Below, in pieces: positions 1 to 64,000 of a DNA stretch of 64,000 bases. The position numbers and the translations under genes are program-made. The stretch is from Alphaproteobacteria bacterium (GTDB taxonomy: Bacteria > Pseudomonadota > Alphaproteobacteria > UBA828). The notes beneath the pieces were generated by a model that did not search any database, was not told the DNA's origin, and saw only the letters and a list, made by a program, of their open reading frames with translations. How positions within the stretch are numbered: the first letter of the stretch is position 1; every line of letters starts with the position of its first letter. Where the stretch lies: positions 1,752,221 to 1,816,220 of the forward strand of contig CBDEUP010000007.1 of assembly GCA_965243315.1 (NCBI GenBank). The letters run 5' to 3'.

Positions 1-326
1 CGACGGCGAGCGAATGGGCACGCATTCGCGAACTCGCGGCTGAGGCGGACATGGATCTCTCGCGCTACATCGTGCACCGGGCGACCGTGCCGGACCCGCT
101 GCCGCGCCGCGCGGTACGCGAGCTTCTGCTGCTCGCCAAGATCGAGGAGCAGCGCATGGCCGATATGGGTCTTGAGGAGCGCTGGAAAACGCTCGGCGAT
201 GCCGTCAATGCATGGCTTGACCGGGAGGCTGAGTTCGACCGGCTGACCGATCCGGGCGCCGCCGAACGCTGGCGGGCGGTCTCCGGCAGCGCCGATCCGG
301 AGTGCGGCCCCGCGCCGCAGCCCTGA
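1..326 (+). CDS. Ribbon-helix-helix (MobC/CopG-like) protein, 5'-truncated by window edge
   Basis: The frame runs from position 3 in-frame with ORF 51..326. The translation begins ...TASEWARIRELAAEADMDLSRYIVHRAT, which is the classic RHH/MobC motif. Confidence 0.55.
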   Translation, partial: TASEWARIRELAAEADMDLSRYIVHRATVPDPLPRRAVRELLLLAKIEEQRMADMGLEERWKTLGDAVNAWLDREAEFDRLTDPGAAERWRAVSGSADPECGPAPQP

Positions 327-329
327 GCG

Positions 330-798
330 ATGGCGCGCGTGGAGCGCCGCACGCTGCGCTGCAGCCGGGCCGAGAGGGCCGAGATCAGGGAACGCGCAGC
401 CGCGCTCGGCATGTCGGTCTCGGGATACCTGGTTGCCTGCGCGTTGCACGAGGACGTGGGCGGGCCGTGGCGTGTCGATAAACGATCACGTGATCTCGGC
501 CGGGCTGAACGTGGAGCTCGACCCCGCGCAGACGGACACGCCGGCTCTGGCGCTGAGCGAGGCGGAACAGTGCCGACTGCTCGACCGGGTGGACCGCCTG
601 GCCGAGAGCATGCTGTCGGCGGCCTCCGGGGGTTCGATCGAGCTGCTGCTCATGACGACAGTGCAAGATTTTGCCTGGCAGGGCCGGTCGCGTGAGCTCG
701 GGCCGCAGCTGGTGGCGGTGTTCGGCCCCGACGACGGGCCGGTCGTCGAACGGCAGTTCCGGGAGTGGATGGCGAGCAAGCCGCTGCCGCTCCGTTGA
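330..798 (+). pseudogene. Second RHH (MobC-like) gene, apparently frameshifted, fused to a C-terminal domain of unknown function
   Basis: ORF 330.. starts MARVERRTLRCSRAERAEIRERAAALGMSVSGYLVACAL (RHH motif) and then degenerates into Arg-rich nonsense. ORF 433..798 in the +1 frame takes over with protein-like sequence. A 1-nt slip in the GGGCGGGCC run near 461-470 would join the two. Confidence 0.45.
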
Positions 799-923
799 CC
801 TGTGCTGCGTATGTTCTCCACCCGACTCTTGACAGGGCGACGCGTCGCGTTTAGGTAGCGGGCCATAGCGCCGATTTGAGCGACAGCTTGCGGGCGCTTT
901 ACAAATGCGGCTAAAGCGTTGGG

Positions 924-957
924 GCCCGCCCGGCAAAGCCGCGGCGGGTTTTGTGTG
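924..957 (+). terminator. Intrinsic-terminator-like hairpin followed by T-tract
   Basis: Sequence is gcccgcccggc-aaa-gccgcggcgggt followed by ttttgtgtg. That is an ~11-bp GC stem with a 3-nt loop and then a T-rich run. It lies between the upstream gene, which ends at 798, and metH. Confidence 0.4.
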
Positions 958-1051
958 CGGCGGGCCACCGAGGCAGGACGTGGCGGCAGCACGGGAAGAA
1001 AACCCGCAGGGGAGCGGCGCCAGACCGGAGAAGGGTCGGCGTGCCGCGCGC

Positions 1052-4747
<3,696 letters not shown>

Positions 4748-4983
4748 TCTGGGGAAGTCTAATGACCCATTTGCAGGGCCATTTCAGCGGAGGGCACTAC
4801 CCGCCCGCGCGCACCGCTGCCCCGTGCGGCGCAACGATTTCATTGGTCGGTCATGGAATTGCGGCACTCCATCCGTGTATGGTATGGCTCGGAGCTGTGA
4901 TGGTAACCGAGCCGGGGACCGTAGCGGGCCGCACCGGTTCGGGGCGCCGAGAAATGGATTTCTGGAGGAGTGGGAGGTTCAGC

Positions 4984-6177
4984 ATGGGTGAGAAGTGGAG
5001 TAAACCGGACGTATCACGCCGGGACGTGCTTAAGGGCACGGCGGCTGCCGCGACTCTGGCGGCCGCTGGATCGCTCGCCACCACGCGCGTGGCGCAGGCG
5101 GCGTCCACGACGGTCAAGGGCTACGGCGTCACCACGTCGCAGCTCAAGGACTGGTCCATCATGGAGAAGGCCATCGGTATCACGATGGAATTCACCGGGA
5201 CCAACGCCGACATCGGCACGTACATGCGGGACGTGATCTCCAACGATCTCGGCGAAACGCATGACATCTTCATCTTCGACGGCGGGACCGAGGACATCCT
5301 GGGGCCCCAGGGCTACTACGCCACCGTCATCGAGGATCACCCGAACCTCGAGCTCTGGGGGCGCACCTCCGACGATTGGAAGCGCACCGATCTGCTGCAG
5401 GACAATGACGGCAACCAGTACGGCGTGCCCGTGATCGGTAATGCGGACAGCTTCGGCTACTTCCCCGAGGCGATCGGCGCCAACCCTGAAGGTCTCGACG
5501 AGATCCCCTGGAGCAAGATGTTCGAGGACGAGGACACCAAGGGCCGCGTCTCGCTCGACCGCAGTTGGCTGCTCTCGAGCCCCGAGGTCGGCCTCTACCT
5601 CAAGGCGAATGGCCGGGCCGAGATCGAGGACGTCGCCAACATGACCGGCGAGGAGGCCCGCGTGGTCGCGGACTTCGCGGCCGATCGCAAGCGCGCCGGC
5701 CAGTTCCGCTCGCTCCACGCGGCCTTCGAGGAGCAGGTGCAGCTCCTCAGCAACCGCGAGATCGACCTGATCAACTGCTGGGAGCCGGCGACCAAGGAAG
5801 CCAACAACATCCTCGGCCCCGGCACGGTGATCTACGCCTTCACGGTCGAGGGCTATTACAAGTGGGGCCACGGCGCCTACATGCATACCAAGGCCGGCGA
5901 GCGCGACAACGTCGACAACATCTACAAGGTGCTCAACTACTACATGACCGGCGAGTACCGTGCTTACCAGGCGATCCAGCGCGGCTACGCCGGGCCCAAC
6001 ATGGACCTCGGCGTCAAGTTCGCGGAAGAGAACGGCTGGCCGCAGGAGCAGGTCGACGAACTCAAGTGGACCGAGGTCAAGGTCAACAAGAAGTTCGAGA
6101 AGCCGTTCTTCGGCAAGCCCGCGGCGCCGAACTCCGATGTCATGGAAGAGGAGTGGCAGCGGTTCCTGAACGCCTGA
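4984..6177 (+). CDS. ABC transporter substrate-binding protein, Tat signal (polyamine/PotD-F-like operon 1)
   Basis: Internal start MGEKWSKPDVSRRDVLKGTAAAATLAAAG carries a twin-arginine motif. RBS ggaggagtggga lies upstream. The protein is paralogous to the SBP at 13536..14741 (shared NADSFGY, RKxAGQFR, CWEPA, AEENG and ...LNA segments). Confidence 0.8.
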   Translation: MGEKWSKPDVSRRDVLKGTAAAATLAAAGSLATTRVAQAASTTVKGYGVTTSQLKDWSIMEKAIGITMEFTGTNADIGTYMRDVISNDLGETHDIFIFDGGTEDILGPQGYYATVIEDHPNLELWGRTSDDWKRTDLLQDNDGNQYGVPVIGNADSFGYFPEAIGANPEGLDEIPWSKMFEDEDTKGRVSLDRSWLLSSPEVGLYLKANGRAEIEDVANMTGEEARVVADFAADRKRAGQFRSLHAAFEEQVQLLSNREIDLINCWEPATKEANNILGPGTVIYAFTVEGYYKWGHGAYMHTKAGERDNVDNIYKVLNYYMTGEYRAYQAIQRGYAGPNMDLGVKFAEENGWPQEQVDELKWTEVKVNKKFEKPFFGKPAAPNSDVMEEEWQRFLNA

Positions 6178-6266
6178 CCGCGCCATCCGCAATGTGACAA
6201 CCGCCCCGGTGCGCCCCGCGAATACCTTCGCACGGCGCGCCGGGGCTCTTTCTTTGTCGGCGATCG

Positions 6267-7187
6267 ATGTCTGACTCGGCGGGAAGCGGCTTCGTCAACG
6301 ACCTCCGCGTCGGCTACACCCGCCTATTCTCGGGCAGCTGGGTGGTGCCGGTTTTCGTCGCGGCATGGGTCGTCATCGTCATCCTGCCGCTGCTCGTCAT
6401 GGTCGCCCATTCGTTCTTCGAGATGAAGAACTACCAGGTGTCCTACGACGCCGGGTTCAAGACCTGGAATTCGCTGATCGATTCCGGCCGCTGGATCGCA
6501 GCGGTGCGCACGCTCCGCGTCGTGCTCGTGATGACGGTGGTCGAGTTCCTGATCGCCTTCCCCTTCGCGCTCTGGCTCGCCAAGACCTGCAAGTCGAAGA
6601 TAACCAAGGCGGTCATCATCACGCTGCTCACCATCCCGTTCTTCCTCGACCCCTCCTCGCGCACGATCATCTGGCGCGCCATCCTGGGCAAGAACGGCAT
6701 CATCAACACCGTCCTCATGGAGCTCGGCATCATCAGCGAGCCCATGGAGTGGATGCTGTTCTCGGAATTCGCCGTCCATTTCGGGATGCTCGCGCCATAC
6801 TTCCCGACGATGGTGTTCCCCATCTTCCTGGTCGTGAGCCTCATCGACGACCACTACCTGGAGGCGAGCCGCGACCTGGGCGCGAGCAAGCTGCACACGC
6901 TCTTCTACATCATCCTGCCGCTCTCGCTGCCGGGCATCGTCGCCGGCGCCGTCTTCACCATGGTGCCGCTCATGGCAACCTGGGTGGAGCCGGAGATGCT
7001 GGGCGGGGGTTTCGTGAACTTACTCGGCCCGTCGGTCGAAGCCGCGATTCGGAATCTGAAGTATCCGACTGCGGCCGCGCTCTCGGTCTTCGTCATCATC
7101 GTGCTCGCGCTGTTGCTTACGCTGCTGATCCTGGCGACGCGGCGCCTAGGCTCCATCGGCGACGTCTTCCAGACGCTGAGGCGGTGA
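6267..7187 (+). CDS. ABC transporter permease (PotB-like)
   Basis: Polytopic membrane protein. A closely paralogous copy is at 12538..13455 (shared FPFALWLAK, FSEFAVHFG and EAS.DLGA segments). Confidence 0.85.
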   Translation: MSDSAGSGFVNDLRVGYTRLFSGSWVVPVFVAAWVVIVILPLLVMVAHSFFEMKNYQVSYDAGFKTWNSLIDSGRWIAAVRTLRVVLVMTVVEFLIAFPFALWLAKTCKSKITKAVIITLLTIPFFLDPSSRTIIWRAILGKNGIINTVLMELGIISEPMEWMLFSEFAVHFGMLAPYFPTMVFPIFLVVSLIDDHYLEASRDLGASKLHTLFYIILPLSLPGIVAGAVFTMVPLMATWVEPEMLGGGFVNLLGPSVEAAIRNLKYPTAAALSVFVIIVLALLLTLLILATRRLGSIGDVFQTLRR

Positions 7188-7191
7188 GGCG

Positions 7192-8067
7192 ATGAGCGAC
7201 CGGGCACAACACAGGATGGCGGCGACCATCGACGACCAGATCGGCCACGGCGGCGCGCTGTTCTGGCGCCGCCTCTCGGGGTGGCGGCTTTGGACCGGAA
7301 TCGCCAAGTGGCTCGGGCTGATCGTCATCCTGCTGATGTACATCCCGCTGGTCTGGCTCGCGGTGATGTCGTTCAGCGGCCGGCCGCTCTCGGGCATCCC
7401 CTACCCGCTCACCATGGAGCACTACGACGAGCTCTTCTTCGCCTTCAACAAGTGGGGCGAGCCACTCTACGAGAGCGTGGCCATGGGCGTGGTCGTCGGC
7501 ATCGTCTGCATGATCGTGGCGACCGCCGTGGGCCGCGCCATGCCCCGGATGCGCAAGCCGGGCGGCGTGATTCTGGTCGCCCTCATTCCACTCTTCGTGC
7601 CGGGGCTCACCATGGGGGCGGCGCTCTTCATCTCCATCCGCTCCTTTCTTGATCTCCGGCTCGGGCTCTGGTCGATCTTCGTCGGCCATATGGTGTGGTC
7701 GCTGCCGTTCTCGCTCCTGCTGGTGCTGATCATCGCGACCCGCTTCGACCACCGTCTGCTGGAGGCCGCGCAGGACCTGGGCGCCACCGGCTGGCGCCGC
7801 TTTTGGGACATCGAGTTCCCGATCCTGCGCCCCGGCATTATCGGCGCCGGCATCTTCGGCTTCCTGCTCTCCTTCAACGAGCTCCTGCGCTCGATCTTCC
7901 TGCGCGGCTCGGAGACGACGATGCCGATCTACAACTGGACCATGACGGCGTCGCACCAGTCCCAGGTGCCGATCATCTTCTCGCTTTCGACGATCATCCT
8001 GGCCGTCACCCTGCCGATCCTCGGCGCCTTCTTCTGGCTGCTCTTCGCGAAGCTGGACCGAAGCTGA
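7192..8067 (+). CDS. ABC transporter permease (PotC-like)
   Basis: Membrane protein containing the EAAxDLGA(T/S) permease signature. Confidence 0.85.
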   Translation: MSDRAQHRMAATIDDQIGHGGALFWRRLSGWRLWTGIAKWLGLIVILLMYIPLVWLAVMSFSGRPLSGIPYPLTMEHYDELFFAFNKWGEPLYESVAMGVVVGIVCMIVATAVGRAMPRMRKPGGVILVALIPLFVPGLTMGAALFISIRSFLDLRLGLWSIFVGHMVWSLPFSLLLVLIIATRFDHRLLEAAQDLGATGWRRFWDIEFPILRPGIIGAGIFGFLLSFNELLRSIFLRGSETTMPIYNWTMTASHQSQVPIIFSLSTIILAVTLPILGAFFWLLFAKLDRS

Positions 8068-8078
8068 GCGCCGAGCGC

Positions 8079-9611
8079 TCACTCCCGGCGCAACACGTCG
8101 AAGGCGATGCTGATACGCTCCTCGTCGCCTTTGAACGGAAGCGTGCGATGAAACGTATAAGAGGGAAACAGGAGCATCAGCCCTTCCCCGGGCTTGACAA
8201 GCCTGGTCTCGGGCTCCGCTCGGATCTGGAAGTCCCAATAGGGCCGCCCGAACTCGATCCACCCGGCATGGGCAGCACCGTCCTCGTCGACGGCCCTGGG
8301 CAGACGCACATAGTAGACCCCGCTCAGCCAAGCCGATGGATGGATATGGGGAACCTGATATGCGCCCGCATCGAGGATCACCCCCCACGCCGTGGTTCTG
8401 GTTTGGCGCGGAACATCGGCCACAAACGGATGATCAGAGCCGCGCGGCAGCGCCTCTCGATAGTCGTCCACAGCGCGTTCGATCATCTTCTGAAATGTCG
8501 CGATCGCGGGCCCGCGGCCAGGGAACAACTCTCCCGTGCTCTTGCCCCGCTCCATCGAGTAACTCTCAGGCGCCTCCTGCAAGGTCGGATGGCCGCGGAT
8601 ATGGGCAGACAAGGCCTCATTGAACGCGGTCATGTCCGCAAAACCGGCGGGCGGCGAGCAACGCATGCGCCGAATCAAGTCATCGAAGCCGAGCAGCTCT
8701 CGCGCCGCGGTGTGCTCCCCCAGCTCCCATAGGGCGACCGCCTTCATGGCAAGCGCACCGCTTTGGCCCGGACGGCGGGCCAAAAACGCATCGCAGGCCT
8801 CAAGCGCAGCGCGCGGATCCTTCCGATCGAAATGCGCGTGGACGTGGCGCGGCTTGCCCACCTCGAACGAGGCATCAAGAACGTCGACCTTGAGCGCCGC
8901 CGCCCGCTGATAGGCTCTCAGTGCGTTGTTGAGACTGCCGCTCGCGTAAAGCGCGTTCCCGAGGGCGAAATGCGCCTCCGCATTTTCGGGATCGATCGCG
9001 ATTGCCCGGTGAAACGCGCGCTCGGCCCCGTCGAGGTCTCCCTTCGCGTGGTCGACCAGGCCGATCTGAAGCATGGTACCGGCATGATCGGGGCGAAGCT
9101 CGGCGGCGCGATCGAAGGCCGTGGCGGCGCCATCCAGATCACCCTTCCTGCGCAGCGCGTGACCGAGGTTGAAATGCGTCTCCGCTTTGGCCGGATCGAT
9201 CCCGATCGCGCGGCGATATGCGGCGATCGCCCCGTCGATATGACCAGCCACCTGGAGTGCGTTGCCAAGATCGTTGTGTGCGCCCGAATCGCGATCGTCG
9301 AGCGCGACGGCGCGCCGCAACAGCGCGACCGCCTGTCCGGGCTCATCGAGTTGGAGCGAGACCACGGCGCAGGCCTTCAACGCATCCCTGTGATCGGGGC
9401 GTGCGGCGAGAACCTCGCGATAGAGCGCCTGCGAATCGGCAAGCCGCCCGGTTCGCCGATAGAGGGCGGCCCGGCGCAACGCTTCACGGATGCGGGTCGC
9501 CGACATCGTCGCCCGACAACCGCCGACGCTGGTGCCTTGCCGCGCCGCTCCCGGTGCGTCAGTGGGCCGAGAACCCTTCCCTCGCGAACGTCTGCTCTGG
9601 TTCGGCGCCAT
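8079..9611 (-). CDS. TPR-repeat protein fused to a putative 2OG-Fe(II) oxygenase (TIGR02466-like) C-terminal domain
   Basis: Multiple TPR repeats (ALxxDPxxAEAHxNLGxAL) are followed by a C-terminal SAWLSGVYYVRLP...FPSYTFHRTLP region resembling the PhyH-like 2OG-oxygenase family. Confidence 0.7.
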   Translation of the reverse strand: MAPNQSRRSRGKGSRPTDAPGAARQGTSVGGCRATMSATRIREALRRAALYRRTGRLADSQALYREVLAARPDHRDALKACAVVSLQLDEPGQAVALLRRAVALDDRDSGAHNDLGNALQVAGHIDGAIAAYRRAIGIDPAKAETHFNLGHALRRKGDLDGAATAFDRAAELRPDHAGTMLQIGLVDHAKGDLDGAERAFHRAIAIDPENAEAHFALGNALYASGSLNNALRAYQRAAALKVDVLDASFEVGKPRHVHAHFDRKDPRAALEACDAFLARRPGQSGALAMKAVALWELGEHTAARELLGFDDLIRRMRCSPPAGFADMTAFNEALSAHIRGHPTLQEAPESYSMERGKSTGELFPGRGPAIATFQKMIERAVDDYREALPRGSDHPFVADVPRQTRTTAWGVILDAGAYQVPHIHPSAWLSGVYYVRLPRAVDEDGAAHAGWIEFGRPYWDFQIRAEPETRLVKPGEGLMLLFPSYTFHRTLPFKGDEERISIAFDVLRRE

Positions 9612-10081
9612 GTCGCCTTCCGACCCTCGCCCCCTCCGTTAAGAGAGCACGACGTGAGGTGATGCTAGAGTATTTTTCGGCCTCAGAGAATCCGTACAAT
9701 TTTCAGTCGGTTGGTTTCGCAATTCAAGATACGGGCTCGCCAATTGCCGCAGAATCTTCGACGACTCCGAGACCTTCGGAAGGCATCTCAACCGCCGTCC
9801 CGGCGCGGCCGACGAGATGAGAAATCTGTCGGCGTAGATCGAGTGCGACCTCAGTGCGGACAGCGCAGAAATCGATTGTTGTTAAGCACGCTTTGTTGAC
9901 CCCTCATAATCCAGCCATATCAATGGGTTACCGCGCTCATCGGCACCACATCCGTGCGCCGATCAACAGAGAAAACCGACACTTGTTGTCATTAGTTGCA
10001 ATACGGACGCCTTCTCCGCGCCCGAACCCGCGTGGCAGAATGACCGTTTGCGCCGCTGGGGCATCTGCCAAGGAGAAACCG

Positions 10082-10471
10082 ATGATCACGCTTCATAATC
10101 CGGATACGGTCGTGGCGCCTGCGTCGTTCTACAGCCAGGCGGCGGAGGTGGGGCCGGGCAAGCGCTGGCTTCACATCTCGGGCCAGGTGGGCGCCGCTCC
10201 GGACGGGTCGCTCGCGGAAGGCTTCGAGGCGCAGAGCGATCAGGTCTGGCGTAACATCGAGGCTCTGCTCGCCGCCGCCGACATGACCATGGAGAACCTG
10301 GTCATCGTGCGGGCGCTGCTGGTGGACCGCGCCCACCTCGGGGCCTATCGCGAGATCAGGGACCGCCACCTGGCGGGCCATCAGGCGGCCTCGACGCTCC
10401 TGATCGTCGCGGGCCTCGCAGACGAGCGCTGGCTGATCGAGATTGAGGCGCTGGCTGCCGCCGAGACCTAA
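10082..10471 (+). CDS. RidA/YjgF/L-PSP family protein
   Basis: Internal start MITLHNPDTVVAPASFYSQAAEV. The 129-aa size and motifs are typical of RidA. Confidence 0.75.
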   Translation: MITLHNPDTVVAPASFYSQAAEVGPGKRWLHISGQVGAAPDGSLAEGFEAQSDQVWRNIEALLAAADMTMENLVIVRALLVDRAHLGAYREIRDRHLAGHQAASTLLIVAGLADERWLIEIEALAAAET

Positions 10472-10482
10472 TCGGGGAGTGG

Positions 10483-11652
10483 TCAGGCGGCGTCGGCTTC
10501 CTCGCTTGCGCCAGCACCGGCGCCGTTCTCGTTGGAGGTGATGGCGCACTCGGACTCGCGCCACCAAAGCGCCTCCAGATCGTTGACATCGACGCCCCGG
10601 TCCCAGATCCGCGCCTTGACCGGGCCGATGTCGGTATCAAGCGTCTGGTCCAGATACTTGCCTTTGTAAATCGTCGCCCCGCTGGTGCACGGCAACGCGT
10701 TGATGCCGGACTCGTCGACGGTCGCCCCGCGGGGCGCAAGCCTGATCCGCTCCGCCCGCACCGCGACGCAGGCAGGCGCACCCCTCTCCGCCAGGCCGGT
10801 GCCGCTCCATGCGCCGCTGATCACGTGCCCGCCGATGCGCACGCTGGCCGTGCCGTTCTGCACGCTCTCGATGGTTCCTTCCAACAGATTCTCCACGCCC
10901 ATGAAGTCCGCGACGAAGCGGGTCGCGGGCCGGTCGAAGAGGTCGGTCGGCGGCCCTTCCTGCACGATCCGCCCTCGCCGCATCAGGATGATCCGGTCGC
11001 TCATGGTGAGCGCCTCTTCCTGACTGTGCGTGACGTAGATGAAGGTGAGGCCGAGCTTCTCGTGGAGGTCGAGGAGCTCCACCTGCATGTCCACGCGCAG
11101 CTTCTCGTCGAGCGCGCCAAGCGGCTCGTCGAGCAGCAGGATCGCAGGCTGCGTCACCAGCGCGCGGGCCAGCGCGACCCGCTGGCGCTCGCCGCCGGAG
11201 AGCTGGTGAACACGGCGGCCGTACTTGTCCAGCAGTCGCACCAGGGCGAGCGCGTCCTCCGCCCGTTGGCGGCGCTGATCCCTGTCGATGCCGCGCACAC
11301 GCAGCCCGTACTCGACGTTCTGTCCGACCGACATGTGGGGGAAGAGCGCGTAGTGCTGGAACACGGTCGTGCAGTTGCGCCGCGACGCCGGGATGGCCGA
11401 GACATCCTCGCCGTCGATGGCGATGCGCGCGATCCGGGTGGGTCGCTCGAGCCCGGCGACGATCCTGAGCAGCGTCGTCTTGCCGGAGCCGCTTTCGCCC
11501 AACAGGGTGAGGAACTCGCCCCGCCGCGCCGTGATCGACACGTCGTCGAGCGCGACCACGTCGCCGAAGCGGTGGGTCGCATGCTCGACCTGCAGGATCT
11601 GGTCGCCGCCGGCCGGTGCGGTGCGCGGCGCGGCTGCTTCACTTGTTGCCAT
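10483..11652 (-). CDS. ABC transporter ATP-binding protein (PotA-like)
   Basis: Walker A GESGSGKTT, signature LSGGERQRVALARAL and a C-terminal TOBE-like domain. Start MATSEAA at 11652 sits just downstream of a GGAGGAGG RBS. Confidence 0.9.
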   Translation of the reverse strand: MATSEAAAPRTAPAGGDQILQVEHATHRFGDVVALDDVSITARRGEFLTLLGESGSGKTTLLRIVAGLERPTRIARIAIDGEDVSAIPASRRNCTTVFQHYALFPHMSVGQNVEYGLRVRGIDRDQRRQRAEDALALVRLLDKYGRRVHQLSGGERQRVALARALVTQPAILLLDEPLGALDEKLRVDMQVELLDLHEKLGLTFIYVTHSQEEALTMSDRIILMRRGRIVQEGPPTDLFDRPATRFVADFMGVENLLEGTIESVQNGTASVRIGGHVISGAWSGTGLAERGAPACVAVRAERIRLAPRGATVDESGINALPCTSGATIYKGKYLDQTLDTDIGPVKARIWDRGVDVNDLEALWWRESECAITSNENGAGAGASEEADAA

Positions 11653-12541
11653 CTCGGCCTCCTCCGAAGGCAAGCTTGATCGCGAGGAAGGTCAACCCGA
11701 TGCTCACGATCGTCACCAGGGTACTCATTGCATAGATCAGGGGCACGGTCGTGTTGTGCGCGCCCGATTGTATCCACAGATAGAGCGGCAGTGTGTCCTG
11801 TCCCGCACGCATGAAGATGCTGAAGGGCAGCTCGTTGAACGACAGCAGGAAGCCGAAGAAGCCTGCCGCGAAGATGCCGGGCTTCAGGATCGGCACCTCG
11901 ATCTGCCAGAAGCGCTGCCAGCGGCTCGCGCCGAGGTCCTCCGCCGCCTCCATCAGCCGCGTGTCGAAGCGCGAGGCGACCACCAGCATCGCCAGCAGCG
12001 CGAAGGGAAACGCCCAGACGAAATGGGCCAGTGCCAGCGACCACACGCCCATCTTCACGTTGATCACGAGGCGATACCACATGAAGAGCCCGACGCCCGC
12101 GACGATGCCCGGCACCATCAGCGGCATGAGGAAGCCGATGAGCAGCGGCCCGCGTCGTTTCACCCGGGGCAGCACCGGCCCCACGATCAGCGCGCCGATC
12201 ACGCACGCCGCCGAGGTGGCGAAGGCAAGCCCGATCGAGAGCAGCAGCGGATCGCCCACGCGGAAGTTACTGCCATAGGCCTCGCCGTCGCGCTGGGCGA
12301 TGTCGGCGTAGATCACGTCCTCGTACCAGGTGAGTGTCCAGTCGCCCGGGATGCCGGTGAGCGGCTCGCCGCTGATGGAGAGGATCATCAGCCAGACGAT
12401 CGGCAGATAGAGGACGAAGAGCACGCCGTAGCCGAAGAAGAGGCCGGTGCCTCGCGGCAGTCCGTCCATGAAACGCCGCCAGAAGGGCGGGCGCACCTGC
12501 GCGTAGGTGATCGTTTCGGAGGCGGGCACGGTCATCGTCAT
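11639..12541 (-). CDS. ABC transporter permease (PotC-like)
   Basis: Membrane permease. Its end overlaps the start of the downstream ATPase gene by 14 nt. Confidence 0.85.
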   Translation of the reverse strand: MTMTVPASETITYAQVRPPFWRRFMDGLPRGTGLFFGYGVLFVLYLPIVWLMILSISGEPLTGIPGDWTLTWYEDVIYADIAQRDGEAYGSNFRVGDPLLLSIGLAFATSAACVIGALIVGPVLPRVKRRGPLLIGFLMPLMVPGIVAGVGLFMWYRLVINVKMGVWSLALAHFVWAFPFALLAMLVVASRFDTRLMEAAEDLGASRWQRFWQIEVPILKPGIFAAGFFGFLLSFNELPFSIFMRAGQDTLPLYLWIQSGAHNTTVPLIYAMSTLVTIVSIGLTFLAIKLAFGGGRDGNK

Positions 12542-13455
12542 CGGCGCAGATTCGCGAAGACTTCGTTGAGACCGCCCACAGGCTTGAGCGCAGCCCAGAG
12601 CAGCACCTGGAAGGCGAGCATGATACCCAGAACGACCGCCGCAAGTGCAGCCGCCACCAAAAAGTTCGAGACTCCGATCAGACTCTGCACCTGGGCGCTC
12701 AACATCAGCACGTTGTTGCCGCCCATGTGCTGGGCCACCACCGTGTCGCCCAGCATCGGTATGAAGGTGAAGACGATGCCGGCGACGACGCCCGGCAACG
12801 CCAGCGGGAAGATGACGTGCACGAGCGTCCTGAAGCGGTTGGCGCCGAGGTCGTTGCTGGCTTCAAGGAAGTCGTTATCGATCAGGCTGATGGAGAGGAA
12901 GATCGGCCACACCATGGTGGGGAAGAAGGCGCCGAGGAAGCCGAAGTGCACGGCGAACTCTGAGAAGATCAGCCAGGTCACGGGCTCGTCCACCGCGCCA
13001 ATCCCGAGCAGCGCCTGATTCACCACGCCGTTGATGCCGAAGACCGAGCGCCAGACGATGACGCGCGCCGCCGGGCTCAGGAAGAACGGCACGGTGAGCG
13101 CGGTGAAGGTGAGCAGGCGCACCATGTTGTTCTTGCAGCCCTTCGCCAGCCAGAGCGCGAAGGGGAACGCGATCATGAGTTCGATGAACGTGATCGTCGC
13201 TGCGATGCGCACCGAGCGCGCGAGCAGATCGCTGCCGCCATAGGAGAAGAACCGCTCGTACTGCAGAAAGGAGGGATCGAAGTTGATCCTGATCCCGCGG
13301 CCCTGGAGGAACGAGACCAGGATGATGGCGAGCAGCGGGATGACGATGCCGCCAAACCAGACGACGGTGAAGCCCGAGAGCGACCAGACGCCTGCCGGCA
13401 AGCGCGGCAGCAGGCGGCGCATGACGTCGTCGTTGGCGGTGAGCGTGGCGGCCAT
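12538..13455 (-). CDS. ABC transporter permease (PotB-like)
   Basis: Paralogous to the permease at 6267..7187. It overlaps the downstream permease by 4 nt. Confidence 0.85.
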   Translation of the reverse strand: MAATLTANDDVMRRLLPRLPAGVWSLSGFTVVWFGGIVIPLLAIILVSFLQGRGIRINFDPSFLQYERFFSYGGSDLLARSVRIAATITFIELMIAFPFALWLAKGCKNNMVRLLTFTALTVPFFLSPAARVIVWRSVFGINGVVNQALLGIGAVDEPVTWLIFSEFAVHFGFLGAFFPTMVWPIFLSISLIDNDFLEASNDLGANRFRTLVHVIFPLALPGVVAGIVFTFIPMLGDTVVAQHMGGNNVLMLSAQVQSLIGVSNFLVAAALAAVVLGIMLAFQVLLWAALKPVGGLNEVFANLRR

Positions 13456-13535
13456 CCTGACTAAGGCAAAATGGGCGAGACCCGCCCCGCCCTCTCATGC
13501 GGCGGGACGGGCCTGGCCCGATAGCGAGCCGAACG

Positions 13536-14741
13536 TTAGGCGTTGAGCACGCGGTCCATCTGAGCCTGCATTTCCTGCAGGTTCGACGGCACCGCGCTGA
13601 ACCAGAAGTCCTCTTTGGCGAACTTGAACTTGACCTTGGCCAGGGCCTCGTCAATCGCGACGCCGACCTCGGGCCCCATGCCGTTCTCTTCGGCGTACTG
13701 CGGGGCAAGATCCGGCCGACCGGTGACGTAGCCGCGCAACGGCGTGATTCCCGCGGCGTAGCTGCCGCTCAGGATCCAGTTGAGCGCCGTGTGCACCTGC
13801 TCGAGATTGCCGCGGTCGTGGACCTGGGTCGGGATGTAACAAGCGTGCATCCACTTGGTGTAGAACTCCGTGGCGTTGGCATAGACCCAGTCACCGCCGG
13901 CCTTGTTGGCCTCGCGCACCGCGGGCTCCCAGCAGCGGATGGCGTCGACTTCGCCGTTCTTCATGTCGGAGACCTGGTCGTCGAAGATCTTCCAGAAGTT
14001 GCGGAACTGCCCGGCCTGCTTGCGCTCGATCAGGAAGTCGGCGGTCGCCGCAGCCTCATCCGGCGACGGATCGAGGAGGTCCTTGACGTCCAGCTGGCCG
14101 GTATTCTTGAGATAGGCGAGCGCCTCCCACAGGTAGATGTAGTTGTCGCCGGTGGACGAGCGGCCCAAGGTCTTCTCGCTCTCGTACACCAACGACCAGG
14201 AGGCTTCCTCCGGCGGGCGCGGCTCGTTCAGCTTCTCCGGCAGATAGCCGAAGCTGTCGGCGTTCATCGCCAGCGGAACGCCCCACACGTGGCCGCCTTC
14301 CGGCGCGAGGTCGCGCTGAAGATAGGGCATTTGCGTGATGCTTTCGGGAATGCCGCCCCAGTTCGGGACTGCCGAGGTCTCGATCGGCTTGATCGCCTCG
14401 CCGTCGATCAAGTCCTGTTCGGCGCCCGTGAGCGCGGCGATGATGTCGAAGCGGTCGCCGCCGTCGTTCACCAGAATTTCGGTCAGGAAGATGCCGGGAT
14501 CGTCCTTGATCACGGTGTCTTCCATCTTGAATCCGGTTTCCCTCTCGAACGCGCTCCAGTCGCCGGGGATAAGGGTGGGGCCGGTGATGAGAAGCCGGAT
14601 GGTGTTGTCGTCCTGGGCAATCGCCCGGCGGGTGAGCCCCTTGAGAATTGCGGGCGCGCCGACGATGGCCGTGCCCGCGGCAGCGCACTTGATGAAGTTG
14701 CGTCGTGAAAGGTGGAAGTAGAGGTGTTTGCTCGTCCGCAT
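13536..14741 (-). CDS. ABC transporter substrate-binding protein, Tat signal (Pot-like operon 2)
   Basis: Start MRTSKHLYFHLSRRNFIKCAAAGTAIVGAPAIL carries a twin-arginine motif. RBS agggagg lies upstream. Paralogous to the SBP at 4984..6177. Confidence 0.8.
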   Translation of the reverse strand: MRTSKHLYFHLSRRNFIKCAAAGTAIVGAPAILKGLTRRAIAQDDNTIRLLITGPTLIPGDWSAFERETGFKMEDTVIKDDPGIFLTEILVNDGGDRFDIIAALTGAEQDLIDGEAIKPIETSAVPNWGGIPESITQMPYLQRDLAPEGGHVWGVPLAMNADSFGYLPEKLNEPRPPEEASWSLVYESEKTLGRSSTGDNYIYLWEALAYLKNTGQLDVKDLLDPSPDEAAATADFLIERKQAGQFRNFWKIFDDQVSDMKNGEVDAIRCWEPAVREANKAGGDWVYANATEFYTKWMHACYIPTQVHDRGNLEQVHTALNWILSGSYAAGITPLRGYVTGRPDLAPQYAEENGMGPEVGVAIDEALAKVKFKFAKEDFWFSAVPSNLQEMQAQMDRVLNA

Positions 14742-15682
14742 GGCGAAGCCTCCCTGCATGAGTTTGAGCGCGCCCGCGGACCGCGCGCCTTCGCCAACCG
14801 GCCGCAGAGCGTCTGCAGGATAACAGCGGCAAGCGGGGCAAGGCCCAGCGGGTGGAGACATGATGACTGGTTTGGGCACGCCAAACAATCCCACGCACTG
14901 GTTCGGGCCGGACGGAAGGGCAGGGTTGCGAAGGCGAATCCGACCCCTGGGGCGTGCGCCGGCGGCAGGCGGCACACTCCTTCGCGTCTCCGTACTGTCC
15001 TGCGGTCACCTGGTCGCCTGGCTCGCCGAGACCGCCCCTTTATCGGACCGCTGAGCCAGACAACTCTTGGTCGGACCAATCGACGCCTCAAGTGTCCGTG
15101 ACAACACCCAAAATACCGTTGACAAGCCAATTTCCTGACCACAGGATTGCCCGTGGATCGGTCAATTCAAGAGCCACCAAGTACCTCGGTACGGTGCTTG
15201 ACAATAAATTGGGGAGGTTTGAGGGGCTAAATCGACATCCAATAGTCAGCGGCAACTCTTCGCCAACCGAACTGACTGTGATGCTCGATCTGCGCTCTTT
15301 CGCGAACATTGAGTCTTGGAACCGTGGCTCGAGGCGCTAGGGGCGGCCTTGCTGAGGAGGAAGCCGGACAGGGTATGGTGAGCGTTCTGTATCCTGCTGA
15401 TATGCAACGAGAAGGCGCCGATTCGAACGATCATGACGCGGCGTTCAGCGACTGCATACGATTCTGTGGGTGGCGTTTGTGCACCAATGTTCGGTACGTC
15501 AAATAGGCTGTCGGTGGCTTCGATGAAACGCACTCTATAGCCACGACAATGCCAAGACATTCTCAAACACTGCGAAATAGAGAGGGAGCAAGATCTGAAT
15601 TTATTAAGTCCACTATTTTACAGCGTGTGTTGAAAGAATTCGGCCCTATTTCAGGTCGGAATGGATGTCTATCTAGGCGGGG

Positions 15683-16810
15683 ATGGGTATTTTGATGATG
15701 ACCGATACCCCGGATATTGTGGTCTTCGACCGCGTGCAAAAGAGCTACGACGGCGAGATCCTGGTCGTCAAGGACCTCAATCTGAGCATCAAGACTGGTG
15801 AGTTCCTGACGATGTTGGGCCCTTCGGGATCCGGCAAGACCACATGCTTGATGATGTTGGCTGGTTTTGAGCCGGCTACTCATGGAGAAATCTATTTGAA
15901 CGATCGCCCGATCAACAAAGTTGCGCCGCATCGACGAAATATCGGAATGGTCTTCCAGGATTATGCGCTGTTCCCGCACATGACCGTCACGGAGAATCTG
16001 GCGTTTCCTCTAAAAGTTCGAAGGATTCCGAAATCGGAGATTGAGGCAAAAGTCAAGCGAGCGCTGGACATGGTTCGCCTGCCGGACTTCGGTGGCCGCC
16101 GTCCCGGCCAACTCTCGGGCGGCCAGCAACAACGCGTGGCGGTGGCACGGGCGCTGGTGTTCGAGCCCGACCTGGTGCTTATGGATGAGCCTCTCGGCGC
16201 CTTGGACAAGAATCTGCGGGAGGAGATGCAGTACGAAATAAAACACCTTCACGAAGAGCTGGGCGTTACTATCGTCTACGTCACGCATGATCAGTCCGAA
16301 GCGTTGACCATGTCCAATCGTATTGCGGTCTTTAATGATGGTGTAATTCAGCAATTGGCAAGCCCTAGCGCGCTGTACGAACAACCGGAGAACGCCTTCG
16401 TTGCGCAGTTTATCGGCGAGAACAATCGTTTGTGCGGCAAGGTAAATTCCGTTGAGGGGAACCATTGCCAGGTGAATTTGGATGGTGGTGGCACCGTTCG
16501 AGCCCTCAATGTGAGGGTCGAAGGGGCGGGCGCACGCACGACTCTCTCGCTCCGCCCTGAGCGCGTTATCGTCGCGTGCGAGGATGGGGAGGTGGACAAC
16601 TCCATCGTCGGTCGGGTCGAAGAGTTGATCTATCTGGGAGACCACATCCGCGCGCGCTTGTCCGTCGCGGCAACAGATGAGTTTGTTGTGAAGATTCCCA
16701 ATACAGATCGCCATGCGGCGCTGCGCGAGGGCATGAAGGTCAACCTGGGCTGGGCTGCGGAAGATTGCCGGGCGCTGGATGCGCCGACTGATGCGGCCGA
16801 GCCCGGTTAG
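15683..16810 (+). CDS. ABC transporter ATP-binding protein (PotA-like), lower-GC gene
   Basis: Walker [10 protein letters not shown], signature [15 protein letters not shown] and a TOBE-like C-terminus. GC is about 52-55%, against about 68% for the rest of the window. Confidence 0.9.
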
Positions 16811-16894
16811 AGCAGATCAAGGCGTGTCGGCGTTGCCGATGCGAGGCTTGAGAACCCGCCGGTGTGTCCGGCAAACGAGAGGAGAATAACCAAG

Positions 16895-17998
16895 ATGAGA
16901 TGGCTATTGAGTACGACTGTCGTCGCCGCCGGCGTGGCGTTGGCGGCGGGGAGCGCCCAGGCACTCGACCTCACGATCGTGTCGTGGGGCGGCGCCTATA
17001 CGGCGAGCCAGCAGAAGGCCTATCACGATCCCTACATGGCGGCGAACCCCGACATCAACATCATCAATGACGACAACGCCGCTGAGGGACTGGCCAAAGT
17101 CAGGGCGCAGGTGGAGTCGAACAACGTCACCTGGGATATCGTCGACATGGTGGCGGCCGACGCGATCACCGCGTGCGACGAAGGCCTGATCATGGAGATC
17201 GATCCGGACACGTGGCTCGCGCCTGCGCCGGACGGGACCCCTGCGTCGGAGGACTTCTTCGCCGGCACGCTGTCACCGGGCGGTACCAACTGCTTCATCC
17301 CGCAGATCGTCTATTCCACGACCTTCGGCTACCGCACGGATGTCTTCGAGGGTGAGCAGCCGTCCACGATCGCCGACGTGTTCGACCTGGAGAAGTTCCC
17401 CGGCAAGCGCTCGCTGGAGCGCCGGCCCATCAACAATCTCGAATGGGCGCTGCTTGCCGACGGTGTGGCACCTGCGGACGTCTACGCGATGCTGAGCACG
17501 GACGAGGGCGTGGCGCGGGCCCTGGCCAAGCTCGACACCATCAAGGACCAGGTGGTCTGGTGGACCAAGGGCGCCCAGCCGCCGCAGCTTCTGGCGGACG
17601 GCGAGGTCGTCATAGCGTCGGCCTACAACGGCCGTCTCTTCTCGGCCATCGCGGAGAAGAACCAACCCATCGCCATGCTGTGGGACCGCCAGGTGTTCGA
17701 TCTCGACGGCTGGGTTGTGCCGGTGGGCGTCAAAGACCTCGACGCGGTGAAGGCGTATCTCTACTTCGCCACCGACACGCAGCGTCTGGCGGACCAGGCG
17801 AAGTTCATCTCCTACGGCCCGGCGCGCTATTCGTCGGCGCCGCTGGTGGGCAATCACGCCGATCTCGGCATCGACATGAAGCCCCACATGCCGACCGATC
17901 CCAACAATGCCAAGACCCTCTTCGACTTCGACTACGTCTGGTGGGCCGACCACCGGGCGGAGCTCGACGAGGTGTTCAACACCTGGCTCGCGAAATAG
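16895..17998 (+). CDS. ABC transporter substrate-binding protein (PotD/PotF-like), high-GC
   Basis: Start MRWLLSTTVVAAGVALAAGSAQA with a Sec signal. RBS gagaggag lies upstream. Size and composition fit a polyamine-type SBP. Confidence 0.8.
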   Translation: MRWLLSTTVVAAGVALAAGSAQALDLTIVSWGGAYTASQQKAYHDPYMAANPDINIINDDNAAEGLAKVRAQVESNNVTWDIVDMVAADAITACDEGLIMEIDPDTWLAPAPDGTPASEDFFAGTLSPGGTNCFIPQIVYSTTFGYRTDVFEGEQPSTIADVFDLEKFPGKRSLERRPINNLEWALLADGVAPADVYAMLSTDEGVARALAKLDTIKDQVVWWTKGAQPPQLLADGEVVIASAYNGRLFSAIAEKNQPIAMLWDRQVFDLDGWVVPVGVKDLDAVKAYLYFATDTQRLADQAKFISYGPARYSSAPLVGNHADLGIDMKPHMPTDPNNAKTLFDFDYVWWADHRAELDEVFNTWLAK

Positions 17999-18081
17999 CA
18001 GAGACTCAGAGGGACGGGTCGCCCATGTGCGTCCCGTCCCCATTTCTTCGAGGCCGCTGAACGAGACCCAGAGCCGCGCGC

Positions 18082-19344
18082 ATGTCGACGGTCGCCGATA
18101 GCACCCTGCGAACCGCCGATGGCGTGCCATTGAAGACGAGCCTGCGGCGGGCGATGGCCCGCAGGCGCATTCGCACATTCTTGTTGGTTGTCCCCATTCT
18201 GGTGTTTTTGTTGATCACGTTTGTTTTTCCCGTCATCGACATGTTGTTTAGAAGCGTCGACAACCAAATCGTTTCATCTGTTCTGCCTCGTACAACGCTG
18301 GCCATTCAAAGCTGGGATCCGGGGAGCGAGGAGCTGCCACCGGAATTCGTGTACGAAGCTCTGGTGCTGGATATTCAAGAGTCGTTCAAGGACAAGACGC
18401 TGGGCCGTGCCGGACGTCGCTTGAATTACGAAAAGTCCGGCGTGATGAGCTTGTTCCGGAAATCGGGACGACGAGCCAAACGCATCACCGAGGCCCCCTT
18501 CAAGGACCAAGTCATAGCAATTGACCAACGCTGGGCAGACTTGGCGACTTGGCAGCTGATTTATCAGGAATCGAGCAGCGTAACCGAAAGCTACTTCTTG
18601 TCGGCTGTCGACCTTCGGGTTGACTACAAGGGTGAAATATCCTGGAAGGCGGAAGAACGACGAATATACTTGTTCTTATTTTATCGTACGTTGTGGATGA
18701 GTGCGCTCATCACGATATTCTGCTTGCTACTCGGTTATCCGATTGCCTTCCTCCTGGCGACGTTACCACCGCGCCATAGCAATCTCTTGCTCATTCTCGT
18801 CTTGTTGCCATTCTGGACCTCTCTGCTGGTTAGGACGACTGCGTGGATTGCGTTGCTTCAGTCCGAAGGCGTGCTGAACGACCTTATGGTGTTCCTGGGC
18901 ATAATTTCCGAAGACGGTCGTTTGCAGATGATTCACAACAAGATCGGCACCTTCGTGGCGATGACTCACATTCTTTTGCCCTTTATGATTCTGCCCCTCT
19001 ATTCCGTCATGAAGACAATTCCCTCTTCGTATATGCGCGCTGCTCGCTCGCTCGGGGCATCACCGTTCACTGGCTTTATCAAGGTCTATATGCCCAATAC
19101 CGTACCTGGTATCGGCGCCGGCTGCATTCTGGTATTCATTCTTTCGATCGGTTATTACATCACGCCGGCGCTGGTCGGAGGACGAACCGGCACGTTCATC
19201 TCGAACATCATCGCCCTTCACATTAGCGAGACGTTAAACTGGGGTCTGGCGGCTGCGCTGGGCGTGATTTTGTTGGCGCTCGTCCTGTTGCTCTATTTCC
19301 TCTATGACAGGATCGTCGGCGTCGCCAACATGAAGCTCGGATAG
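18082..19344 (+). CDS. ABC transporter permease (PotB-like with N-terminal extension), low-GC
   Basis: Polytopic membrane protein with the permease signature. GC is about 50%. Confidence 0.85.
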   Translation: MSTVADSTLRTADGVPLKTSLRRAMARRRIRTFLLVVPILVFLLITFVFPVIDMLFRSVDNQIVSSVLPRTTLAIQSWDPGSEELPPEFVYEALVLDIQESFKDKTLGRAGRRLNYEKSGVMSLFRKSGRRAKRITEAPFKDQVIAIDQRWADLATWQLIYQESSSVTESYFLSAVDLRVDYKGEISWKAEERRIYLFLFYRTLWMSALITIFCLLLGYPIAFLLATLPPRHSNLLLILVLLPFWTSLLVRTTAWIALLQSEGVLNDLMVFLGIISEDGRLQMIHNKIGTFVAMTHILLPFMILPLYSVMKTIPSSYMRAARSLGASPFTGFIKVYMPNTVPGIGAGCILVFILSIGYYITPALVGGRTGTFISNIIALHISETLNWGLAAALGVILLALVLLLYFLYDRIVGVANMKLG

Positions 19345-19349
19345 CGCGC

Positions 19350-20198
19350 ATGCCGCCGCCGCTGCACGCCACGCACTCAGAACGGGTCTGGTATTACACG
19401 TTCCGAACGCTGTGCGTGCTGATTTTTATTTTCTTGGTCGGTCCTATTTTCGTCATTATTCCACTCAGCTTTAACGAACTTCCCTACTTTACCTTCACGC
19501 CCGAGATGCTTGCCTTCGACCCGGCAGGCTACAGCACGAAGTGGTATCAGGAATTCTTCACCGAGGACTCTTGGCAAAGGGCAGTACAGAACAGCTTCCT
19601 CATCGCGGTATTCGCCACGCTCATTTCGACATTCCTCGGCACCCTGGCGGCGCTCGGGCTCAGCAGGCCCGAAATGCCCTTCAGGAAGACGATTATGGCG
19701 CTGTTGATTTCGCCGATGATCGTTCCGCTTATAATTTCGGCCGCCGGTATGTATTTCTTTTATGCAAGGATCGGACTCGCCTCGACGCATGTCGGCGTCA
19801 TTCTTGCCCATGCGGCGTTGGGCATCCCCTTCGTAATCATCACGGTGACGGCGACGTTGGTGGGCTTCGACCACTCGCTCACCCGCGCGGCCGCAAGCCT
19901 GGGGTCGAGCCCGACGCGGACCTTCTTCGTTGTGATCGTGCCCCTGATCTTGCCCGGCGTCATATCGGGCGCGCTGCTAGCGTTCATCACCTCCTTCGAC
20001 GAGGTGGTGGTCGTGCTGTTCGTGGGCTCGGTGGAGCAGCGAACGATTCCCTGGAAGATGTTCTCAGGGATTCGCGAGGAGATCCGTCCGACCATCCTCG
20101 CCGTCGCGACGCTCCTGGTGGTCGTGTCGATCATTTTGTTGACGATGGTGGAGCTCCTGCGGCGGCGGAGCGAGCGGCTACGCGGGATTCGCTCTTAA
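19350..20198 (+). CDS. ABC transporter permease (PotC-like), low-GC
   Basis: Membrane protein with EAAxSLG-type permease motif AASLGSSPTRTF. Confidence 0.85.
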   Translation: MPPPLHATHSERVWYYTFRTLCVLIFIFLVGPIFVIIPLSFNELPYFTFTPEMLAFDPAGYSTKWYQEFFTEDSWQRAVQNSFLIAVFATLISTFLGTLAALGLSRPEMPFRKTIMALLISPMIVPLIISAAGMYFFYARIGLASTHVGVILAHAALGIPFVIITVTATLVGFDHSLTRAAASLGSSPTRTFFVVIVPLILPGVISGALLAFITSFDEVVVVLFVGSVEQRTIPWKMFSGIREEIRPTILAVATLLVVVSIILLTMVELLRRRSERLRGIRS

Positions 20199-20212
20199 AC
20201 GCCATATAGTAA

Positions 20213-20227
20213 CGCCACATAGTGGCG
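20213..20227 (+). terminator. Hairpin cgccac-ata-gtggcg immediately after the permease stop
   Basis: 6-bp perfect stem with a 3-nt loop. There is no clear U-tract, so this is a weak terminator candidate. Confidence 0.25.
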
Positions 20228-20238
20228 CGCCGGCAAAT

Positions 20239-20253
20239 GTTCTTGTAATGTTC
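20239..20253 (+). promoter_or_regulatory. Alphaproteobacterial LexA (SOS) box, GTTC-N7-GTTC
   Basis: Sequence aatGTTCttgtaatGTTCttgt has GTTC, a 7-nt spacer, then GTTC, a perfect match to the alphaproteobacterial LexA direct-repeat operator. It sits just upstream of the radical-SAM gene. Confidence 0.5.
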
Positions 20254-20277
20254 TTGTCCACCACCTATGCTGTGGCG

Positions 20278-21342
20278 ATGAGTGGCGTGCGCAAGGGGCG
20301 GGGGGCAGCGAGCAACCGGAGCGGGCGCTACGAACGCCACCAACGAGAGGTTTTCGACGACGGTTGGAGCACCATCGATGAGGAACCGCGGCCCCTTCGC
20401 ACGGAGGTTCGGCCCGATGCCAGCCGCACGGTGATAACCCGCAACAACTCCCCCGACCTCGGCTTCGATCGTTCAATCAACGTCTATCGCGGCTGCGAGC
20501 ATGGCTGCGTCTATTGTTACGCACGCCCCACCCACGCCTTTCTCGGGCTCTCGCCCGGCCAGGACTTCGAGAGCCGCATCTTTGCCAAGCACGATGCGCC
20601 GGCCCAGCTGGAGCGTGAGCTGGCCAGACCGGGCTACCGGTGCCGCATGATCGCGATGGGCACCAACACCGACCCCTACCAGCCGACTGAGCGTCGCCTC
20701 GCGCTGACGCGAGGCGTGCTCGAGGTGCTGGACCGTTGCAATCATCCCGTCGGCATCGTGACCAAGTCGGCGCTGGTGGCGCGGGACGCCGACATTCTCT
20801 CCCGTATGGCACGTCGTCGCCTTGCCACGGTCGCGCTCTCTATCACGACGCTGGACCGCGAGCTCGCCCGCACCATGGAGCCGCGCGCCTCGACGCCAGC
20901 GAAGCGGTTGGAGGCGATCAAGGCGCTGAGCGACGCTGGGGTGCCGGTGGGCGTGATGGTGGCGCCCATCGTACCCGGCCTCACCGATCACGAGATGGAG
21001 GCGATCCTTGAGGCCGCCAGCGAGGTGGGTGCAAGCCGCGCCGGCTACGTCCTCCTGCGGTTGCCGCTGGAGGTCCGGGAGCTTTTTCTGGAATGGCTTT
21101 CGGTCCACGCGCCCAACAAGGCCAAACGGGTGGTCTCTCTATTGCAGGGAATGCGCGCGGGTCGTCTCAACGATCCCCACTTCGGCTCCCGCATGACCGG
21201 CGCTGGCCCCTACGCCGACCTTATCGCTTCGCGCTTCGCCGCGGCGACGAAGCGCCTCGGGCTGGCGCGGCGCGGGCCCGACCTCGACACCGGGCGCTTC
21301 CGCCCGCCATCTCGCGACCCGGCGCAACTCGAACTGTTCTGA
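20278..21342 (+). CDS. Radical SAM protein, PA0069/SPL (spore-photoproduct-lyase-like) DNA-repair family
   Basis: CEHGCVYC is a CxxxCxxC radical-SAM cluster motif. Overall similarity is to the SplB-like PA0069 family. ORF was called from 20248, but that ATG lies inside the LexA box, so a start at MSGVRK (20278) or nearby is likelier. Confidence 0.75.
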   Translation: MSGVRKGRGAASNRSGRYERHQREVFDDGWSTIDEEPRPLRTEVRPDASRTVITRNNSPDLGFDRSINVYRGCEHGCVYCYARPTHAFLGLSPGQDFESRIFAKHDAPAQLERELARPGYRCRMIAMGTNTDPYQPTERRLALTRGVLEVLDRCNHPVGIVTKSALVARDADILSRMARRRLATVALSITTLDRELARTMEPRASTPAKRLEAIKALSDAGVPVGVMVAPIVPGLTDHEMEAILEAASEVGASRAGYVLLRLPLEVRELFLEWLSVHAPNKAKRVVSLLQGMRAGRLNDPHFGSRMTGAGPYADLIASRFAAATKRLGLARRGPDLDTGRFRPPSRDPAQLELF

Positions 21343-21380
21343 ACCGCTGACGCGCACGCCAGGCGTGCTAGAACGGCTTC

Positions 21381-22019
21381 ATGGCAGTGAGGCGCAAACA
21401 GCAGGAGCAGCCTGATCTTTCGTTGGAGCACGCGGCCGGCGGGCGCGTGGCTGGCGTCGACGAAGCGGGCAGGGGGCCCTGGGCGGGGCCCGTGGTCGCA
21501 GCGGCTGTGGTGTTCGACGCGGACGGCCCGCCGCCTCGCTTCAGCGTGATGATCACCGATTCCAAGTTGCTCAAGGCGGAACAGCGCGCCGCGCTCCAGC
21601 CGGCGATCTTGGCTTGCGCCGACGCCACCGTTGGCATCGCCAGCGTCGCCGAGATCGATAGCATGAACATCCTTCAGGCTACGCTGCTCGCCATGCGCCG
21701 AGCCGTCGCACGCCTCGCCGAAGTGCCCGACCTGGCGCTGGTGGACGGCAATCGCGCGCCGCGCCTGCCTTGCCCGGCGCGGGCGGTGGTGGGCGGCGAC
21801 CGCAAGAGCCTCTCGATCGCCGCGGCCTCGATCGTCGCCAAGGTGGTCAGGGACCGTCTGATGGCGCGCCTCGCGGCGGACTATCCGGGCTACGGCTGGG
21901 AGCGGAACGCCGGCTACGGCACGGCAGAGCACCAGGCGGGGCTCGCCCGGCTCGGGCCTTGCATACACCACCGGCGCTCCTTTCGTCCGATCCGTGAACT
22001 CCTGGAAGCCGAACCGTGA
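21381..22019 (+). CDS. rnhB: Ribonuclease HII
   Basis: [22 protein letters not shown] is the RNase HII active-site motif, and the protein is about 210 aa. Confidence 0.9.
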
Positions 22020-22597
22020 GCAGCCGCGTGTCCGGCGACGAACTCGTCCTCCATCCGCCGAACATTCTCCGCTGGCGCGGGCGCCGCTTCGCCTGCGCCA
22101 TCGGCTGGGGCGGGGTGCGGACCAACAAGCGCGAGGGCGATGGTGCCACGCCAGCCGGCCGCTTTCCTCTCCGCCGGGTTCTCTACAGGCCGGACCACTT
22201 GGCGCCGCCGCGCACGGCGCTCCCCATCGCACCGCTGAGCCCGCGGGACGGCTGGTGCGACGACCCCACCCACCCGCTTTACAACCGGCCGCTTCGACTG
22301 CCGCACGAGGCTCGCCATGAGGAGCTCTGGCGGGCGGACCGGGTCTACGATGTCATCGTCATTCTCGGTCACAACGATGCGCCCGTCGTGCAGGACCTCG
22401 GCAGTGCGGTGTTCTTGCACGTCGCTCAGCCGGACTACGCGCCCACCGCAGGCTGCGTCGCTGTGGCGGCAGGCGATCTGCTGACGATTCTGGCCGGCGT
22501 GGGCAGACGCACGTGTCTTCGCGTGCCACTCGCCGCAGCGCCTCCTGCTCGTTGCAGAAAGCCGTCCCTGGTTTTCGGCGGCATCGGATTCCAGTAG
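22016..22597 (+). CDS. L,D-transpeptidase (YkuD)-like domain protein
   Basis: [18 protein letters not shown] matches the H...(S/T)xGC catalytic motif. The start overlaps the rnhB stop in an ATGA arrangement. Confidence 0.5.
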
Positions 22598-22634
22598 GGT
22601 GCCAAGCAATCCGAAAACGAGGAGGTCGTATCCC

Positions 22635-23645
22635 ATGAAGAAACTCGCTCTCGCACTTCTGGCCGCCGCCACCCTGGCTGTGGCAGGGCCTGTTAGCGCC
22701 CAGGAAGACATGCCGTTCGCGCTTGACTGGAAGTTCGAAGGTCCCTCTGGGCCGTATTTCGCGGCCATCGACAACGGCCACTTCGAAGCCGCCGGACTCA
22801 ATGTCGAGATCTCCGCCGGCCAGGGCTCGCTGGATGCCATTCCCAAGGTCGCCACCGGCGCCTTCCCGGTCGGCTTCGCGGACATCAACTCTCTGGTCAA
22901 GTTCCTGGACCAGAATCCTGGTGCACCGGTCATCGCGGTCATGATGATCTATGACAAGCCGCCGTTCGCCGTCGTCGGCCGCAAGAGCCTCGGCGTCAGC
23001 GTGCCGAAGGATCTCGAGGGGCGGGTGCTCGGAGCGCCGCCGCCGGATGGTGCCTGGGCCCAATTCCCGGCCTTTGCCACCGCCAACGACCTCGATATGG
23101 ACAAGATCACCGTCGAGCCCGTCGGCTTTCCGACCCGCGAGCCGATGCTTGCAGAAGGCAACGTGGATGCCGTGACCGGCTATTCCTTTTCGTCATTCCT
23201 GAACCTCGTCCGCCTCGGCGTGCCAGAGGACGACATTTCGACCATCCTGATGGCGGATTACGGTCTCGCGCTCTACGGCAACGCGATCATCGTGAACACC
23301 GACTATGCGGCCGCCAATGGGGACAAGGTCACCGGCTTCATCACCGCCGTGGCGAAGGGGTGGAAGGATGCCATCGCCGATCCGGCGAAGGCCATTGAAT
23401 CACTGGTGAAGCGGAACCCCGCCGCCGATGCGGCGCTTGAAACTCGCCGGCTTCAGCTCTCCATCGATGCCAATGTGCTGACCGACTACACGAGCGCCAA
23501 CGGAATCGGCGGTATTGACGCTGCGCGCATGGACAAGGCGCTGATGCAGCTCGCGGAGACGTACGAGTTCCAGAACGAGCCGGACGCTTCGCTCTATTTC
23601 ACGGACGCCTATCTGCCTGCGGCTGAAATGAGGATGCTCCAGTAG
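22635..23645 (+). CDS. NMT1/THI5-like (NitT/TauT family) ABC substrate-binding protein
   Basis: Start MKKLALALLAAATLAVAGPVSA with a signal peptide. The protein has the character of a taurine/sulfonate/nitrate-type SBP. Confidence 0.75.
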   Translation: MKKLALALLAAATLAVAGPVSAQEDMPFALDWKFEGPSGPYFAAIDNGHFEAAGLNVEISAGQGSLDAIPKVATGAFPVGFADINSLVKFLDQNPGAPVIAVMMIYDKPPFAVVGRKSLGVSVPKDLEGRVLGAPPPDGAWAQFPAFATANDLDMDKITVEPVGFPTREPMLAEGNVDAVTGYSFSSFLNLVRLGVPEDDISTILMADYGLALYGNAIIVNTDYAAANGDKVTGFITAVAKGWKDAIADPAKAIESLVKRNPAADAALETRRLQLSIDANVLTDYTSANGIGGIDAARMDKALMQLAETYEFQNEPDASLYFTDAYLPAAEMRMLQ

Positions 23646-23695
23646 CCTGACCGCGGCAGAGTTTTCTACATACGCCGGCCGGAGGGGCGGACTCG

Positions 23696-24565
23696 GTGGA
23701 TACAAACTCTCCGGCCGGCGTCCAGACGCAGGGGCCAGAGGAAGGTCGGCCTGTCGGCGAGCAGCCTCCCTCGGATGCCCTGATCGACATCAGGGACGTC
23801 AAGCTTACCTATGAGACCAAGGACGGAAGACTGCCCGTCCTCGACGGCGTCGACATGCGGGTTCCCGAGGGGGGCTTTGTGGCCGTGGTCGGCCCCTCTG
23901 GTTGCGGCAAGTCAACTCTCACGCGCTTGATCGCCGGCCTGCTGGAGCCGAATGCGGGCGAGGTCTGGCTGCACGGGGAGCGGGTGACGGGCCCGAAATC
24001 CTCGGTCGGAATGGCATTCCAGAACCCGGTTCTGCTTGAATGGCGTTCCGTGCTGCGCAACGTGACGCTGCCGCTCGAGCTCGTGGCTCCTCGCATGCCA
24101 AAGCGGGAGAAGGAGGAGCGCGCGCTGGAGCTTCTGACCCTCGTCGGCCTCGAGGGATTTGAGCGCAAGCGGCCGAGCGAGCTTTCGGGCGGCATGCGTC
24201 AGCGCGCCTCGCTTTGCCGCTCGATCGTGCACAAGCCGGAAGTGCTTATCCTCGATGAGCCGTTCGGGGCGCTGGATGCGTTCACGCGCGAAGACCTCTG
24301 GCAGACGATGCAGAAGGTGAAGTCGGAGGAGCCGTTCACCGGCGTCATGATCACGCACGATCTGCGGGAATCGATCTTTCTCGCGGATCAGGTGATCGTG
24401 CTGTCCGGCCGTCCGGCGATCACGCAATACACGATGGAGGTCCCGTGGAAGGGCGAACGGGACCTCGGCCTCCTCTACACCGCGGAGGGGACAGAGATGC
24501 TGGGGGAACTTCGGGACCAGATACAGATCGCGCAGGGCAGAGCCCCGCAGGAGGAGGGCGCATGA
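23696..24565 (+). CDS. NitT/TauT-family ABC transporter ATP-binding protein
   Basis: Walker A GPSGCGKST, signature LSGGMRQRASLCRSIV and Walker B ILDEPF. Confidence 0.9.
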   Translation: MDTNSPAGVQTQGPEEGRPVGEQPPSDALIDIRDVKLTYETKDGRLPVLDGVDMRVPEGGFVAVVGPSGCGKSTLTRLIAGLLEPNAGEVWLHGERVTGPKSSVGMAFQNPVLLEWRSVLRNVTLPLELVAPRMPKREKEERALELLTLVGLEGFERKRPSELSGGMRQRASLCRSIVHKPEVLILDEPFGALDAFTREDLWQTMQKVKSEEPFTGVMITHDLRESIFLADQVIVLSGRPAITQYTMEVPWKGERDLGLLYTAEGTEMLGELRDQIQIAQGRAPQEEGA

Positions 24566-25320
24566 ACTGGCGCCTTTTTGCGCCGGTTATCGCAATCATC
24601 GTGTTCGCCCTGCTCTGGGAGGCGGTAGTTTGGGTGAACGACTGGCCGAACTACAAGATGGCCTCACCCTCGGATCTTGGACCTGCCTTCTGGAAGTTCC
24701 GCTGGCTCTTCCTTGAGTACGGATGGGACACGCTCTGGCGAACCGTGGCGGGGCTCCTTCTGTCCGTGGCCGTCGGCGTGCTTCTCGGCATGATCATGGG
24801 GCTGAACCGGACCATGCGGGATGCGCTTTACCCGCTGCTCGTCGGCTTCAACGCCATACCCAAGGCGACCGTCGTCCCCATCATCGCGCTGCTGTTCGTC
24901 GGCGCGCACGACATGAACACGATCCTGATCGCGTTCCTGATCTCCTTCTTTCCCATCGCCGTTTCCGTCTCGATCGGGCTCTCCACGCTGGAGCCGGAAT
25001 ACCGTGACATCCTCGCCGCGCTCGGCGCCTCCCGCTTCACGATCTTCTGGAAGATCGCGCTTCCGAAGACGCTGCCGGAGTTTTTCGGGGCCCTCAAGGT
25101 CGCGGTCACGCTTGCCTTCATTGGCACGAACCTGATGGAGATCGTGGAACCGCATGGGCGCGGACTCGGCCATCTGTTTGATAGCGGCAAGATCAGCGCG
25201 GACTATCCCCTGATGTTTGCCGTGCTCATTGCGCTCGCGGCCCTTGGCATTCTGCTCTTCTACGTTGTCGTGGTGCTGGAGCGCATCTTCGCTGGCTGGG
25301 CCGAGCGCTCGCCGACGTGA
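24562..25320 (+). CDS. NitT/TauT-family ABC transporter permease
   Basis: Start MNWRLFAPVIAIIVFALLW overlaps the ATPase stop by 4 nt. The protein is a polytopic membrane protein. Confidence 0.85.
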   Translation: MNWRLFAPVIAIIVFALLWEAVVWVNDWPNYKMASPSDLGPAFWKFRWLFLEYGWDTLWRTVAGLLLSVAVGVLLGMIMGLNRTMRDALYPLLVGFNAIPKATVVPIIALLFVGAHDMNTILIAFLISFFPIAVSVSIGLSTLEPEYRDILAALGASRFTIFWKIALPKTLPEFFGALKVAVTLAFIGTNLMEIVEPHGRGLGHLFDSGKISADYPLMFAVLIALAALGILLFYVVVVLERIFAGWAERSPT

Positions 25321-25332
25321 CCCTGACGAGAC

Positions 25333-26682
25333 ATGCGGGCTAGGATCGTGCCCGACGAGTCCGCAAGGGAGGCGACGGTGGATATCGCGGCGCTGCGCGC
25401 GGCTGGCGCGCGTCATCTGATCCAGGGCGAGCTGCTCTCGGACGTGGTTCCGGCCGCCGACGGGCCCGTCTTCGTCCGTGCCGACGGCGCGGAGATCTTC
25501 GATTCCGAGGGCCAGGCCTACCTCGATTTCAACTCGGGCCAGATGTGCTCGGCGATCGGCCACAACAACCCGCGCGTGACCCAGGCGGTGCGCGAGGGCC
25601 TGGGCACGCTCACCCATGCGAGCTCGGTCTATTTCAACGAGCCGCAGCTGCGGCTTGCCGCACGGCTTGCGGAGACCTTCGATGCGCCGCTCAGCCGCTC
25701 GCTCTTCATCCAGTCCGGCGCCGATTCCAACGAGGCAGCGGTGCTCTTCGCCCGGCGCGCGACCGGGCGCAGCGGCATCGGCGCGCTGCACTTGGCCTTC
25801 CACGGCTACACCGACGTGACCCGCGCCATCAGCTTCGCCGCGACCACCGCCGGCACCGGACCCTCAATCCCGGACGTGCACGCGATCCCGGCGCCCTACG
25901 CCTACCGCTCGCCGGTGGGGGCTGACGGCGACGAGTGGTGGGCGCCGCTGCTCGCCATCGCCTTCGACCTGCTCGACCGCGAATGCCCCAACAATCTGGC
26001 GGCCGTCATCGCCGAGCCCCTGATCAGCGCGGGCGGGGTGATCGAGATGCCGCCCGGCTACCTCAAGGCGCTCAAGGCGGGGCTGGAGGCGCGCGGCGCG
26101 CTGCTCATTCTGGACGAGGCGCAGACCGGGCTTGGAAAGCTCGGCACCCTCTACGCCTACCAGCAGCACGGCGTGGTGCCGGACATCATGACGCTGTCGA
26201 AGCACTTCGGCGGGGGGCTCCCCATCAGCGCCATGGTGACGACGGACGCGATCGCCGAGCGCGCGCTCGAGGGCGGGCTCACCTTCGGCCATTCGCATTC
26301 GTCCGATCCCATCGCCTGCACGGCGGGACTCGCCAGCCTGGACGAAATACTGATCGAGGACCTGCCCGCCAAGGCCCGCGCGGTCGGCACGTACTGGCGC
26401 CAGCGCATGGAGGGCCTGCAGCAGCGCTTTCCCATGATCGGCGACGTGCGCGGCAAGGGCTGCCTACAAGGGGTCGAGCTGGTCCGCGACCGCTCCACCA
26501 AAGAGCCCGCGAGCGAAGAGGCGAAGGAAATCTTCCGCGAAAGCCTGGGCGAGGGGCTGCTGTTCTCGGTGCGCGGCCAGCACCGCAACGTGCTCCGCTT
26601 CGTGCCGCCCTTCTGCACCAGCGAAGCGCAGATCGACCGCGCCGCCGCGATCCTGGAGCGCGCGCTGGCGCGTCACGGCTGA
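25333..26682 (+). CDS. Class-III (omega) aminotransferase, PLP-dependent
   Basis: About 450 aa, with LILDEAQTGLGKLG containing the PLP-lysine region and features of the aspartate-aminotransferase fold type I, class III family. Possibly taurine/beta-alanine--pyruvate type, by context only. Confidence 0.8.
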   Translation: MRARIVPDESAREATVDIAALRAAGARHLIQGELLSDVVPAADGPVFVRADGAEIFDSEGQAYLDFNSGQMCSAIGHNNPRVTQAVREGLGTLTHASSVYFNEPQLRLAARLAETFDAPLSRSLFIQSGADSNEAAVLFARRATGRSGIGALHLAFHGYTDVTRAISFAATTAGTGPSIPDVHAIPAPYAYRSPVGADGDEWWAPLLAIAFDLLDRECPNNLAAVIAEPLISAGGVIEMPPGYLKALKAGLEARGALLILDEAQTGLGKLGTLYAYQQHGVVPDIMTLSKHFGGGLPISAMVTTDAIAERALEGGLTFGHSHSSDPIACTAGLASLDEILIEDLPAKARAVGTYWRQRMEGLQQRFPMIGDVRGKGCLQGVELVRDRSTKEPASEEAKEIFRESLGEGLLFSVRGQHRNVLRFVPPFCTSEAQIDRAAAILERALARHG

Positions 26683-26736
26683 GGCGGCGATGGCTTTAGT
26701 TCTCCGCCTGGCCCTATCGGCCAGCGGGTCTCGCAC

Positions 26737-27939
26737 ATGAGCAGGCCCACCACAGGCGTGCTCGCGCTCGTCCTCTGCGCGGCCCTGGTGCTCACGATCA
26801 GCAACGGGCTTCGCAGCAGTTTCGGCCTCTTCCTCACGCCGATGAGCCTCGACATCGGGATCTCGCGCGAGACGTTTGCGCTGGCCATCGCGATCCAGGG
26901 TCTCGTATGGGGGATCAGCCAGCCCATCTTCGGTGCGCTCGCTGACCGCCACGGGGCGGTGCGCGTCGTCCTGCTCGGGACCGTGATCTACGTCGCAGGC
27001 CTGCTGTGGATGGCCTGGGCCGACGGCGCTCTCGGGCTTCACCTGAGCCAGGGTGTGCTCGTCGCCCTCGGCATCAGCGCCACCGGGTTCGCGGTGGTGT
27101 TGGGGCCGGTGGGGCGTGCCGTGCCACCGGAGCGGCGCAGCATGGCGCTCGGCATCGCGGCAGCCGGCGGCTCCTTCGGACAGTTCGCGCTGGCGCCTGT
27201 CGGCGGCGCCTTGATCGACGGTGTCGGCTGGTCGATGGCGCTGATTGCTTACTGCGGGATCGCGGCCATGATGATCCCGTGTCTCCTCGGCATGCGCGGC
27301 AGCCACAGGCCGCCCGAGGGCAGCGCCCAAACGCTGAGCGAAGCGCTTGCCGAGGCCCGCGCTCACAGCGGCTTCTGGCTACTCTGCGGCGGCTTCTTCG
27401 TCTGCGGCTTCCATGTCTACTTCATCGCGACACACCTGCCGCCCTTCATCACCGACGCGGGGCTTGCGCCGATGCTGGGGGCGACGGCGATTGCCGTGAT
27501 CGGGCTCGGCAACATCGTCGGCACCTTCGCCGCCGGCTGGCTCGGCGATCGACACCGCAAGAAGTACGTGCTCTCGTTCTTCTACCTCGGCCGGGCGGCG
27601 GTCCTCGGCATCTTCCTCGTGGCGCCGGTGACCGAGGCAAGCGTGCTGGTGTTCTCCGCACTGATGGGCCTGCTCTGGCTCGGGACGGTGCCGCTCACCA
27701 GCGGTCTCGTCGCCCAAATCTTCGGGCCGCGCTACCTTGGCGCGCTCTTCGGCCTCGTCTTCTTCAGCCACCAGCTCGGCTCCTTTCTCGGCGCTTGGCT
27801 CGGCGGCTATCTGTACGACACGACCGGCTCCTACGACATGGTGTGGCTAACCGCGGTGGCGCTCGGTGTAGCGGCGGCGGTGCTGCACTGGCCGATCCGC
27901 GACCGGCCGCTCGTGCGCCAGGAGGCAGGCGCGGGCTAA
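26737..27939 (+). CDS. MFS transporter
   Basis: 12-TM hydrophobic profile of about 400 aa. Confidence 0.8.
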   Translation: MSRPTTGVLALVLCAALVLTISNGLRSSFGLFLTPMSLDIGISRETFALAIAIQGLVWGISQPIFGALADRHGAVRVVLLGTVIYVAGLLWMAWADGALGLHLSQGVLVALGISATGFAVVLGPVGRAVPPERRSMALGIAAAGGSFGQFALAPVGGALIDGVGWSMALIAYCGIAAMMIPCLLGMRGSHRPPEGSAQTLSEALAEARAHSGFWLLCGGFFVCGFHVYFIATHLPPFITDAGLAPMLGATAIAVIGLGNIVGTFAAGWLGDRHRKKYVLSFFYLGRAAVLGIFLVAPVTEASVLVFSALMGLLWLGTVPLTSGLVAQIFGPRYLGALFGLVFFSHQLGSFLGAWLGGYLYDTTGSYDMVWLTAVALGVAAAVLHWPIRDRPLVRQEAGAG

Positions 27940-28004
27940 GGCAGATTGGAGCGAATAACGATAAGTTGCTTGGTGCGTTGGGCGCAGCGGGTTTACGCTG
28001 GCGC

Positions 28005-28583
28005 ATGGTGCCCTGGAGACGCTGCCTGCGATGCCTGCCTGCGCTGGCACTCGCGCTGCTGCTGGCGCTCGGCGCTACGGGAACTGCCTTGGCGGATCAG
28101 AACGACCCAGCGCTGGACGGCCTCTTCCACGACCTCAAGGCCGCGCAGAGCCCGCAGTTGGTCCGCCAGATCGAGGCGCAGATCTGGGCGCGCTGGTTCG
28201 ACACTGGCTCCGAAAAGATGGACCGCATGCTTCGGGCGGGTGATATCGCGCTCTCCACAGGTCAGTACAACCAGTCGTACGCAATCCTCAACGGAGTCAT
28301 CGAACTCCGGCCCGACCTTTCCGAAGGCTGGAACCGCCGCGCGACGCTGCGCTACCTGATGGGCGACTACGAGGGCTCGATCGCCGACATCGCCGAGACC
28401 CTCAAGCGCGAGCCGCGCCACTTCGGCGCTCTCTCTGGTTTGGGTCTTTGCCAGCTCAGGCTCGGCAACGAGGAGGAGGCGCTCGACGCGTTCGAGCAGG
28501 CGCTGATCCACAATCCCCACATGCAGGGCGTGAAGCGGAACGTGAGGGAGCTTCGCGACCGGCTTGGCCGCCACGCGATCTGA
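28005..28583 (+). CDS. Secreted TPR-repeat protein
   Basis: Start MVPWRRCLRCLPALALALLLALGATGTALA with a signal peptide, followed by TPR-like repeats. The longer ORF from 27006 is a read-through artifact over the MFS gene. Confidence 0.6.
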   Translation: MVPWRRCLRCLPALALALLLALGATGTALADQNDPALDGLFHDLKAAQSPQLVRQIEAQIWARWFDTGSEKMDRMLRAGDIALSTGQYNQSYAILNGVIELRPDLSEGWNRRATLRYLMGDYEGSIADIAETLKREPRHFGALSGLGLCQLRLGNEEEALDAFEQALIHNPHMQGVKRNVRELRDRLGRHAI

Positions 28584-28603
28584 ACGTCCGGCGCAGGCGC
28601 CAC

Positions 28604-30046
28604 CTACCGCCGTAATGCCCGGCCCGGCCGATTGCCGGTGGCCTCGCCCCCCTCACGCACGATGGCGCCGTTCACCATGACGATGTCGATGCCGGCGGCG
28701 GGCCGCGTCGGCGCCTCGAAGGTCGCCTCATCGGCGATGGTCTCGGCATCGAACATCACGAGATCGGCATAGGCGCCGGCGCGCACCTCGCCGCGATCGG
28801 TGAGGCCGAACTGGGCGGCGGTGAGCCCGGTCATGCGGCGCACCGCATCCTCCAGGGTGAGCAGGCCGAGCTCGCGCGAATAGTGGCCGAGCACGCGCGG
28901 GAAGGTGCCCCACAGCCTGGGGTGCGGGTGGCGGTCGTGGGGCAGGCCGTCGGAGCCGATCATGCTGTGTTCGAAGGCGATGATGCGGCGCACGTCCGCC
29001 TCGTCCATCATGAAGTAGATGCCGCCCGCCGGTTGCAGCTTCGGCACGGCGGCCACTGGACCGAGGCCGAGCGCGGCGGCCACGTCTTCGAGGTCCTGGC
29101 CCGCATACTCCGGATGCGGCTCGGACCAGGTGACGATCACGCGTTCCGCCTTCTCCACCATCTCCGCCAGCAGCACCGTGGAGCCTGCGGTGTAGGGGTA
29201 GACGTCGAGGCCGACCGCCTGGGTCTCGCGCGTCTTCTCGATCAGCGCGAGCGTGTCGCGACTTCGCCCGAAGTTCTGCCGGCCTGCGCACTTGTGGTGG
29301 GAGATGACGACGCCGGCGCCGGCCTGGCGGCCGATCTCGAAGGCCTCCTCCATCGCCTCCTCGACGCCGTCGTGCTCGTTGCGCATGTGGGTGACGTAAA
29401 GGCCGCCGGCGGCGCCCGCGACCTCCGCCACCGCCGCGACCTCGTCGGTGGTCGCCGCCTTGTTGGGGCCGTAGATGAGCCCGGTGCTAAAGCCGAGCGC
29501 CCCGGCCTCCATGCCCTCGGCCAGCCGCTCGCGCATGGCGTCGATCTCGCCCGACGTGGCCGGGCGATCGACATCGTCCATGGTGTCGAGGCGGAGCGCC
29601 GAATGGCCGACCAGCAGGCCCGCATTGGCGGCCGGCGGGTTCTCGTCCAGCGCCGCGACGTAGTCGGCGAAGCGGGGGTAGCGGAAGTCGGCGGGCGGGC
29701 CGAGCAGGTCGAGCGGCGGCGGTATGGGCCGGCCGGGCTTGAGCGGCGCGAGGCTCACCCCGCAATTGCCGGCGATCACCGTGGTGACGCCCTGGCTGGT
29801 CTTGGGGGTCACGTCCGGGTCCACCAGCAGCAGGTTGTCGTCGTGGGTGTGGGCGTCGATGAAGCCCGGCGAGACGATGCGCCCGGTCGCGTCGATGGTT
29901 CGCGCGGCCTCAGCGCCTGCCAGATCGCCGACGGCGGCGATGCGGTCTCCGGCGACCGCGACATCGGCCCGCTGGCGCGGCACACCCGTGCCGTCGATCA
30001 CCGTGCCGCCCGTGAAGAGGACGTCGTATCGCCCTTCCGCCGCCAT
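28604..30046 (-). CDS. N-acyl-D-amino-acid deacylase (D-aminoacylase) family amidohydrolase
   Basis: MAAEGRYDVLFTGGTVIDGTG...SPGFIDAHTHDD is the D-aminoacylase N-terminal signature. Confidence 0.85.
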   Translation of the reverse strand: MAAEGRYDVLFTGGTVIDGTGVPRQRADVAVAGDRIAAVGDLAGAEAARTIDATGRIVSPGFIDAHTHDDNLLLVDPDVTPKTSQGVTTVIAGNCGVSLAPLKPGRPIPPPLDLLGPPADFRYPRFADYVAALDENPPAANAGLLVGHSALRLDTMDDVDRPATSGEIDAMRERLAEGMEAGALGFSTGLIYGPNKAATTDEVAAVAEVAGAAGGLYVTHMRNEHDGVEEAMEEAFEIGRQAGAGVVISHHKCAGRQNFGRSRDTLALIEKTRETQAVGLDVYPYTAGSTVLLAEMVEKAERVIVTWSEPHPEYAGQDLEDVAAALGLGPVAAVPKLQPAGGIYFMMDEADVRRIIAFEHSMIGSDGLPHDRHPHPRLWGTFPRVLGHYSRELGLLTLEDAVRRMTGLTAAQFGLTDRGEVRAGAYADLVMFDAETIADEATFEAPTRPAAGIDIVMVNGAIVREGGEATGNRPGRALRR

Positions 30047-30284
30047 CGTCGCCTCCCGCTTTTGCCTGCGTCTGCCGGTGGGACCATGACGGCGGCGGCG
30101 GGCCGTGACAACAGGCTTTGGTCTCTGTGGGGGCGGCTAGTATGGTGCCGCTCGATGAAGGAAGAGCTGCGCCCAATCCCCAGCGATGCTGACGAGAGAG
30201 AACCCGCTCCCGCCAAGGGTCTGGGGACGGCGCTGCATGCGCTCTTCAGACCTCTTGGAGGCGTAGAGCTCGATCTTCCGCCAC

Positions 30285-31031
30285 GTGAGCCGATGCGTGA
30301 GCCGCCTCGGTTCGACTGACGCGCGCATGAGCGACAGCGATAGGAATATGGAGGGCGGCGCGGGTGCCGATCTTGCGGCGCTGCAGTTCGGCGACAGCTT
30401 CTTCCCGAGCGGGGCTGTGTCGTTCTCGCTTGGGCTGGAGACGCTCCACGCCGACGGCATCGTGGCTGACGCCGCCGGCCTCGACGAGTTCCTTACCGAC
30501 CAGGCGATGGACCGCTGGGCCACGGCCGAGCGTGCCTTCTTCGCCGCCGCCCACGAAGCCTGCCCGGACTGGCCGGCGGTTGCCGAGATCGACGCCCTGC
30601 AGGAGGCGATGACGCTGCCGCGCGAGCTGCGCGAGGGCTCGCGCAAGGGCGGCGCCGCGCTGCTCGGCGTTCATGCGCGCATGGAGACGCCGGGTGCCCA
30701 GGACTACCGGGAGCGGCTGCGGGCCGGTTCCGCGCACGGCCATCTCGCCGTGGTGCAAGGCGTGGTGCTCAAGGGTGCGGACCTCGACCTCGCCCGTGCC
30801 GAGGCGGTGAGCCTGCACGGGCACTGCACGATGATCCTGGGTGCCGCGCTCAGGCTCGGCTTGATCGGCCACCTCGACGGGCAGATCATACTGCGCGGAC
30901 TCAGGCCCCGGATGGCGGCGCTCTTGGCGGAGCCGGCGCCCGGCCTCGATGAGGCCCGCTCCTACGCGCCGCTCGCCGATGTCGCCGCCGCCCGCCACGA
31001 GGAAGCGGCGGTTCGACTCTTCAGCAACTGA
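30285..31031 (+). CDS. ureF: Urease accessory protein UreF
   Basis: LQFGDSFFPSGAVSFSLGLE matches the UreF N-terminal motif. Start could be 30327 or 30345 instead. Confidence 0.7.
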   Translation: MSRCVSRLGSTDARMSDSDRNMEGGAGADLAALQFGDSFFPSGAVSFSLGLETLHADGIVADAAGLDEFLTDQAMDRWATAERAFFAAAHEACPDWPAVAEIDALQEAMTLPRELREGSRKGGAALLGVHARMETPGAQDYRERLRAGSAHGHLAVVQGVVLKGADLDLARAEAVSLHGHCTMILGAALRLGLIGHLDGQIILRGLRPRMAALLAEPAPGLDEARSYAPLADVAAARHEEAAVRLFSN

Positions 31032-31046
31032 CCAGGGTGGCCCACG

Positions 31047-31742
31047 ATGCTGTTGACACCGACCGAGATGGAGCGGCTGACGATCTACACCGCCGCCGAG
31101 CTCGCGCGAAAGCGCCGAGCGCGCGGGCGCGCCCTCAACCACCCCGAGGCCGTGGCGCTGATCAGTGACGAGATTCTCGAAGGCGCGCGCGACGGACGCT
31201 CGGTGGCGGAGCTGATCGAGCACGGTGCCACCATCCTTACTACCGACGATGTCATGCCCGGCGTCGCCGAGATGATGCCGGTGCTGCAGGTAGAGGGCAC
31301 CTTCCCCGACGGCACCAAGCTGGTCACGGTCCATGATCCCATCCGCCCCGGCGAGAAGGCGCAAGATGTCAGTGTCAGACCGGGCGAGATCATTCCGGCC
31401 GACGGCGATATCGAAATCAACGCGGGCCGGCCCACCGCCACGGTCGCCGTCACCAACACCGGCGACCGGCCGGTGCAGATCGGCAGCCACTATCACTTCT
31501 TCGAGGTGAACCGTCATCTCGACTTCGACCGCACCACCTCCTTCGGGATGCGCCTCGACATCCCGGCCGGCACGGCAGTGCGCTTCGCGCCGGGCGAGAC
31601 CAAGGAGGTGACGCTCGTCGAGTTCGGCGGCAGCGGCGAGATGGTGGGACTCAACGACCTAACCCAGGGCTCGCGGCGCTCCGAGAGCGTCAAGCAGGAG
31701 GCGCTGGCCCGTGCCCGCGCCCGCGGCTTCAAGGGGGCTTGA
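31047..31742 (+). CDS. ureAB: Urease gamma-beta fused subunit (UreA+UreB fusion)
   Basis: [43 protein letters not shown] is gamma-subunit sequence. It is followed by beta-subunit sequence [31 protein letters not shown] in a single 231-aa protein. Confidence 0.9.
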
Positions 31743-31745
31743 GCG

Positions 31746-33458
31746 ATGGCACGGATGAGCAGGGCGGAGTACGCGGCGCTCTACGGGCCCACGACCGGCG
31801 ACTGCGTGCGCTTGGGCGACAGCGAGCTCTTGGCCGAGATCGAGCACGACCACGGCGTGCCGGGGGAGGAGTGCCTGCACGGCGGCGGCAAGACGCTGCG
31901 TGACGGCATCGGCCTCGTCGCCGGGCTCGACAGCGCCGGCGGCTCGCTCGACTTTCTGATCTCCAACGCGGTCGTCATCGATCCCGTCCTGGGTATCGTC
32001 AAAGGCGATATCGGCATCAAGGAGGGCCTCATCGCCGGCGTCGGCAAGGCCGGCAATCCGGCGGTGATGGACGGGGTGGACCCCGCGCTGCTCTGCGGTG
32101 CCGCGACCACGGTGCGCGATGCGGAAGGGTTGATTGCGACGCCCGGTGGCATCGATGTCCACGTCCATTTCGACAGCGCGCAACTCTGCGAGCACGCGAT
32201 CTCAAGCGGGGTCACGACGATGCTGGGCGGCTCGCTCGGGCCGATCACCGTCGGCATCGACTGCGGCGGCGCCTGGAACGTCGGCAAGATGCTGCAGGCG
32301 GCCGAATCCTGGCCGATCAATTTCGGTTTCCTCGGTCGCGGCAACTCAGCCAAGCCGCTCTCGCTGGTGGACCAGATCGCGGGCGGCTGCATGGGGCTCA
32401 AGATCCACGAGGACTGGGGCGCCATGCCGGCGGCGATCGATACCTGCCTCGACGTTGCCGATGAGATGGACTTTCAGGTCCAGCTCCACACCGACACGCT
32501 GAACGAGAGCGGCTTCCTGGAGGAGACGCTGGCCGCCATCAGGGGTCGCACGATCCACATGTACCACGCGGAAGGCGCCGGGGGCGGACACGCACCCGAC
32601 ATCATTCGCATCACCGGCGAGCCTAACTGCCTGCCGTCGTCCACCAACCCCACCAATCCCTACACGCGCAACACCTTCGACGAACACCTCGACATGATCA
32701 TGGTCTGCCACCACCTGAACCCGGCGGTGCCTGAGGACGTGGCCTTCGCCGAGAGCAGAATTCGCGCGCAAACCATCGCCGCCGAGGACGTGCTGCACGA
32801 CATCGGCGCGATCTCGATGCTGGGTTCGGACAGCCAGGGGATGGGGCGGATCAACGAGGTCATCTGCCGCACCTGGCAACTTGCCTCCAAGATGCGGCGC
32901 CAGCGCGGGCGGCTCGCGTCGGAGCAGACCGCCAAGGGCGACAACGAGCGGATCAAGCGCTACATCGCGAAGTACACCATTAACGCGGCCCGCACCTTCG
33001 GCATCGACCGGCACATCGGTTCGCTGGAGGCGGGCAAGCTCGCGGACGTGGTGCTCTGGCGCCCGGCCTTCTTCGGCATCAAGCCCGAGCTGGTCATCAA
33101 GGGGGGCTTCATCGTGTGGTCGGCAATGGGCGACAGCGCCGCCTCGCTGATGACCTGCGAGCCGCTGCTCATGCGCCCGCAATGGGGCGCCTTCGGCCGG
33201 GCCAAGGAAGCGCTGAGCCTGAGCTTCGTCTCGCAGGCGGCGGCCGACGCGGATATCGCGGGAAGGCTCGGATTGGAGAGCCGCACCGTGCCTGTGCAGG
33301 GCACGCGCAAGCTCGCCAAGGGCCACATGCTGCATAACGGCGCGTGCCCCGAGGTGACGGTCGATCCCGAGACCTTCGAGGTGCGCGTCGACGGCGAGCT
33401 CGCGACCTGCGAGCCGGCCGACGAGCTGCCGCTCGCTCAGCGCTACATGCTGCGCTAG
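31746..33458 (+). CDS. ureC: Urease alpha subunit
   Basis: Near-collinear identity to known UreC, including the HxH site (GGIDVHVHF), carbamyl-Lys region [36 protein letters not shown] and GSDSQGMGR. Confidence 0.95.
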
Positions 33459-33497
33459 GCGCGAGAGGGGGCAGGAGGCACGCGCAGGAGCCGGAGG

Positions 33498-34724
33498 ATG
33501 GAGCAGATCCTGCGCGGCGCGCTCGTCGTCGGCGGTGACGAAACCCGGCTCGACATCGGCATCGCCGACGGGCGCATTGCCGAAATCGCACCCACGATCG
33601 AGGCCGACGCGCCCGTGCTCGACCTGGGCGGCCGCCTCGTGGCGCCCGGCTTCATCGAGACCCATATCCACCTCGACAAGGCCTGCATCCTTGACCGCTG
33701 CCGCGCGGAGCGGGGCGACCTCGCCGAGGCCATCGACGAGGTGGCGCGGGTCAAGCGAGAATTCACCGCCGACGACGTGAACGCCCGCGCCCGGCGCGTG
33801 CTCGATGCCTGCATCGCCCAGGGCACCACCCACATGCGCACGCACCTGGAGGTCGACCCCGGCATCGGGATGCGGGGCTTCGAGGGCGTGCTGCCGCTGA
33901 TCGAGGCCTATCGCTGGGCCATTGACCTCGAAATCTGCGTCTTCCCGCAGGAGGGGCTGCTCAACAATCCGGGCACCGACGAGCTGATGGTGGAGGCGCT
34001 GGAGCGGGGTGCCTCTGTGGTCGGCGCCGCGCCCTATACGGACAGAGACCCGGCCGGCCAGATCGACCGCGTGTTCGATCTCGCGCGCACGTTCGACGTC
34101 GATATCGACATGCATCTAGACTTCGGCGAGAGTGCGGACGAACTTGATCTCGACCAGGTCTGCGGGCTGACCGAGCGCTTCGGATACGGCGGACGGGTCA
34201 CGGTGGGCCACGTCACCAAGCTCTCGGCCGCGACGCCTGAGCATCTGGCGCAGGTCGCGGACCGCATGGCAGAAGCGGGCGTCGCCTGCACCGTGCTGCC
34301 CGCAACCGACCTCTTCCTCATGGGACGGGGCGACGAAGCCAACGTGCGGCGCGGTGTCACGCCTGTGCACCGGTTGCTCGGCCGCGGCGTCAACTGCTCG
34401 CTCTCGTCGAACAACGTGCTCAACCCATTCACGCCCTTCGGTGATTGCTCGCTGGTCCGCATGGCGAACCTCTACGCCAATATCTGCCAGGTGGGCGCAC
34501 GATCTGAGATGCTGGACTGCTTCGACATGATCACGCGGCGCTCAGCCCGCATTCTCGGTCTCGACGACTACGGCATCGCGGTCGGCAAGACGGCTGATCT
34601 CGTGGTGCTCGACGCAACCGATCCGGCCGACGCGGTGGCCGCGATTGCGCCACCGCTCTACGGCTTCAAGCGCGGGCGCATGACCTTCCGGCGCCCGCCG
34701 GCGGAGCTTTTCGAGCCGTCGTAG
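33498..34724 (+). CDS. Cytosine-deaminase-like amidohydrolase
   Basis: FIETHIHLDKA metal-binding HxH motif, about 408 aa, with CodA/AtzC-family features. Confidence 0.7.
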   Translation: MEQILRGALVVGGDETRLDIGIADGRIAEIAPTIEADAPVLDLGGRLVAPGFIETHIHLDKACILDRCRAERGDLAEAIDEVARVKREFTADDVNARARRVLDACIAQGTTHMRTHLEVDPGIGMRGFEGVLPLIEAYRWAIDLEICVFPQEGLLNNPGTDELMVEALERGASVVGAAPYTDRDPAGQIDRVFDLARTFDVDIDMHLDFGESADELDLDQVCGLTERFGYGGRVTVGHVTKLSAATPEHLAQVADRMAEAGVACTVLPATDLFLMGRGDEANVRRGVTPVHRLLGRGVNCSLSSNNVLNPFTPFGDCSLVRMANLYANICQVGARSEMLDCFDMITRRSARILGLDDYGIAVGKTADLVVLDATDPADAVAAIAPPLYGFKRGRMTFRRPPAELFEPS

Positions 34725-34834
34725 CGCCGCCGCTGGCCGGGCGTCACGAGCGCCTCGATCAATGGGCGGGCCGTTTCGCGGGCGCGCCGGTATAATGGAC
34801 CGTCCCCCGGCCGTGCCGGGGGCCTCTCGCGCTC

Positions 34835-35908
34835 ATGGTGGAAGAGGAATCGCCGGTGAGGCGCTGGGGCTACATCGCACTCATCGTCGGCATTGCGCTG
34901 GTCATCGGCCTGGTGTGCTACCAGGGCGCAGGCGACGTGGCGGCCACCGTCGCCGCGGTGAGCTGGGGCATCGTGGTCGTGGTCCTGGTGCGCCTCGTGC
35001 CGATCATGCTGGACGGCTATGTCTGGCGGCTGCTTTTTCTGGAAGGCCATCGGCCGCCAGTGCTGACGGCGCTCTGGGCACGCTGGATCGGCGAGGCCGT
35101 CAACACGCTGGTGCCGGCGTTCCAGGTAGGGGGCGCCGTGGTGCGCTCGCGACTCCTGGTCATGCGCGGTGTGCCTGGCCGGATCGCGGGTGCAAGCGTC
35201 GTCGTCGACCTCACCCTCAGCACGATCACCCTGCTGTTCTTCACCTTGGTCGGCATCGGCCTGCTGATGGCCCATCACGGCGAAAGCGATATCGCGCGCG
35301 CCATCGGCTACTGCGTGGCGGGCGGGTTCGTGGTCGTCGTCCTGCTCTGCGTCGTCCAGCAACGCGGGTTCTTCGGCTGGATCATCCGCATGGCGGCGCG
35401 GTTCGCCAGGGGCAGGGCGTGGGACAACGCCGTCGGCGGCGCCGAGGCGCTCGATGAGGCGATCCTGGATCTCTACAGACACCGCTGGCTGCTGGCGGGG
35501 AACGCGGCCGGCCAGCTCGCCGCCTGGACGCTCGGCGCGGCCGAGATCTATGCCGCGCTCTACTTCATGGGCTACGAAGTCTCCATCGCCGACGCGCTGT
35601 TGCTAGAGAGCCTGATCCTGGCGACGCGCACCGCGGCGTTCTTCGTGCCGGGCGCGCTCGGCGTGCAGGAGGGCGTGCTGGTGCTGCTCGGCGGCATGAT
35701 CGGCCTAGGGCCCGAGGTGGCTCTGGCGCTCTCGTTGGTCAAGCGGGTACGCGAGCTGGTGATCGGCGTCCCAGGCCTCCTTGCCTGGCAAGTGGCCGAG
35801 GGCAAGAACCTGCTGAGCCGTAGCGCGCGGCGCGCGGCGGCGGCGTGCGCGCCGGAGCCGCCGGCCCCCGCCGCCTCTCCTGCCAGCCGCTCGCGGGAAG
35901 CTCTCTGA
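34835..35908 (+). CDS. Flippase-like (lysylphosphatidylglycerol-synthase TM region/UPF0104) membrane protein
   Basis: Multi-TM protein whose pattern fits the LPG-synthase-TM/flippase-like family. Confidence 0.55.
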   Translation: MVEEESPVRRWGYIALIVGIALVIGLVCYQGAGDVAATVAAVSWGIVVVVLVRLVPIMLDGYVWRLLFLEGHRPPVLTALWARWIGEAVNTLVPAFQVGGAVVRSRLLVMRGVPGRIAGASVVVDLTLSTITLLFFTLVGIGLLMAHHGESDIARAIGYCVAGGFVVVVLLCVVQQRGFFGWIIRMAARFARGRAWDNAVGGAEALDEAILDLYRHRWLLAGNAAGQLAAWTLGAAEIYAALYFMGYEVSIADALLLESLILATRTAAFFVPGALGVQEGVLVLLGGMIGLGPEVALALSLVKRVRELVIGVPGLLAWQVAEGKNLLSRSARRAAAACAPEPPAPAASPASRSREAL

Positions 35909-35984
35909 GAGCTCAGTAACCACGCAGGCCGGGCGCCATCCACCCCACCATCTCAAGCAATCACATGTATCCGGAGACCGCACC

Positions 35985-36968
35985 ATGGGCACGATGATCG
36001 ACGGCGAGTGGCACAAGGAGGACAACAGGACCGAAAGTGACGGGCGTTTCGTGCGAGCCACGACCTCCTTCCGTGAAACCGTCACCGCCGATGGCTCCTC
36101 GGGATTCAAGGCCGAGCCGGGCCGCTACCACCTCTACGTCTCGCACGCCTGCCCTTGGGCGCACCGCACGATGATCGTGCGCGCGCTGCGCGGGCTGGAG
36201 GACGTGATCTCGGTCTCCGTGGTGGACCCCTACATGGGCGAGGACGGCTGGCACTTCAGCGAGGGCCCCGGCTGTATCCCCGACAGCGTCAACGGCACCC
36301 GGTTTCTTCGCGAGATCTACAAGCTGGCGCGGGACGACTACACAGGGCGGGTCTCGGTGCCCGTGCTCTGGGACAAGCGGGAGCGAACCATCGTCAACAA
36401 CGAGTCCGCCGAGATCATTCGGATGCTCAACACGGCATTCAATGGCTGGGGCGACGGAGAGCCGGACCTGTACCCGGCGGCGCTCAGGGACGAGATCGAC
36501 GCGATCAACGAGCCGATCTACGAGCACGTCAACAATGGCGTCTACAGGACCGGCTTCTCCCGGTCGCAGGCGGCTTACGAGGACGCCTTCGACGCGCTTT
36601 TCGCGACCCTGGACGACCTGGAGGAGAGACTGGGCGCGCAGCGCTACCTGGCCGGCGGGTGCATCACCGAGGCTGACTGGCGGCTCTTGCCCACCCTGGT
36701 GCGCTTCGACGCCGTCTATGTCGGGCACTTCAAGTGCAACAAGCGCCGGATCGAGGACTATCCCAATCTGGGCAACTACCTGCGGGAGCTTTATCAGTAT
36801 CCGGGGGTCGCGGACACGGTGAACATGGCGCACATCAAGGGCCACTATTACGGGAGCCACGTCAGTGTGAACCCCTCTCGCATCGTGCCCAAGGGGCCGG
36901 TGCTCGACTTCACGCGCCCTCACGATCGGGACCGCCTTCCCGGCGCGACGGGGCACACGAGCGCGTAG
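35985..36968 (+). CDS. Glutathionyl-hydroquinone reductase (Xi-class GST, YqjG/ECM4 family)
   Basis: HLYVSHACPWAHRTMIV contains the diagnostic CPWA motif. About 327 aa. Confidence 0.85.
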   Translation: MGTMIDGEWHKEDNRTESDGRFVRATTSFRETVTADGSSGFKAEPGRYHLYVSHACPWAHRTMIVRALRGLEDVISVSVVDPYMGEDGWHFSEGPGCIPDSVNGTRFLREIYKLARDDYTGRVSVPVLWDKRERTIVNNESAEIIRMLNTAFNGWGDGEPDLYPAALRDEIDAINEPIYEHVNNGVYRTGFSRSQAAYEDAFDALFATLDDLEERLGAQRYLAGGCITEADWRLLPTLVRFDAVYVGHFKCNKRRIEDYPNLGNYLRELYQYPGVADTVNMAHIKGHYYGSHVSVNPSRIVPKGPVLDFTRPHDRDRLPGATGHTSA

Positions 36969-37152
36969 TGGAGCGCGTCCGTCTCCGACGGACACGCGAC
37001 AGGCCGCGACCGCGGTCCGCCGCTTTTGCGGCGCCCTCGCCGGGCACGGCGCGGGCTTGATTGTCTGCAGCGACCGGCACGCACTATAGTTGCGCCCCGG
37101 CGGAGTCGGGCAGCGCGCTACGGGCGGGTGCCGCCGGCGGAGGAGACCAGCC

Positions 37153-37470
37153 ATGACGGTCAGCGCCGCGAAGTTCGAGGTCGGCCAGGTCGTCCACCAC
37201 CTGAAGTTCGGCTATCGCGGCGTAGTCTTCGACGCCGATCCGTGCTTCCAGGGCACCGATGAATGGTACGAGCAGGTCGCGCGCTCGCGCCCGCCGAAGG
37301 ACAGGCCGTGGTATCACGTTCTGGTTCACGATGCGGCGCACACCACCTATGTCGCCGAGCGCCATCTGGAGCCTGACCCGGAGGGCGGGCCCATCCAGCA
37401 CCGGCTGCTGGCTCAGCTCTTCGGCGGCTTCGAGAACGGCCGCTACCGCACCGTTCGCGCTATCAATTGA
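37153..37470 (+). CDS. hspQ: Heat-shock protein HspQ (YccV-like hemimethylated-DNA-binding domain)
   Basis: MTVSAAKFEVGQVVHHLKFGYRGVVFDADP matches HspQ. RBS ggaggag lies upstream. Confidence 0.8.
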   Translation: MTVSAAKFEVGQVVHHLKFGYRGVVFDADPCFQGTDEWYEQVARSRPPKDRPWYHVLVHDAAHTTYVAERHLEPDPEGGPIQHRLLAQLFGGFENGRYRTVRAIN

Positions 37471-37486
37471 GACCCAGGTAGGGTTA

Positions 37487-37501
37487 TGCTGCATTGCAGC
37501 A
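37487..37501 (+). promoter_or_regulatory. Perfect 7-1-7 palindrome tgctgca-t-tgcagca between hspQ and panB
   Basis: Inverted repeat seen directly in the sequence. A second GC hairpin, ggcggcc-gta-ggccgcc, follows at about 37570. Confidence 0.3.
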
Positions 37502-37612
37502 AGATGTTCACTTTAGCGTTGAGTTTGTTACAATCGGTTGTTGTTGCGGCGCAGCATAGCGCGCCGGGGCGGCCGTAGGCCGCCTGCAGGGCCTCGCCAA
37601 GGAGGCAGCGAC

Positions 37613-38452
37613 ATGGCCAACCAAAGCCCAGTCCGGCGGCTCACCGTCCGCGATATCGCCCGCGCCAAGGGGGGCGAGCCGATCGTGAGCCTCACTGCCT
37701 ACACGGCACCCGTTGCCCGCATTGTCGATGAAGCCTGCGACTTCATCCTGGTGGGCGATTCGCTCGGCATGGTGCTCTACGGGATGGATTCCACGGTCGG
37801 CGTCACGGTCGAGATGATGCTTGCCCACGGCCGCGCTGTGGTCCGCGCCACCCGACGGGCATGCATCGTCGTGGACCTGCCCTTCGGCTCCTACGAGCAA
37901 TCGCCCGCCCAGGCCTTCGGCACGGCCTCCCGTATCATGGCGGAGACCGGCTGCGCGGCGGTCAAGCTGGAGGGCGGGGAGGAGATGGCTGAGACGATCG
38001 ATTTCCTCACCGCGCGCGGCGTTCCGGTGCTGGGCCATATCGGTCTGATGCCGCAATCGGTAAACGCGGCCGGCTTCCAGGTTCAGGGCAGGACCGAGGA
38101 GAGCGCGCGGCGCATCCTCGCCGATGCGCGGGCGGTCCAGGCCGCAGGCGCCTTCGGCATCGTGATCGAGAACACGGTCGAGCTGCTTTCGCGCACGCTG
38201 ACGCAGGAGCTCGCGGTGCCCACCATCGGCATCGGAGCATCGCCGGCCTGCGACGGTCAGATCCTTGTTACCGAAGATATCGTGGGCCTCGCCGGCGCCT
38301 TCACGCCCCGCTTCGTCAAGCGCTACGCGGAGCTCGGCGACGGGCTTGCCGGTGCCGTGCGGGACTATGCCGCCGACGTGCGCGCCCGGCGCTTCCCCGG
38401 ACCCGAGCACACGGCGAACCTGACGGTGCCCAAGGCGAAATCCAAGGCTTGA
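37613..38452 (+). CDS. panB: 3-methyl-2-oxobutanoate hydroxymethyltransferase
   Basis: Strong PanB similarity ([33 protein letters not shown]). RBS ggagg lies upstream. Confidence 0.92.
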
Positions 38453-38627
38453 GTTGCGGCGAGAGGCTCGGTGCGAGAGCCGGTTTCGCCACATTCCGAA
38501 CACAATGATTTGACAAGACCGACGCCCATGCACAGATCATGCTGCATGGGCTCGAGCGTTCGGTTGGAGTCGGCGCTCCGGCCGTTGCGCACCCAGCTTC
38601 GGCGATAGGGACGTGAGGAGACGATCC

Positions 38628-39098
38628 ATGCACAGGTTCAAGTTCGCGATGCTCGGGTTGGCGGTGCTGGCGCTCGCCGCCTGCACCGAAACCACCGGCC
38701 AGAAGCAAAGCCTGGGTACGCTGCTCGGCGCAGTGGCCGGCGGGGTCGCCGGCTCGCAGGTCGGTGATGGCCGCGGCAAGCTGGTCGCCACCGGCGTTGG
38801 CGCCCTTCTCGGTGCGATGATCGGCAGCGAGATCGGCAAGTCGCTCGACCGCGCCGATCAGCTGGCGATGGAGCATTCAGCGCAACAGACGTTGGAGACG
38901 GCGCCCATAGGTACGACGAACACGTGGCATAACCCGGACAGCGGCAACATGGGCACGTTCACGCCGACCCAGACATACCAGCAAAGCGATGGAACCTACT
39001 GCCGCGAGTTCACCCAGACCGTGACGATCGGCAACCGCACGGAGGAAGCCTACGGCACCGCCTGCCGCCAGCCCGACGGCAGCTGGCAGATCATCTAG
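38628..39098 (+). CDS. Outer-membrane lipoprotein, 17-kDa surface antigen/glycine-zipper family
   Basis: [19 protein letters not shown] is a lipobox. A Gly-zipper region ([13 protein letters not shown]...[11 protein letters not shown]) follows. Confidence 0.7.
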
Positions 39099-39147
39099 CG
39101 CCGGGCTACGCGCCTCGGGAAACGTCCGCCCAGAGTGCGGGCGGCCG

Positions 39148-40002
39148 ATGGCGCCCTCGGTCATCGACAGCATTGCCGGCCTGCGCGCGGCCGTCGCCGC
39201 GTGGCGCGCAAACGGTCTGACGGTCGCCCTCGTCCCCACCATGGGGGCGCTGCACGAGGGCCACATGGCGCTGGTCCGGGCCGCGCGCGCGCATGGTGGG
39301 CGAACGGTGGTCAGCCTCTTCGTCAACCCGACCCAGTTCGCGCCTGACGAGGATTTCGCCCTCTACCCGCGTCAGCAGGCGGATGACCTCGCGAAGCTCG
39401 CCGAGGCCGGGGTCGAGGCCGCGTTCATGCCGGCCACCAAGGCGATCTACCCGCCGGGCTTCGCGACAACGGTGCGGGTCGAGGGTGTCACCGCCGGGCT
39501 GGAAGGCGCCTCCCGGCCCCACTTCTTCGACGGGGTCGCGACGGTCGTCACCAAGCTTCTGCTGCAATGCTTGCCCGATGTCGCGCTCTTCGGCGAGAAG
39601 GACTATCAGCAGCTCGTCACGGTGCGCCGCCTGGTCGCCGACCTCGACATCCCCTGCAGGATCGAGGCCGTGCCAACCGTGCGCGCGGAGGACGGTCTCG
39701 CGCTCTCTTCGCGCAACGCCTATCTCTCGGCGGACGAACGCCGGGTCGCGCCAAAAATCTTCGAGGTGCTGAGCTGGATGGCGGCGGCATTGGGCGAGGG
39801 CGCGGCGCCGGCCGATAGCATCGCCCAGGGCACGGCCGCGCTCAGAGACGCAGGCTTCGCCCGTATCGACTATCTCGCAGTCTGCGATGCAGAGACTCTC
39901 GAGCCGGTCGCGCGGCTGGACGGGCCGGCCAGGGTGCTCGCTGCCGTCTGGCTGGGCGAGACGCGATTGATCGATAATGTTCCGGTGAGCCCCGCCGGCT
40001 GA
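39148..40002 (+). CDS. panC: Pantoate--beta-alanine ligase
   Basis: PTMGALHEGHMALV matches the PanC HIGH-type motif, with similarity along the whole length. Confidence 0.92.
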   Translation: MAPSVIDSIAGLRAAVAAWRANGLTVALVPTMGALHEGHMALVRAARAHGGRTVVSLFVNPTQFAPDEDFALYPRQQADDLAKLAEAGVEAAFMPATKAIYPPGFATTVRVEGVTAGLEGASRPHFFDGVATVVTKLLLQCLPDVALFGEKDYQQLVTVRRLVADLDIPCRIEAVPTVRAEDGLALSSRNAYLSADERRVAPKIFEVLSWMAAALGEGAAPADSIAQGTAALRDAGFARIDYLAVCDAETLEPVARLDGPARVLAAVWLGETRLIDNVPVSPAG

Positions 40003-40021
40003 CGGCGCCTTCTGCCGAGGA

Positions 40022-40186
40022 TCAGTGAGAGTCTCGCGCTCCGCCGTCGATCTCGCCGGGGCCGTCATCGGTGCCCTCGCGTCGGCGCGCATCGAAGAGC
40101 AGCGTCTTCGCCGACCAGAAGATCCCGATCGACAGGATGAGGGTGGCGAGCGCAACCAGCAGCGGCAGTCCGAGGTCCCAGGGCAT
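40022..40186 (-). CDS. Small (54-aa) single-TM membrane protein, hypothetical
   Basis: Minus-strand ORF MPWDLGLPLLVALATLILSIGIFWSAKTLLFDARRREGTDDGPGEIDGGARDSH. It is below the ORF-track length cutoff and is supported by composition only. Confidence 0.25.
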   Translation of the reverse strand: MPWDLGLPLLVALATLILSIGIFWSAKTLLFDARRREGTDDGPGEIDGGARDSH

Positions 40187-40333
40187 GGGTTATGTAGCCC
40201 CCAAGTGACGATCCTGCTTGGCTGAATAGCCAAGCGCCCCGGCTGCGTCAAGGCCGGGACATCCGCTTGACAGGCGGGCCAGTGCCGCCGCATGATCCGG
40301 CCCCCTTCGGCCGGGGCGACCGGCCGCCGCAAT

Positions 40334-40409
<76 letters not shown>

Positions 40410-40691
40410 TTCCCCTCTTTCAGACAATCCCAAGACGTCTCGAAACTCCCTGAACAATCTCCACGCGGACTATCGATTGAAGGTGTCATTTCAGCAAACA
40501 CCCCTTATACGCCAAACTTTGCCGCCGACGCTGGCACCGGCCTCCTCGTTCGCGAATACTCGCCAAGCCTTTGGCACGTTCGACTCTGTCGCCCACGGCG
40601 TCGAATGGATACCCTGTCGTGGAGATAGGCCCGAATAGATGCTTCGTTATCCATCGCTTCTCGGGCTTGTTGAGGGCTCCTGGTCTCCGGT

Positions 40692-41948
40692 TCAAGCGGG
40701 CTTCCGCACCTGTTCGACTTCGATCCACAGGCTCTCGACGCCGCGAAGAACGATGCCGTCCCGGTACCGGGGCTCCGCCGCCATGTGTATCGACGCGAAG
40801 CGATCGAGCAGACCCCGGAACGCGATCCTCGCCTCCAGCACCGCGAGCGACGCGCCGAGGCAGAAGTGGATGCCGCGCCCGAAGGAAAGATGGCTCTTCT
40901 CCGTGCGTCCGATGTCGAGCGCGTCGGGGCTCTCGAACGCGGCCGGGTCCCGGTTCGCCGCGCCAATCAGGGCGATCACCTTATCGCCCACGCGCAGGCG
41001 CTTGCCGCCCATCTCCAGGTCCTCGCGCACGACGCGGCCGTCGAGCTGGACGGGGCTGTCGTAGCGCAGCAGCTCGTCGACAGCGGGTTCCAGCAGGCCG
41101 GGCTCGTCGCGCAGCCGCTGCAACTGATCGGGGTGGCGGAGGAGGGCCAGCATGCCGTTGCCGATGAGATTGCGCGTGGTCTCGTTGCCGGCCACCAGGA
41201 TCAACAGCATGGTGGACAGAAGCTCTTCGCGGGAGAGCTTGTCGCCCTCCTCCTCCGCCGCCAGCAGGGCGCTGACGATATCGTCCCGGGGCTCCCGCTG
41301 CCGTGCCTCTACGATGGTCTCGAAATAGGCGAACAACTCCTCCGTCGCACGCCGCACGCCCTCGACCTGCGCAGGGGTGAGGATTGGCTCGACGATGAGC
41401 GCGATGCCGTTGGACCAGCCTTCGAAGCGGTCCATGTCCTCTGCCGGCACCCCCAGCATCTCGGCGATCACGGTCACCGGCAGCGGGTAGCCGAGGGCTG
41501 AGATCAGGTCGAAGCGATCCTGGCCGGCGACCGCGTCAAGAAGCCGGTCGGAAATCGCCTGCACCCGCCCGTGCCAGCTTCTCACCGAGCGCGGCGTGAA
41601 TGCCCGGGAGACGAGCGCGCGCAGCCGCGTGTGGTCGGGCGGGTCAATGTCCAGCAGGGTTGTCAGGCCGGTATCGTGGAAGCGGCGATCCTCGTTGGAG
41701 AAACGTGCGTGGTCGCGGAGCATTGCGTCCGCGTCCTCGTAGCGGGCCAGCACCCAGGCGTCGACCAGCCGCATGCGGTGGACCGGATCCTTGTCCCTGA
41801 TCCGGCGATAGACCGCGTAGGGATCTCTCGCGACCTCTTCGGAGACGGGATTGTAGGCGACACCGGATTCGAGCCGCTCGTAGGCGAGCAGCACCTGCAT
41901 GGCGACCGGCTTGACGAGACTGGCAACAGCCCCCAACGTATCCACCAT
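40692..41948 (-). CDS. Cytochrome P450
   Basis: [14 protein letters not shown] heme-binding loop and an AGNETT-like I-helix ([14 protein letters not shown]). Start MVDTLGAV (41948) is inferred, because the upstream ORF extension is Arg-rich. Confidence 0.85.
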
Positions 41949-42266
41949 CGTCCATTCCCCCACCAGGTGACGACCGCGCACCCATACTAACCCAGGGGCG
42001 ACTCGAGGCGGATCGAGCACGCCATCCTTGCGCGATCCTATCCGCGTTCTTCGAATGGTTCGAAGGATCGCACTCGACGGACCCCGTTCCCGCCGCGGGT
42101 ATGGGAGGCGGCCGCCGCAAGGAACCATGCGACGAAAAGCTTGCGGGCGATCGGCTGTCAGCCTTGAGAACCGGAAGTCCGGGGTCGCTGCGGTCGCTGC
42201 AGGGGGACGACCGAGTAATGCTGCAGCGGCTGCCGTGGGAGCGTCAGCGCAGGTAGCGTCCGACGT

Positions 42267-43385
<1,119 letters not shown>

Positions 43386-43785
43386 CTAGACCGATTCGCG
43401 GCATCCTGGCAACCGGCTCGCCTTTCCCATCGGGAAGGGCGCATCGATCGTGGCGCTCGCTTCGCCGTCCGTCTGAGGTGCTAAAGGCATGTGCGTGACC
43501 TCCGGCGGGACGTGGCAGGCAAGCCCGGAAACGAGGCTGGACCATGTCCTGCTTGCACCGGCGGGCTTGCTGCTGGCTCGGGCCGTTCAAGGCAATTATC
43601 TGCGCGGCGGCGGGAAGCTGTCGGCATGGCTCACCTCGTATTTCTGAGCCGGCGTGCGGGACGGCGCAACCGCATATGCTCCGCACGATGACAGCCTCTT
43701 TGGGCGGGGAGCGTAGTCAGGGTTCGAGAACGTTGCGCGGACGCGCACCCGCCTGGGATGAAAGAGCCTCCGCAACGCCTTCGAG

Positions 43786-44386
43786 TTGATCTGGCGGACG
43801 CCCAGCGGTTCTGTCCAAGCCTTCGCGCCCTCCTACGACCTACACGACCAGCCGCAGCAGATACGCATCGTGCTCGAGGGGGTGGAGGGCTACATCCCCA
43901 CCGCGCTCATTGCGCTGACGCTCGCCGATGCGGAGTGGCTTTGCGACTGCCTCAACCGCCGCCTCGGACTCGCCGCGACGCTTGGTGCGCCATGGTCGGG
44001 CGCGCCATGGCGCCCGCAGCCCGATGCATGCCTGCGGCGCCGGCAAGGCACTGCTCGCACAGCTTGCGCAGGGAGACATCGAGAGATTGCTACGGAGGAA
44101 GGGATTGCCCGAGTTCACGCCCAAGACCCTTACCAAGCCGCATCTCCTCTTCACCGAGCTCCATACCACTCGAACCCGCGGCTGGGCCTATGATGACGAG
44201 GAACGATATGCGGGCATGCGCTGTATCGCGGCGCCCGTGTTCAATGCCTACTGCAACGCGGTGGCAGGGATTTCGGTCTCAGGCCCGACGGCCCGCTTCA
44301 CCGAGCAGGCTATCTCCCTTTTCAGCACCGCGGTCCGCAAGGCTGCCGACGATCTGACCGAACGCATCGGCGGGTCGACAGATTGA
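43786..44386 (+). pseudogene. IclR-family regulator remnant (effector domain only, frameshifted, no HTH)
   Basis: Frame 2 (43928..44386) encodes SPMHACGAGKALLAQ...GWAYDDEERYAGMRCIAAPVFN...AGISVSGPTARF, the IclR C-terminal domain. The upstream part is in another frame, and no N-terminal HTH is found. Confidence 0.5.
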
Positions 44387-44562
44387 GAATAGATGGCAGG
44401 CGTGGGCGCCGTGCATCCGGCTCGGGCAGAGCGCCGCACAGTTGGTCTCGTTGGTGAACGCCAGGCCGGTGATAGTGTGAAACTCCTGGCCTGCATGGTC
44501 CTGGAGACGCTTCCGAGCCTCTTCGACGTCTATAGTACGTGTCCTCCCGTTCCCTTTTGGCC

Positions 44563-45330
44563 TCAGTAAATGCTGAACGGGAAGTAGCGGCCGTTGATGG
44601 CCAAATAGGTGCCGTCGGCGAGGATTTCCGCGAGCGCGCGGTTCAGGCCCTGGCGCAAGGCGTCGTCTTCGTGGCGCACGGCAAAGCCGATGCCCTCGTC
44701 GAGCCTGAGGCCGTGCCCGACGTAGTGGAAAGCGGCGCCGTCTGCGCTCTGGAGCCAGGAGTAGAGGCCGAGGCCGTCGCCGAGAACCGCGTCCAGGCGG
44801 GCGCTGGCAAGATCGCCCAGCATTTCCGACTGACTGCGGTAGAGCTTGATGGTCGCCACGTCGGCCAGATTGTCCTCGAGCCAGTCTGACGAAACTGTGG
44901 CTCGCGCGACGCCGATCGTTGTTCCGGCCGGCTGATCGGGGTGAAAGTCGGAATCCTTGTTCGCGACGAAACGGGCGACGTTGCTGTAGTAGCGGTCGGT
45001 GAAGGCGACCAACTCCCGGCGCGGCTCGGTGATCGACATGCTGGCGGCGATCACGTCGAAGGTCCCGGCGCGCAGCTCCGGAATCAGCGTCTCCCACTCG
45101 TGGTGCCGGAGCTCGCACTCGACGTCCATCCGTTCGCAAAGCGCCAGCGCGATATCGACGTCGAAGCCGCTGAGCTCGCCCGCATCGTCGACGTAGTTGA
45201 ACGGTGGATAATCGCCTGTGGTTGCGATGCGGAGGTTGTTCGCTGCGGCATCCGCGCTCACTGCCATCAAAGTGAGACCAATGACGGCCGCAACCCAGCG
45301 CAGCGGTCCGGGCGGAAAAGGTGGCTTCAC
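44563..45330 (-). CDS. Family-3 (polar amino acid) periplasmic substrate-binding protein, orphan
   Basis: Signal peptide plus LRIATTGDYPPFNYVDDAGELSGFDVDIA, the typical His/Lys/Arg/Orn-type SBP N-terminus. No cognate permease or ATPase is adjacent. Confidence 0.8.
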   Translation of the reverse strand: MKPPFPPGPLRWVAAVIGLTLMAVSADAAANNLRIATTGDYPPFNYVDDAGELSGFDVDIALALCERMDVECELRHHEWETLIPELRAGTFDVIAASMSITEPRRELVAFTDRYYSNVARFVANKDSDFHPDQPAGTTIGVARATVSSDWLEDNLADVATIKLYRSQSEMLGDLASARLDAVLGDGLGLYSWLQSADGAAFHYVGHGLRLDEGIGFAVRHEDDALRQGLNRALAEILADGTYLAINGRYFPFSIY

Positions 45331-45750
45331 GGCTGTACCTCTCTTGCCAGGTTCGCGCTGTGCTACCAGCGGGATACTTTACTCAATGGCGAATGAATCT
45401 TGCGTGTCAATACTCACGACAATAGCGCTCTTTTTGTAGACAGCGCGTTGGCTTCGTCGCCTGGCTGCCGAGGCTGCGGCGCGGGCCCAGGAATTGCGGT
45501 CCGGCTTCCAATCTGCGCAGCGGTAGTGCTGGCGGCCCAACGGCGGTGTAACGAGCTTGCCATAATATTTATGGAAAAGGCACCGTCACGATCAATGTAA
45601 ATACACACAATTTACTTCTATTGCCGTAAGAATCTAGCAATGAGTCTTGCGTTTCCAGGTGACCTCGGCCCTGGCCCGTCGGGTCAGCACTGTGACGTCA
45701 CGGTGGCAGGAGGCGGCCCTTCCTGGCTCCGGCGAAAGGGAGAAGACGGG

Positions 45751-46590
45751 ATGAGGATGGCACTCTCGATCGCGGTGCTGGCAGCTGCGGTCGCGCTCGC
45801 GTCCTGCACTCGGACGCTCGATCCTCCGACGCCCGAGGAACAGGCGCGGGAGAGCCACGGGGCGATCGTCGGCGCGGCGAACACGCTGCTGATGGGCGAC
45901 CGGCTGGCCTGGTTCGCGACGGAGGGCGACGTGGAGCGGGCGAACACGACCTGTCGGGACGACACCTGCGCGGTCGGATACCTGGCCTTGAGCAGGACGA
46001 CTCGGTTCGGCCTCGAGGGCTGGGAGCTGACGTTGCTTCGCGAGCGCCGCGGCGTGGGCCTGTTTCGACAGGAACTCGCGGCAACCCACCGCGACTATGA
46101 GGCCTATGGTGGTTGGCTCGAGCACAGCCTGTTCGCCACGCGGCTGACCCGGTTCGGCGAGGAGGCGGGCCCCAGCGCGGGGGCGTCGGTGGTGTTCGGC
46201 TATTCGCTCGGGCTCTCGAGCGGGGAGAACCCCGGCGCCGAAGGCTCGGCCCGCTGGGAAGGGCTGATGCTCGGCCGCGACGTCAGCGCCTCACGCAGCC
46301 GCGGCCAGGCGATCCGGGGCGACGCCGACGTGACGGTCGAGTTCGGAGCCGACGCGATCACGGCGGATGTCGCGTTCACCGGCATCGTCAACATCGAGAC
46401 GGGCGCTGCGCGGAACGACATGGCGTGGCGCGGCCTGGAGGTGGAGGACGGCGGCTTCGCCCGGCGGAGCGCTCCCGGCGACACCGTTTCGGGCCGGTTC
46501 TACGGCCCCGATGAGGAGGAGGTCGGCGGGGTCTTCGAACGCGACGGCATCGCCGGCGCCTTCGGCGGGCGGCGCACCTCCGCGCCGTGA
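45751..46590 (+). CDS. Surface lipoprotein with TbpB-like C-lobe beta-barrel domain
   Basis: Start MRMALSIAVLAAAVALASC has a lipobox, and RBS gggagaag lies upstream. C-terminus GRFYGPDEEEVGGVFERDGIAGAFGGRR matches the TbpB/fHbp beta-barrel C-terminal signature (G.FYG...E.GG.F....GAFGG). Confidence 0.65.
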   Translation: MRMALSIAVLAAAVALASCTRTLDPPTPEEQARESHGAIVGAANTLLMGDRLAWFATEGDVERANTTCRDDTCAVGYLALSRTTRFGLEGWELTLLRERRGVGLFRQELAATHRDYEAYGGWLEHSLFATRLTRFGEEAGPSAGASVVFGYSLGLSSGENPGAEGSARWEGLMLGRDVSASRSRGQAIRGDADVTVEFGADAITADVAFTGIVNIETGAARNDMAWRGLEVEDGGFARRSAPGDTVSGRFYGPDEEEVGGVFERDGIAGAFGGRRTSAP

Positions 46591-46646
46591 CCCGCTGCGT
46601 CCCGTTCTGATCGCCGCCGGCGCCGCAACATCCTAGGGAGGGTCCG

Positions 46647-47498
46647 ATGAGAGTAGGATTCCCGAGTGCGTTGGCGGCAGCAGCGCTGGCGCTGGCGGCC
46701 TGCACCGGCTCGCCCGAGCCGCCACCGCCGCCGACGGCGGACGAGTTGGCGCGGTCCGCCTATGCACGGATCGTGAGCGGCTCGAATACGTACCTGATGG
46801 GCGACCATCTCGGCTGGTTCGGAACCGACGACGCGGTCGAACGGGTGGGCGTCAGGTGCCTGGACGACACCTGCGTGTCCGCCGTCCAACGGGCATTCCG
46901 GTCGACCACCGCGTTGAGCGTCGAAGGCAACGAGCTGGATCTGCTCGGCGAACGCCGCGGCGTGAGCCTGGTCGTGGAGGAAGCATCGGGCGATTACGCG
47001 GACGCCCACGTCTATGGCGGTTGGCTCGATCACAGCCTGTTCGCCACGGAAACCGCCCTTCTCACGCACGAAATCTTCCCGGACCGGGGCGCGACGGTGG
47101 CGCTGAACTATTCGGTCGGCTTCTCGACGGGGGAGAATCCCCGCGCAGTCGACGGCTTGGCCCGCTGGGAGGGACTGATGCTCGGCCGCGACATGCGCGC
47201 GACGCCCGGCCGTGCCCAGGTCATCTGGGGCGACGCCGACGTGACGATCGAATTCGGGGCGGATGCCGTGACGGCCGACGTCGCGTTTACCGACATCGCC
47301 AATGTCGATACCGGCGAGGCGTGGGGCGACATGGCGTGGCGCGGCATGGCGGTGGAGAACGGCGGCTTCGCCCGCAGGAACGCCCCCGACGACACGATCT
47401 CGGGCCGGTTCTACGGCCCCAACGAGGAGGAAGTCGGCGGCATATTCGAGCGCGACGGCATGGCGGGTGCGTTCGGCGGAAAGCGCGCCTTCCCATAG
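46647..47498 (+). CDS. Paralogous TbpB-like beta-barrel surface lipoprotein
   Basis: MRVGFPSALAAAALALAAC has a lipobox. The protein is collinear with the upstream paralog and ends GRFYGPNEEEVGGIFERDGMAGAFGGKR. Confidence 0.65.
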   Translation: MRVGFPSALAAAALALAACTGSPEPPPPPTADELARSAYARIVSGSNTYLMGDHLGWFGTDDAVERVGVRCLDDTCVSAVQRAFRSTTALSVEGNELDLLGERRGVSLVVEEASGDYADAHVYGGWLDHSLFATETALLTHEIFPDRGATVALNYSVGFSTGENPRAVDGLARWEGLMLGRDMRATPGRAQVIWGDADVTIEFGADAVTADVAFTDIANVDTGEAWGDMAWRGMAVENGGFARRNAPDDTISGRFYGPNEEEVGGIFERDGMAGAFGGKRAFP

Positions 47499-47609
47499 CT
47501 GTCGTTCGACGAGCGGGTTGCGAGCCGACCGGCACGGTAAGTCGTCGAACCGCCTTGATGCCGAGGGTCAAGTTGGCCCGCCCAACGGCTATAGAGCGAG
47601 AGCAGGAGA

Positions 47610-48032
47610 ATGAGCGCGACCTTTACACTCAATATGGAAGCACCGCTGGACGAAATCGAGCGCATTCACACGGCGGTCGACATCCTGGCGGCGGCCGATG
47701 GCTGGGAGCCCGATTTCATGTTTCAGATCAGGCTCGCACTGGAGGAGGTCGGCACCAACATCGTGCAGTACGGATACGACGAAGCAGGGAAAAAGGACAT
47801 CCGCATTACGCTTACCTCCAAAGGCCAATCCCTCACGATGGAAATCGTCGACGACGGCAAGCCCTTCGATCCGTTCTCCGATGCACCGTCGCCCGATCTC
47901 GACTCCTCGGTCGCGGACCGCCCCATAGGTGGCCTCGGCATCCATCTCGTGCGGAGGCTAATGGACGAAGCGCACTATCGGCGCGAGGACGGCAGGAACA
48001 GGGTGGTCCTGATCAAGCGGAGGAAGCCTTGA
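47610..48032 (+). CDS. Anti-sigma regulatory factor / Ser-Thr kinase (RsbW-like, HATPase_c_2)
   Basis: 140 aa. LALEEVGTNIVQYGY...MEIVDDGKPFDP...GGLGIHLVRRLMDE match the N, G1 and G2 boxes of the RsbW/SpoIIAB family. RBS aggag lies upstream. Confidence 0.7.
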   Translation: MSATFTLNMEAPLDEIERIHTAVDILAAADGWEPDFMFQIRLALEEVGTNIVQYGYDEAGKKDIRITLTSKGQSLTMEIVDDGKPFDPFSDAPSPDLDSSVADRPIGGLGIHLVRRLMDEAHYRREDGRNRVVLIKRRKP

Positions 48033-48355
48033 CGCGCCCGTTGACATGCCGGGGCAGCCGTTCCCACGCCGCGGTCACCGTGCTGGCGACATTGTCCGAT
48101 CCCAGGGGCCCCACTCCGTAACAGCAGCCATGCGACGATAATGTCTCGTGTCCCGCTCGGAAGGCGGCGCGGTGCAGAAATTCGTGGTCGCTCTGAGGGG
48201 AGAAAACATCCAGCATAGGCTTGCGTTACTCGGCGATCCGGGTCATCCCACGAAGATCGGTTGCGACCGCTTTTGCGGCAATTCCGCGCCGCCGATCGTC
48301 CTTGGCAAGGTCGCTCCTGCCGGCTCATGTTCATCGTCGATACGAGGACAAGCAT

Positions 48356-49384
48356 ATGAAGCTCAACGCAATCGTCGGCATTTTTGCTGCCCTCTGTGTA
48401 TCAATCACCGTCCTCGCGACCGACGTTTACGCAAGCACGCTCGATCATGTTAGGGCGGCGGGCACACTCAGATGCGGCATCAATCCGGGCCTGCCGGGCT
48501 TTTCCCATACCGACGATACGGGCCGTTGGTCCGGCTTTGAGGCGGCCTATTGCCGTGCATTAGCGGCGGCCGTTCTGGGCGATCCGGACAAGATCTCCTT
48601 CGTCACCCTGACGGGGAAGACTCGGTTTCCGGCCTTGGCCTCCGGCGAAGTCGACATCCTGTCGCGTAACACGACCTGGACATTCTCACGCGATGTCGAC
48701 CTGGGATTCACCTTCGTTGGCATCAACTACTATGACGGCCAGGGCTTCCTCGGCCACCGGGAGCTCGGCGTGGAGAGCGCCACCGAGCTCGACGGCGCCT
48801 CGATCTGCATCCAGACCGGCACGACCACCGAACTCAACCTCGCTGACTTCTTCCGCGTCAACGGCATCACCTACGAGCCGGTGCCGCTCGAGACCAACGC
48901 CGAAGCCCGTGCGGCGTACAAGGCGGAACGCTGCGACGTCTACACGACAGACGTTTCGGGCTTGGCGGCGACGAAATCGACCTTCGCCGACCCGGACGCA
49001 CACATGATCTACCCGGAGATCATCTCCAAGGAGCCCTTGGGGCCGCTGGTGCGCCACGGCGACGACCACTGGGCGGACATCGGGCGCTGGGTGCTCAACG
49101 CGCTGATCACCGCCGAAGAGCTCGGCGTGACCCAGGCGAACGTCATGGAGATGGCGAAAGGAACGGATCACCCGGAAATCAACCGGATGCTGGGCACTGA
49201 GGGCTCGCTGGGCGAGATGCTGGGCCTCGATGCGCAGTGGGCGGCGCGCGCAATCGCGGCGGAAGGCAACTACGCCGAGATCTTCGAGAGATACCTCGGC
49301 GCTGGCAGCCCGCTCGGACTGCCGCGCGGCCTCAGCGCCCTCTACGGCGACGGCGGCGCCCTCTATTCGCCGCCGTTCCGCTGA
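48356..49384 (+). CDS. General L-amino-acid ABC substrate-binding protein (AapJ/BztA-like), orphan
   Basis: Start MKLNAIVGIFAALCVSITVLA with a signal peptide. About 342 aa with AapJ-family features. No permease or ATPase is adjacent. Confidence 0.75.
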   Translation: MKLNAIVGIFAALCVSITVLATDVYASTLDHVRAAGTLRCGINPGLPGFSHTDDTGRWSGFEAAYCRALAAAVLGDPDKISFVTLTGKTRFPALASGEVDILSRNTTWTFSRDVDLGFTFVGINYYDGQGFLGHRELGVESATELDGASICIQTGTTTELNLADFFRVNGITYEPVPLETNAEARAAYKAERCDVYTTDVSGLAATKSTFADPDAHMIYPEIISKEPLGPLVRHGDDHWADIGRWVLNALITAEELGVTQANVMEMAKGTDHPEINRMLGTEGSLGEMLGLDAQWAARAIAAEGNYAEIFERYLGAGSPLGLPRGLSALYGDGGALYSPPFR

Positions 49385-49449
49385 AGTGTCTGAGAGCAGA
49401 CTCCGTGCCGACAAACCGCCGTATGTGGATAGGCGTCCCGGCTCGGTTA

Positions 49450-49574
49450 CACCGCTACCGATGACTGGTGGCACGACCATAGGCGTCAAGCCGGGCCTCC
49501 CTTACAATGAAGATGTGCTGACGCTGGCGCTAGGAGACGCAATTTTCCTCTACACTGACGGTGCGACAACCTGA
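49450..49574 (+). pseudogene. C-terminal fragment of a PP2C/SpoIIE-type phosphatase (gene remnant)
   Basis: MTGGTTIGVKPGLPYNEDVLTLALGDAIFLYTDGATT is collinear with VTSGIALGVMPDMDFVEDALHVAPGESVVFYTDGVTEA of the intact REC-PP2C gene downstream. It is followed by TGATGA stop codons, and no N-terminal part exists. Confidence 0.55.
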
Positions 49575-49829
49575 TGAGTCTTGAAGGTCAACCCCACTCT
49601 GATCGCCGCTGCATTTGGCAGCGAGGTTGCCAAGTCGATGCCGCGGCGGCGGGTGGGACGTGGCGCCCCAGTGGGTGACTGACTGCTTTGGGTCCTTCTC
49701 AAAGTCTTTCATCGCGATCGGATCGCGGTGGAGTTGAAATCCGAGAAAGGGTAACAACCGCACAATTCTCACCGTTTGGGGGCGACCCATTGCTTCCGCC
49801 CGTCGTCAACATCTGAGTAGGACGGCACG

Positions 49830-50486
49830 ATGCTGACATTCGTTGAAGAGACTTGCCTCTTGCTTCTGGATGAGAAAGGCAGCGAGTTCCTGCCCATACA
49901 CCCCAACATAGTAGAATGCGCCCTGGCCGGGGCCGTGCTTGTGGATCTGGCGTTCGCCTATCGGATTGACACCGATCCTAAGACCCTGGCCGTCATGGAC
50001 CGTACGCCGATCGGCGAGGCCATGCTCGATCGTATCCTGGCCAAGATCGGCGAGCACACGGAAACTACCGATACCGCCACTTGGATAAAGACGTTGTCCG
50101 CCGACGAATCGGCAGCCATTCAACAACAGGCACTCGACCGACTCGTGGAGCGGGGCATTCTAGAGCGGCAGGATAAGAAATCTCTCTTGGGTTTCCGCAA
50201 ACGCCGCTATCTCACCCTCGACGGCGAGGCGGCACGCGAGATCAAGGACCGTATAAGGACGCTCATTCTCTCGGATGACATACCCGATCCTCGGGATATC
50301 GCGCTGCTTTCTTTGTTAGATTCCTGTGGAATTCTTCCCGAAATTTACCCCGACGTCGAGTTCAAGAGCGCCGGCGTGCGAATAAGACAGCTCCGCAACA
50401 TGGATCTTGTTGGCCGCGACGTGTTCAACGCCGTTACCGACATCGAACGCGCAATCGTCACAGCACGTGCACACGGAGCCCACTAA
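49830..50486 (+). CDS. GPP34/GOLPH3-family protein
   Basis: CLLLLDEKGSEF...ALAGAVLVDLA...LVERGIL...SLLGFRKRRY fit the bacterial GPP34 family profile. GC is lower, about 55%. Confidence 0.65.
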   Translation: MLTFVEETCLLLLDEKGSEFLPIHPNIVECALAGAVLVDLAFAYRIDTDPKTLAVMDRTPIGEAMLDRILAKIGEHTETTDTATWIKTLSADESAAIQQQALDRLVERGILERQDKKSLLGFRKRRYLTLDGEAAREIKDRIRTLILSDDIPDPRDIALLSLLDSCGILPEIYPDVEFKSAGVRIRQLRNMDLVGRDVFNAVTDIERAIVTARAHGAH

Positions 50487-50546
50487 GACGTATGAAGAAC
50501 GCGACATCACGAGCGTTTTCACGAATCGCAAAAAACGAGTTGAGCA

Positions 50547-51743
50547 ATGACAGAAGAGCCAAACGCTGAAACACTAGAATTGCGTTCGACTCCCTACAAG
50601 ATTCTCGTCGTAGACGACGAACCTGACTTGGAACGTCTCGTTCTGCAGCAGATGCGCCGGGAGATTCGTCGCCAGCAGTATGAGTTTGTCTTCGCGCACA
50701 ATGGTATCGAAGCTCTTGAACGGCTCAGCCAGGATCCGGGCATCGATTTGGTGGTCTCGGACATCAACATGCCCAAGATGGACGGTCTTGCACTCCTTGA
50801 AGAGATTTCTGAAGTCAATGCGGACGTGCGTTCCGTGATCGTGTCAGCGTACGGCGATATGAAGAACATTCGCACTGCGATGAACCGGGGCGCTTTCGAT
50901 TTCGTGACCAAGCCCATCGACTTCGCAGACCTGAAGGTCACGATCGAACGAACATTGCGCAATCTGATTTCGTGGAGAGAGGCGACAGAATCGCGCGAAA
51001 AGCTTCTAGCAATACAAAATGAACTCGATGTAGCCAGCAAAATGCAACAGTCGATCCTTCCGACCGTTTTCCCCGCAGATTCTCGGTATCAGGTGTTCGG
51101 TAGCATGTCACCCGCTCGGGAAGTAGGCGGGGATTTTTTCGACATTATGAAATTGGAAGAGGGACGTATTGGTATTGCGGTCGCGGATGTGTCCGGCAAG
51201 GGCGTTCCCGCCGCCCTCTTCATGATGTCTTGCCGCACTCTTCTCAAAGGTGCAGCCATCGGCACCGCTCACCCTGGCGCGGTGCTGAAGGAGGTCAACC
51301 AAGTTCTTCAGGAAGACAACGAAGCGATGATGTTCGTCACGCTGTTCTACGCAATTTTCGACCCGCAGAGCGGGGAAATGGTGTATGCAAACGGGGGTCA
51401 CAATCCGCCAGTTATTGTTAAAGCCGATGGAAGCTCCAGCGAGATTCCCGTGACGAGTGGGATTGCGCTCGGCGTGATGCCTGACATGGACTTTGTGGAA
51501 GACGCGCTACATGTCGCGCCGGGGGAATCAGTCGTATTCTACACCGATGGCGTCACGGAAGCCGAGAATGCTACGGCAGAGTTGTTCGATATGGAGCGGC
51601 TGCGGATGGTCTTTACCGGAGTGCCCCCGAAAGACGCGAAAGAAGCCAACAAGGCGGTTTTCGAGGCGGTGAGCGCGTTTGCAGGCGACACGCCGCAATC
51701 CGACGACATCACTTGCATAACGCTCTATCGCTGCGAGTCATGA
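50547..51743 (+). CDS. Response regulator with PP2C (SpoIIE/RsbU-like) phosphatase output domain
   Basis: N-terminal REC domain (ILVVDDEPD...VVSDINMPKMDG...VTKP). C-terminal PP2C domain (GGDFFD, VADVSGKGVPAALFMM, YANGGHNPP, FYTDGVTEA). GC is about 52%. Confidence 0.85.
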   Translation: MTEEPNAETLELRSTPYKILVVDDEPDLERLVLQQMRREIRRQQYEFVFAHNGIEALERLSQDPGIDLVVSDINMPKMDGLALLEEISEVNADVRSVIVSAYGDMKNIRTAMNRGAFDFVTKPIDFADLKVTIERTLRNLISWREATESREKLLAIQNELDVASKMQQSILPTVFPADSRYQVFGSMSPAREVGGDFFDIMKLEEGRIGIAVADVSGKGVPAALFMMSCRTLLKGAAIGTAHPGAVLKEVNQVLQEDNEAMMFVTLFYAIFDPQSGEMVYANGGHNPPVIVKADGSSSEIPVTSGIALGVMPDMDFVEDALHVAPGESVVFYTDGVTEAENATAELFDMERLRMVFTGVPPKDAKEANKAVFEAVSAFAGDTPQSDDITCITLYRCES

Positions 51744-51901
51744 GGGTAAATTTTGGGCTCTTTTCCCGCTTCGACGCGGGGGAGCGACGATCGGCGGAGC
51801 TTCGGCGCGTTCCCGTCTCGTGCATGCGAGATGGCCCCGTCGCGCCGGCAGAGCGAGCGCCAGAGCGTCCAACCAGCAACGATACAACAGGGAAGCGGGC
51901 G

Positions 51902-53086
51902 ATGCGGGCAAGTGGTTTGCGCGCGGCTCTCCTCATGGCTATCTGGCTCACGCTTCCGGGTGCTGCGGCGGCGCAGGCAGAAGAGCCAGGGGTGACCGAC
52001 CAGCAGATCCTCTTCGGACAATCGGCGGCTTTCAGCGGTCCCGCGCAGGACCTGGGTAAGAACCTGCGGCTCGGTATCCAGGCGGCGTTCGAGGAAGCGA
52101 ACCGGCGCGGCGGCGTGCACGGGCGCACGCTGGCGCTTCGGTCTCTCGACGACGCCTACGAGCCGGAAGCCGCGATCGCCAATACCCGCCGGCTGATCGC
52201 CGACGATGGCGTCTTCGCCCTGATCGGCGCAGTCGGTACGCCGACCTCCCGCTCAGCTACACCCATAGCGGCCCATGCGGGCGTTCCCTACCTCGCGCCC
52301 TTCACCGGCGCCGAGTTCCTGCGCGACCCCAAGTTGCGCAACGTGATCAATCTGCGTGCCTCCTACTACCAGGAGACCGAGGCAATGGTCTCCCGCCTGA
52401 TCGGAGATCTGGGAATTGACCGGGTCGGGGTGATCTATCAGGACGATTCCTTCGGGCAGGCCGGCTATCGAGGGGTACGCCGGGCGCTCGAGCGGCGCGG
52501 GCTGGCGCCCGTGGCGATCGGGGTCTACCCGCGCAACACGACAGCCGTGAAAACGGCATTGCTCGACGTGCGGCGCTCTGATCTCGGAGCCGTCATCCTG
52601 GTCGGAGCCTATGAGCCGGTCGCCGCGCTGATCGCCTGGGCGCGGCACACCGGCTTCGATCCCGTTTTCCTGACGATTTCCTTCGTCGGCAGCAACGCTC
52701 TGGCGAGAGAGCTGGGTGCCGCCGGCGCCGGCGTCTTCGTGACCCAGGTGGTGCCCTTCCCCGACGGAGACGAGCCGGCCGTTACTCTGGCCTATCGCCG
52801 CGCTCTGGCCGCCTATTCGCCCGAAGCCGTGCCGGGCTTCGTCTCGTTCGAAGGCTACCTGGCAGGCCGTCTGGCGATCGCGGCTCTCGAGCGCTGCGGC
52901 CGTGAGGTCGACCGGGCTTGCGTGCTCGATAATCTGCGCCGCGCCGGCGCCATCGATCTCGGAGGCTTCGAGCTTCGATACGGCGACGAAGACAATCAAG
53001 GTTCGGACGCCGTCTTCGTGACCGTGATCGGTGGGGACGGCCGCTACCATCCCATCGACACACTTCAGCGCGCCGTGCAGCCATGA
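51902..53086 (+). CDS. Periplasmic binding protein, LivJ/Peripla_BP_6 type, coupled to histidine kinase
   Basis: Start MRASGLRAALLMAIWLTLPGAAAAQ with a signal peptide. The fold resembles the branched-chain amino acid SBP type. The stop overlaps the histidine kinase start in an ATGA arrangement. Confidence 0.75.
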   Translation: MRASGLRAALLMAIWLTLPGAAAAQAEEPGVTDQQILFGQSAAFSGPAQDLGKNLRLGIQAAFEEANRRGGVHGRTLALRSLDDAYEPEAAIANTRRLIADDGVFALIGAVGTPTSRSATPIAAHAGVPYLAPFTGAEFLRDPKLRNVINLRASYYQETEAMVSRLIGDLGIDRVGVIYQDDSFGQAGYRGVRRALERRGLAPVAIGVYPRNTTAVKTALLDVRRSDLGAVILVGAYEPVAALIAWARHTGFDPVFLTISFVGSNALARELGAAGAGVFVTQVVPFPDGDEPAVTLAYRRALAAYSPEAVPGFVSFEGYLAGRLAIAALERCGREVDRACVLDNLRRAGAIDLGGFELRYGDEDNQGSDAVFVTVIGGDGRYHPIDTLQRAVQP

Positions 53087-55338
53087 CCACGTTGGCAAGA
53101 CGGCTGCTCGACAGTCGCTTTCGACTCTCGACCCAGCTCTATCTGGGTATCGGGGGCGCTGTCGCGCTCACCGTCGTCGCCAGCGTGGTCGGCCTGGTTT
53201 CCTTCGATCACGTCGCTGAGGTTCAGAGACGCGTCAACGAAGGCAGCGTGCCCGAGATGGTGACGGCCTTCGGCGTGGCGCAGCAAAGCGGTGCCCTTGT
53301 GGCAGCCGGGCCGCGGCTGACGGCTGCAGCGACGCCGGAAGAACTCGCCCACACCGTCGCGGACATTTCACATGACCGGCAAGCCTTCGAAGCCCAGGTA
53401 GCCGCGCTGCCGGATCAGGGAGCGGAGGAGCCGCGCTTCGAGCGCATTCGCACCCAAGGCAATGCCTTGCTCGCGAATGTCGGCGCCATCGAGGAGTCGG
53501 TGGCCGAGGGCTTCCTGCTCACGGAGCGCAGCCAAGCGTTGCGCGCCGAAATCGCGTCCCTGCAACGGGAGCTCGCCGCGGCACTAATTCCGGCCATCGA
53601 CGACCAGCTCTTTTACACGATGACCGGCTATCGGGAGCTCGGCGAGGCGCCGGCACCTCGAGCGGTGCACAGATCGGAGGACGAGTTCAACCGCTATCGC
53701 CACATGGCGGGGTTGCAGGCGAACGCGACGATCGCAATCGAGCTTCTGGCGAGCGCGTTCGACGTCTCAGACATCGCTTTGCTGGAACCGCTCCGGGAGC
53801 GCTTCGAGGCCTCCGCCGGCAAGATCGAGCGCGGCCTGTCGGCCCTGGGCGTCACGCCCCTCCATGCCAGGATTGCACCCGCCTTGTCCCGTCTCGTCGA
53901 TCTGGGTCTGGGCCACGATCAAGGCTTCGACTTGCGGGCTCAGGAACTTTCTCTCGATGAGCGTCAGACGGCGTTGCTCGCGTCCAACAACAATCTTGCT
54001 GTCGAACTCGCCGCCGAGGCAGAGGGGCTGGTCAGCGCGGCGCGTGGGAGCGTCCAAGACGCGGCGCAGGCGTCCTCGTCGGCGATCAGCACCGGCGGCA
54101 ATCTCCTGCTTGCGATCAGCGTGACCAGCATCGTCGGGGCGGTGCTGATCTCATGGCTGTTCGTCGGCCGCGTGCTGATGCGGCGTCTCGGGCGGCTCTC
54201 GGATCGGATGCGCCGGATGGCCGAGGGCGATATCGAGGCGGAAGTGGTGGTCGACGGACGAGGCGAGGTCGCGGACATGGCCGCGGCGTTGGAGGTCTTT
54301 CGCCGTCACGCGCTCGAAGTCCAACGGCTCAACTTGGTGGAGAAGCTGGCAGAGGAGCTCAAGGGCAAGAACGAGCAGCTCGAGGACGCACTCGCGAACC
54401 TTCAGCGAGCGCAAGACCAGATCGTCATGCAGGAGAAGCTCGCGGCGCTTGGCGAGCTCACTGCCGGCGTGGCGCACGAAATCCGGAACCCGCTGAACTT
54501 CGTCAAGAACTTTTCAGACGTAACGGAGCAGTTGCTGGAAGAACTCCTGGAAGAGCTGCAAACGGTTCTCCCTGAGCCGGTCGACGGGAAGGAGGACGAG
54601 AGCAGTGCGCTGATTCGAGAAATCAGCGCCGACATCACGGAAAACCTCAGATTGATTCGGGAGCACGGCGAGCGCGCAAATCAGATCGTACACCACATGC
54701 TCAGCATGGGGCGTGATTCGGGCGGCCGACAACCGACGGACATCAATGCCCTGCTCGACGAGCATGTGCGGCTTGCCTACCACAGCGCCCGGGCAAGCGA
54801 TGACAGCTTTCAACTCGATATCGTCCAGGACTTCGATCCGGCGGTCGGATCTCTCGACGTCGTCACTCAGGACGTGGGCCGCGTCTTCCTGAACCTGGTC
54901 GGCAATGCCTGCCAGGCGACTGCCGAGAGGCGGCGCGCCGAGGAAGCCGCGGACGCAGCGGATCCCGGCCCCGAGGGCTCGGAAGGGGGCGCTTACGAGC
55001 CCACGCTCACCCTGGTCACCCGACGATCCGAAGAAGGGGTCGAAATCCGAATCAGAGACAACGGGAGCGGGATCCCACCCGAAATCATCGCCGACATCTT
55101 CAACCCCTTCTTCACGACCAAGCCGCCGGACCAGGGCACCGGTCTGGGCCTCGCGCTCTCGAGCGACATCGTTCGCCAGCACGGCGGCGAAATCAGGGTG
55201 GAGTCCGAAGTCGGCGTGTTCACCGAAATGATCGTCACGCTGGCCGCGCAACCGCCTCAGCAGACCGAGGACGACGCGGCCGAGGACGAGGCGGAGTTAG
55301 AGGACGAGCACCCCAAGGAGTCGCCCTTGCCATCGTGA
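53083..55338 (+). CDS. Sensor histidine kinase (TM, ~300-aa periplasmic domain, TM, HAMP, HisKA, HATPase_c), no REC
   Basis: H-box AAGVAHEIRNPLNFV. N and G boxes include NLVGNACQA and GTGLGLALS. There are two TM segments and a HAMP domain after TM2. Confidence 0.85.
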   Translation: MTTLARRLLDSRFRLSTQLYLGIGGAVALTVVASVVGLVSFDHVAEVQRRVNEGSVPEMVTAFGVAQQSGALVAAGPRLTAAATPEELAHTVADISHDRQAFEAQVAALPDQGAEEPRFERIRTQGNALLANVGAIEESVAEGFLLTERSQALRAEIASLQRELAAALIPAIDDQLFYTMTGYRELGEAPAPRAVHRSEDEFNRYRHMAGLQANATIAIELLASAFDVSDIALLEPLRERFEASAGKIERGLSALGVTPLHARIAPALSRLVDLGLGHDQGFDLRAQELSLDERQTALLASNNNLAVELAAEAEGLVSAARGSVQDAAQASSSAISTGGNLLLAISVTSIVGAVLISWLFVGRVLMRRLGRLSDRMRRMAEGDIEAEVVVDGRGEVADMAAALEVFRRHALEVQRLNLVEKLAEELKGKNEQLEDALANLQRAQDQIVMQEKLAALGELTAGVAHEIRNPLNFVKNFSDVTEQLLEELLEELQTVLPEPVDGKEDESSALIREISADITENLRLIREHGERANQIVHHMLSMGRDSGGRQPTDINALLDEHVRLAYHSARASDDSFQLDIVQDFDPAVGSLDVVTQDVGRVFLNLVGNACQATAERRRAEEAADAADPGPEGSEGGAYEPTLTLVTRRSEEGVEIRIRDNGSGIPPEIIADIFNPFFTTKPPDQGTGLGLALSSDIVRQHGGEIRVESEVGVFTEMIVTLAAQPPQQTEDDAAEDEAELEDEHPKESPLPS

Positions 55339-55365
55339 AGCGAGGCGGGAAGCCACTCTTCGGGC

Positions 55366-56667
55366 ATGCCACATAAGCGAGGTAGGATGGGCATACCTCG
55401 AATGAGGTCGCCGACGAGGAGAAGCGTCCTTCGGTACGGACTTGCCGGTTGCCTATTGGGTTTTGGCTGGAGGCCATCCGGCGCAGCGGCATCATCGGGC
55501 GTGACCGATAGCGAGATCGTGCTGGGCATGTCCGCTGCGTTCTCCGGTCCTTCCCGCGGTCTCGGCATAGAGCTCTTCCGCGGCGCCAGCGCCTATTTCG
55601 AGCACGTCAACCGCCAGGGTGGCGTCCGGGGTCGAAGAATCGTTCTCAAGACCTATGACGACGGCTATCAGCCCGACCCGTCGGTTCAGAACACGATGAC
55701 CCTGATGCTGGAAGACGAGGTCTTCGCGCTGTTCGGTTATGTCGGTACGCCGACGGTCACGCGCGTTCTTCCCATGCTCAAGAAGTTTCAGGAGAGACAG
55801 GTCTATCTGTTCTTTCCGTTCACCGGCGCGCAGCCGCAGCGGGAGCCGCCATACGGCCCCTTCGCCTTCAACCTGCGCGCCTCCTACCGGCAGGAGACGG
55901 CCGGCCTGGTACAGAACTTCGTCGGGATCGGCCGCAAGCGAATCGCGGTCTTCTATCAGGCCGACGCTTACGGCCGCAGCGGCTGGGCCGGCGTGCGACG
56001 TGCCTTGAGACCGTTCGGCGAGCGGATCGTCGGCGAGGCGACCTACAGGCGGGGCTCGAAGTTCACGGGCATCATGCGCGATCAGGTGGAGATACTGAAG
56101 GCGTCGCGTCCCGATGCGGTCATATGCATCGGCGCCTACGCCGCCTGCGCCGCGTTTCTCCGCGACGCGGTGGATCTCGGGTTGCGCGTGCCGATCGCCA
56201 ACGTGTCCTTCGTCGGCAGCGAGAACCTTCTCAATCTCATCACGCAAGGACGCGACGACGGCGAGCGCTACACCGAGCTGCTGGTGAACTCGCAGGTCGT
56301 TCCCAGCTACCACGACGTGGGGATTCCTGCTGTCCAGCAGTACCAGGAATTGATGGCGCGATATGACCCTCAGCCTCCGCAGGAATTGCTGAGAGAGGAT
56401 TACGCGCCCTTCTCGCACAGCTTCGTCAGTCTGGAGGGCTTCCTCAACGCCAAGCTGATGGTCGAGATATTGGATCGCCTCGGTGATCGGCCGGAGAGAC
56501 GCGCCCTCGAGGACGCCGTTTTCAGCATAAGTGATTTCGATCTGGGAATCGGGGAACTGGTGTCGTTCGGCCCGGAGCGCCGCCAGGGCTTACAGAAGGT
56601 CTACTACACCGTTGTGGACGAGGGCCGCTTCGTTCCCCTGGACAGCTGGCAAGACAGGTTCGCCTGA
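55366..56667 (+). CDS. Periplasmic binding protein, LivJ/Peripla_BP_6 type (second copy)
   Basis: Paralogous to the SBP at 51902..53086 (shared GQ/GVT(D)(S/Q)EI(V/L)(L/F)G...SAAFSGP, LRASY(R/Y)QET, VFYQ(A/D)D, FVGSN/FVGSE). Tat-like N-terminus SPTRRSVLRYG. Confidence 0.75.
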   Translation: MPHKRGRMGIPRMRSPTRRSVLRYGLAGCLLGFGWRPSGAAASSGVTDSEIVLGMSAAFSGPSRGLGIELFRGASAYFEHVNRQGGVRGRRIVLKTYDDGYQPDPSVQNTMTLMLEDEVFALFGYVGTPTVTRVLPMLKKFQERQVYLFFPFTGAQPQREPPYGPFAFNLRASYRQETAGLVQNFVGIGRKRIAVFYQADAYGRSGWAGVRRALRPFGERIVGEATYRRGSKFTGIMRDQVEILKASRPDAVICIGAYAACAAFLRDAVDLGLRVPIANVSFVGSENLLNLITQGRDDGERYTELLVNSQVVPSYHDVGIPAVQQYQELMARYDPQPPQELLREDYAPFSHSFVSLEGFLNAKLMVEILDRLGDRPERRALEDAVFSISDFDLGIGELVSFGPERRQGLQKVYYTVVDEGRFVPLDSWQDRFA

Positions 56668-56668
56668 C

Positions 56669-57415
56669 ATGAAAATTCTAAGACTCTTCCGCAAGACCCT
56701 GTTCGGCGTATTTTTCCTGTTCGGCGTAATCGGCATATCGACATCGGTTCTCTGCATTTACACAGTCGATACGCACCTGTCCGAAGAATATGAATCGAAC
56801 AGCAGGGATATCGCCAAGACGATCGCCGATGCCAGCGTCGACATCCTGTTGAACAGAAACCTGACGGCGCTCCAGTCCCTGATCGACCAGTTCGTCGAGA
56901 TTCAGGGAATCAGCTACATCTACATCACGAGCGAGACAGGGGAGTTTCTGGCCCACACTTTTGTTCCGGGCATTCCGGAGGAAATCAGGACCGGTGACGC
57001 GACCAGCACGGTGACGGTGGAGCGAAGCCTGCCGGGCATGGGCGATTTCGTCGAGGTCGCGAGTCCAATCCTGGCGGGCGTCGCCGGCGCGGTCCACATC
57101 GGCAGCGACACCGGGCTGATCGCGTTGAAGGTCCAAAGGGCGATCGGCCAGCAGATCTATCTCATCTCCATCATCTTCGTGGTCGGCATTCTCGCCGCGA
57201 TCTGGCTCGTCGGCCAGGCAGCTAGACCGGTCGACGGCGTTCTCGCCTTTGCGGTGAAGCTCGCACAGGAGCGGGAGACCGACAGCAGAGGAAACGAGAA
57301 ACTGCTCGCGCGCAATGACGAGGCGGGAGAGCTCGCGCGCCTCTTCCTCTACTTCTCGCAGGTGATGGATAGAGACAAGGCGGACGGGCTCTCGCAGCCG
57401 GGCGGTAAGGAATAG
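56669..57415 (+). CDS. Membrane sensor-like protein with extracytoplasmic domain and HAMP domain only (no output domain)
   Basis: MKILRLFRKTLFGVFFLFGVIGISTSVLCIY is TM1, followed by a periplasmic domain of about 150 aa. Then TM2 and a HAMP-like LVGQAARPVDGVLAFAVKLA...NDEAGELARLF. The start is 2 nt after the upstream SBP stop. Confidence 0.55.
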   Translation: MKILRLFRKTLFGVFFLFGVIGISTSVLCIYTVDTHLSEEYESNSRDIAKTIADASVDILLNRNLTALQSLIDQFVEIQGISYIYITSETGEFLAHTFVPGIPEEIRTGDATSTVTVERSLPGMGDFVEVASPILAGVAGAVHIGSDTGLIALKVQRAIGQQIYLISIIFVVGILAAIWLVGQAARPVDGVLAFAVKLAQERETDSRGNEKLLARNDEAGELARLFLYFSQVMDRDKADGLSQPGGKE

Positions 57416-57422
57416 CCGTCCG

Positions 57423-58739
57423 GTGGCTCATTCTCGCGCAGCGGCAATTCTCTACTGCACTGTTCTGCAGGTTTGCTTCGGGACCGTCTATGCGTGGAGT
57501 TTCTTTCAAACGCTTCTCGTGAGGCAGCTCGGCTGGTCGTTCACCGACACGGCGCTCGCCTTCAGCATCACGATCTTTTCTCTCGGCATGTCCGCTGCGG
57601 GCGCGGGCATGATTCTGCCCAAGGTGGGGCCGCGACGACTGGCGCTTGCCGGCAGTGTGATGTTCTCGGGCGGGTACATGATTGCGGGCCTCGCGCTGCA
57701 ACTCGACAGTCTCGCGCTCTTCTATCTCGGTTACGGCGTGATCGGCGGCGCCGGGATCGGGCTCGGCTACGTCACGCCCGTCGCCACGGTGGCGAAGTGG
57801 TTCCCGGACAAGAAGGGACTGGCGACGGGCATCGTCGTCATGGGCTTTGGGATCGGCGCGGTGGTTCTCAGTAAGGGACTGGCACCCTTGCTGGTGGTTG
57901 AGACGGAAGGAGATCTTCCGCTCCTGTTCATCTGGCTCGGCGTGGTGTTCGCCGCCGTCTTGATCCCGTGCAGCCTGGCGCTGCGGGATCCGCCCGCGGA
58001 GCTCGCAAGTCGTCTCGATAGTGCCACGGCCTTTAGCGGCGCGCAGGACGAGCCGGACTCGACCGCGCGCTGCCTGTATTCGGGCGAATTCGCCGTCATG
58101 TGGCTTGTGTTCTTCTTCAACATCGCTGCAGGCATCGCCGTTATCAGCTTTCAGTCACCGCTGCTTCAGGACGTGTGGGGACTTGCCGACCCGTCCGTGG
58201 AGCCGGAAACACTCGCCGAATATGGCGCGACGCTGATCGCTGCCAGCTCGCTCTGCAACGGATTTGGCCGGCTTTTCTGGGGATTGCTGTCTGATCGCAT
58301 CGGCCGCATCCGCGTGTTCAGGATCCTGCTGGCCAGTCAGATGATCGTGTTCGGCATCCTGATGACCGAGCGCGATCCGTGGATATTCTCGGCTCTCGTC
58401 TGCTACATCATGCTTTGTTTTGGCGGCGGTTTCGCGACGATGCCCTCTTTCGTGCTCGACGTCTTCGGTGCGAAAAAGATGTCTGCGGTCTATGGCATCA
58501 TGTTGACGGCTTGGGCGGCGGCCGGCGTCTGCGGTCCTCTCTACATCGGCTATCTAAAGGACCAGTACCCCGACCGCGCCATCATCTACTGCTTCCTGAT
58601 TGGGGTGTTGATCCTGGGTCTCGGGTACGTGTTCTCCTACCTGCTGAGCGACAAACGCATCCGACTTCAACGGCCGAGCGTGGAAAGCACGCTGCGGGAG
58701 CACGGAATCGCGATGCCGCGTCGTCGACAAGCAAGCTAG
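57423..58739 (+). CDS. MFS transporter, oxalate/formate antiporter (OFA)-like family
   Basis: 12-TM profile. The N-terminal LYCTVLQVCFGTVYAWSFF motif is characteristic of the OFA family. Confidence 0.75.
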   Translation: MAHSRAAAILYCTVLQVCFGTVYAWSFFQTLLVRQLGWSFTDTALAFSITIFSLGMSAAGAGMILPKVGPRRLALAGSVMFSGGYMIAGLALQLDSLALFYLGYGVIGGAGIGLGYVTPVATVAKWFPDKKGLATGIVVMGFGIGAVVLSKGLAPLLVVETEGDLPLLFIWLGVVFAAVLIPCSLALRDPPAELASRLDSATAFSGAQDEPDSTARCLYSGEFAVMWLVFFFNIAAGIAVISFQSPLLQDVWGLADPSVEPETLAEYGATLIAASSLCNGFGRLFWGLLSDRIGRIRVFRILLASQMIVFGILMTERDPWIFSALVCYIMLCFGGGFATMPSFVLDVFGAKKMSAVYGIMLTAWAAAGVCGPLYIGYLKDQYPDRAIIYCFLIGVLILGLGYVFSYLLSDKRIRLQRPSVESTLREHGIAMPRRRQAS

Positions 58740-59226
58740 CCCGCATTTCTCACCAGGGTCTCGGCCTGCGTCGCACCCAGGCGTTCGATCCGCCAGGAGC
58801 GGGCCGAAAAGCGTATCAGGGAATACGGTTGAGGCCCGCGACGACGCGGGCGGGCGCTTGGGCGCGACCCGAAGGATGGCGCTCTCCGGCCGACAGTGTG
58901 CGTCATGGCTCTTGCCCGATGTTCCACATCGCGCTGCGCGCCGTTCCTACCCTGTCGACCGGACAGCGCCGCGCAGAACATGACCCTGGCGAGAAAGGCG
59001 GGCTAGAAGGCCGCTGAAGAACCCGCCATTTGCGGCTGCTTAGGTGGATCGGGTCGGTTTGTTCGGGTTAATGGTGGACCTCGCTTCCATCACTCCCTTC
59101 TGCCAGGTATTCCCAAGCGTTCCGAGACGCCCTGGAAATCAACGATTACCTTGTCCCAGGGTTCTGGAACGCTCCCGTACATGCCCCGGACTCGCGATCA
59201 TTCGATACGTGGGCTGGACCCGCCAG

Positions 59227-60510
59227 TCAGCGCGACTGCTGAAGCACCCCTTCGAGGAGTTGCGCCGCAAACCCCGGACCGTCGGCCTCGTGCATCTGAC
59301 TGCTGGTGCGGGCGAGGCGATCGCGCATTGCGGGATCGCCGATCAGCTTGTCGACGGCACGAAGCAGGTCCTCGTCGCTCCAGCCATAGCGGTGCAGATT
59401 GAGGCCGTGCCCCGTCTCCGCAACACGGGTGGCGTTGTCGTGGCCGTCCCAGACATAGGGCATGATAAGCGCCGGCTTTCCGAAATAGAGGCACTCGGTG
59501 AAGCTGTTGTTCCCGCCGTGGTGAATGACCGCATCGGTCTGGGGAATCACCGATGGCTGCGGATACCAGCCGGCGAGATGCACGTTGGGGGGCGGTGACT
59601 CGTAATCGTCGAGATAGTCGCCGACATTGACCAGCACCCGATAGGGCTTGCCGGCGAACGCGGCGACGATGCGCTTCAGCAGGTCGGTATCGCCGGCGCC
59701 GAGGCTGCCGAAGCTGGCGTAGACGAGAGGCGCGTCATCGTGCTCGGCGAAGCGCGGCACCTCGTAAGGGTCCTCCTGGCGGACGCAGCCCTCCAGGTAT
59801 TGGTATCGCGTGGGATCAAGGGGCTCGCGCCGGGCGTACCGGACCGCCTTCGGATAGAGCAACAGGTTGAGGTACGGCGAGGGCTCGAAGAACTGCCCGA
59901 GCGGATAGGGCTCTTCGCCGCAGCTCGTCAGAAACTCGTTGAAGCGCGCGTGGATCGGCCCGATCACCTCGTTGAAGCGGCTCTCGAACGCCGCGAAGCA
60001 GGCCCGGTCGTTCTCTCCGCAGCCTGAGAGGTGCGGCGGTATGTCCGGGTCGGGAATTTCGTTCTCGCTGCAGGAAATGATCCGGACCCAGGGGACGCCG
60101 TGCCGCTTGGTGGCGGGAAACAGGATCACGTTGTCGATGCAGATGAGGTCGGGTTGAAGCTCCGCGAGGATGCCCGGCAACGTCTTCTCGGCCCACACCG
60201 CGGTGTCCACGATCGCGTCCCAGCAGTCCTTCACGTAGTTGTTGATCTGGTCGAACGGACTCTTGCGGAAGTTTGGGATGTGGCCGTTGATGAAGTCGGA
60301 CCAGTACTTCGCCATCTGCTCCGGCGGCATGGGTTCCGACATGGGAACCGGCACTTCCTCGAAGCCGTAGTTGGCGAACACGCCGGTGAAGCCGGGATCG
60401 CAAAGGAATACGGCACGGTGACCGCGGGCGCGGCAGGCCTGGGCGATCGCCACCGAGTTCAACGCCGGCCCGAAGGCGGCCTCGGGAAAGAAGACGATGG
60501 TCTTGCTCAT
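59227..60510 (-). CDS. UDP-glycosyltransferase, GT1 family (MGT/CrtX-like)
   Basis: Start MSKTIVFF with gaggtg RBS. UDPGT signature region HHGGNNSFTECLYFGKPALIMPYVWDGHDNA. Confidence 0.75.
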   Translation of the reverse strand: MSKTIVFFPEAAFGPALNSVAIAQACRARGHRAVFLCDPGFTGVFANYGFEEVPVPMSEPMPPEQMAKYWSDFINGHIPNFRKSPFDQINNYVKDCWDAIVDTAVWAEKTLPGILAELQPDLICIDNVILFPATKRHGVPWVRIISCSENEIPDPDIPPHLSGCGENDRACFAAFESRFNEVIGPIHARFNEFLTSCGEEPYPLGQFFEPSPYLNLLLYPKAVRYARREPLDPTRYQYLEGCVRQEDPYEVPRFAEHDDAPLVYASFGSLGAGDTDLLKRIVAAFAGKPYRVLVNVGDYLDDYESPPPNVHLAGWYPQPSVIPQTDAVIHHGGNNSFTECLYFGKPALIMPYVWDGHDNATRVAETGHGLNLHRYGWSDEDLLRAVDKLIGDPAMRDRLARTSSQMHEADGPGFAAQLLEGVLQQSR

Positions 60511-60514
60511 TCTC

Positions 60515-61600
60515 TCACACCTCGGACTGTGACTCGCGGGGCAGGATGCGCGACGCTGACGGTGGCCAGTAACACCACAGGGTTTGCCCGCGCTCGATTC
60601 CCGCGACGCTTGGATCGGCGGTATCCACCTTCGCCAGGACCAACGCATCGGCCTCCGGAACCCGGAGGCGGACGCTCAAATGCTGGCCGCTGTATGAAAT
60701 GTCGACGACCTCCGCTTCAAGGGCGTTGTCCTCGGCAAGCGCTGGCCGCTCGGCCGAGAGCGCGAGCTTCTCGGGGCGCACGGCGAGCCAGGCTGGAGAC
60801 TCCACACCGGCGTCACCGTGGCCACGAAGGATCGTGTCGGTCTTCAGCCTGACTCCGTCCGCAGTCCGTGTGCCCGCGACAAAGTTCATAACGCCGATGA
60901 AGTCGGCGACGAAATGGTTTGCCGGCCGCTCGTAGAGTGCTTCCGGCGTGCCCTCCTGCTCGATCCTCCCGTCCCGCATCAGCGCGATACGGTCTGCCAT
61001 CTCCAGCGCTTCCTCTTGATCGTGGGTCACCACAATGAAGGTGATGCCAACGACGTGCTGCAGGCGCTTCAGCTCGACCTGCATTTGTCCGCGCAGCTTC
61101 TTGTCGAGCGAGCCGAGCGGCTCGTCCAGCAGCAGCACCCGCGGGTGCTTCACCAGGGCGCGGGCGAGGGCGACCCGTTGGCGCTGGCCCCCGGAGAGCT
61201 GGTTGGGGCGCCGGCTCTCCAGCCCGTCGAGCTTGACCATGGCGAGGGCGTCCCGTGTCCGCTGCTCCAGCTCCGAGCCGCGAACGCGGTCCATGCGCAG
61301 GCCGTAGGCCACGTTGTTGAAGACGTTGAGATGAGGGAAGAGGGCGTAGGACTGGAACATCATGTTGACCGGGCGGCGGTTGGGCCGGATCGCGAGCAGG
61401 TCCTTGCCGTCGAGCGAAACGTCGCCCGTATCCGGCGTCTCGAAGCCGGCGAGGACGCGCAACAGCGTCGTCTTGCCGCACCCGGACGGCCCGAGGAGCG
61501 CATAGAACTCGTTCTCCCGAATCGTCAGCGATACCTCGTCGAGCGCAATCGCGGCGCCGAAGCGCTTGCTGACGCCATGCATCTCGATGACCGCGCTCAC
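60515..61600 (-). CDS. ABC transporter ATP-binding protein (PotA-like, operon 4)
   Basis: Walker A GPSGCGKTT, signature LSGGQRQRVALARAL. GTG start at 61600 overlaps the permease stop, with an alternative ATG at 61582. The longer ORF to 62260 is a read-through artifact. Confidence 0.88.
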   Translation of the reverse strand: MSAVIEMHGVSKRFGAAIALDEVSLTIRENEFYALLGPSGCGKTTLLRVLAGFETPDTGDVSLDGKDLLAIRPNRRPVNMMFQSYALFPHLNVFNNVAYGLRMDRVRGSELEQRTRDALAMVKLDGLESRRPNQLSGGQRQRVALARALVKHPRVLLLDEPLGSLDKKLRGQMQVELKRLQHVVGITFIVVTHDQEEALEMADRIALMRDGRIEQEGTPEALYERPANHFVADFIGVMNFVAGTRTADGVRLKTDTILRGHGDAGVESPAWLAVRPEKLALSAERPALAEDNALEAEVVDISYSGQHLSVRLRVPEADALVLAKVDTADPSVAGIERGQTLWCYWPPSASRILPRESQSEV

Positions 61601-62385
61601 GGGTTCGCCACCGGCCGGTTGATGCGCTGGGAGATCAGGATCAGGGTGAAGCTGACGAAGAGCACGATGGTCGCAATGGCGTTGATCTCCGGCGTCACGC
61701 CGAAGCGGATCATCGAATAGATCAGCATGGGGAACGTGGTCGAGGACGGTCCCGCGCCGGCCGTGAAGAATGCGATGACGAACTCGTCGATCGAGAGAGT
61801 GAAGGCGATAAGCGCGCCGGCAATGACGCCGGGCGCGATCACCGGGAGCGTGATGCGCCAGAAGGTGCCCACCTCGCTCGCGCCGAGGTCGATGGAGGCC
61901 TCCACGATGGACTTGTCGAAGTTTCTCAGCCGGGCGCGCACGACGACGGCGACGAACGCGATGTTGAAGACAATGTGGGAAAAGACGATGGAGTGCAGGC
62001 CGAGGGTCATCTCCAGCAGGGTGTAGAACGAGAGCAAGGCGATTGCGAGAACGATATCGGGCACGATCATCGGCACGAAAATGAGGCCGTCGATCCAGGC
62101 GCGGGGCTTGAGACGCTCGAGCCCAAGGGCCAGGAGAGTTCCGAGAACCGTCGCGACGGCTGTTGCCGAGACCGCGACGATCAACGTGTTGAGCACCGCC
62201 CGATGGATGTCCGCCGCTCCTGCGAGCGCTGAGTACCAGCGGGTCGAGAAGCCGGTCCACGCGGTCGGCAGACCGCTCTCGTTGAAGGAGAGGACGACGA
62301 GGACCGCGATCGGCCCGTATAGGAAGAGATAGACCAGCGCAGCGTGGACGCGCAGCGCCTGTCGTTCGGGACGCACCCTAGCCAT
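61597..62385 (-). CDS. ABC transporter permease (PotC-like)
   Basis: Membrane permease with the EASIDLGAS signature. Confidence 0.85.
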   Translation of the reverse strand: MARVRPERQALRVHAALVYLFLYGPIAVLVVLSFNESGLPTAWTGFSTRWYSALAGAADIHRAVLNTLIVAVSATAVATVLGTLLALGLERLKPRAWIDGLIFVPMIVPDIVLAIALLSFYTLLEMTLGLHSIVFSHIVFNIAFVAVVVRARLRNFDKSIVEASIDLGASEVGTFWRITLPVIAPGVIAGALIAFTLSIDEFVIAFFTAGAGPSSTTFPMLIYSMIRFGVTPEINAIATIVLFVSFTLILISQRINRPVANP

Positions 62386-63223
62386 GGCGCATCTGCCGGT
62401 TCACAAACCAGGCCTGCATAAACAGGAGCGCCATCATCACGCCGATCAGGATGAGGGCGAGGGTCGAGCCGAAGGGCCAGTCCCGCGCCTTCAGGAACTG
62501 ATCGTAGATGAGGTTGCCGATCATCTTCGTGCGGCCGCCGCCCAGCAGGTCGGGCGTGATGAAATTGCCGATGGACGGGACGAAAACGAAGATGCAGCCC
62601 GCTGCGATGGCCTGGCGGGTCAGCGGTACGGTCACGGTCCAGAAGCCGCGCAGGGAGGACGCGCCGAGATCGGTCGCCGCCTCGCGAATCTCGGGGTTCA
62701 GCCGGGCGATGGAGGCGTAGAGCGGCAGGACCATGAACGGCAGGTAGCCGTAGACGAGGCCGATCACGATGGCGGTGTCGTTGTAGAGCAGCGAGAGCGG
62801 CTCATCGACGAGGCCGAGCCAGCGCAGCGCGTTGTTGATCAGGCCCTCGCGATTGAGCAGCACGATCCAGGCATAGGTCCGGATCAGGTAGTTGCTCCAG
62901 AATGGCAGCATGACGAGGAGCAAGAGGGGAATCTGAAGCCGCTTCGGCGCCGTCGCGATCAAGTAAGCGACCGGATAGCCGATGACCAGCGCCACCGCGG
63001 TCGCGATCGCCGCGATGCGCAGCGACTTCAAGAGGATGCCGAAATAGAGGGGATCGACGGCGCGGACGTAGTTCTCGACGTTGAAGACCGAGTCGATGCC
63101 GCCGTAGGTGCCGCGCTCGAAGAAGCTGTAGAGCAGCACCGTGGCGGTCGGTACAACCAGGAAGAGCGCAAGCCACGTGAGGCCCGGCCCCAGCAACAGC
63201 GCCCGGCGTAACGATTCCGGCAT
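62378..63223 (-). CDS. ABC transporter permease (PotB-like)
   Basis: Membrane permease with the EAATDLGAS signature. It overlaps the downstream permease by 8 nt. Confidence 0.85.
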   Translation of the reverse strand: MPESLRRALLLGPGLTWLALFLVVPTATVLLYSFFERGTYGGIDSVFNVENYVRAVDPLYFGILLKSLRIAAIATAVALVIGYPVAYLIATAPKRLQIPLLLLVMLPFWSNYLIRTYAWIVLLNREGLINNALRWLGLVDEPLSLLYNDTAIVIGLVYGYLPFMVLPLYASIARLNPEIREAATDLGASSLRGFWTVTVPLTRQAIAAGCIFVFVPSIGNFITPDLLGGGRTKMIGNLIYDQFLKARDWPFGSTLALILIGVMMALLFMQAWFVNRQMRHG

Positions 63224-63292
63224 GGGGGCGCCCGCCTCGGCGAAAGGACTGGCCGGCGCCGCCCGCGCGACGCCGGCCGTATCAAATCAGGC

Positions 63293-64000
63293 CTATTCGG
63301 AGGCCGTGATCTCCGTCACGGTCCGCGAATAGAGCTTCATGGCGTCGCCCACGTCGCGCAGCGCTTCCTGGGCGAGGATGTCCTCCGGCTTCATCGCCAG
63401 ATTGGGAAACGCCTCATAGAGCCCAGGGTCGAGCCCTTCCATGGCCTGGGCGTTCGGAACCTTGTAGAGGATGTTGCTCGCCACCCACGCGCCGACATCG
63501 GGGCGCAGCACGTAGTCGATGAAGGCGTGTGCCGCGTCCTTGTTCTCCGACGCTTCCATGATCACCATGGTGTCGGCCCAGAGGTCGGCGCCTTCCTTCG
63601 GCACGGTGAAGACGATGTCGGGGTTCTCGGCAACGCCGTAGTTGCACCAGCCGTCCCACGCTTCCACGAGCCAGGCCTCGCCGGAAACCAGCTTCGAATA
63701 GAACGTGGTGTCGTCGTAGGCGAGCAGGTCCTTCTTCGCCTCGATCAGCACGTCGCGCGCCGCCGCGACTTCGGCCTCGTCGGTCGTGTTGGCGGAATAG
63801 CCGAGCGCCTTGAAACCGGGAAGCAGGAGCCAGCGATCCGTGGCGAGCATGGTGATCTTGCCTTTGAGCGCGTCGCTCGGCCGCAGCAGATCCCACCAGC
63901 TATCGAGCGCACCTTCCACCAGGTCGGAGCGATAGCAGAGGCCCGTGGTCCCCCAGGCGTAGGGAACGGAGTGCGCGAGGCCCGGGTCGTAGGCGAGCGA
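63293..64000 (-). CDS. ABC substrate-binding protein (PotD/PotF-like), N-terminus beyond window
   Basis: Frame is open to the window end. C-terminal part resembles polyamine SBPs (WAS(K/N)...YKVP). Confidence 0.7.
   Translation of the reverse strand, partial: SLAYDPGLAHSVPYAWGTTGLCYRSDLVEGALDSWWDLLRPSDALKGKITMLATDRWLLLPGFKALGYSANTTDEAEVAAARDVLIEAKKDLLAYDDTTFYSKLVSGEAWLVEAWDGWCNYGVAENPDIVFTVPKEGADLWADTMVIMEASENKDAAHAFIDYVLRPDVGAWVASNILYKVPNAQAMEGLDPGLYEAFPNLAMKPEDILAQEALRDVGDAMKLYSRTVTEITASE

Follow-up and report, generated by a model that had tools for sequence, protein, structure and literature searches.

A putative LexA operator fused to the predicted core promoter of a PA0069-family radical-SAM gene in an alphaproteobacterium

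A direct repeat of the form GTTC-N7-GTTC, which is the LexA motif of Alphaproteobacteria (PMC3323433; bioRxiv 10.1101/2025.01.26.634973), lies just upstream of a radical-SAM gene in the 64-kb stretch of alphaproteobacterial DNA analysed here (the window), and an ATG that could open the reading frame of this gene lies within the repeat itself. Could this repeat be a LexA operator that places the gene under SOS control, and if so, where do the promoter and the coding sequence begin? From comparison with orthologous loci, we consider it likely that a LexA (SOS) operator is fused here to the core promoter of a PA0069-family radical-SAM gene.

The repeat and the radical-SAM gene behind it

The repeat occupies positions 20239-20253 of the plus strand and reads GTTC-TTGTAAT-GTTC (GTTCTTGTAATGTTC), matching GTTC-N7-GTTC with zero mismatches. 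It is intergenic and ends 24 nt upstream of the ATG at 20278 (25-39 nt counted from that ATG); as a putative LexA operator of the alphaproteobacterial type, it would extend from -39 to -25 when counted from the predicted start of transcription. The sequence agrees with the first-pass annotation, which had described an exact copy of the motif just upstream of a start at 20278. On its own, the pattern is no commoner in the window than chance would have it: two copies were found against 1.63 expected, and at least two were seen in 51 of 100 shuffles. The second copy (16379-16393, minus strand) runs antisense within an ABC ATPase gene. Because the bare pattern is not enriched in the window, footprinting of orthologous loci was used instead, and the significance of the repeat at 20239-20253 rests on its conservation at those loci rather than on pattern counts. 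Profile searches of the 64-kb window detected no recA, lexA or uvrA.

The gene behind the repeat (20278-21342, plus strand, stop codon included) encodes a protein of 354 aa. The full PA0069-family profile NF033668 (positions 1-348 of 348) aligns to this protein and scores 524.9 bits, with the cut-off at 360, and Pfam PF04055 (Radical_SAM) matches the protein with 80.4 bits. The CxxxCxxC cluster motif is present as CEHGCVYC, and its cysteines (C83, C87 and C90 in the numbering of the long ORF) are invariant in 19 sequences. Among the matches listed, the best from named genomes are 56-63% identical, and nearly all are from Alphaproteobacteria. A relative with 90% identity lies on ENA contig ERZ25071132:ctg819969. 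At first pass the protein had been assigned to a PA0069/spore photoproduct lyase (SPL) family; membership of the PA0069 family stands, but the link to SPL is only distant, with 18.8 bits against the cut-off of 400 of the SPL profile TIGR04070. The profile of the Rv2578c family (NF038135) also stays below its cut-off, with 227.3 bits against 430. A sequence search of the PDB returned no relative of the protein. With Foldseek, SPL chains came out on top (E 1e-5, TM 0.40-0.44) and other radical-SAM proteins close behind, at low confidence; the structure model used, built from 19 sequences, is poor (mean pLDDT 58, residues 1-113 below 50), so the fold search is only suggestive. The product is a distant relative of SPL and presumably acts on damaged DNA.

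Conservation of the box and its relation to LexA operators

Within 400 nt upstream of the gene, an exact forward box is found at 73 of 80 alphaproteobacterial orthologue loci. The forward upstream windows of the 80 loci (36 kb) hold 75 exact copies where 0.29 would be expected (Poisson P about 1e-150), and there are 8 copies in 1.0 Mb elsewhere. A matrix was derived from the orthologue sites, in which the two GTTC half-sites are the most conserved positions; at a threshold of 14 bits it finds an upstream match at 77 of the 80 loci, with one match elsewhere in 520 kb. The site in the window scores 32.95 bits, which is the median of the orthologue set, and is the sole position above 8 bits on either strand of the 64 kb. 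The box travels with the radical-SAM gene: close relatives carry various genes upstream (an ABC permease, DnaB, a Na/Pi transporter, a zincin, a glycosyltransferase), and ahead of the gene conservation is limited to the stretch from box to ATG. A chance repeat without a regulatory role would account for the unremarkable count of the pattern in the window. However, retention of position and strand at such a large majority of loci, conservation confined to the box-to-ATG region among unrelated neighbours, and the fit of the extended sequence to the orthologue consensus at 33 bits (the other, intragenic match in the window scores below 8) effectively refute this explanation, which we find barely credible.

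The 16-mer TGTTCTTGTNNTGTTC was also traced in metagenomes, where many matches are AT-rich chance occurrences and 47 high-GC contigs form the informative set. In ten of these 47, the 16-mer lies upstream of the PA0069-type radical-SAM family, and metagenomic copies also precede a DnaE2-like gene and a radA gene.

Conservation of the element could also reflect a promoter module, or the site of a regulator other than LexA. For example, the spacer has its TTG at the -35 position, and of the other genes that follow the 16-mer in metagenomes, most fall outside the classical SOS set. Against this, the most conserved positions are the GTTC half-sites and not the TTG alone, and the same matrix, applied to other alphaproteobacterial genomes, recovers recA and lexA operators there as well. 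In S. meliloti Ak57, the sites are GTTCTTGCTTTGTTC at the radical-SAM orthologue, GTACATGTTTTGTTC at recA (20.3 bits) and GTTCTTGATTTGTTT at lexA (19.3 bits). Sites of 11-24 bits were found at recA in Shinella, Methylobacterium, Sphingomonas, Pseudorhodobacter and Skermanella; at lexA, Shinella and Methylobacterium gave sites of 12.5 and 15.2 bits. The background of the matrix above 11 bits is 5 per million positions. The lexA regions of Cereibacter and Sphingomonas gave no match above 8 bits. In S. meliloti, Shinella and Sphingomonas, whose genomes have matching recA or lexA operators, a boxed orthologue of the radical-SAM gene lies on the same replicon.

The TTG of the spacer is also present in the lexA operators, and a TG in the recA operators, which are oppositely oriented; being on the opposite strand, the recA operator cannot act there as a -35 element. 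The spacer TTG may therefore reflect a preference of LexA as much as a -35 hexamer, and its interpretation as purely a -35 element is weakened. In addition, the gene family is LexA-regulated in phyla with unrelated LexA motifs (PMC3381160; PMC8565304; PMC7739468). We therefore think it improbable that the element is something other than a LexA operator. By these comparisons, made in proxy genomes, the box in the window falls into one motif class with their recA and lexA operators. Together with the match to the published motif and the retention of the box at orthologues, they bear out, at the level of sequence, its initial description as a LexA operator of the alphaproteobacterial type. A motif switch between classes was not reproduced, as no CTGT-N8-ACAG-type box was present in the examined stretch of two loci labelled Gammaproteobacteria (L048, L069) or of a Ralstonia orthologue (L210).

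Start codon, promoter geometry and downstream genes

The start chosen for the ORF, the ATG at 20248-20250, falls inside the repeat, as had been noticed at first pass, and the next in-frame ATG is that at 20278. The ten codons between them (20248-20277, plus strand) would encode an N-terminal extension, which is open in the window and in locus L081. Yet in L082, L083/84 and L085/86 stops or a frameshift break the extension: in L083, ACG replaces the ATG of the box and an in-frame TAA follows; in L085, an in-frame TAG interrupts it; and in L082, a 1-nt indel puts the ATG of the box out of frame. At the same position L087 has TTG, and L088, whose box has one mismatch, has ATA. The ATG at 20278, in contrast, is invariant among close relatives. 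The NF033668 profile starts at residue 16 of the long ORF. Because relatives interrupt or lack the extension whereas the ATG at 20278 is invariant, the start at 20248 is a mis-call, 30 bases early, and the probable start is the ATG at 20278; the earlier suspicion of a wrongly called start was thus justified. The extension is spurious and represents non-coding promoter DNA opened by an ATG inside the operator. Such an ATG is found inside the box at 13 of 55 orthologue loci, and many database entries for members of the family carry a false 'MF...' N-terminus (364-aa forms). The case illustrates neatly how an ATG that happens to fall within an operator leads gene callers to lengthen an ORF into the promoter that drives it.

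How would the gene be transcribed? A predicted -10 hexamer, TATGCT (20266-20271, plus strand), ends 6 nt before the ATG at 20278, and a predicted -35 hexamer, TTGTAA (20243-20248, plus strand), lies within the operator spacer, 17 nt from the conserved TAnnnT. Each hexamer matches the consensus at four of six positions. A scan for consensus promoters and terminators (9-of-12) over 20100-20400 reported nothing, and so the promoter is inferred from conservation. A TAnnnT exactly 6 nt before the ATG is present in seven of seven close relatives, with T, A and the final T invariant; across 35 orthologue loci, the frequencies of T-12, A-11 and T-7 are 0.74, 0.86 and 0.77. When the orthologue loci are registered on the start ATG, a TTG stands at -35 to -33. 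An in-frame start codon, ATG in all but one case, is found at box+38..40 in 35 of 55 box-bearing loci, irrespective of the distance to the conserved RKGRGA block. No Shine-Dalgarno sequence precedes 20278, which, together with the spacing of the -10 hexamer, marks this ATG as a predicted leaderless start by sequence. The TAnnnT 6 nt before the ATG and the TTG at -35 inside the box predict a leaderless mRNA whose synthesis LexA would block at the -35 element, with the operator situated in the promoter region and overlapping the predicted -35. This layout is not universal: Rhizobiaceae have the box about 80 nt ahead of a start that is preceded by a Shine-Dalgarno sequence, and in Sphingomonas only 10 nt separate it from the ATG.

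Alternatively, the operator could be real and the mRNA could carry a leader, its transcription beginning at a more distant upstream point, as with read-through out of the ABC transporter operon that ends at 20198. LexA would then act as a roadblock or on a different promoter, and translation would begin at 20248, or at 20278 without a Shine-Dalgarno sequence. There is no terminator-like site between the permease gene and the box, and a hairpin at 20214-20228 is no better than those of shuffled sequences and is not conserved in relatives. The open frame from 20248 in the window and L081, and the leader of the Rhizobiaceae orthologue, would also fit such a transcript. However, the extension is broken in relatives as described above, and the relatives that keep the box-to-ATG stretch have differing upstream neighbours, some of them divergently oriented. 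Moreover, unless transcription starts at the ATG, it is difficult to see why distant lineages should share a fixed TAnnnT-N6-ATG and an ATG at box+38..40. A leadered mRNA is thus unlikely, although less so than a site for some other regulator. An Rfam search of 19000-23000 found no family and one sub-threshold chance match.

For this locus, we infer LexA binding, the transcription start, leaderless translation, the extent of the operon and the role of the enzyme, and the preferred reading, a LexA operator within the core promoter, would run as follows. In undamaged cells, a LexA dimer would sit on the direct repeat at 20239-20253 and, by covering the -35 hexamer of a sigma-70-type promoter, keep RNA polymerase off. 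Upon DNA damage, RecA filaments would promote self-cleavage of LexA and the promoter would fire. Transcription would start at, or within a base or two of, A20278, yielding a leaderless mRNA translated from the ATG at 20278 into the radical-SAM enzyme, which would presumably act on damaged DNA.

Transcription would probably run on into the next two genes. The first, rnhB (RNase HII; 21381-22019, plus strand; NF000595, 240.4 bits against a cut-off of 167), begins 38 nt downstream of the radical-SAM stop codon, and the gap holds no terminator-like site. It is found downstream on the same strand at 56 of 80 orthologue loci and in all close relatives. A YkuD-domain (L,D-transpeptidase-like) gene (22016-22597, plus strand; Pfam PF03734, 48.7 bits) follows, overlapping the rnhB stop by 4 nt; its place after rnhB is kept in L081-L088, and it was not found there in the 80 more distant orthologue loci. 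Thus, rnhB and the YkuD-domain gene may be co-transcribed with the radical-SAM gene, the latter as a third gene in this clade.

A more ambitious interpretation, which we put forward tentatively and consider rather doubtful, is that box, promoter and start codon form a compact, portable module of ~42 nt, with the LexA box over the -35 element, the -10 hexamer at a set distance and the transcript beginning with the AUG. Its register would be fixed across much of Alphaproteobacteria while the protein N-terminus behind it varies in length, and in this clade it would drive a leaderless SOS operon that comprises rnhB and the YkuD-domain gene besides the radical-SAM gene. If there is such an operon, RNase HII, and hence ribonucleotide excision repair, would be under DNA-damage control, and RNase HII could perhaps clear ribonucleotides left by SOS translesion polymerases.

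Comparison with known SOS-controlled radical-SAM genes

That SplB-like radical-SAM genes come under SOS control has been published before, for Alpha- and Betaproteobacteria as well as for P. aeruginosa and M. tuberculosis (PMC3323433; PMC8565304), and the finding reported here, sound but ordinary, leaves the current understanding of the SOS response unchanged. With about 80 genomes compared, it strengthens the case for counting the SplB-like radical-SAM gene among the core members of the alphaproteobacterial SOS regulon. What is new here is the TAnnnT 6 nt before the ATG, the TTG that falls at -35 within the box and the ATG at box+38..40. The rnhB linkage and the predicted leaderless layout count as small additions.

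A close precedent is splB, assigned by prediction to the LexA regulon in both Alpha- and Betaproteobacteria (Sanchez-Alberola et al. 2012, BMC Genomics 13:58, PMC3323433). Like the gene in the window, splB is an SPL-like radical-SAM gene behind a class-specific LexA box, which in Alphaproteobacteria is GTTC-N7-GTTC; the orthologues detected here in rhizobia and Paracoccus are members of the same family. That study was a comparative genomic analysis of multi-chromosome species, and the promoter/start geometry, leaderless layout and rnhB linkage noted here are not part of it. The organism of the window also differs from the named genomes, as reflected in the 56-63% identity among the matches listed.

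In P. aeruginosa, LexA controls 15 genes, among them PA0069 (Cirz et al. 2006, as cited in bioRxiv 10.1101/2022.03.14.484287). PA0069 is the namesake of NF033668, whose cut-off the gene in the window exceeds, and it is damage-induced through LexA. However, PA0069 is gammaproteobacterial, and its LexA therefore recognises a different motif, CTGT-N8-ACAG (Beta-/Gammaproteobacteria, PMC3323433).

In M. tuberculosis, a LexA ChIP-seq peak lies at Rv2578c/Rv2579, and the response is RecA-dependent (PMC3381160). Rv2578c resembles the protein in the window as a related radical-SAM protein whose LexA control has been shown experimentally. It differs in belonging to a sister family, NF038135, of which the protein in the window, on its score given above, is not a member, and in being controlled through a Gram-positive-type LexA motif. 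More distantly, SplB of Bacillus/Geobacillus (TIGR04070; PDB 4FHC) shares the radical-SAM core and CxxxCxxC with the protein in the window and is the best solved-structure match to its model (E 1e-5, TM about 0.4, from a poor model), but SplB acts in spores, and the protein in the window stays far below the TIGR04070 cut-off (18.8 bits against 400). The PA0069/SplB-like enzyme is SOS-controlled in several phyla.

The repeat and the gene it precedes

The sequence around the repeat reads ggcaaatGTTCttgtaatGTTCttgtccaccacctatgctgtggcgATGagtggc, and it contains an exact GTTC-N7-GTTC direct repeat on the forward strand at 20239-20253, with both the position and the pattern as the first-pass annotation had described them. 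GTTC-N7-GTTC is the LexA motif of Alphaproteobacteria (PMC3323433; bioRxiv 10.1101/2025.01.26.634973). By itself, the bare pattern is uninformative within the window, whose GC content is 65.2% (1-64000): there are two copies versus 1.63 expected, and at least two in 51 of 100 shuffles. Of the two, the copy at 16379-16393 (minus strand) falls antisense within a PotA-like ABC ATPase gene (15683-16810); with the operator matrix described below it stays under 8 bits, so it is a chance match. A small inverted repeat, CGCCAC-ATA-GTGGCG (20214-20228), sits between the box and the stop of an ABC permease gene (20198); it folds no more stably than shuffled sequences (z -0.45), and relatives with the same upstream gene do not conserve it.

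The downstream ORF matches NCBIfam NF033668, the PA0069-family radical-SAM protein, end to end (524.9 bits, cut-off 360), from residue 16 of the long ORF. A Pfam search found the Radical_SAM domain, and the CxxxCxxC motif (CEHGCVYC) does not vary among the homologues. The sister family of Rv2578c was rejected (227 bits against a cut-off of 430). The proposed PA0069 assignment thus stands, while kinship to spore photoproduct lyase is fair only in the loose, COG1533/SplB-like sense, because the TIGR04070 score for the lyase proper is 18.8 bits against a cut-off of 400 and the fold match is weak: a low-confidence model (pLDDT 58) has the lyase as its best PDB match at E 1e-5 and a TM of about 0.4. 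A sequence search of solved structures with the window protein detected none.

Conservation and the case for a LexA operator

We collected 80 orthologue loci from one-genome-per-species contigs (56-63% identity, among the matches listed); those with a named taxon are nearly all Alphaproteobacteria, from many families, again among the matches listed. In 73 of these 80 loci, the 400 nt preceding the gene contain an exact GTTC-N7-GTTC in forward orientation. The upstream windows, 36 kb in all, hold 75 such copies, where 0.29 would be expected; the remaining 1.0 Mb, counted on both strands, holds 8. Several loci that lack an exact copy have GTAC-N7-GTTC at the same position. The orthologue sites share the extended consensus wTGTTCTTGnttTGTTCy, and with a position-weight matrix built from them the window box scores 32.95 bits, equal to the median of the set; no other position in the 64-kb window exceeds 8 bits. 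Above 14 bits, a match occurs in the expected place in 77 of 80 loci, and elsewhere only once in 520 kb.

Six independent close relatives (77-90% identity) were aligned. Their upstream neighbours differ (ABC permease, DnaB, Na/Pi cotransporter, zincin, glycosyltransferase), and the alignment is conserved in the box and down to the ATG, with no conservation upstream of the box. The element belongs to the radical-SAM gene.

Is the box a LexA site? We searched the gene content of the window and found no SOS gene besides the radical-SAM gene, and no recA, lexA, uvrA or translesion polymerase gene; it includes metH (905-4747), several polyamine-type and NMT1-type ABC transporters, urease subunits (about 31.0-33.5 kb), an hspQ-like gene (37090-37470), panB/panC (37.5-40.0 kb), a cytochrome P450 (40692-42128, minus), mreB (42267-43337, minus) and a HAMP histidine kinase (53083-55338). 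The comparison with recA and lexA, a check proposed in the first pass, was made by proxy, in other genomes, using records that hold an orthologue plus recA or lexA in a plasmid collection that includes chromids and mislabelled chromosomes. In S. meliloti Ak57, the orthologue has the site GTTCTTGCTTTGTTC (listed without a matrix score), recA has GTACATGTTTTGTTC on the opposite strand (20.3 bits), and lexA has GTTCTTGATTTGTTT with adjoining GAACACATATGGAAC (19.3 bits). The matrix also picked out recA sites, always at the same position and scoring 11-24 bits, in Shinella, Methylobacterium, Sphingomonas, Pseudorhodobacter and Skermanella, and lexA sites scoring 12.5 bits in Shinella and 15.2 bits in Methylobacterium, against a background of 5 per million positions above 11 bits; the Cereibacter and Sphingomonas lexA regions have no match above 8 bits. 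Among the 47 high-GC contigs from an unbiased metagenome scan for TGTTCTTGTNNTGTTC, 10 have a gene of the same radical-SAM family as the window gene just 3' of the motif; genes for a DnaE2-like polymerase and for radA also turned up. Taken together, 20239-20253 is very probably a functional LexA operator.

Two observations concern the proxy records themselves. Skermanella rosea pSR-2 carries a strong exact box, GTTCATGATTTGTTC (29.2 bits, position 393 of the fetched locus L217), 208 nt upstream of recA, besides the usual site close to recA; this extra box may act on the divergent hypothetical gene. PLSDB record CP090106.1 (fetched loci L209, L212 and L218) bears the label 'Sinorhizobium meliloti Ak57 plasmid pSymB' but has a length of 3.72 Mb and includes recA, alaS, lexA and ATP synthase genes, so it looks like a mislabelled main chromosome. 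Several other chromosome-sized records in this 'plasmids' collection come from Shinella (4.6 Mb) and E. coli (4.8-4.9 Mb).

Start codon and promoter geometry

The mechanical ORF list (20248..21342, 364 aa) starts the gene at an ATG inside the repeat, as had been pointed out, at its bases 10-12; the next in-frame ATG, at 20278, follows the repeat end by 24 nt. Close relatives interrupt or lack the extension. Two loci with a 90% identical protein (L083 and L084) have ACG in place of the box ATG and then an in-frame TAA, L085 and L086 have an in-frame TAG after it, L082 has it out of frame through a 1-nt indel, L087 has TTG, and L088 has ATA in a box with one mismatch. The ATG at 20278 is invariant in all seven aligned sequences, and protein conservation starts at RKGRGA, five residues past it. 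Translation therefore starts, in all likelihood, at 20278, as had been proposed. With this, the first-pass observation is confirmed and its overall reading, an SOS box with a mis-called start, is supported.

An ATG lies inside the box (box+9) in 13 of 55 orthologue loci. It arises simply because the operator's A/T-rich spacer runs into TGTTC, and it accounts for the many 364-aa 'MF...' database entries. Gene callers pick the box ATG as start, and many proteins of the family are 364-aa entries with a false 'MF...' N-terminus.

In the close relatives, the only conserved part of the stretch between box and ATG is T-A-n-n-n-T (TATGCT, 20266-20271, in the window), exactly 6 nt before the ATG in seven of seven sequences. 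More widely, 35 of 55 orthologue loci have an ATG at 38-40 nt from the first box base; a separate check of reading frame placed an in-frame start codon there in most loci, with a single one not ATG. This offset holds whether 57 nt or about 200 nt separate the box from the RKGRGA block; N-terminus length thus varies while the ATG register is kept. In Bradyrhizobium-like and other lineages (for example L004, L015, L020, L023, L028 and L030, within L003-L036), the ATG is at 38-40 nt and RKGRGA is 150-200 nt away, which implies putative N-terminal extensions of 30-50 residues of variable sequence. Registered on the ATG, the orthologue loci favour T at -12, A at -11 and T at -7, and TTG occupies -35..-33.

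Conservation thus predicts a forward-strand -35 hexamer TTGTAA (20243-20248), a 17-nt spacer, a -10 hexamer TATGCT (20266-20271) and a transcription start at about 20278, and inspection of the window sequence found no Shine-Dalgarno sequence before 20278. On this geometry we propose, and somewhat favour, a leaderless mRNA. A sigma-70-type promoter would start transcription at the first base of the start codon, the message would be translated from ATG 20278, and LexA bound at -39..-25 would occlude the -35 element. Each predicted hexamer matches consensus at 4/6 positions, below the threshold of a promoter scan. The TTG/TG of the spacer may partly reflect LexA preference, since it also occurs in lexA and recA operators. 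Nor is the leaderless layout universal: in Rhizobiaceae orthologues the start follows a leader of some 80 nt that includes a Shine-Dalgarno sequence, whereas in Sphingomonas 10 nt separate the box from the ATG.

Downstream genes and known SOS systems

Two forward-strand genes follow within 21381-22597: rnhB (RNase HII; NF000595, 240 bits), which begins 38 nt past the radical-SAM stop codon across a gap that shows no terminator-like site, and a YkuD-domain gene overlapping the rnhB stop by 4 nt. All close relatives have this three-gene cluster, and in 56 of 80 orthologue loci rnhB follows in the same orientation at varying distances. In this clade the SOS promoter could plausibly drive rnhB and the YkuD-domain gene as well, and the cluster may be an SOS-inducible operon, with extension of SOS control to rnhB a tentative proposal. 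In our literature search, no publication tied rnhB to LexA in this manner.

The link between LexA and radical-SAM genes has itself been published. Control of splB by LexA was predicted for Alpha- and Betaproteobacteria and discussed at length by Sanchez-Alberola et al. 2012 (PMC3323433), and a 2021 paper describes the SplB radical-SAM protein (COG1533) as "SOS regulated in several species" (PMC8565304). A preprint (bioRxiv 10.1101/2022.03.14.484287) cites Cirz 2006 for PA0069 as one of 15 P. aeruginosa SOS genes. The core Gram-positive SOS regulon lists a radical-SAM protein (PMC7739468), ChIP-seq in M. tuberculosis found LexA binding at Rv2578c/Rv2579 (PMC3381160), and a radical-SAM gene of S. 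venezuelae is bound by LexA (PMC9380542). Thus, the central claim is a further instance of a known regulatory link, to which our analysis adds a firm start-codon correction, the breadth of the footprint, a proposed promoter layout for a leaderless message, and the linkage to rnhB and the YkuD-domain gene.

Follow-up and report, generated by a model that had tools for sequence, protein, structure and literature searches.

A truncated urease operon with ureF as its sole accessory gene, stably inherited among uncultured Alphaproteobacteria

The 64-kb stretch of alphaproteobacterial DNA that we analysed (the window) carries a urease operon that is genuine and intact, representing an uncommon version of a known system and no new kind of enzyme. 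Its four genes, ureF-ureAB-ureC-amh2, form one operon derived by truncation from the widespread ureE-ureF-ureAB-ureC-ureG-ureD type: ureE was lost upstream and ureG-ureD downstream, and amh2, which encodes an amidohydrolase, is carried in place of the lost genes. A clade of uncultured Alphaproteobacteria has passed on this truncated state stably.

An intact operon under purifying selection

Firstly, we established the layout of the locus. A homologue of D-aminoacylase (N-acyl-D-amino-acid deacylase) lies on the minus strand (28604–30046; Pfam Amidohydro_3, E = 2e-40), divergent from the urease operon. The plus strand carries ureF, the sole urease accessory gene in the window (30327–31031; Pfam UreF, E = 4e-30), ureAB, a single ORF for a fused gamma-beta subunit (31047–31742; Pfam Urease_gamma and Urease_beta, NF009671), ureC, encoding the catalytic alpha subunit (31746–33458; TIGR01792 and alignment with K. 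aerogenes UreC), and amh2, the last gene of the operon (33498–34724; Pfam Amidohydro_1 and Amidohydro_3). All five genes listed in a preliminary description of this DNA were recovered, each at the position given there. The gaps separating ureF, ureAB, ureC and amh2 are 15, 3 and 39 nt, which fits a single operon.

Secondly, we characterised the structural subunits. The ureAB gene is one unbroken ORF of 231 aa, in whose product Pfam places Urease_gamma at residues 1–99 and Urease_beta at residues 112–208. It matches the model NF009671, 'bifunctional urease subunit gamma/beta', over residues 1–230 of 231 with 366 bits (cutoff 243), and H. pylori UreA aligns with its residues 1–231 (233 bits); both alignments bear out the earlier description of a fused small subunit encoded by a single ORF. 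UreC passes the urease alpha equivalog TIGR01792 (813 bits, cutoff 680) and aligns over its full length with K. aerogenes UreC (E = 1.4e-209). In this alignment the nickel ligands, the carbamylated lysine and the flap Cys-His are all present, the 11 catalytic and flap residues being H139, H141, K219, H221, D223, H248, H274, C321, H322, R338 and D362 in the numbering of the window protein; UreC is catalytically complete, as had been claimed. The 11 residues are identical across 61 of 61 UreC sequences, except for one sequence in which the flap Cys (column C321) is replaced by Ala. The product is predicted to be an orthodox two-chain urease with a complete dinickel active site, which would depend on nickel and hydrolyse urea.

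The Helicobacter pylori operon ureAB-ureIEFGH likewise encodes a urease of two chains, one of them a fused gamma-beta subunit, and the window UreAB aligns with H. pylori UreA as described above. In contrast to the window, the H. pylori operon retains all four accessory genes, and the window UreC, with 660 bits for Helicobacter and 701 bits for Klebsiella, shows no greater similarity to the former. Helicobacter mustelae possesses an iron urease, UreA2B2, whose small subunit is fused and which is not known to have accessory genes dedicated to it. Its structure (PDB 3QGA) was among the matches of both UreC (656 bits) and UreAB (205 bits), in each case below the matches to nickel ureases; the window urease has no special similarity to UreA2B2, metal content as such not being readable from sequence.

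Thirdly, we assessed selection on the locus. The dN/dS ratio is 0.083 for ureC, 0.087 for ureAB, 0.21 for ureF, 0.13 for amh2 and 0.17 for the D-aminoacylase gene, and the values of the urease-operon genes are similar to that of the housekeeping neighbour panB (0.12). All remaining genes of the locus are under purifying selection. The loss of three of the four accessory genes, together with a degraded toxin-antitoxin remnant just upstream, could be taken to mean that the operon is a non-functional leftover of a complete one, heading for loss. This is extremely improbable: it is contradicted by the selection analysis (dN/dS of 0.08–0.21 at dS of 0.3–1.0), frameshifts and stops are absent in more than 20 species, and the active site is invariant.

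Descent from a complete cluster

We compared the window with a set of 118 related loci. The arrangement of a D-aminoacylase gene next to ureF-ureAB-ureC-amh2 is common to about 20 related species, all of them uncultured Alphaproteobacteria; 16 species-level genomes have the arrangement of the window, and their UreC proteins are 93–99% identical. The gene directly after ureC is ureG in 28 loci and amh2 in 20, and most of the ureG loci have ureE before ureF. In a neighbour-joining tree of UreC, the minimal clade is nested within the family that has complete clusters. The window resembles the environmental ureE-ureF-ureAB-ureC-ureG-ureD clusters of the NF009671 type in its proteins (50–62% identity for UreF and, for most, 70–77% for UreAB and 80–87% for UreC) and equals them in the order and spacing of ureF, ureAB and ureC. 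It differs from these complete clusters in having no ureE, ureG or ureD, in carrying amh2 after ureC, at the place of ureG-ureD, and in the divergent D-aminoacylase gene before ureF.

The preliminary description had overlooked this truncated descent from a complete cluster. It had presented the fused subunit as uncommon for the group, which is contradicted by our comparison: fusion is the rule in a large, mostly alphaproteobacterial environmental family (345 metagenome matches), and the fused subunit itself is covered by a curated NCBIfam model. The suggestion that the cluster had been acquired from a foreign source must also be rejected, since its G+C content equals that of the flanks and the gene order has been kept in species that differ by dS values of 0.3–1.0.

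The absence of ureD, ureE and ureG, originally noted for the flanking 5 kb, could be extended to the whole window and to the relatives. A tblastn search with UreD, UreE and UreG of related clusters detected none of them in the 64 kb (best E-value 0.084), Pfam scans found none among 50 further ORFs across the window, and none lies within ±10 kb in the 16 related genomes. No remnant of ureE was found in the 280 bp before ureF. What is conserved within these 280 bp corresponds to the C-terminal half of an antitoxin of the VapB type. Upstream of ureF, no riboswitch or RNA element matched Rfam at the gathering threshold (a miRNA match with E = 0.011 is spurious), no sigma-70-like promoter was found, and terminator matches were no more numerous than expected by chance. 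A sigma-54-like GG-N10-GC match was dismissed because it falls within the antitoxin remnant and lacks conservation.

Accessory-only and structural-only clusters both occur among the relatives, indicating that structural and accessory genes can be unlinked in this family. A sister marine lineage has also lost ureF; structural-only ureAB-ureC-amh2 clusters are carried by L105/106 and L110–112, and accessory-only clusters, with ureD / ureE-ureF-ureG or ureE-F-G-D, are present in L115/116, L058 and L099. In Streptomyces genomes, complete clusters likewise coexist with ure(AB)C clusters that have no accessory genes of their own; the latter resemble the window in pairing a fused ureAB with ureC (PMC5489568), but have neither ureF nor a linked CodA-like gene and belong to a different phylum. 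That the accessory-only cluster of L115/116 belongs to the ureF-less marine lineage of L110–112 was considered and rejected; a G+C content of 59% versus 63% and a tetranucleotide correlation of 0.81 point to a different organism. A single sample yielded both the full-cluster contig L004 and the ureF-less contig L105, but these differ in G+C content (66.7% and 61.7%, respectively).

Maturation of the urease

The textbook example of nickel insertion by chaperones is urease maturation, in which UreF is known to act only in concert with UreD and UreG. The most likely reading of the locus, and in our judgement a fairly probable one, is that its product is an ordinary nickel urease whose maturation relies on UreD and UreG from elsewhere in the genome. 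These two proteins, and perhaps UreE, would be encoded at another locus, and the local UreF would supply the F component of the UreD-UreF-UreG complex. Following the standard route, the UreD-UreF scaffold would recruit the GTPase UreG, nickel would travel via the UreFD tunnel to the carbamylated-lysine site, and the enzyme would then hydrolyse urea for nitrogen assimilation. Both the need for UreD, UreF and UreG and the way in which the tunnel works have been described, UreD being the protein that contacts urease (PMC10121161).

The likely start of ureF is the ATG at 30327, which yields a protein of 234 aa, the same length as its homologues. This protein scores 105.6 bits against Pfam UreF (PF01730; cutoff 23.3), and the UreF structures 6JC4, 8HC1 and 2WGL are full-length but distant matches (residues 29–247). 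In an alignment of UreF sequences (A1) it keeps 50 of 50 invariant columns; it also keeps 46 of the 49 family-conserved columns, defined as at least 95% conserved among 74 complete-cluster UreFs, and the C-terminal RHE...RLF tail is among what is kept. The C-terminal tail of H. pylori UreF is necessary for UreG to be recruited (PMC3792862). Across the whole clade, ureF alone remains linked to the structural genes, under purifying selection.

Some considerations speak against maturation by UreD and UreG supplied in trans, beginning with the lack of UreD, UreG and UreE in the 64 kb and within ±10 kb in the 16 relatives. Because UreD is the partner in contact with urease, it is odd that UreF was kept instead of UreD; moreover, a second complete operon would bring its own UreF and render the local one redundant, yet the latter is under purifying selection. 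Since the sister lineage has lost ureF too, it can do without linked accessory genes, a finding compatible both with supply in trans and with a urease that needs no chaperones.

The latter case would imply a genome without UreD, UreG and UreE, in which the active site forms by slow spontaneous carbamylation and nickel binding, or with the help of general HypA/HypB-type or CobW-type nickel chaperones, as reported for Bacillus subtilis ureABC, with UreF acting as a non-canonical helper or being near loss. We regard this as unlikely, although several observations are compatible with it. ureF is the sole accessory gene in the 64 kb and within ±10 kb in the 16 relatives; a protein-database search with a related UreG returned, among its best 120 matches (at least about 66% identity), none on the contigs known to carry the minimal cluster; and the sister lineage has ureAB-ureC-amh2 without a nearby accessory gene and with an intact active site. 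B. subtilis possesses no more than ureABC, a urease operon without ureD, ureE or ureG, and shows low activity (PMC8600894, citing Kim et al. 2005). The B. subtilis operon differs from the window in its three separate structural genes, its lack of ureF and its very low activity; in the window, ureF is retained and conserved. What weighs against a chaperone-poor enzyme is UreF, with its dN/dS of 0.21 and its conserved residues, the UreG-recruiting tail among them; to our knowledge, UreF has no function outside the UreD-UreF-UreG complex. The very strong constraint on UreC (dN/dS 0.08) suggests an efficiently used enzyme, and the existence of accessory-only clusters in the same family likewise argues for supply from another locus.

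The genomes of this clade and of its sister thus constitute a natural test of which accessory proteins are able to act in trans, which can be dispensed with, and whether UreF does anything independently. Should the missing accessory genes lie elsewhere in the genome, the locus would amount to no more than a neat case of operon fragmentation.

Amh2 and the neighbouring genes

The conserved linkage of amh2 with ureC is real. amh2 follows ureC in the 20 minimal-cluster loci as well as in the ureF-less loci L105/106 and L110–112; it stands directly after ureC in every accessory-poor cluster, in at least four different genomic contexts, and in L105 the two genes overlap. The closest solved structure to Amh2 is E. 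coli cytosine deaminase CodA (197 bits), followed by AtzC (141 bits). The CodA/AtzC likeness noted earlier for this gene is therefore upheld, but not its assignment to either activity. Amh2 falls below all NCBIfam cutoffs, with 235 bits against the cytosine deaminase model PRK07572 (cutoff 438), 208 against PRK09230 (483) and 200 against PRK07583 (403). It keeps the HxH motif, H206, H238 and Q151, so that the equivalents of CodA His214 and His246 are retained, but CodA Glu217 corresponds to F209 and Asp313/Asp314 to N305/N306, replacements that are nearly invariant throughout the Amh2 family. Amh2 was thus rejected as a cytosine deaminase, being below the curated cutoffs and without the catalytic Glu and Asp of CodA, and as AtzC, to which it is less similar than to CodA and for which no AtzC-type NCBIfam match exceeded its cutoff.

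Could Amh2 be a dedicated partner of the urease, either as a maturation factor handling metal or CO2, or as the maker of a urea or substituted urea passed directly to the enzyme? We consider this very unlikely. Its invariable position after ureC, its strong conservation (dN/dS 0.13), and the retention of the four metal and active-site His without the catalytic Glu and strand-8 Asp of CodA are all in its favour. However, orthologues that share 68–71% identity and the Asn-Asn motif are also present where there is no urease, beside amidase-signature amidases (L107–109 and L113–114), showing that the Amh2 family is not urease-specific. We also know of no amidohydrolase that serves as a urease chaperone, and of no member of the CodA/AtzC subgroup that releases urea; the earlier proposal that a deaminase supplies urea here remains speculation. 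It is less likely still that ureAB-ureC-amh2, with or without ureF, forms a distinct urease system in which Amh2, with its metal-binding histidines but without the deaminase acid/base residues, takes over active-site assembly from UreG, UreD and UreE or is an obligatory partner channelling a urea-type substrate. What the comparison does reveal is an abundant, uncharacterised family of CodA-like amidohydrolases in marine and soil Alphaproteobacteria, which has neither the Glu nor the Asp of the canonical catalytic site and shows a consistent linkage to ureases or amidases.

In relatives, the module lies near genes for an isochorismatase-family hydrolase, an amidase and sarcosine-oxidase-type (soxBDAG-type) proteins. 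The isochorismatase-family and soxBDAG-type neighbours might suggest that UreAB-UreC of accessory-poor clusters has ceased to act on urea and acts instead on an allied amide, for instance N-methylurea, or on a hydantoin or carbamoyl compound that arises when creatinine or sarcosine is metabolised. Such a change of substrate is highly improbable: UreC is 80–87% identical to UreC of complete clusters, it exceeds the urease alpha equivalog cutoff, and its catalytic and flap residues are identical in the 61 sequences, bar the one flap Cys replaced by Ala. The amidases beside amh2 in relatives match generic amidase models only, and the isochorismatase-family neighbours were rejected as BiuH or RutB, scoring far below both cutoffs. 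No urea-producing step was identified among the neighbour genes. Speculatively, the D-aminoacylase, Amh2 and the neighbours in relatives may form a nitrogen-scavenging neighbourhood for small organic nitrogen compounds.

The D-aminoacylase homologue scores 584 bits against Alcaligenes D-aminoacylase (1M7J) over residues 7–480, and its translation contains the motifs DAHTH, NCGVS, THMRNE, SHHKC and GSDG, the HxH, Cys, His, His and Asp motifs of the enzyme being visible; against the generic NCBIfam subfamily PRK09061 it reaches 193 bits, below the cutoff of 340. Its gene adjoins ureF or ureAB in the lineage of the window, in L023, in L105/106 and in L110–112. The flanking of the urease genes by amidohydrolases, pointed out from the window alone, is thus non-random, D-aminoacylase and Amh2 accompanying ureAB-ureC across lineages whose flanks are otherwise different.

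Gene content and conservation of the urease operon

From 25 to 40 kb, an ORF listing combined with codon-position G+C left a single real gene per stretch. A class-III aminotransferase (25333-26682), an MFS transporter (26737-27939) and a short TPR protein precede a minus-strand gene for a D-aminoacylase homologue (28604-30046), which is followed on the plus strand by ureF (30327-31031), the fused gamma-beta subunit gene ureAB (31047-31742), ureC (31746-33458) and amh2, encoding an amidohydrolase (33498-34724). Genes for an HpnL-like membrane protein, a GST, a YccV-like protein, PanB, a 17-kDa antigen-like lipoprotein and PanC come next, in that order. Since ureF and ureAB are separated by 15 nt, ureAB and ureC by 3 nt, and ureC and amh2 by 39 nt, we consider that the four genes form one operon, hereafter the minimal cluster. 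The lack of ureD, ureE and ureG, previously noticed over the flanking 5 kb, holds for the entire 64 kb: tblastn with the proteins of relatives found none of them (best E-value 0.084), and Pfam scans of 50 ORFs of the window detected none, their matches being to usual chromosomal genes, for example MetH, ABC transporters, RNase HII, MreB and a P450.

We then assessed the urease proteins themselves. Firstly, UreAB is indeed one 231-aa ORF, covered end to end by the NCBIfam model NF009671, 'bifunctional urease subunit gamma/beta' (366 bits, cutoff 243), and it matches H. pylori UreA across the whole length. Secondly, UreC scores above its equivalog cutoff (813 bits versus 680) and aligns with K. 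aerogenes UreC (E = 1.4e-209), keeping all Ni ligands along with the carbamylated lysine, catalytic His and flap Cys-His, in agreement with its description as catalytically complete. Eleven catalytic positions are invariant in 61 of 61 sequences, bar a Cys-to-Ala change at the flap Cys of one, and this invariance spans complete, ureF-only and ureF-less clusters alike. Thirdly, UreF is full-length despite its divergence (Pfam E = 4e-30; closest solved UreF E = 3e-7). Among 49 columns at least 95% conserved in 74 complete-cluster UreFs, 46 are equally conserved in 22 distinct minimal-cluster UreFs, including the P..A..RHE...RLF motif of the C-terminal tail; UreG recruitment in H. pylori requires this tail (PMC3792862). 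Pairwise Nei-Gojobori dN/dS (13-17 species, only pairs with dS of 0.05-2) was 0.083 for ureC, 0.087 for ureAB, 0.13 for amh2, 0.17 for the D-aminoacylase gene and 0.21 for ureF, the neighbouring panB, MFS and GST genes giving 0.12, 0.18 and 0.18. Because of these low ratios and the conservation of the UreC active site and UreF columns, we rejected a decaying cluster, and the minimal-cluster UreF looks like a working, canonical one.

A protein search with the window's UreF returned 596 relatives. In a genome collection, 16 species-level MAGs, named 'Alphaproteobacteria bacterium' or 'Rhodospirillales bacterium' and several of them sponge bins, encode a UreF 74-93% identical to it. All 16 carry the minus-strand D-aminoacylase gene followed by ureF-ureAB-ureC, amh2 comes next in every MAG whose contig extends beyond ureC, and in every case the ±10 kb around the cluster lack ureD, ureE and ureG. 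In a database search for UreG, contigs known to carry the minimal cluster were absent among the best 120 matches listed (at least ~66% identity). Since the aminotransferase-MFS and HpnL-GST-PanBC flanks are common to most of the 16 MAGs, the arrangement is vertically inherited; a recent import was rejected, the G+C of the cluster (68-70%) being that of its surroundings and the flanks being conserved in relatives.

In the 280-bp interval between the D-aminoacylase gene and ureF, neither an Rfam family nor a sigma-70-like promoter was matched. The interval does hold a conserved 54-codon ORF (30155-30319, plus strand) corresponding to the C-terminal half of a VapB/FitA-type antitoxin (…GLGTALHALFRPLGGVELDLPPREPMREPPRFD). 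One relative's locus, L009, has the intact antitoxin and a PIN toxin at this site (9278-10004), and there the stop of the toxin gene overlaps the start of ureF; the other relatives have neither. The ORF thus looks like a degraded toxin-antitoxin insertion without bearing on urease function.

Origin of the minimal cluster and probable source of its accessory proteins

Distant UreF relatives (42-57% identity), on contigs of public assemblies and 80 metagenome loci, almost all show the order ureE-ureF-ureAB-ureC-ureG-ureD. ureG immediately follows ureC in 28 loci and ureD-ureG does so in three, while ureE overlaps the ureF start in most. The fused ureAB, which the preliminary description regarded as uncommon, is universal in this environmental family and is therefore no peculiarity of the window. 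UreC phylogeny had been proposed as a check for horizontal acquisition; when 58 UreC sequences were compared by neighbour joining, amh2-bearing clusters formed a single clade (the window lineage plus loci L022 and L023, whose flanks differ) nested inside the complete-cluster family. Thus, the operon of the window is a truncated derivative of a complete cluster: ureE has been lost upstream, and ureG-ureD downstream, where amh2 now takes their place.

Several complete clusters (L002, L035, L060, L062, L069, L087, L103) are preceded by cobW-hypA-arginase-arginase, which we take to be the gene set of Ni-dependent, urea-releasing guanidine/metformin-type hydrolases; upstream of complete clusters (at 6047-9519 in L002), these genes are often accompanied by those for a NitT/TauT-type ABC transporter. 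L022 and L023, the two most divergent ureF-amh2 clusters, encode directly upstream of ureF (143-415 and 9579-9860) a conserved membrane protein of ~90 aa (…WPVMR.SL…VVGTILN.INQGD…YCVPFCVST.GS; 67% identity between loci), overlapping the ureF start in L022; it has no Pfam match and no counterpart in the window.

Urease activation normally depends on a scaffold of UreD and UreF; this brings in the GTPase UreG, to which UreE passes Ni, and opens a UreF-UreD tunnel to the buried active site (PMC10121161). Conservation of UreF at its partner-binding residues would imply that UreD and UreG exist and, since ureD and ureG are unlinked, they are most likely encoded at another genome locus and act in trans, the urease of the window most probably depending on them. 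Streptomyces genomes, with ure(AB)C clusters beside complete ones, resemble such an arrangement and fit supply in trans (PMC5489568). Under this model it is odd that UreF was retained rather than UreD, which touches urease. The principal rival reading is a chaperone-poor urease, as in B. subtilis, which has ureABC only and low activity (PMC8600894).

Loci of relatives bear on both readings. In L105/106, a soil or freshwater contig pair, and in L110-112, marine MAGs and Tara contigs, ureAB-ureC is directly followed by Amh2 (72-73% identity), with no ureF or other accessory gene within ±8-10 kb. In common with L023, which keeps ureF, these loci have D-aminoacylase and GFO/IDH/MocA genes upstream; further downstream they contain an isochorismatase-family gene and soxB-soxD-soxA-soxG. 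This ureF-less sister lineage is compatible with supply in trans and with a chaperone-poor urease. Conversely, accessory-only clusters, whose surrounding ±8 kb lack structural urease genes, are found in L115/116 as ureD (minus strand) and ureE-ureF-ureG (5917-8624), and in L058 and L099 as contiguous ureE-F-G-D. The two gene sets of this urease family can therefore live apart. That L115 and L110 belong to one organism was rejected on composition.

The flanking amidohydrolases

The gene upstream of the operon encodes a protein closely homologous to Alcaligenes D-aminoacylase (584 bits), and the metal and catalytic motifs can be seen in its translation. The downstream gene had been called cytosine-deaminase/AtzC-like. 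Amh2 is indeed nearest to E. coli cytosine deaminase (CodA, 197 bits), then AtzC (141 bits), yet it falls under every NCBIfam cutoff. Two independent alignments agree that Amh2 has kept the HxH of CodA, its histidines on strands 5 and 6 and the Gln that binds substrate, and that the catalytic Glu217 is replaced by Phe and Asp313/Asp314 by Asn/Asn, replacements nearly invariant in the Amh2 family alignment. Because of these changes and the failed cutoffs, the names cytosine deaminase, creatinine deaminase and AtzC are unjustified. The family is very large (at least 120 clusters at ≥68% identity, from marine and soil Alphaproteobacteria) and is an uncharacterised amidohydrolase subgroup without the near-universal strand-8 Asp.

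The ureC-amh2 linkage is kept in at least four genomic contexts, exceeding what the shared ancestry of neighbours would lead one to expect. Orthologues (68-71% identity) also adjoin amidase-signature amidases matching generic models only, urease being absent (L107-109, L113-114), so Amh2 is not a urease-specific factor. The most that can be said is that it may help to metabolise an amide or ureido nitrogen compound. The suggestion that it could deliver urea is an idea, not a result; no member of its enzyme subgroup is known to release urea. Genes of soxBDAG type recur in the vicinity of urease and Amh2 loci (downstream of amh2 in L105/L106 and L110-L112, in the flanks of L003-L005 and L113), with a full N-methylglutamate pathway set nearby in L003 and L113 (GATase, Glu_synthase, Gln-synt_C, DAO, SoxD, SoxA, SoxG); an isochorismatase-family hydrolase gene is often close by as well. 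These neighbours hint at methylated-amine, sarcosine or creatinine-type nitrogen metabolism.

The initial observation stood, and its interpretation did so in part. Judging from its sequence, the minimal cluster is a truncated, stable and functional form of a known, common fused-subunit urease cluster and, on present evidence, not a categorically new system; what is new is that a whole clade is in the 'ureF-only' state and that an atypical CodA-like protein has consistently taken the place of ureG-ureD.

Other features of the window

ARAGORN called a tmRNA at 40058-40409, overlapping a tRNA-Ala(CGC) at 40334-40409; Rfam reported only the tRNA there and no tmRNA, and the call is probably false. 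Two stretches of lower G+C (55-56% versus ~66%) may be more recently acquired DNA: 49830-51743, encoding a GPP34-family protein and a response-regulator/PP2C (SpoIIE) phosphatase, and 18082-20198, encoding two ABC permeases. Finally, two adjacent genes at 45601-47498 encode ~300-aa proteins with weak matches to TbpB_B_D, the transferrin-binding-protein-B beta-barrel (E ~1e-6), which makes them candidate surface lipoproteins.

Follow-up and report, generated by a model that had tools for sequence, protein, structure and literature searches.

Nearly all lipoproteins known to have the TbpB fold come from animal pathogens, which use them for iron theft and for disarming complement, and they are used as vaccine antigens. 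What do two tandem genes for proteins of this kind do in an alphaproteobacterium? The genes, here called A and B, lie on the forward strand of a 64-kb stretch of DNA that was analysed as a whole (the window), A at 45751-46590 and B at 46647-47498. A encodes a lipoprotein precursor of 279 aa that has a single TbpB-like lobe, and B one of 283 aa with the same handle-plus-barrel layout, as assigned from the ORFs, Pfam, AF2 models and Foldseek. An earlier note on this DNA had described the two as tandem paralogues, and protein comparison agreed: across 251 residues, the identity between them is 59% (E 9e-102). The alphaproteobacterial source that it gave was also borne out, the closest related loci being labelled Alphaproteobacteria, Rhodospirillales or Defluviicoccus.

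The longest ORF for A reaches further upstream, to an ATG at 45640. We placed the start at 45751 because all 50 aligned homologues of A begin M-R-T/M... and because a ribosome-binding site, AAAGGGAGAAG, precedes it on the forward strand at 45735-45745, inside a block that is conserved in alignments of 10-12 orthologous upstream regions. A 56-nt spacer (46591-46646), with the ribosome-binding site AGGGAGGG at 46635-46642, separates A from B on the same strand. The terminator scan returned no terminator-like site in 45300-47700, spacer included, so the two genes are probably co-transcribed as one message. In several of the related genomes (L001/L005, L006 and L007) the stop of A and the start of B share 4 nt, which suggests translational coupling. 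The orthologues of A and B are 64-90% identical, with dN/dS values of 0.29-0.55 for A and 0.29-0.59 for A and B overall; judged by these ratios, both copies are retained under purifying selection.

The AT-rich region with a CRE-like palindrome that had been noticed upstream of A is present, palindrome included, but the palindrome is not conserved and showed no sign of function. The AT-rich patch (45550-45649, forward strand; GC 0.37 in a composition profile, against 0.65 for the window) sits in a 420-nt intergenic region shared with a divergent SBP_bac_3 gene and is possibly a promoter region. The sole sigma-70-like match in the upstream region is on the minus strand. Across 10-12 orthologous loci the only conserved upstream block is the last ~25 nt before the ATG of A, and the AT-rich patch is not conserved. 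The palindrome GTGACGTCAC occurs once in the window, at 45692-45701, within a GC-rich stretch past the AT-rich patch. It was absent from 11 of 11 orthologous upstream regions, and chance expectation is high (we calculate that about 60 perfect 10-nt palindromes, whatever their sequence, should turn up in 64 kb); we rejected it as a feature. A conserved 5'-UTR hairpin, hinted at by three close loci, was also rejected, RNAalifold over 10 loci giving 3 pairs and -1 kcal/mol, and the upstream region had no Rfam match.

Both precursors start with an N-terminal Sec signal and an SPII lipobox, as T11SS cargo does. In A the signal peptide and lipobox (45751-45807, forward strand) read MRMALSIAVLAAAVALAS-C19-TRT, with the lipobox L-A-S-C19 and Thr as the +2 residue. 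In B the corresponding segment is ...AAAALALAA-C19-TGS, with the lipobox L-A-A-C19, followed by a Pro-rich linker. The lipobox Cys is invariant among 51 aligned homologues, and 93 of 112 family ORFs carry a lipobox-like motif. The handle domain of A (about residues 27-140; 45829-46170, forward strand) consists of one helix and then about ten beta strands in the AF2 secondary structure, and this part has no Pfam match. Its conserved features are a C68-x4-C73 pair and a GGW(L)xxSxF motif at residues 120-128. C68, C73, W122 and F128 each reach 98% conservation among 69 non-redundant members drawn from several phyla, and the conservation of the two cysteines fits an oxidising, exported location. 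About residues 141-276 of A (46171-46578, forward strand; Pfam match at residues 164-275) make up the C-terminal 8-stranded barrel, which ends in SGRFYGPDEEEVGGVFERDGIAGAFGGRR (46489-46578), and the corresponding motif of B is SGRFYGPNEEEVGGIFERDGMAGAFGGKR. The last 35 columns of the family alignment, at 60% identity, are its most conserved segment. Between A and B, the handle is 46% and the barrel 70% identical; against members from other phyla the values are 28% and 43%, respectively.

We then asked how firmly the fold can be assigned. The Pfam family TbpB_B_D (PF01298) matched both A (29.6 bits) and B (27.6 bits), a narrow margin over the gathering score of 26, and in B the alignment covers the last 36 residues only. 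Both AF2 models were confident (A, pLDDT 88.9 and pTM 0.86; B, pLDDT 82.6 and pTM 0.82) and gave a beta handle followed by an 8-stranded barrel. The best PDB match of A in Foldseek was the TbpB C-lobe 5kkx (E 4e-7), and those of B were the TbpB C-lobe and A. baumannii hemophilin. At E <= 1e-3, all 36 matches of A were known cargo (TbpB, LbpB, HphA/hemophilin, fHbp and NHBA), as were all but two of the matches of B, which alone matched PmSLP. The TM-scores were only 0.3-0.5 for whole proteins, and a domain orientation or handle topology different from that of the solved cargo is therefore suggested; the NHBA barrel gave 0.6-0.7, the highest target TM, at 21-25% identity. In a profile search against PDB sequences, TbpB and NHBA aligned over the last strands only (best E 1e-3), so the fold is not assignable from sequence alone. 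The NCBIfam model NF041636, 'Slam-dependent surface lipoprotein', scored 36.1 and 36.5 bits (E about 6e-9), below its equivalog cut-off of 80. No fHbp or lipoprotein C family membership was listed for either protein in the Pfam and NCBIfam scans at E <= 1, and fHbp was a weaker structural match only (E 8e-5 to 1e-3). The lipoboxes, the C-terminal FYGP..EEEVGG.FE..GAFGG(R/K)R signature and the TbpB/fHbp-type barrel of the earlier note thus all withstood examination, neither protein being predicted to adopt a non-barrel fold. On these models, A and B are each predicted to be one TbpB-type lobe in a distinct, little-studied branch of the superfamily.

To place this branch, we scanned 185,579 species genomes and obtained 80 loci. 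All 80 were in metagenome-assembled genomes (MAGs): 28 of Nitrospirota, 22 of Alphaproteobacteria, 21 of Gammaproteobacteria, 4 of Acidobacteriota, 2 of Binatia and 3 of other groups. Many of these MAGs bear labels of sponge studies (RHO, APA, COS, CAR and SB06xx bins, Nitrospira bin75 and Ca. Spongiihabitans). ROBB21 and similar sample names correspond to Robbins 2021 (PMC8163846), and Ca. Spongiihabitans has been termed a known sponge symbiont (PMC12988363). We infer a sponge origin for the UUID-labelled MAGs and for the genome of the window as well, and the branch appears to be found almost only in MAGs of sponge symbionts, from several phyla. The family is large, with 238 word-seeded matches, and with 1225 cluster representatives at E <= 1e-3 and 669 at <= 1e-10. 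Several copies per genome are common, the closed Nitrospirales chromosome OZ242346.1 having four, and one protein carries up to about 16 lobes. The MAG-only, many-phyla and multi-copy pattern suggests lateral spread among sponge symbionts. When 1595 ORFs from 83 loci and from the 23 kb of window sequence surrounding the pair were clustered all against all, none of the neighbour families extended to more than 15 loci, and a conserved operon partner was rejected. The recurrent neighbours (Tll0287-like, histidine kinase, ABC ATPase, autotransporter, AAA_5, LysM, DabA and MpsC) reflect Nitrospirales synteny or are generic.

The closest described counterparts are the predicted T11SS cargo of Grossman et al. 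2025 (PMC12282271), namely 'haemophilin-like group 2' and the 282-375-aa SPII lipoproteins of marine Rhodobacteraceae/Roseobacteraceae. They resemble A and B in the SPII lipobox, the single handle (pedestal/effector), the C-terminal 8-stranded TbpB_B_D barrel, the size and the alphaproteobacterial, marine or host-associated sources (PMC12282271). They were defined by an adjoining DUF560/T11SS gene, whereas A and B have no such gene in the 64 kb or at the orthologous loci. In addition, the A/B branch reaches Nitrospirota, Acidobacteriota and Binatia and appears tied to sponge symbionts, outside the coverage of that study (PMC12282271).

Our explanation, which we regard as probable though well short of secure, is that A and B are co-expressed and likely surface-displayed binding proteins of a sponge symbiont, with the architecture of T11SS cargo. 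Both proteins would be exported by the Sec/SPII pathway and sorted to the outer membrane by Lol. In the mature forms, a short linker would lead into a beta handle with a disulfide and then into the C-terminal 8-stranded TbpB_B_D barrel, the layout that hemophilin-like cargo of the type 11 (Slam) secretion system has in its lipidated form. After lipidation, the conserved barrel strands at the C-terminus may act as the recognition element for surface translocation, by a T11SS/Slam encoded elsewhere in the genome or by another route. The more divergent handle domains could then bind an extracellular, probably host-derived ligand at the surface.

Known systems offer partial models for such a role. 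For a symbiont, the closest functional analogy is NilC of the mutualist Xenorhabdus nematophila, a T11SS-dependent host-colonisation lipoprotein (PMC5449769). Its gene adjoins the T11SS gene nilB, and its likeness to A and B is drawn from its cargo class and from its use by a beneficial symbiont; NilC has no BLAST relatives among other cargo (Grossman et al., PMC12282271). fHbp, NHBA and PmSLP, all among the Foldseek matches, are small Slam-dependent lipoproteins with a single barrel that bind host macromolecules, not nutrients. Their N-terminal parts differ from those of A and B, being a second barrel-like domain in fHbp and disordered in NHBA; they are also hypervariable antigens, in contrast to the A and B orthologues with their 64-90% identity and dN/dS of 0.3-0.6. 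By analogy with these four proteins, a part for A and B in host association is more likely than one in a TbpB/TbpA-type iron receptor.

The pairing itself allows a different division of labour, in which the two proteins would pair as a heterodimer resembling the N-lobe and C-lobe of TbpB/LbpB, one protein binding the ligand and the other serving for anchoring or export. The A/B pair occurs in loci L001-L013 with unrelated flanks, and some of these loci add one or two further tandem copies. Complete chromosomes with the pair include OZ220705.1, OZ242305.1 and CBDEUQ01. The tree places the A clade and the B clade as sisters with identical genome sets, and every genome of the clade keeps the pair in the order A then B. 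By this topology, the A/B duplication is older than the divergence of one clade of alphaproteobacterial symbionts. The stop/start overlap and the concentration of A-B divergence in the handle also speak for two cooperating halves, but other members of the family occur singly or in 3-4 tandem copies, and pairing is therefore not a family-wide property. We consider such a heterodimer doubtful. It is compatible with the surface-display explanation, as a refinement of it.

How the proteins would reach the surface was examined through Slam. A six-frame hmmsearch of the 64-kb window with a sponge-symbiont Slam HMM and Pfam scans of 32 window ORFs found no Slam, as the earlier note had said, and none adjoins the A/B-clade loci. 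In word-seeded searches, of limited sensitivity, of a 5.8-billion-protein collection (best 120 of 181 matches in one of them; a single positive control, on a 4,794,520-bp contig), no Slam was among the matches listed for the window's 2,430,176-bp contig or for eight other pair-bearing contigs of >1 Mb. A link between the family and T11SS comes from 13 more distant loci, where a Slam gene (PF04575, 89.7 bits) is close to that of the lipoprotein and in most of them follows it directly downstream. For the Defluviicoccus-type Slams (L084 and L086), the ORFs upstream had no match to the family HMM or Pfam. In Neisseria, Slam1 is itself unlinked to tbpB and fHbp. We infer that A and B are probably surface-exposed, by way of an unlinked T11SS/Slam or by another route.

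The lack of a detected Slam at the A/B-clade loci and on the large contigs would also suit outer-membrane lipoproteins that face the periplasm, their barrel co-opted for a periplasmic or envelope role in a genome without T11SS. Members in Nitrospirota and Binatia, two groups without a described T11SS (PMC5449769), point the same way, as does the short linker after Cys19, about 8-12 residues in A and B versus the long Gly-rich tethers of many members. However, conservation in the family is highest in the C-terminal strands, by which known cargo is targeted to T11SS, and the 13 relatives near a Slam gene, most of them directly upstream of it, argue against a periplasmic site. Habitat restriction and multi-copy expansion suit a host interface better than housekeeping. 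To our knowledge, all characterised proteins with the TbpB-type fold are surface-exposed or secreted, which adds to the case against. A periplasmic location is thus unlikely, and surface display remains our preferred reading.

The likeness to iron, heme or complement capture that the earlier note had drawn survived only as a shared fold. The TbpB C-lobe of Neisseria meningitidis is the top structural match for both proteins, with the same order of handle and barrel and with the C-terminal strands G-x-FYGP-x-x-E-(L/V)-(G/A)-G-x-F in common. The likeness amounts to 10-16% sequence identity and TM-scores of 0.4-0.5. TbpB comprises two handle-barrel lobes per chain (500-700 aa), as does LbpB, is encoded beside its TonB-dependent receptor, TbpA, responds to iron and binds transferrin, whereas A and B each comprise a single handle and a single barrel and lack a receptor partner. 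None of the 32 window ORFs scanned is a TonB-dependent receptor, and none appeared among the neighbour families annotated at the 80+ related loci. Upstream of 12 orthologues, even the best matches to the Fur, Irr(ICE) and Mur consensus stayed within background; we rejected iron regulation. TbpB orthology is ruled out by the single lobe and by the lack of a Slam in the window, of a TonB-dependent receptor among its scanned ORFs and of an iron-box signal. The automatic name 'transferrin-binding protein-like' is accordingly no evidence of a transferrin or iron function, a modest outcome at the level of the window. Nutrient capture, in which A and/or B would bind heme, a metal or a metal-carrier and pass it to a TonB-dependent receptor encoded elsewhere, is improbable: the fold is common to hemophilin and TbpB, HphA of A. 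baumannii and S. maltophilia ranks high among the structural matches (TMt of 0.49-0.51 with B), and His125 is invariant in the A/B clade, but His125 is only 66% conserved across the family, the HphA_C (PF22829) match of A is weak (16.9 bits against a cut-off of 31, E 0.008) with none for B, and A and B are lipoproteins lacking receptor and Slam neighbours, whereas known hemophilins are soluble SPI proteins.

Beyond the surface-display explanation, we tentatively advance a broader proposal, possible as a whole but more speculative. The branch would be an undescribed group of symbiosis-associated TbpB-lobe surface lipoproteins that mediate recognition by the sponge host or evasion of it. Its members would have been exchanged laterally across at least five phylum- or class-level groups, among them Nitrospirota, Acidobacteriota and Binatia with no T11SS known, and amplified into multiple copies and chains of up to about 16 lobes. 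A and B would be a split two-lobe receptor, exposed at the surface without an adjacent Slam and possibly without any. If true, a surface protein laterally spread among symbionts of unrelated phyla would be a new candidate for how one of the most ancient animal lineages recognises and tolerates bacteria. T11SS cargo, and apparently Slam too, would then extend beyond Proteobacteria, and the Slam-unlinked A/B pair together with the Nitrospirota copies would be natural cases for an alternative route of the barrel to the surface. The A/B family would also join the eukaryote-like repeat proteins and GPP34.

GPP34 has been associated with sponge symbiosis across 16 phyla (PMC11706023), a many-phyla distribution like that of the A/B family. 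The parallel is one of distribution only, GPP34 having an unrelated fold and a proposed role in binding PI4P as a cytosolic or secreted protein (PMC11706023). By Pfam, the window itself contains a GPP34 gene, 2.3 kb downstream of B.

Genes A (45751-46590, + strand) and B (46647-47498, + strand) were found where the earlier note had placed them, and they encode lipoproteins of 279 and 283 aa whose assignment to the TbpB fold we hold with near certainty. Each protein has a hydrophobic signal peptide; this ends, as had been noted, in a lipobox (LAS-C19 in A, LAA-C19 in B), and the C-termini share the signature SGRFYGP(D/N)EEEVGG(V/I)FERDG(I/M)AGAFGG(R/K)R. The two are tandem paralogues with 59% identity over 251 residues (E 9e-102), and both narrowly passed the Pfam TbpB_B_D gathering score of 26 (A 29.6 bits, B 27.6 bits). 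Sequence searches of the PDB aligned only the last barrel strands, matching TbpB, LbpB and NHBA; the best E was 0.09 when a single sequence was the query and 1e-3 with the family profile. AlphaFold2 models built from family alignments were confident (A: pLDDT 88.9, pTM 0.86; B: pLDDT 82.6, pTM 0.82), and both displayed a short helix, a handle of about ten strands (residues about 45-135) and, at residues about 145-276, strands arranged as expected for an 8-stranded barrel. Foldseek against the PDB (E <= 1e-3) returned 36 matches for A, all of them TbpB, LbpB, HphA/hemophilin, fHbp or NHBA, with the TbpB C-lobe at the top (5kkx, E 4e-7). For B, 43 of 45 matches were to these proteins or PmSLP, and the other two were BFA1 chains (5yvf). 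TM-scores were modest (0.3-0.5 for whole proteins, 0.6-0.7 for the NHBA barrel). The fold class is secure, but the handle and domain orientation differ from solved examples. The TbpB-like barrel proposed earlier was thus borne out both by the family match and by the predicted fold.

Signal, domain and fold place A and B in the TbpB_B_D superfamily, and both fall short of the strict NCBIfam equivalog 'Slam-dependent surface lipoprotein' (E about 6e-9, but 36 bits against a cut-off of 80). They qualified neither as fHbp nor as hemophilin/HphA. They are also not TbpB or LbpB proper, which have two lobes whereas A and B have one each; no TonB-dependent receptor was detected by Pfam among the 32 window ORFs scanned, A and B included. 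In architecture they resemble the 'haemophilin-like group 2' class and predicted 282-375-aa lipoproteins of marine Rhodobacteraceae, which are likewise single-lobe, lipidated and cargo-type. NCBI source names already label relatives TbpB-like.

A recognisable lipobox was present in 93 of 112 family ORFs of the fetched loci, including those of Nitrospirota, and in most of the 93 a Gly-rich tether follows the Cys. The conserved core, derived from 69 non-redundant full-length members, comprised L47, D50 and R63; G120-G121-W122 and F128 in the handle; and G154, N160-P161, W169-x-G171, G234-x-F236 and the strands G-x-F-Y-G-P-x-x-E-E-V-G-G-x-F-E ... G-A-F-G-x-x-R in the barrel. A C68-x4-C73 pair was conserved in 98% of these members, which fits the expectation for an exported, oxidised protein. 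Identity between A and B was 70% in the barrel and 46% in the handle; between A and members from other phyla it was 43% and 28%, and the last 35 columns were the most conserved stretch (60%). Such a pattern would be expected if a shared signal for export or assembly resided in the C-terminal strands and the specific function in the handle.

A mechanical ORF listing starts A further upstream, at the ATG at 45640. Because 50 homologues all begin at M-R-(T/M) and 45751 is preceded by a ribosome-binding site, AAAGGGAGAAG (45735-45745, + strand), we take 45751 as the real start. The 56-nt A-B spacer has its own ribosome-binding site, the terminator scan found nothing terminator-like in it, and the A stop and B start overlap by 4 nt in several related genomes; on these sequence features A and B almost certainly form one transcription unit. 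The AT-rich promoter region and CRE-like palindrome of the earlier note fared less well. The AT-rich patch exists (45550-45649, GC 0.37) and may contain the promoter, but it is not conserved and yielded no + strand sigma-70 match; the palindrome, though present in the window, is absent from all orthologous upstream regions. The leader matched no Rfam family and showed no conserved RNA structure, and in the upstream regions of 12 orthologues the Fur, Irr and Mur consensus sequences were matched no better than in background.

Every locus of one clade (L001-L013; 64-81% identical to window A) has the pair in the order A then B. The clade is labelled Alphaproteobacteria, Rhodospirillales or Defluviicoccus, with one Acidobacteria bin, and the genes flanking the pair are completely different from genome to genome. 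A distance tree placed the A clade and the B clade as sisters made up of the same genomes, showing that the duplication is older than the clade and that both copies were kept. Pairwise dN/dS against orthologues was 0.29-0.59, which indicates relaxed purifying selection, as is common for surface proteins and unlike the hypervariable TbpB and fHbp of pathogens. The window has A and B only, and several other genomes of the clade carry a third, sometimes a fourth, tandem copy (E 1e-22 to 1e-32 to the A/B profile): L001/L005:11504-12709, L004:11087-12688 and 14313-15470 (-), L006-L008:~11750-12680 and L013:14457-15635. These extra copies are much more divergent and in the distance tree group with Nitrospirota sequences, not with A or B.

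At 13 related loci a Slam gene lies close to a family member, in most cases directly downstream, and its product starts with TPR repeats and ends in a SlipAM/DUF560 barrel (PF04575, 89.7 bits against 22). Hooda et al. and Grossman et al. argued in the same way from gene linkage (PMC5449769, PMC12282271), and by this reasoning the family is connected to type 11 secretion. Such cassettes are present in both Gamma- and Alphaproteobacteria (among them Paracoccaceae and Candidatus Spongiihabitans), in a 'Terriglobia' 4.04-Mb chromosome (OZ244973.1; L030:10584-12116, directly downstream of the lipoprotein) and in two short Acidobacteriota contigs that could be mis-binned (L029:792-1913 and L036:471-1880, both also directly downstream). 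With taxonomy taken from the MAG labels as given, the Acidobacteriota-labelled Slams are 59% identical to the alphaproteobacterial Slam of locus L033; Slams outside Proteobacteria were not described in the T11SS literature searched, against which these cassettes are new. Slam proteins of different classes are 48-67% identical and the cassette lipoproteins mostly cluster together in the tree; the two-gene cassette appears to move laterally. In an Arenicellales MAG (L072), the Slam gene beside a family lipoprotein is in fragments (10459-10953 and 13433-14293) parted by an IS66-family transposase (11914-13557, - strand; PF03050, 148 bits). At L084:3-938 and L086:6128-7858, ORFs of 311 aa (truncated by the contig end) and 576 aa lie ahead of Defluviicoccus-type Slam genes (416 aa). 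Neither Pfam nor the family HMM matched these ORFs, which may represent a different, unrecognised cargo type.

No Slam adjoins the pair at any locus of the A/B clade, and a conserved, Slam-unlinked pair is new relative to the literature searched. That the window lacks a Slam-like gene, as had been stated, held by Pfam (no DUF560/SlipAM protein among 32 of its ORFs, A and B included) and in a six-frame search of the whole window with a sponge-symbiont Slam HMM. Protein searches relying on shared 5-residue words, one of which gave 120 of 181 matches listed, recovered Slam on the single checkable control contig (4,794,520 bp, L050), and among the matches listed there was none on the window's 2,430,176-bp contig or on eight other >1 Mb contigs with the pair. 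This is weak-to-moderate evidence that Slam is absent from these contigs. An unlinked Slam has precedent, since Neisseria Slam1 serves unlinked tbpB, lbpB and fHbp. T11SS genes of marine Rhodobacteraceae rarely adjoin cargo genes (PMC12282271).

A word-seeded search returned 238 relatives (best 90% identity), and HMMER, run exhaustively on 1.84 billion cluster representatives, gave 1225 at E <= 1e-3, 669 at <= 1e-10 and 76 at <= 1e-30. The few source-named representatives carry either the name 'transferrin-binding protein-like solute binding protein' or 'hypothetical' and come from MAGs of Rhodospirillales, Defluviicoccus and 'Deltaproteobacteria'. We also scanned 185,579 species, one genome each. 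The best 80 of 114 relatives were all from MAGs, labelled Nitrospirota (28), Alphaproteobacteria (22), Gammaproteobacteria (21), Acidobacteriota (4, one being the 4.0-Mb 'Terriglobia' chromosome), Binatia (2) and less well classified (3). Many loci bear RHO, APA, COS, CAR, SB06xx or Nitrospira bin75 identifiers, which we take to be from sponge metagenome studies; most of the rest are UUID-named long-read MAGs, whose naming style would fit the Aquatic Symbiosis Genomics project. Two of the best 80 loci are from Candidatus Spongiihabitans, a known sponge symbiont (PMC12988363), and the ROBB21 labels on the samples that yielded contigs with a related Slam correspond to the survey of coral-reef demosponges by Robbins et al. 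(PMC8163846). In the window, a short GPP34 gene (Golgi phosphoprotein 3-like, PF05719, 135 bits; 49830-50486, + strand) lies 2.3 kb downstream of B and about 8 kb from a cytochrome P450 gene (40692-42128, - strand). GPP34 was recently reported from 16 phyla of sponge symbionts, in many cases close to a P450, and as absent from the free-living relatives analysed (PMC11706023), which supports a sponge-symbiont origin. The window thus very probably derives from a sponge-associated alphaproteobacterium, and A and B likely belong to a branch associated with sponge symbionts. The sponge and T11SS literature searched makes no mention of the family, and its spread across sponge-symbiont phyla is new in that respect.

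Outside the window, the 4105-aa lipoprotein P0271 (LAALAAC) contains about 16 tandem complete lobes of the family (16 phmmer stretches), each with an NCTGRxC pair, YGGWLDxSAF and FYG..EVGG.F...GAFGARR strands. Many other cluster representatives (600-2500 aa) have 2-5 matched lobes; multi-lobe cargo known so far has 2-3. A Tll0287-like protein (PF11845) lies 1.5-6 kb from a family lipoprotein at 15 loci in three gene arrangements (for example L055:12643-13224, L019:7922-8506 and L054:16080-16670), in Nitrospirales and some Gammaproteobacteria. The member examined, that of L055, has a CxxCH heme-c motif, and the proximity could be chance or synteny.

A and B are co-produced, each with a signal peptide and lipobox, and on that basis are expected to be exported by Sec, lipidated at Cys19 and, because position +2 is not Asp (Thr in both), sorted to the outer membrane. 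We propose that a translocon, whether an unlinked T11SS or some other machinery, would recognise the conserved C-terminal barrel, and that the proteins would be displayed on the cell surface on a short Pro-rich tether with their diverged handles binding an extracellular ligand. Surface exposure is reasonably likely on this scheme, and dependence on Slam is tentative. Between a nutrient-receptor and a host-association role, our analysis favours the latter, given that >80 loci, as far as their neighbour families were annotated, showed no accompanying receptor, transporter or iron signal, that the family is apparently habitat-restricted, laterally spread and multi-copy, and that one lipoprotein strings together so many lobes. 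Analogies are NilC of the Xenorhabdus-nematode mutualism and the host-factor binders fHbp, NHBA and PmSLP; a host-derived ligand is conceivable, at somewhat under even chances. Heme or a metal as the ligand is improbable. His125 is invariant in the A/B clade, but its conservation of only 66% family-wide argues against a family-wide heme ligand.

Genes in the immediate neighbourhood of the pair encode, on the opposite strand, an amino-acid-type solute-binding protein, and further an anti-sigma-type kinase, a second solute-binding protein, GPP34, sensor kinases and a response-regulator phosphatase. A 510-aa protein (8079-9611, - strand) has many TPRs and ends in a 2OG-Fe(II) oxygenase domain; its weak, below-cut-off TPR_Slam match came from the TPRs only, and it has no DUF560 barrel. 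The HATPase_c_2 anti-sigma-type kinase (47610-48032, + strand) starts 111 nt past B, an adjacency not seen in orthologous loci. Together with the nearby response-regulator/SpoIIE (PP2C) phosphatase (50547-51743, + strand), it looks like part of a partner-switching module.

Follow-up and report, generated by a model that had tools for sequence, protein, structure and literature searches.

Partner switches and GPP34 proteins described so far

REC-PP2C proteins, such as RsbY of B. cereus and HsbR of P. aeruginosa, dephosphorylate STAS proteins. The locus described here resembles the RsbK-RsbY-RsbV-RsbW-SigB system of B. cereus in that a sensor kinase would feed a REC-PP2C protein and an RsbW-type HATPase_c_2 kinase is encoded nearby, and a related operon (L074 type, see below) adds a phosphorylatable STAS protein. 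Unlike the B. cereus system, the window (the whole 64-kb stretch of DNA analyzed) has no STAS gene, no sigma factor gene was found at any locus examined, the kinase in the window is non-hybrid and paired with a periplasmic binding protein, and a GOLPH3-fold protein (GPP34) occupies the position next to STAS. REC-PP2C or RsbY-like phosphatases also act with STAS proteins in HptB-HsbR-HsbA and RssB-RssC of P. aeruginosa, SypE-SypA of V. fischeri, and RbaV/RbaW/RbaY of R. capsulatus, proteobacterial systems in which STAS has targets other than, or in addition to, sigma factors (PMC6482189; PMC10120452; PMC3999984). None of these switches includes GPP34 in searchable papers, and the input in the window would be a binding-protein-dependent kinase instead of an Hpt relay. 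The original prediction overstated how unusual such a module is for Alphaproteobacteria, given that RbaV/RbaW/RbaY resembles RsbV/W/Y and has no identified sigma factor (PMC3999984).

On the input side, the locus is comparable to TorT-TorS, as the genes for the binding protein and the kinase are translationally coupled and the N-terminal 450 residues of the kinase match the TorS model. However, the binding protein is a Peripla_BP_6 member (LivJ/AmiC type), TorS has REC and HPt modules that are missing from the kinase, and the output would be a PP2C phosphatase rather than a DNA-binding regulator.

The view that GPP34 has essentially no characterized function in bacteria was nearly right, although bacterial GPP34 is now addressed in two papers from 2025, one on its enrichment in sponge symbionts (PMC11706023) and one on SCO4440 of S. 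coelicolor (PMC12402492). The former describes P450 fusions and P450 neighbors of the sponge-symbiont GPP34_S and proposes host PI4P binding and a role in phagosome maturation (Ferreira et al., 2025; PMC11706023); when the main text was searched by term, STAS, PP2C, and response regulators did not appear. The GPP34 in the window is likewise a single-domain protein of ~218 aa with relatives in metagenome-assembled genomes (MAGs) of the phyla named in that study, and a P450 gene lies upstream. Compared with eukaryotic GOLPH3 and yeast Vps74, it has ~20-24% identity, lacks the N-terminal extension, and has a bacterial host, where its gene and those for STAS or PP2C proteins are coupled.

A seven-gene sensing cassette

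The window contains a conserved, mobile-looking sensing cassette of seven genes with GPP34 and a response-regulator phosphatase at its start, in the order GPP34, REC-PP2C, binding protein, histidine kinase, second binding protein, Cache-HAMP stub, and lactate-type MFS transporter. The genes from 47610 to 58739 are all on the + strand, and domains were assigned by Pfam and NCBIfam.

40695-42266: P450 gene, 7.6 kb upstream of the GPP34 gene
47610..48032, +: RsbW-like serine kinase, 140 aa (HATPase_c_2, Pfam PF13581, E 2e-28)
48356..49384, +: SBP_bac_3 periplasmic amino-acid-type binding protein with signal peptide (Pfam PF00497; ATG at 48356)
49413..49562, +: remnant of a second PP2C gene, a pseudogene (blastx), within the 445-bp spacer upstream of GPP34
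49830..50486, +: GPP34 / GOLPH3-fold protein, 218 aa, acidic (Pfam, E 3e-39)
50547..51743, +: REC-PP2C response-regulator phosphatase, 398 aa (Pfam Response_reg and SpoIIE)
51902..53086, +: LivJ-type periplasmic binding protein with signal peptide (Peripla_BP_6, PF13458, E 7e-61)
53083..55338, +: sensor histidine kinase, 751 aa (Pfam HAMP, HisKA, HATPase_c)
55366..56667, +: second Peripla_BP_6 binding protein with twin-arginine-like leader (PF13458, E 4e-41)
56669..57415, +: membrane protein, TM-sCache_3_2-TM with HAMP-like tail, 248 aa (Pfam PF17203, 40.5 bits)
57423..58739, +: MFS transporter, oxalate/formate family, L-lactate (SfMCT) type (NCBIfam NF049980)

The block common to other genomes spans 8.9 kb (49830-58739), from GPP34 through the MFS gene, and shares 85-92% nucleotide identity with L001, L002, and L019, whose flanks are unrelated and have transposase fragments downstream of the block. 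Nucleotide similarity to L001, L002, L008, L010, and L019 ends on the right at 58722-58739, at the MFS stop. The cassette is intact in L001/L011, L002, L008, L010, and L019, carries a ~1.7-kb insertion in L007, and is partial in L003, L009, and L013. It looks horizontally shared, as had been proposed for the GPP34/REC-PP2C pair, but neighborhood comparison indicates that all seven genes are shared as one unit. The dip in GC content on which that proposal was based (52-55%) is real and slightly less extreme, with 56.6% for GPP34 and 54.4% for REC-PP2C compared to 65.2% for the window (sliding-window minimum, 52.4%); REC-PP2C in L002 also has 54.4%, and the low GC therefore moves with the block.

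The RsbW-like gene, the SBP_bac_3 gene, and the decayed second PP2C gene lie outside the block. A lower-GC signaling island mixing two-component and partner-switching parts is supported, except that the RsbW-like gene is not within the shared part. The original gene list was essentially correct, and the RsbW-like, GPP34, and REC-PP2C proteins, the REC-less kinase coupled to a LivJ-type protein, and the OFA-type MFS transporter were all recovered, although the SBP_bac_3 gene and the PP2C remnant between RsbW-like and GPP34 had been omitted.

The RsbW-like protein has N, G1, and G2 boxes (read by eye) and matches the NCBIfam RsbW/SpoIIAB models under their cutoffs. Its gene adjoins the cassette only in L007, L008, and L010, three syntenic relatives with ~90% identity, and is not found beside most copies of the cassette (L001, L002, L013, and L019). 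The SBP_bac_3 protein matches an NCBIfam Lys/Arg/Orn binding-protein subfamily under its cutoff (E 2e-52). Loci L002, L003, and L013 also have an SBP_bac_3 gene upstream of GPP34, L001 has a fragment of one there, and in L012 such a gene lies downstream. The PP2C remnant, directly upstream of GPP34, is of the type found in locus L041, with 58% identity to the L041 HAMP-PP2C protein across 50 aa (residues 534-583 of the latter; blastx, E 8e-17) and only 38% to the REC-PP2C protein of the window. L001 and L009 have longer copies that are decayed and contain in-frame stops; the one in L001 is annotated as a 112-aa SpoIIE fragment.

In the REC-PP2C protein, the acceptor Asp (D72) and the metal-binding Asp residues (D196, D214, D334, and D386/387) were identified by eye; its best NCBIfam match is Pseudomonas RssB, far under the cutoff. 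The stop of the first binding-protein gene overlaps the kinase start as ATGA, and the two genes are predicted to be translationally coupled. The kinase, with motifs read by eye, has a ~300-aa helical periplasmic domain, HAMP, HisKA (H465), and HATPase_c, and Pfam found no REC domain in it. It scores 24.9 bits against the Pfam TorS_sensor_domain (cutoff, 27), and residues 19-453 match the NCBIfam TorS model under its cutoff (E 7e-46). The second binding protein, kept in all complete cassette loci, is ~36-37% identical to the first, as judged from the L019 copies of both. It had been described as a LivJ-type protein coupled to a HAMP-only membrane protein; the type and the coupling (stop 1 nt before the next ATG) agree, but the partner is an sCache_3_2 protein in which Pfam finds the Cache domain only, no output domain was found, and the ‘ARPV...DEAGELARLF’ tail, read by eye together with the TM segments, appears HAMP-like. 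The MFS protein matches an oxalate/formate antiporter subfamily and clears the SfMCT L-lactate transporter model NF049980 (324.6 bits; cutoff, 320).

As predicted, neither STAS nor sigma factor genes were found in the window. Searching all six frames of the 64 kb with a profile of GPP34-linked STAS proteins (--max) gave a best match of only E 0.5, Pfam detected neither in the flanking and small ORFs, and ~30 larger upstream ORFs (869-39,999) were checked by eye as translations only. The other cassette loci also have no STAS gene. The STAS protein may thus be encoded elsewhere in the genome, or GPP34 of the cassette clade may be controlled directly.

STAS-GPP34 pairs in related genomes

A STAS protein is the dominant genomic partner of the GPP34 family of the window. 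The 82 unique GPP34 relatives surveyed fall into four clades that match gene context (loci analyzed were the best 80 of 266 and are not phylogenetically independent). In the largest clade (49/82), a STAS gene lies directly upstream of GPP34, at a distance of -7 to +13 nt in 46 of the 49 pairs, and the phospho-acceptor Ser is invariant in all 55 GPP34-linked STAS proteins. This arrangement behind a phosphorylatable STAS protein points to a role of GPP34 in partner-switch signaling. Neither the STAS-GPP34 link nor the expected-novel co-localization of GPP34 with a PP2C response regulator is described in searchable papers.

RsbW or PP2C genes occur within 10 kb of only four of the 49 STAS-GPP34 loci. 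Two alphaproteobacterial loci (L074 and L035) hold the whole set as STAS-GPP34-GlnE-REC-PP2C-RsbW-PBP6-HK, and the L074 proteins share 67% (REC-PP2C), 69% (first binding protein), 60% (kinase), and 48% (RsbW) identity with those of the window. A third alphaproteobacterial locus (L039) has STAS-GPP34-GlnE with RsbW and a fragmentary PP2C match, and neither a binding protein nor a kinase was detected in it. Locus L041 combines RsbW (41% identical to that of the window), HAMP-PP2C, two STAS genes, and GPP34.

GPP34 might instead be a non-signaling bystander, with REC-PP2C and the RsbW-like kinase serving an ordinary RsbV-RsbW-sigma or RbaVWY-type module elsewhere. The absence of STAS and sigma genes from the window would fit, as would the frequent scattering of partner-switch parts, the R. 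capsulatus system without a known sigma factor, and the existence of solo GPP34 genes, including L012 and cassette-clade members at 68-70% identity that stand beside a GAF-PAS-HK-REC-OmpR hybrid without PP2C. However, STAS-GPP34 pairs are kept in MAGs labeled Alphaproteobacteria, Binatia, Nitrospinota, and Thermodesulfobacteriota, where all other neighbors are lineage-specific, and orthologs of REC-PP2C, RsbW, the binding protein, and the kinase also accompany GPP34 in another gene order. Chance hitch-hiking is hard to reconcile with both observations, and the bystander explanation is rather unlikely.

The same genomes bear on whether GPP34 is a eukaryote-like sponge-symbiont effector acting against host PI4P or phagosome maturation, with co-transferred neighbors for unrelated nutrient sensing. 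GPP34 is strongly enriched in sponge-symbiont MAGs of 16 phyla (PMC11706023), every relative in the present survey is a MAG, and many of these are named as is usual in sponge datasets, and the GOLPH3 fold of the protein is genuine. Against this, no N-terminal signal peptide was seen by eye (although type III, IV, or VI secretion might be used), and the PI4P residues W81, R90, and R171 of GOLPH3 are not conserved, corresponding in a profile alignment to H24, A33, and a deleted loop. An intracellular role fits the translational coupling with a cytoplasmic STAS regulator in 46/49 pairs and the fusion of GPP34 to a four-helix membrane domain in another clade, and the effector explanation seems improbable.

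The cassette and STAS clades differ at H24/Q98/S118/L120 versus R24/R98/F118/W120, and these positions are possibly functional. Position 118 is Ser or Thr in the cassette clade, whereas the STAS and long-form clades have Phe there; it belongs to an exposed hairpin with basic flanks (E111-117 / E123-129). Together with the lack of STAS genes at cassette loci, this might mean that GPP34 replaced STAS and is itself phosphorylated by the RsbW-like kinase and dephosphorylated by REC-PP2C, for example at Ser/Thr 118 on the hairpin tip. Such a replacement is very unlikely, as RsbW-type kinases recognize the STAS fold, RsbW is missing beside four cassette copies (see above), and RHO3_bin_58 has both a cassette copy (L009) and a separate STAS-GPP34 pair (L086). 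That GPP34 is a winged-helix DNA-binding regulator, forming the transcriptional output of the switch in the position of a sigma factor, is hardly probable at all.

A candidate switch acting through GPP34

The best explanation, drawn from gene context and standing at about an even chance of being correct, is that a binding-protein-dependent kinase drives the partner-switch phosphatase REC-PP2C, with GPP34 as its STAS-linked partner or output. The domains present and the intactness of the catalytic motifs support it. Counting against it are the missing central link at this locus, where no STAS gene is present, the solo cassette-clade GPP34s, the 4/49 RsbW/PP2C proximity, the clade residue differences, and the fact that GPP34 and REC-PP2C are adjacent only in the cassette, possibly owing to a single origin.

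By analogy to TorT-TorS, the LivJ-type periplasmic binding protein would report a small solute to the helical periplasmic domain of the kinase, which, given their conserved adjacency, would phosphorylate D72 of REC-PP2C. As in the RsbY, HsbR, and RssB families, the opposing activities of the PP2C phosphatase and an RsbW-type serine kinase would then set the phosphorylation state of a STAS antagonist. The tight and widely conserved STAS-GPP34 pair, and the operons holding the whole set, suggest that GPP34 would be the protein that the STAS switch acts on or with. A cytoplasmic adaptor close to the membrane is a likelier role for GPP34 than a host-directed effector that binds PI4P.

Gene content of the 47.6–58.7 kb region

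The region appears, as judged from sequence, to be of interest mainly for a gene-context link between the GOLPH3-fold family and STAS/PP2C/RsbW switching, part of which lies outside the window, with the window copy itself being without STAS. Nine genes are located on one strand within 47.6–58.7 kb, together with a pseudogene remnant:

47610-48032 (+): RsbW-like HATPase_c_2 kinase (PF13581, 99 bits; ATP-binding boxes identified by eye)
48356-49384 (+): SBP_bac_3 binding protein
49413-49562 (+): pseudogene remnant of a HAMP-PP2C-type phosphatase, within the 445-bp spacer before GPP34
49830-50486 (+): GPP34, a single-domain bacterial GOLPH3-like protein of 218 aa
50547-51743 (+): REC-PP2C (Pfam Response_reg, 86 bits; SpoIIE, 178 bits)
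51902-53086 (+): Peripla_BP_6 binding protein, with its stop overlapping the kinase start as ATGA
53083-55338 (+): histidine kinase of 751 aa, with a long helical periplasmic domain, HAMP, HisKA (H465), and HATPase_c
55366-56667 (+): second Peripla_BP_6 protein
56669-57415 (+): membrane protein of 248 aa, sCache_3_2 plus a HAMP-like tail, starting 1 nt past the preceding stop
57423-58739 (+): MFS transporter that passes the NCBIfam SfMCT L-lactate cutoff and also matches the oxalate/formate family

The gene list of the original prediction was real and largely accurate, but the protein described as “HAMP-only” has an sCache_3_2 domain, and the SBP_bac_3 gene and PP2C remnant were unlisted. By eye, catalytic or acceptor residues are present in the receiver, PP2C, histidine kinase, and RsbW-like kinase, including acceptor D72 and metal-binding D196, D214, D334, and D386-387 in the REC-PP2C protein. 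The RsbW-like kinase does not reach the NCBIfam equivalog cutoffs for RsbW or SpoIIAB, and the 248-aa membrane protein has no output domain. This Cache-HAMP stub is kept between the binding-protein and lactate-type MFS genes in every complete copy of the cassette extending from GPP34 to the MFS gene (49830-58739). The GC content of the GPP34/REC-PP2C pair had been given as about 52–55%, which holds for REC-PP2C (54.4%, below the 65.2% of the window) but not for GPP34 (56.6%). As no promoter-like sites were found between 47.3 and 59.4 kb and terminator-like sites were fewer there than in shuffles, operon limits were not drawn. An exact-sequence database look-up returned no record for the window REC-PP2C or for protein P0086.

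The PP2C remnant shares 58% identity with the C-terminal portion of a HAMP-PP2C protein that neighbors GPP34 in L041 (handles of this type denote related GPP34 loci in other genomes), and the equivalent spacer position in L001 and L009 holds longer decayed PP2C copies with in-frame stops. The SBP_bac_3 protein was considered as a common sensor and rejected, as its identity to the SBP_bac_3 proteins of L002 and L041 is just 25–27%, and in L041 these proteins are part of an ABC transporter.

The flanks of this region encode mreB, a cytochrome P450, an IclR-type regulator, a further SBP_bac_3 protein, two TbpB-barrel-like proteins, a glycosyltransferase, and an ABC transporter. The P450 gene (40695-42266, – strand) adjoins mreB and is located 7.6 kb upstream of GPP34; in sponge symbionts, P450 genes have been reported as fused to or located near GPP34 (Ferreira et al., 2025; PMC11706023). 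The TbpB-barrel-like genes (45640-46590 and 46647-47498, + strand) are tandem paralogues with weak matches to TbpB_B_D (transferrin-binding-protein beta-barrel), occupy a 70–74% GC stretch directly upstream of the RsbW-like gene, and also occur in L007, L008, and L010 at just 72–82% nucleotide identity.

Neither a STAS antagonist nor a sigma factor was found in the scanned sequence, as originally predicted. An unfiltered (--max) search of all six frames of the 64 kb with a profile of 55 GPP34-linked STAS proteins gave a best match of E 0.5, and Pfam searches of the flanking genes and the small or unassigned ORFs of the window identified neither STAS nor Sigma70 domains; for the larger upstream ORFs, the translations were read by eye. 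There was also no sigma factor among the called genes of L001–L006. A STAS gene is, on the other hand, present in loci related to that of the window.

Conservation and surroundings of the seven-gene block

The nearest GPP34 homologues are 73–96% identical to the window protein, and their contigs keep seven genes in the order from GPP34 to MFS. The full block is found in L001/L011, L002, L008, L010, and L019, and in L007 with an insertion of ~1.7 kb, while the copies in L003, L009, and L013 are truncated at contig ends. Nucleotide identity of the block to the window is ~92% in L001, 91% in L002, and 85% in L019, and ends at the MFS stop codon (58722-58739). The flanks are unlike those of the window in L001 (polyketide synthase, xanthine permease), L002 (LuxR-type gene), and L019. 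Downstream of the block lie transposase fragments, which are Mu-type and IS630-type in L001 and IS1595 in L002. Synteny with the window continues further upstream only in L007, L008, and L010, which are also the only ones to have the window's RsbW-like and SBP_bac_3 genes in common with it. The low GC content of REC-PP2C accompanies the block, with values of 54.4% for L002 and 58.7% for L019. Given seven genes in fixed order with differing flanks, the notion of a cassette was upheld, but the unit is a seven-gene block residing at different genomic places and not the GPP34/REC-PP2C pair. We do not claim cross-phylum transfer because the labels of short MAG contigs (for example, “Chloroflexota” or “Deltaproteobacteria”) may be binning errors.

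No terminal inverted or direct repeats were found at the cassette ends, where only short chance or paralogue matches occur. The GPP34 gene shares 76–79% nucleotide identity with those of L002 and L019, compared to 85–91% for the downstream block genes, which suggests that the 5′ end of the cassette evolves faster or has recombined. The insertion in L007 (15353-17031) corresponds to window position ~55020-55030, near the 3′ end of the histidine kinase gene, and is absent from the window, L008, and L010.

GPP34 clades and pairing with STAS

The window protein matches Pfam PF05719 above the gathering score, has the GOLPH3 fold, and shows the single-domain architecture of the short GPP34 (GPP34_S) of sponge symbionts (PMC11706023). 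A scan with one genome per species identified 266 loci with GPP34 relatives, of which the best 80, all from MAGs, were analyzed. The MAG names resemble those of sponge datasets, going by the naming pattern in the Fig. 5 legend of PMC11706023. Together with the window and the earlier loci, the best 80 of 266 yielded 82 unique GPP34 sequences, and a neighbor-joining tree of these separated four clades that match gene context. The cassette clade contains 10 of the 82 sequences, including that of the window, and a small clade of three has GPP34 beside NmrA-like and methyltransferase genes. In a “long” clade (20 of 82, ~391 aa), GPP34 carries a fused C-terminal four-helix membrane domain that contains conserved histidines and has no Pfam match. 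The gene (~10001-11180 in L021, L025, L049, L017, and 16 other loci) is always followed by a gene for a multihaem cytochrome c of 492 aa and by a Tll0287-like gene. Three loci (L087 and L089, 10001-10657; L088, 2906-3571) have a solo cassette-clade GPP34 with 68–70% identity, divergent from a 781-aa GAF-PAS-HisKA-HATPase-REC-OmpR-type hybrid regulator and with no PP2C or STAS nearby.

The largest clade among these best loci (49 of 82) has a STAS gene immediately upstream of GPP34, and in 46 of the 49 unique pairs, GPP34 starts –7 to +13 nt from the STAS stop. By Pfam (STAS) and NCBIfam (TIGR00377), the linked STAS proteins belong to the typical anti-sigma-factor antagonists, and every one of them (55/55) has a serine at the phospho-acceptor position of SpoIIAA/RsbV, within the motif D-C-x-x-M-x-Y-[IV]-S-S-A-G-L-R. 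These pairs occur in MAGs labeled Alphaproteobacteria, Binatia, Nitrospinota, and Thermodesulfobacteriota. A universal third partner was sought by Pfam annotation of 150 neighbors and discarded, as only lineage-specific metabolic genes (CoA-transferase, MaoC, EamA, thiolase) were recovered; with STAS-GPP34 conserved and the other neighbors lineage-specific, the pair is kept together while its surroundings change. Neither 19 STAS homologues nor 120 GPP34 homologues included a natural STAS-GPP34 fusion. It is improbable that GPP34 is a bystander gene.

Several loci join GPP34 to further switch components. In the alphaproteobacterial MAG loci L074 and L035, one tight operon encodes STAS, GPP34, GlnE, REC-PP2C, an RsbW-like kinase, Peripla_BP_6, and a TorS-like histidine kinase. 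The L074 proteins are clear counterparts of those in the window, with identities of 67% (REC-PP2C), 69% (binding protein), 60% (histidine kinase), 48% (RsbW-like kinase), and 48% (GPP34). The L039 locus has STAS, GPP34, GlnE, RsbW, and a fragmentary PP2C match, with no binding protein or kinase detected. In L041, GPP34 occurs together with two STAS genes, an RsbW-like gene, HAMP-PP2C, and an ammonium transporter. GPP34 thus accompanies partner-switch parts in at least three architectures. From this comparison, the window looks like a rearranged version in which STAS was lost or never present. Because at least one MAG, RHO3_bin_58, combines a cassette copy (L009) with a STAS-GPP34 pair elsewhere (L086), it is plausible that a STAS protein is encoded in trans in the genome of the window.

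The gene following GPP34 in L074 (10656-13718), L035 (10671-13673), and L039 (10712-13783) is glnE (glutamine synthetase adenylyltransferase), and the ammonium transporter gene (Amt) of L041 (7393-9057) precedes the two STAS genes. A link to nitrogen regulation was considered and not generalized by the wider survey of STAS-GPP34 neighbors.

A candidate partner-switching role for GPP34

Partner switching is a classic bacterial regulatory logic, with SypA, HsbA, and RbaV as examples of a non-sigma output. A kinase-fed REC-PP2C phosphatase is established in B. cereus (RsbK-RsbY), as are the proteobacterial non-sigma partner switches HsbR-HsbA and RssB-RssC of P. aeruginosa and SypE-SypA of V. fischeri. 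In R. capsulatus, no sigma factor was found for the RbaVWY partner switch (PMC3999984). Considering these switches, the logic is neither new nor foreign to Alphaproteobacteria, and the RbaVWY precedent speaks against the initial view of an RsbW/PP2C module as unusual for the class. Compared to the canonical RsbV-RsbW-sigma and SpoIIAA-AB-sigmaF systems, the window has the HATPase_c_2 anti-sigma serine kinase (47610-48032), whereas the STAS antagonist with a phosphorylatable serine is absent from the module and a cognate sigma factor was not found with it. The REC-PP2C protein has the domain architecture of the RsbY/HsbR-type phosphatases, with an N-terminal receiver carrying the acceptor Asp and a SpoIIE/PP2C domain carrying the metal-binding Asp. 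The window kinase scores 24.9 bits for the Pfam TorS_sensor_domain, below the cutoff of 27, and its residues 19-453 match the NCBIfam TorS model (E 7e-46) far below the equivalog cutoff. TorT-TorS involves a hybrid kinase that includes REC and HPt modules and works with a DNA-binding partner of the TorR type, whereas the window kinase has no REC or HPt domain by Pfam and the sole response regulator of the cassette has a PP2C output.

We consider a scheme leading from the binding protein through the kinase, REC-PP2C (with RsbW), and STAS to GPP34 to have an even chance of being correct. Its observed basis is comparative genomics only, namely gene content, intact motifs, conserved order, and coupling. 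The first binding protein would sense a solute and dock on the kinase, by analogy to TorT-TorS and outside that family's cutoffs, and the kinase would phosphorylate REC-PP2C. REC-PP2C may then serve as a kinase-controlled phosphatase of phosphorylated STAS, as its gene adjoins that of the kinase in all cassette loci, L074, and L035, and that of STAS in the latter two; together with the RsbW-type kinase, it would set the phosphorylation state of STAS, which would act on or with GPP34. The second binding protein, Cache-HAMP stub, and lactate-type transporter could form an accessory sensing or uptake arm. That GPP34 is itself the direct phospho-substrate seems quite unlikely.

We tentatively propose, at slightly less than an even likelihood, that GPP34 is a previously unrecognized partner or output arm of STAS/RsbW/PP2C switching, with STAS in its phosphorylated or dephosphorylated form binding GPP34 directly and thereby controlling a membrane-proximal process. 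The PI4P-binding pocket of human GOLPH3, which we take to consist of W81, R90, R171, and R174, is not conserved in the window GPP34 by profile-to-GOLPH3 sequence alignment. In this alignment, W81 falls at a position that varies (H24 in the window, R in the STAS clade), R90 corresponds to A33 in the window, R171 is within a loop absent from the bacterial protein, and R174 corresponds to Q98 in the window and R in the STAS clade. The STAS clade thus has arginines at both 24 and 98, and its hairpin tip is hydrophobic (F118, W120), while the cassette clade has H24, Q98, S118, and L120. STAS could possibly contact GPP34 through the basic pocket (R24 and R98 in the STAS clade) that binds the PI4P phosphate in eukaryotes. 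A host PI4P-binding role has been proposed for GPP34, which is enriched in sponge symbionts (PMC11706023), but gene context and the missing pocket residues do not favor such binding for the subfamily of the window, and we regard a host-directed PI4P effector as unlikely. No N-terminal signal peptide was seen by eye. A DNA-binding winged-helix regulator is very unlikely, and is treated as a minor possibility because GPP34 proteins are acidic (pI 4.4–5.3) and the long-clade proteins are fused to a membrane domain.

In S. coelicolor, the GPP34 protein SCO4440 affects peptidoglycan cross-links (PMC12402492). The openly searchable full-text literature contained no paper pairing GPP34 or GOLPH3 with anti-sigma terms, or GPP34 with response regulators and phosphatases, in agreement with the earlier impression that a link between GPP34 and a PP2C response regulator is undescribed; by term search, STAS, PP2C, SpoIIE, and response regulators are likewise absent from the main text of PMC11706023.

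The translational coupling of GPP34 to STAS across four phylum- or class-level labels makes GPP34 a concrete, testable candidate for a non-sigma output. It also provides a functional handle on bacterial GPP34, a family that has recently drawn attention as characteristic of sponge symbionts and as a potential bacterial precursor of a Golgi protein. The STAS-less variant cassette of the window lends itself to asking which components the system can do without. If the proposed role is true, the eukaryotic Golgi adaptor fold would have a bacterial counterpart serving as a signaling adaptor, and the enrichment of GPP34 in sponge symbionts would reflect intracellular regulation instead of a host-directed effector.
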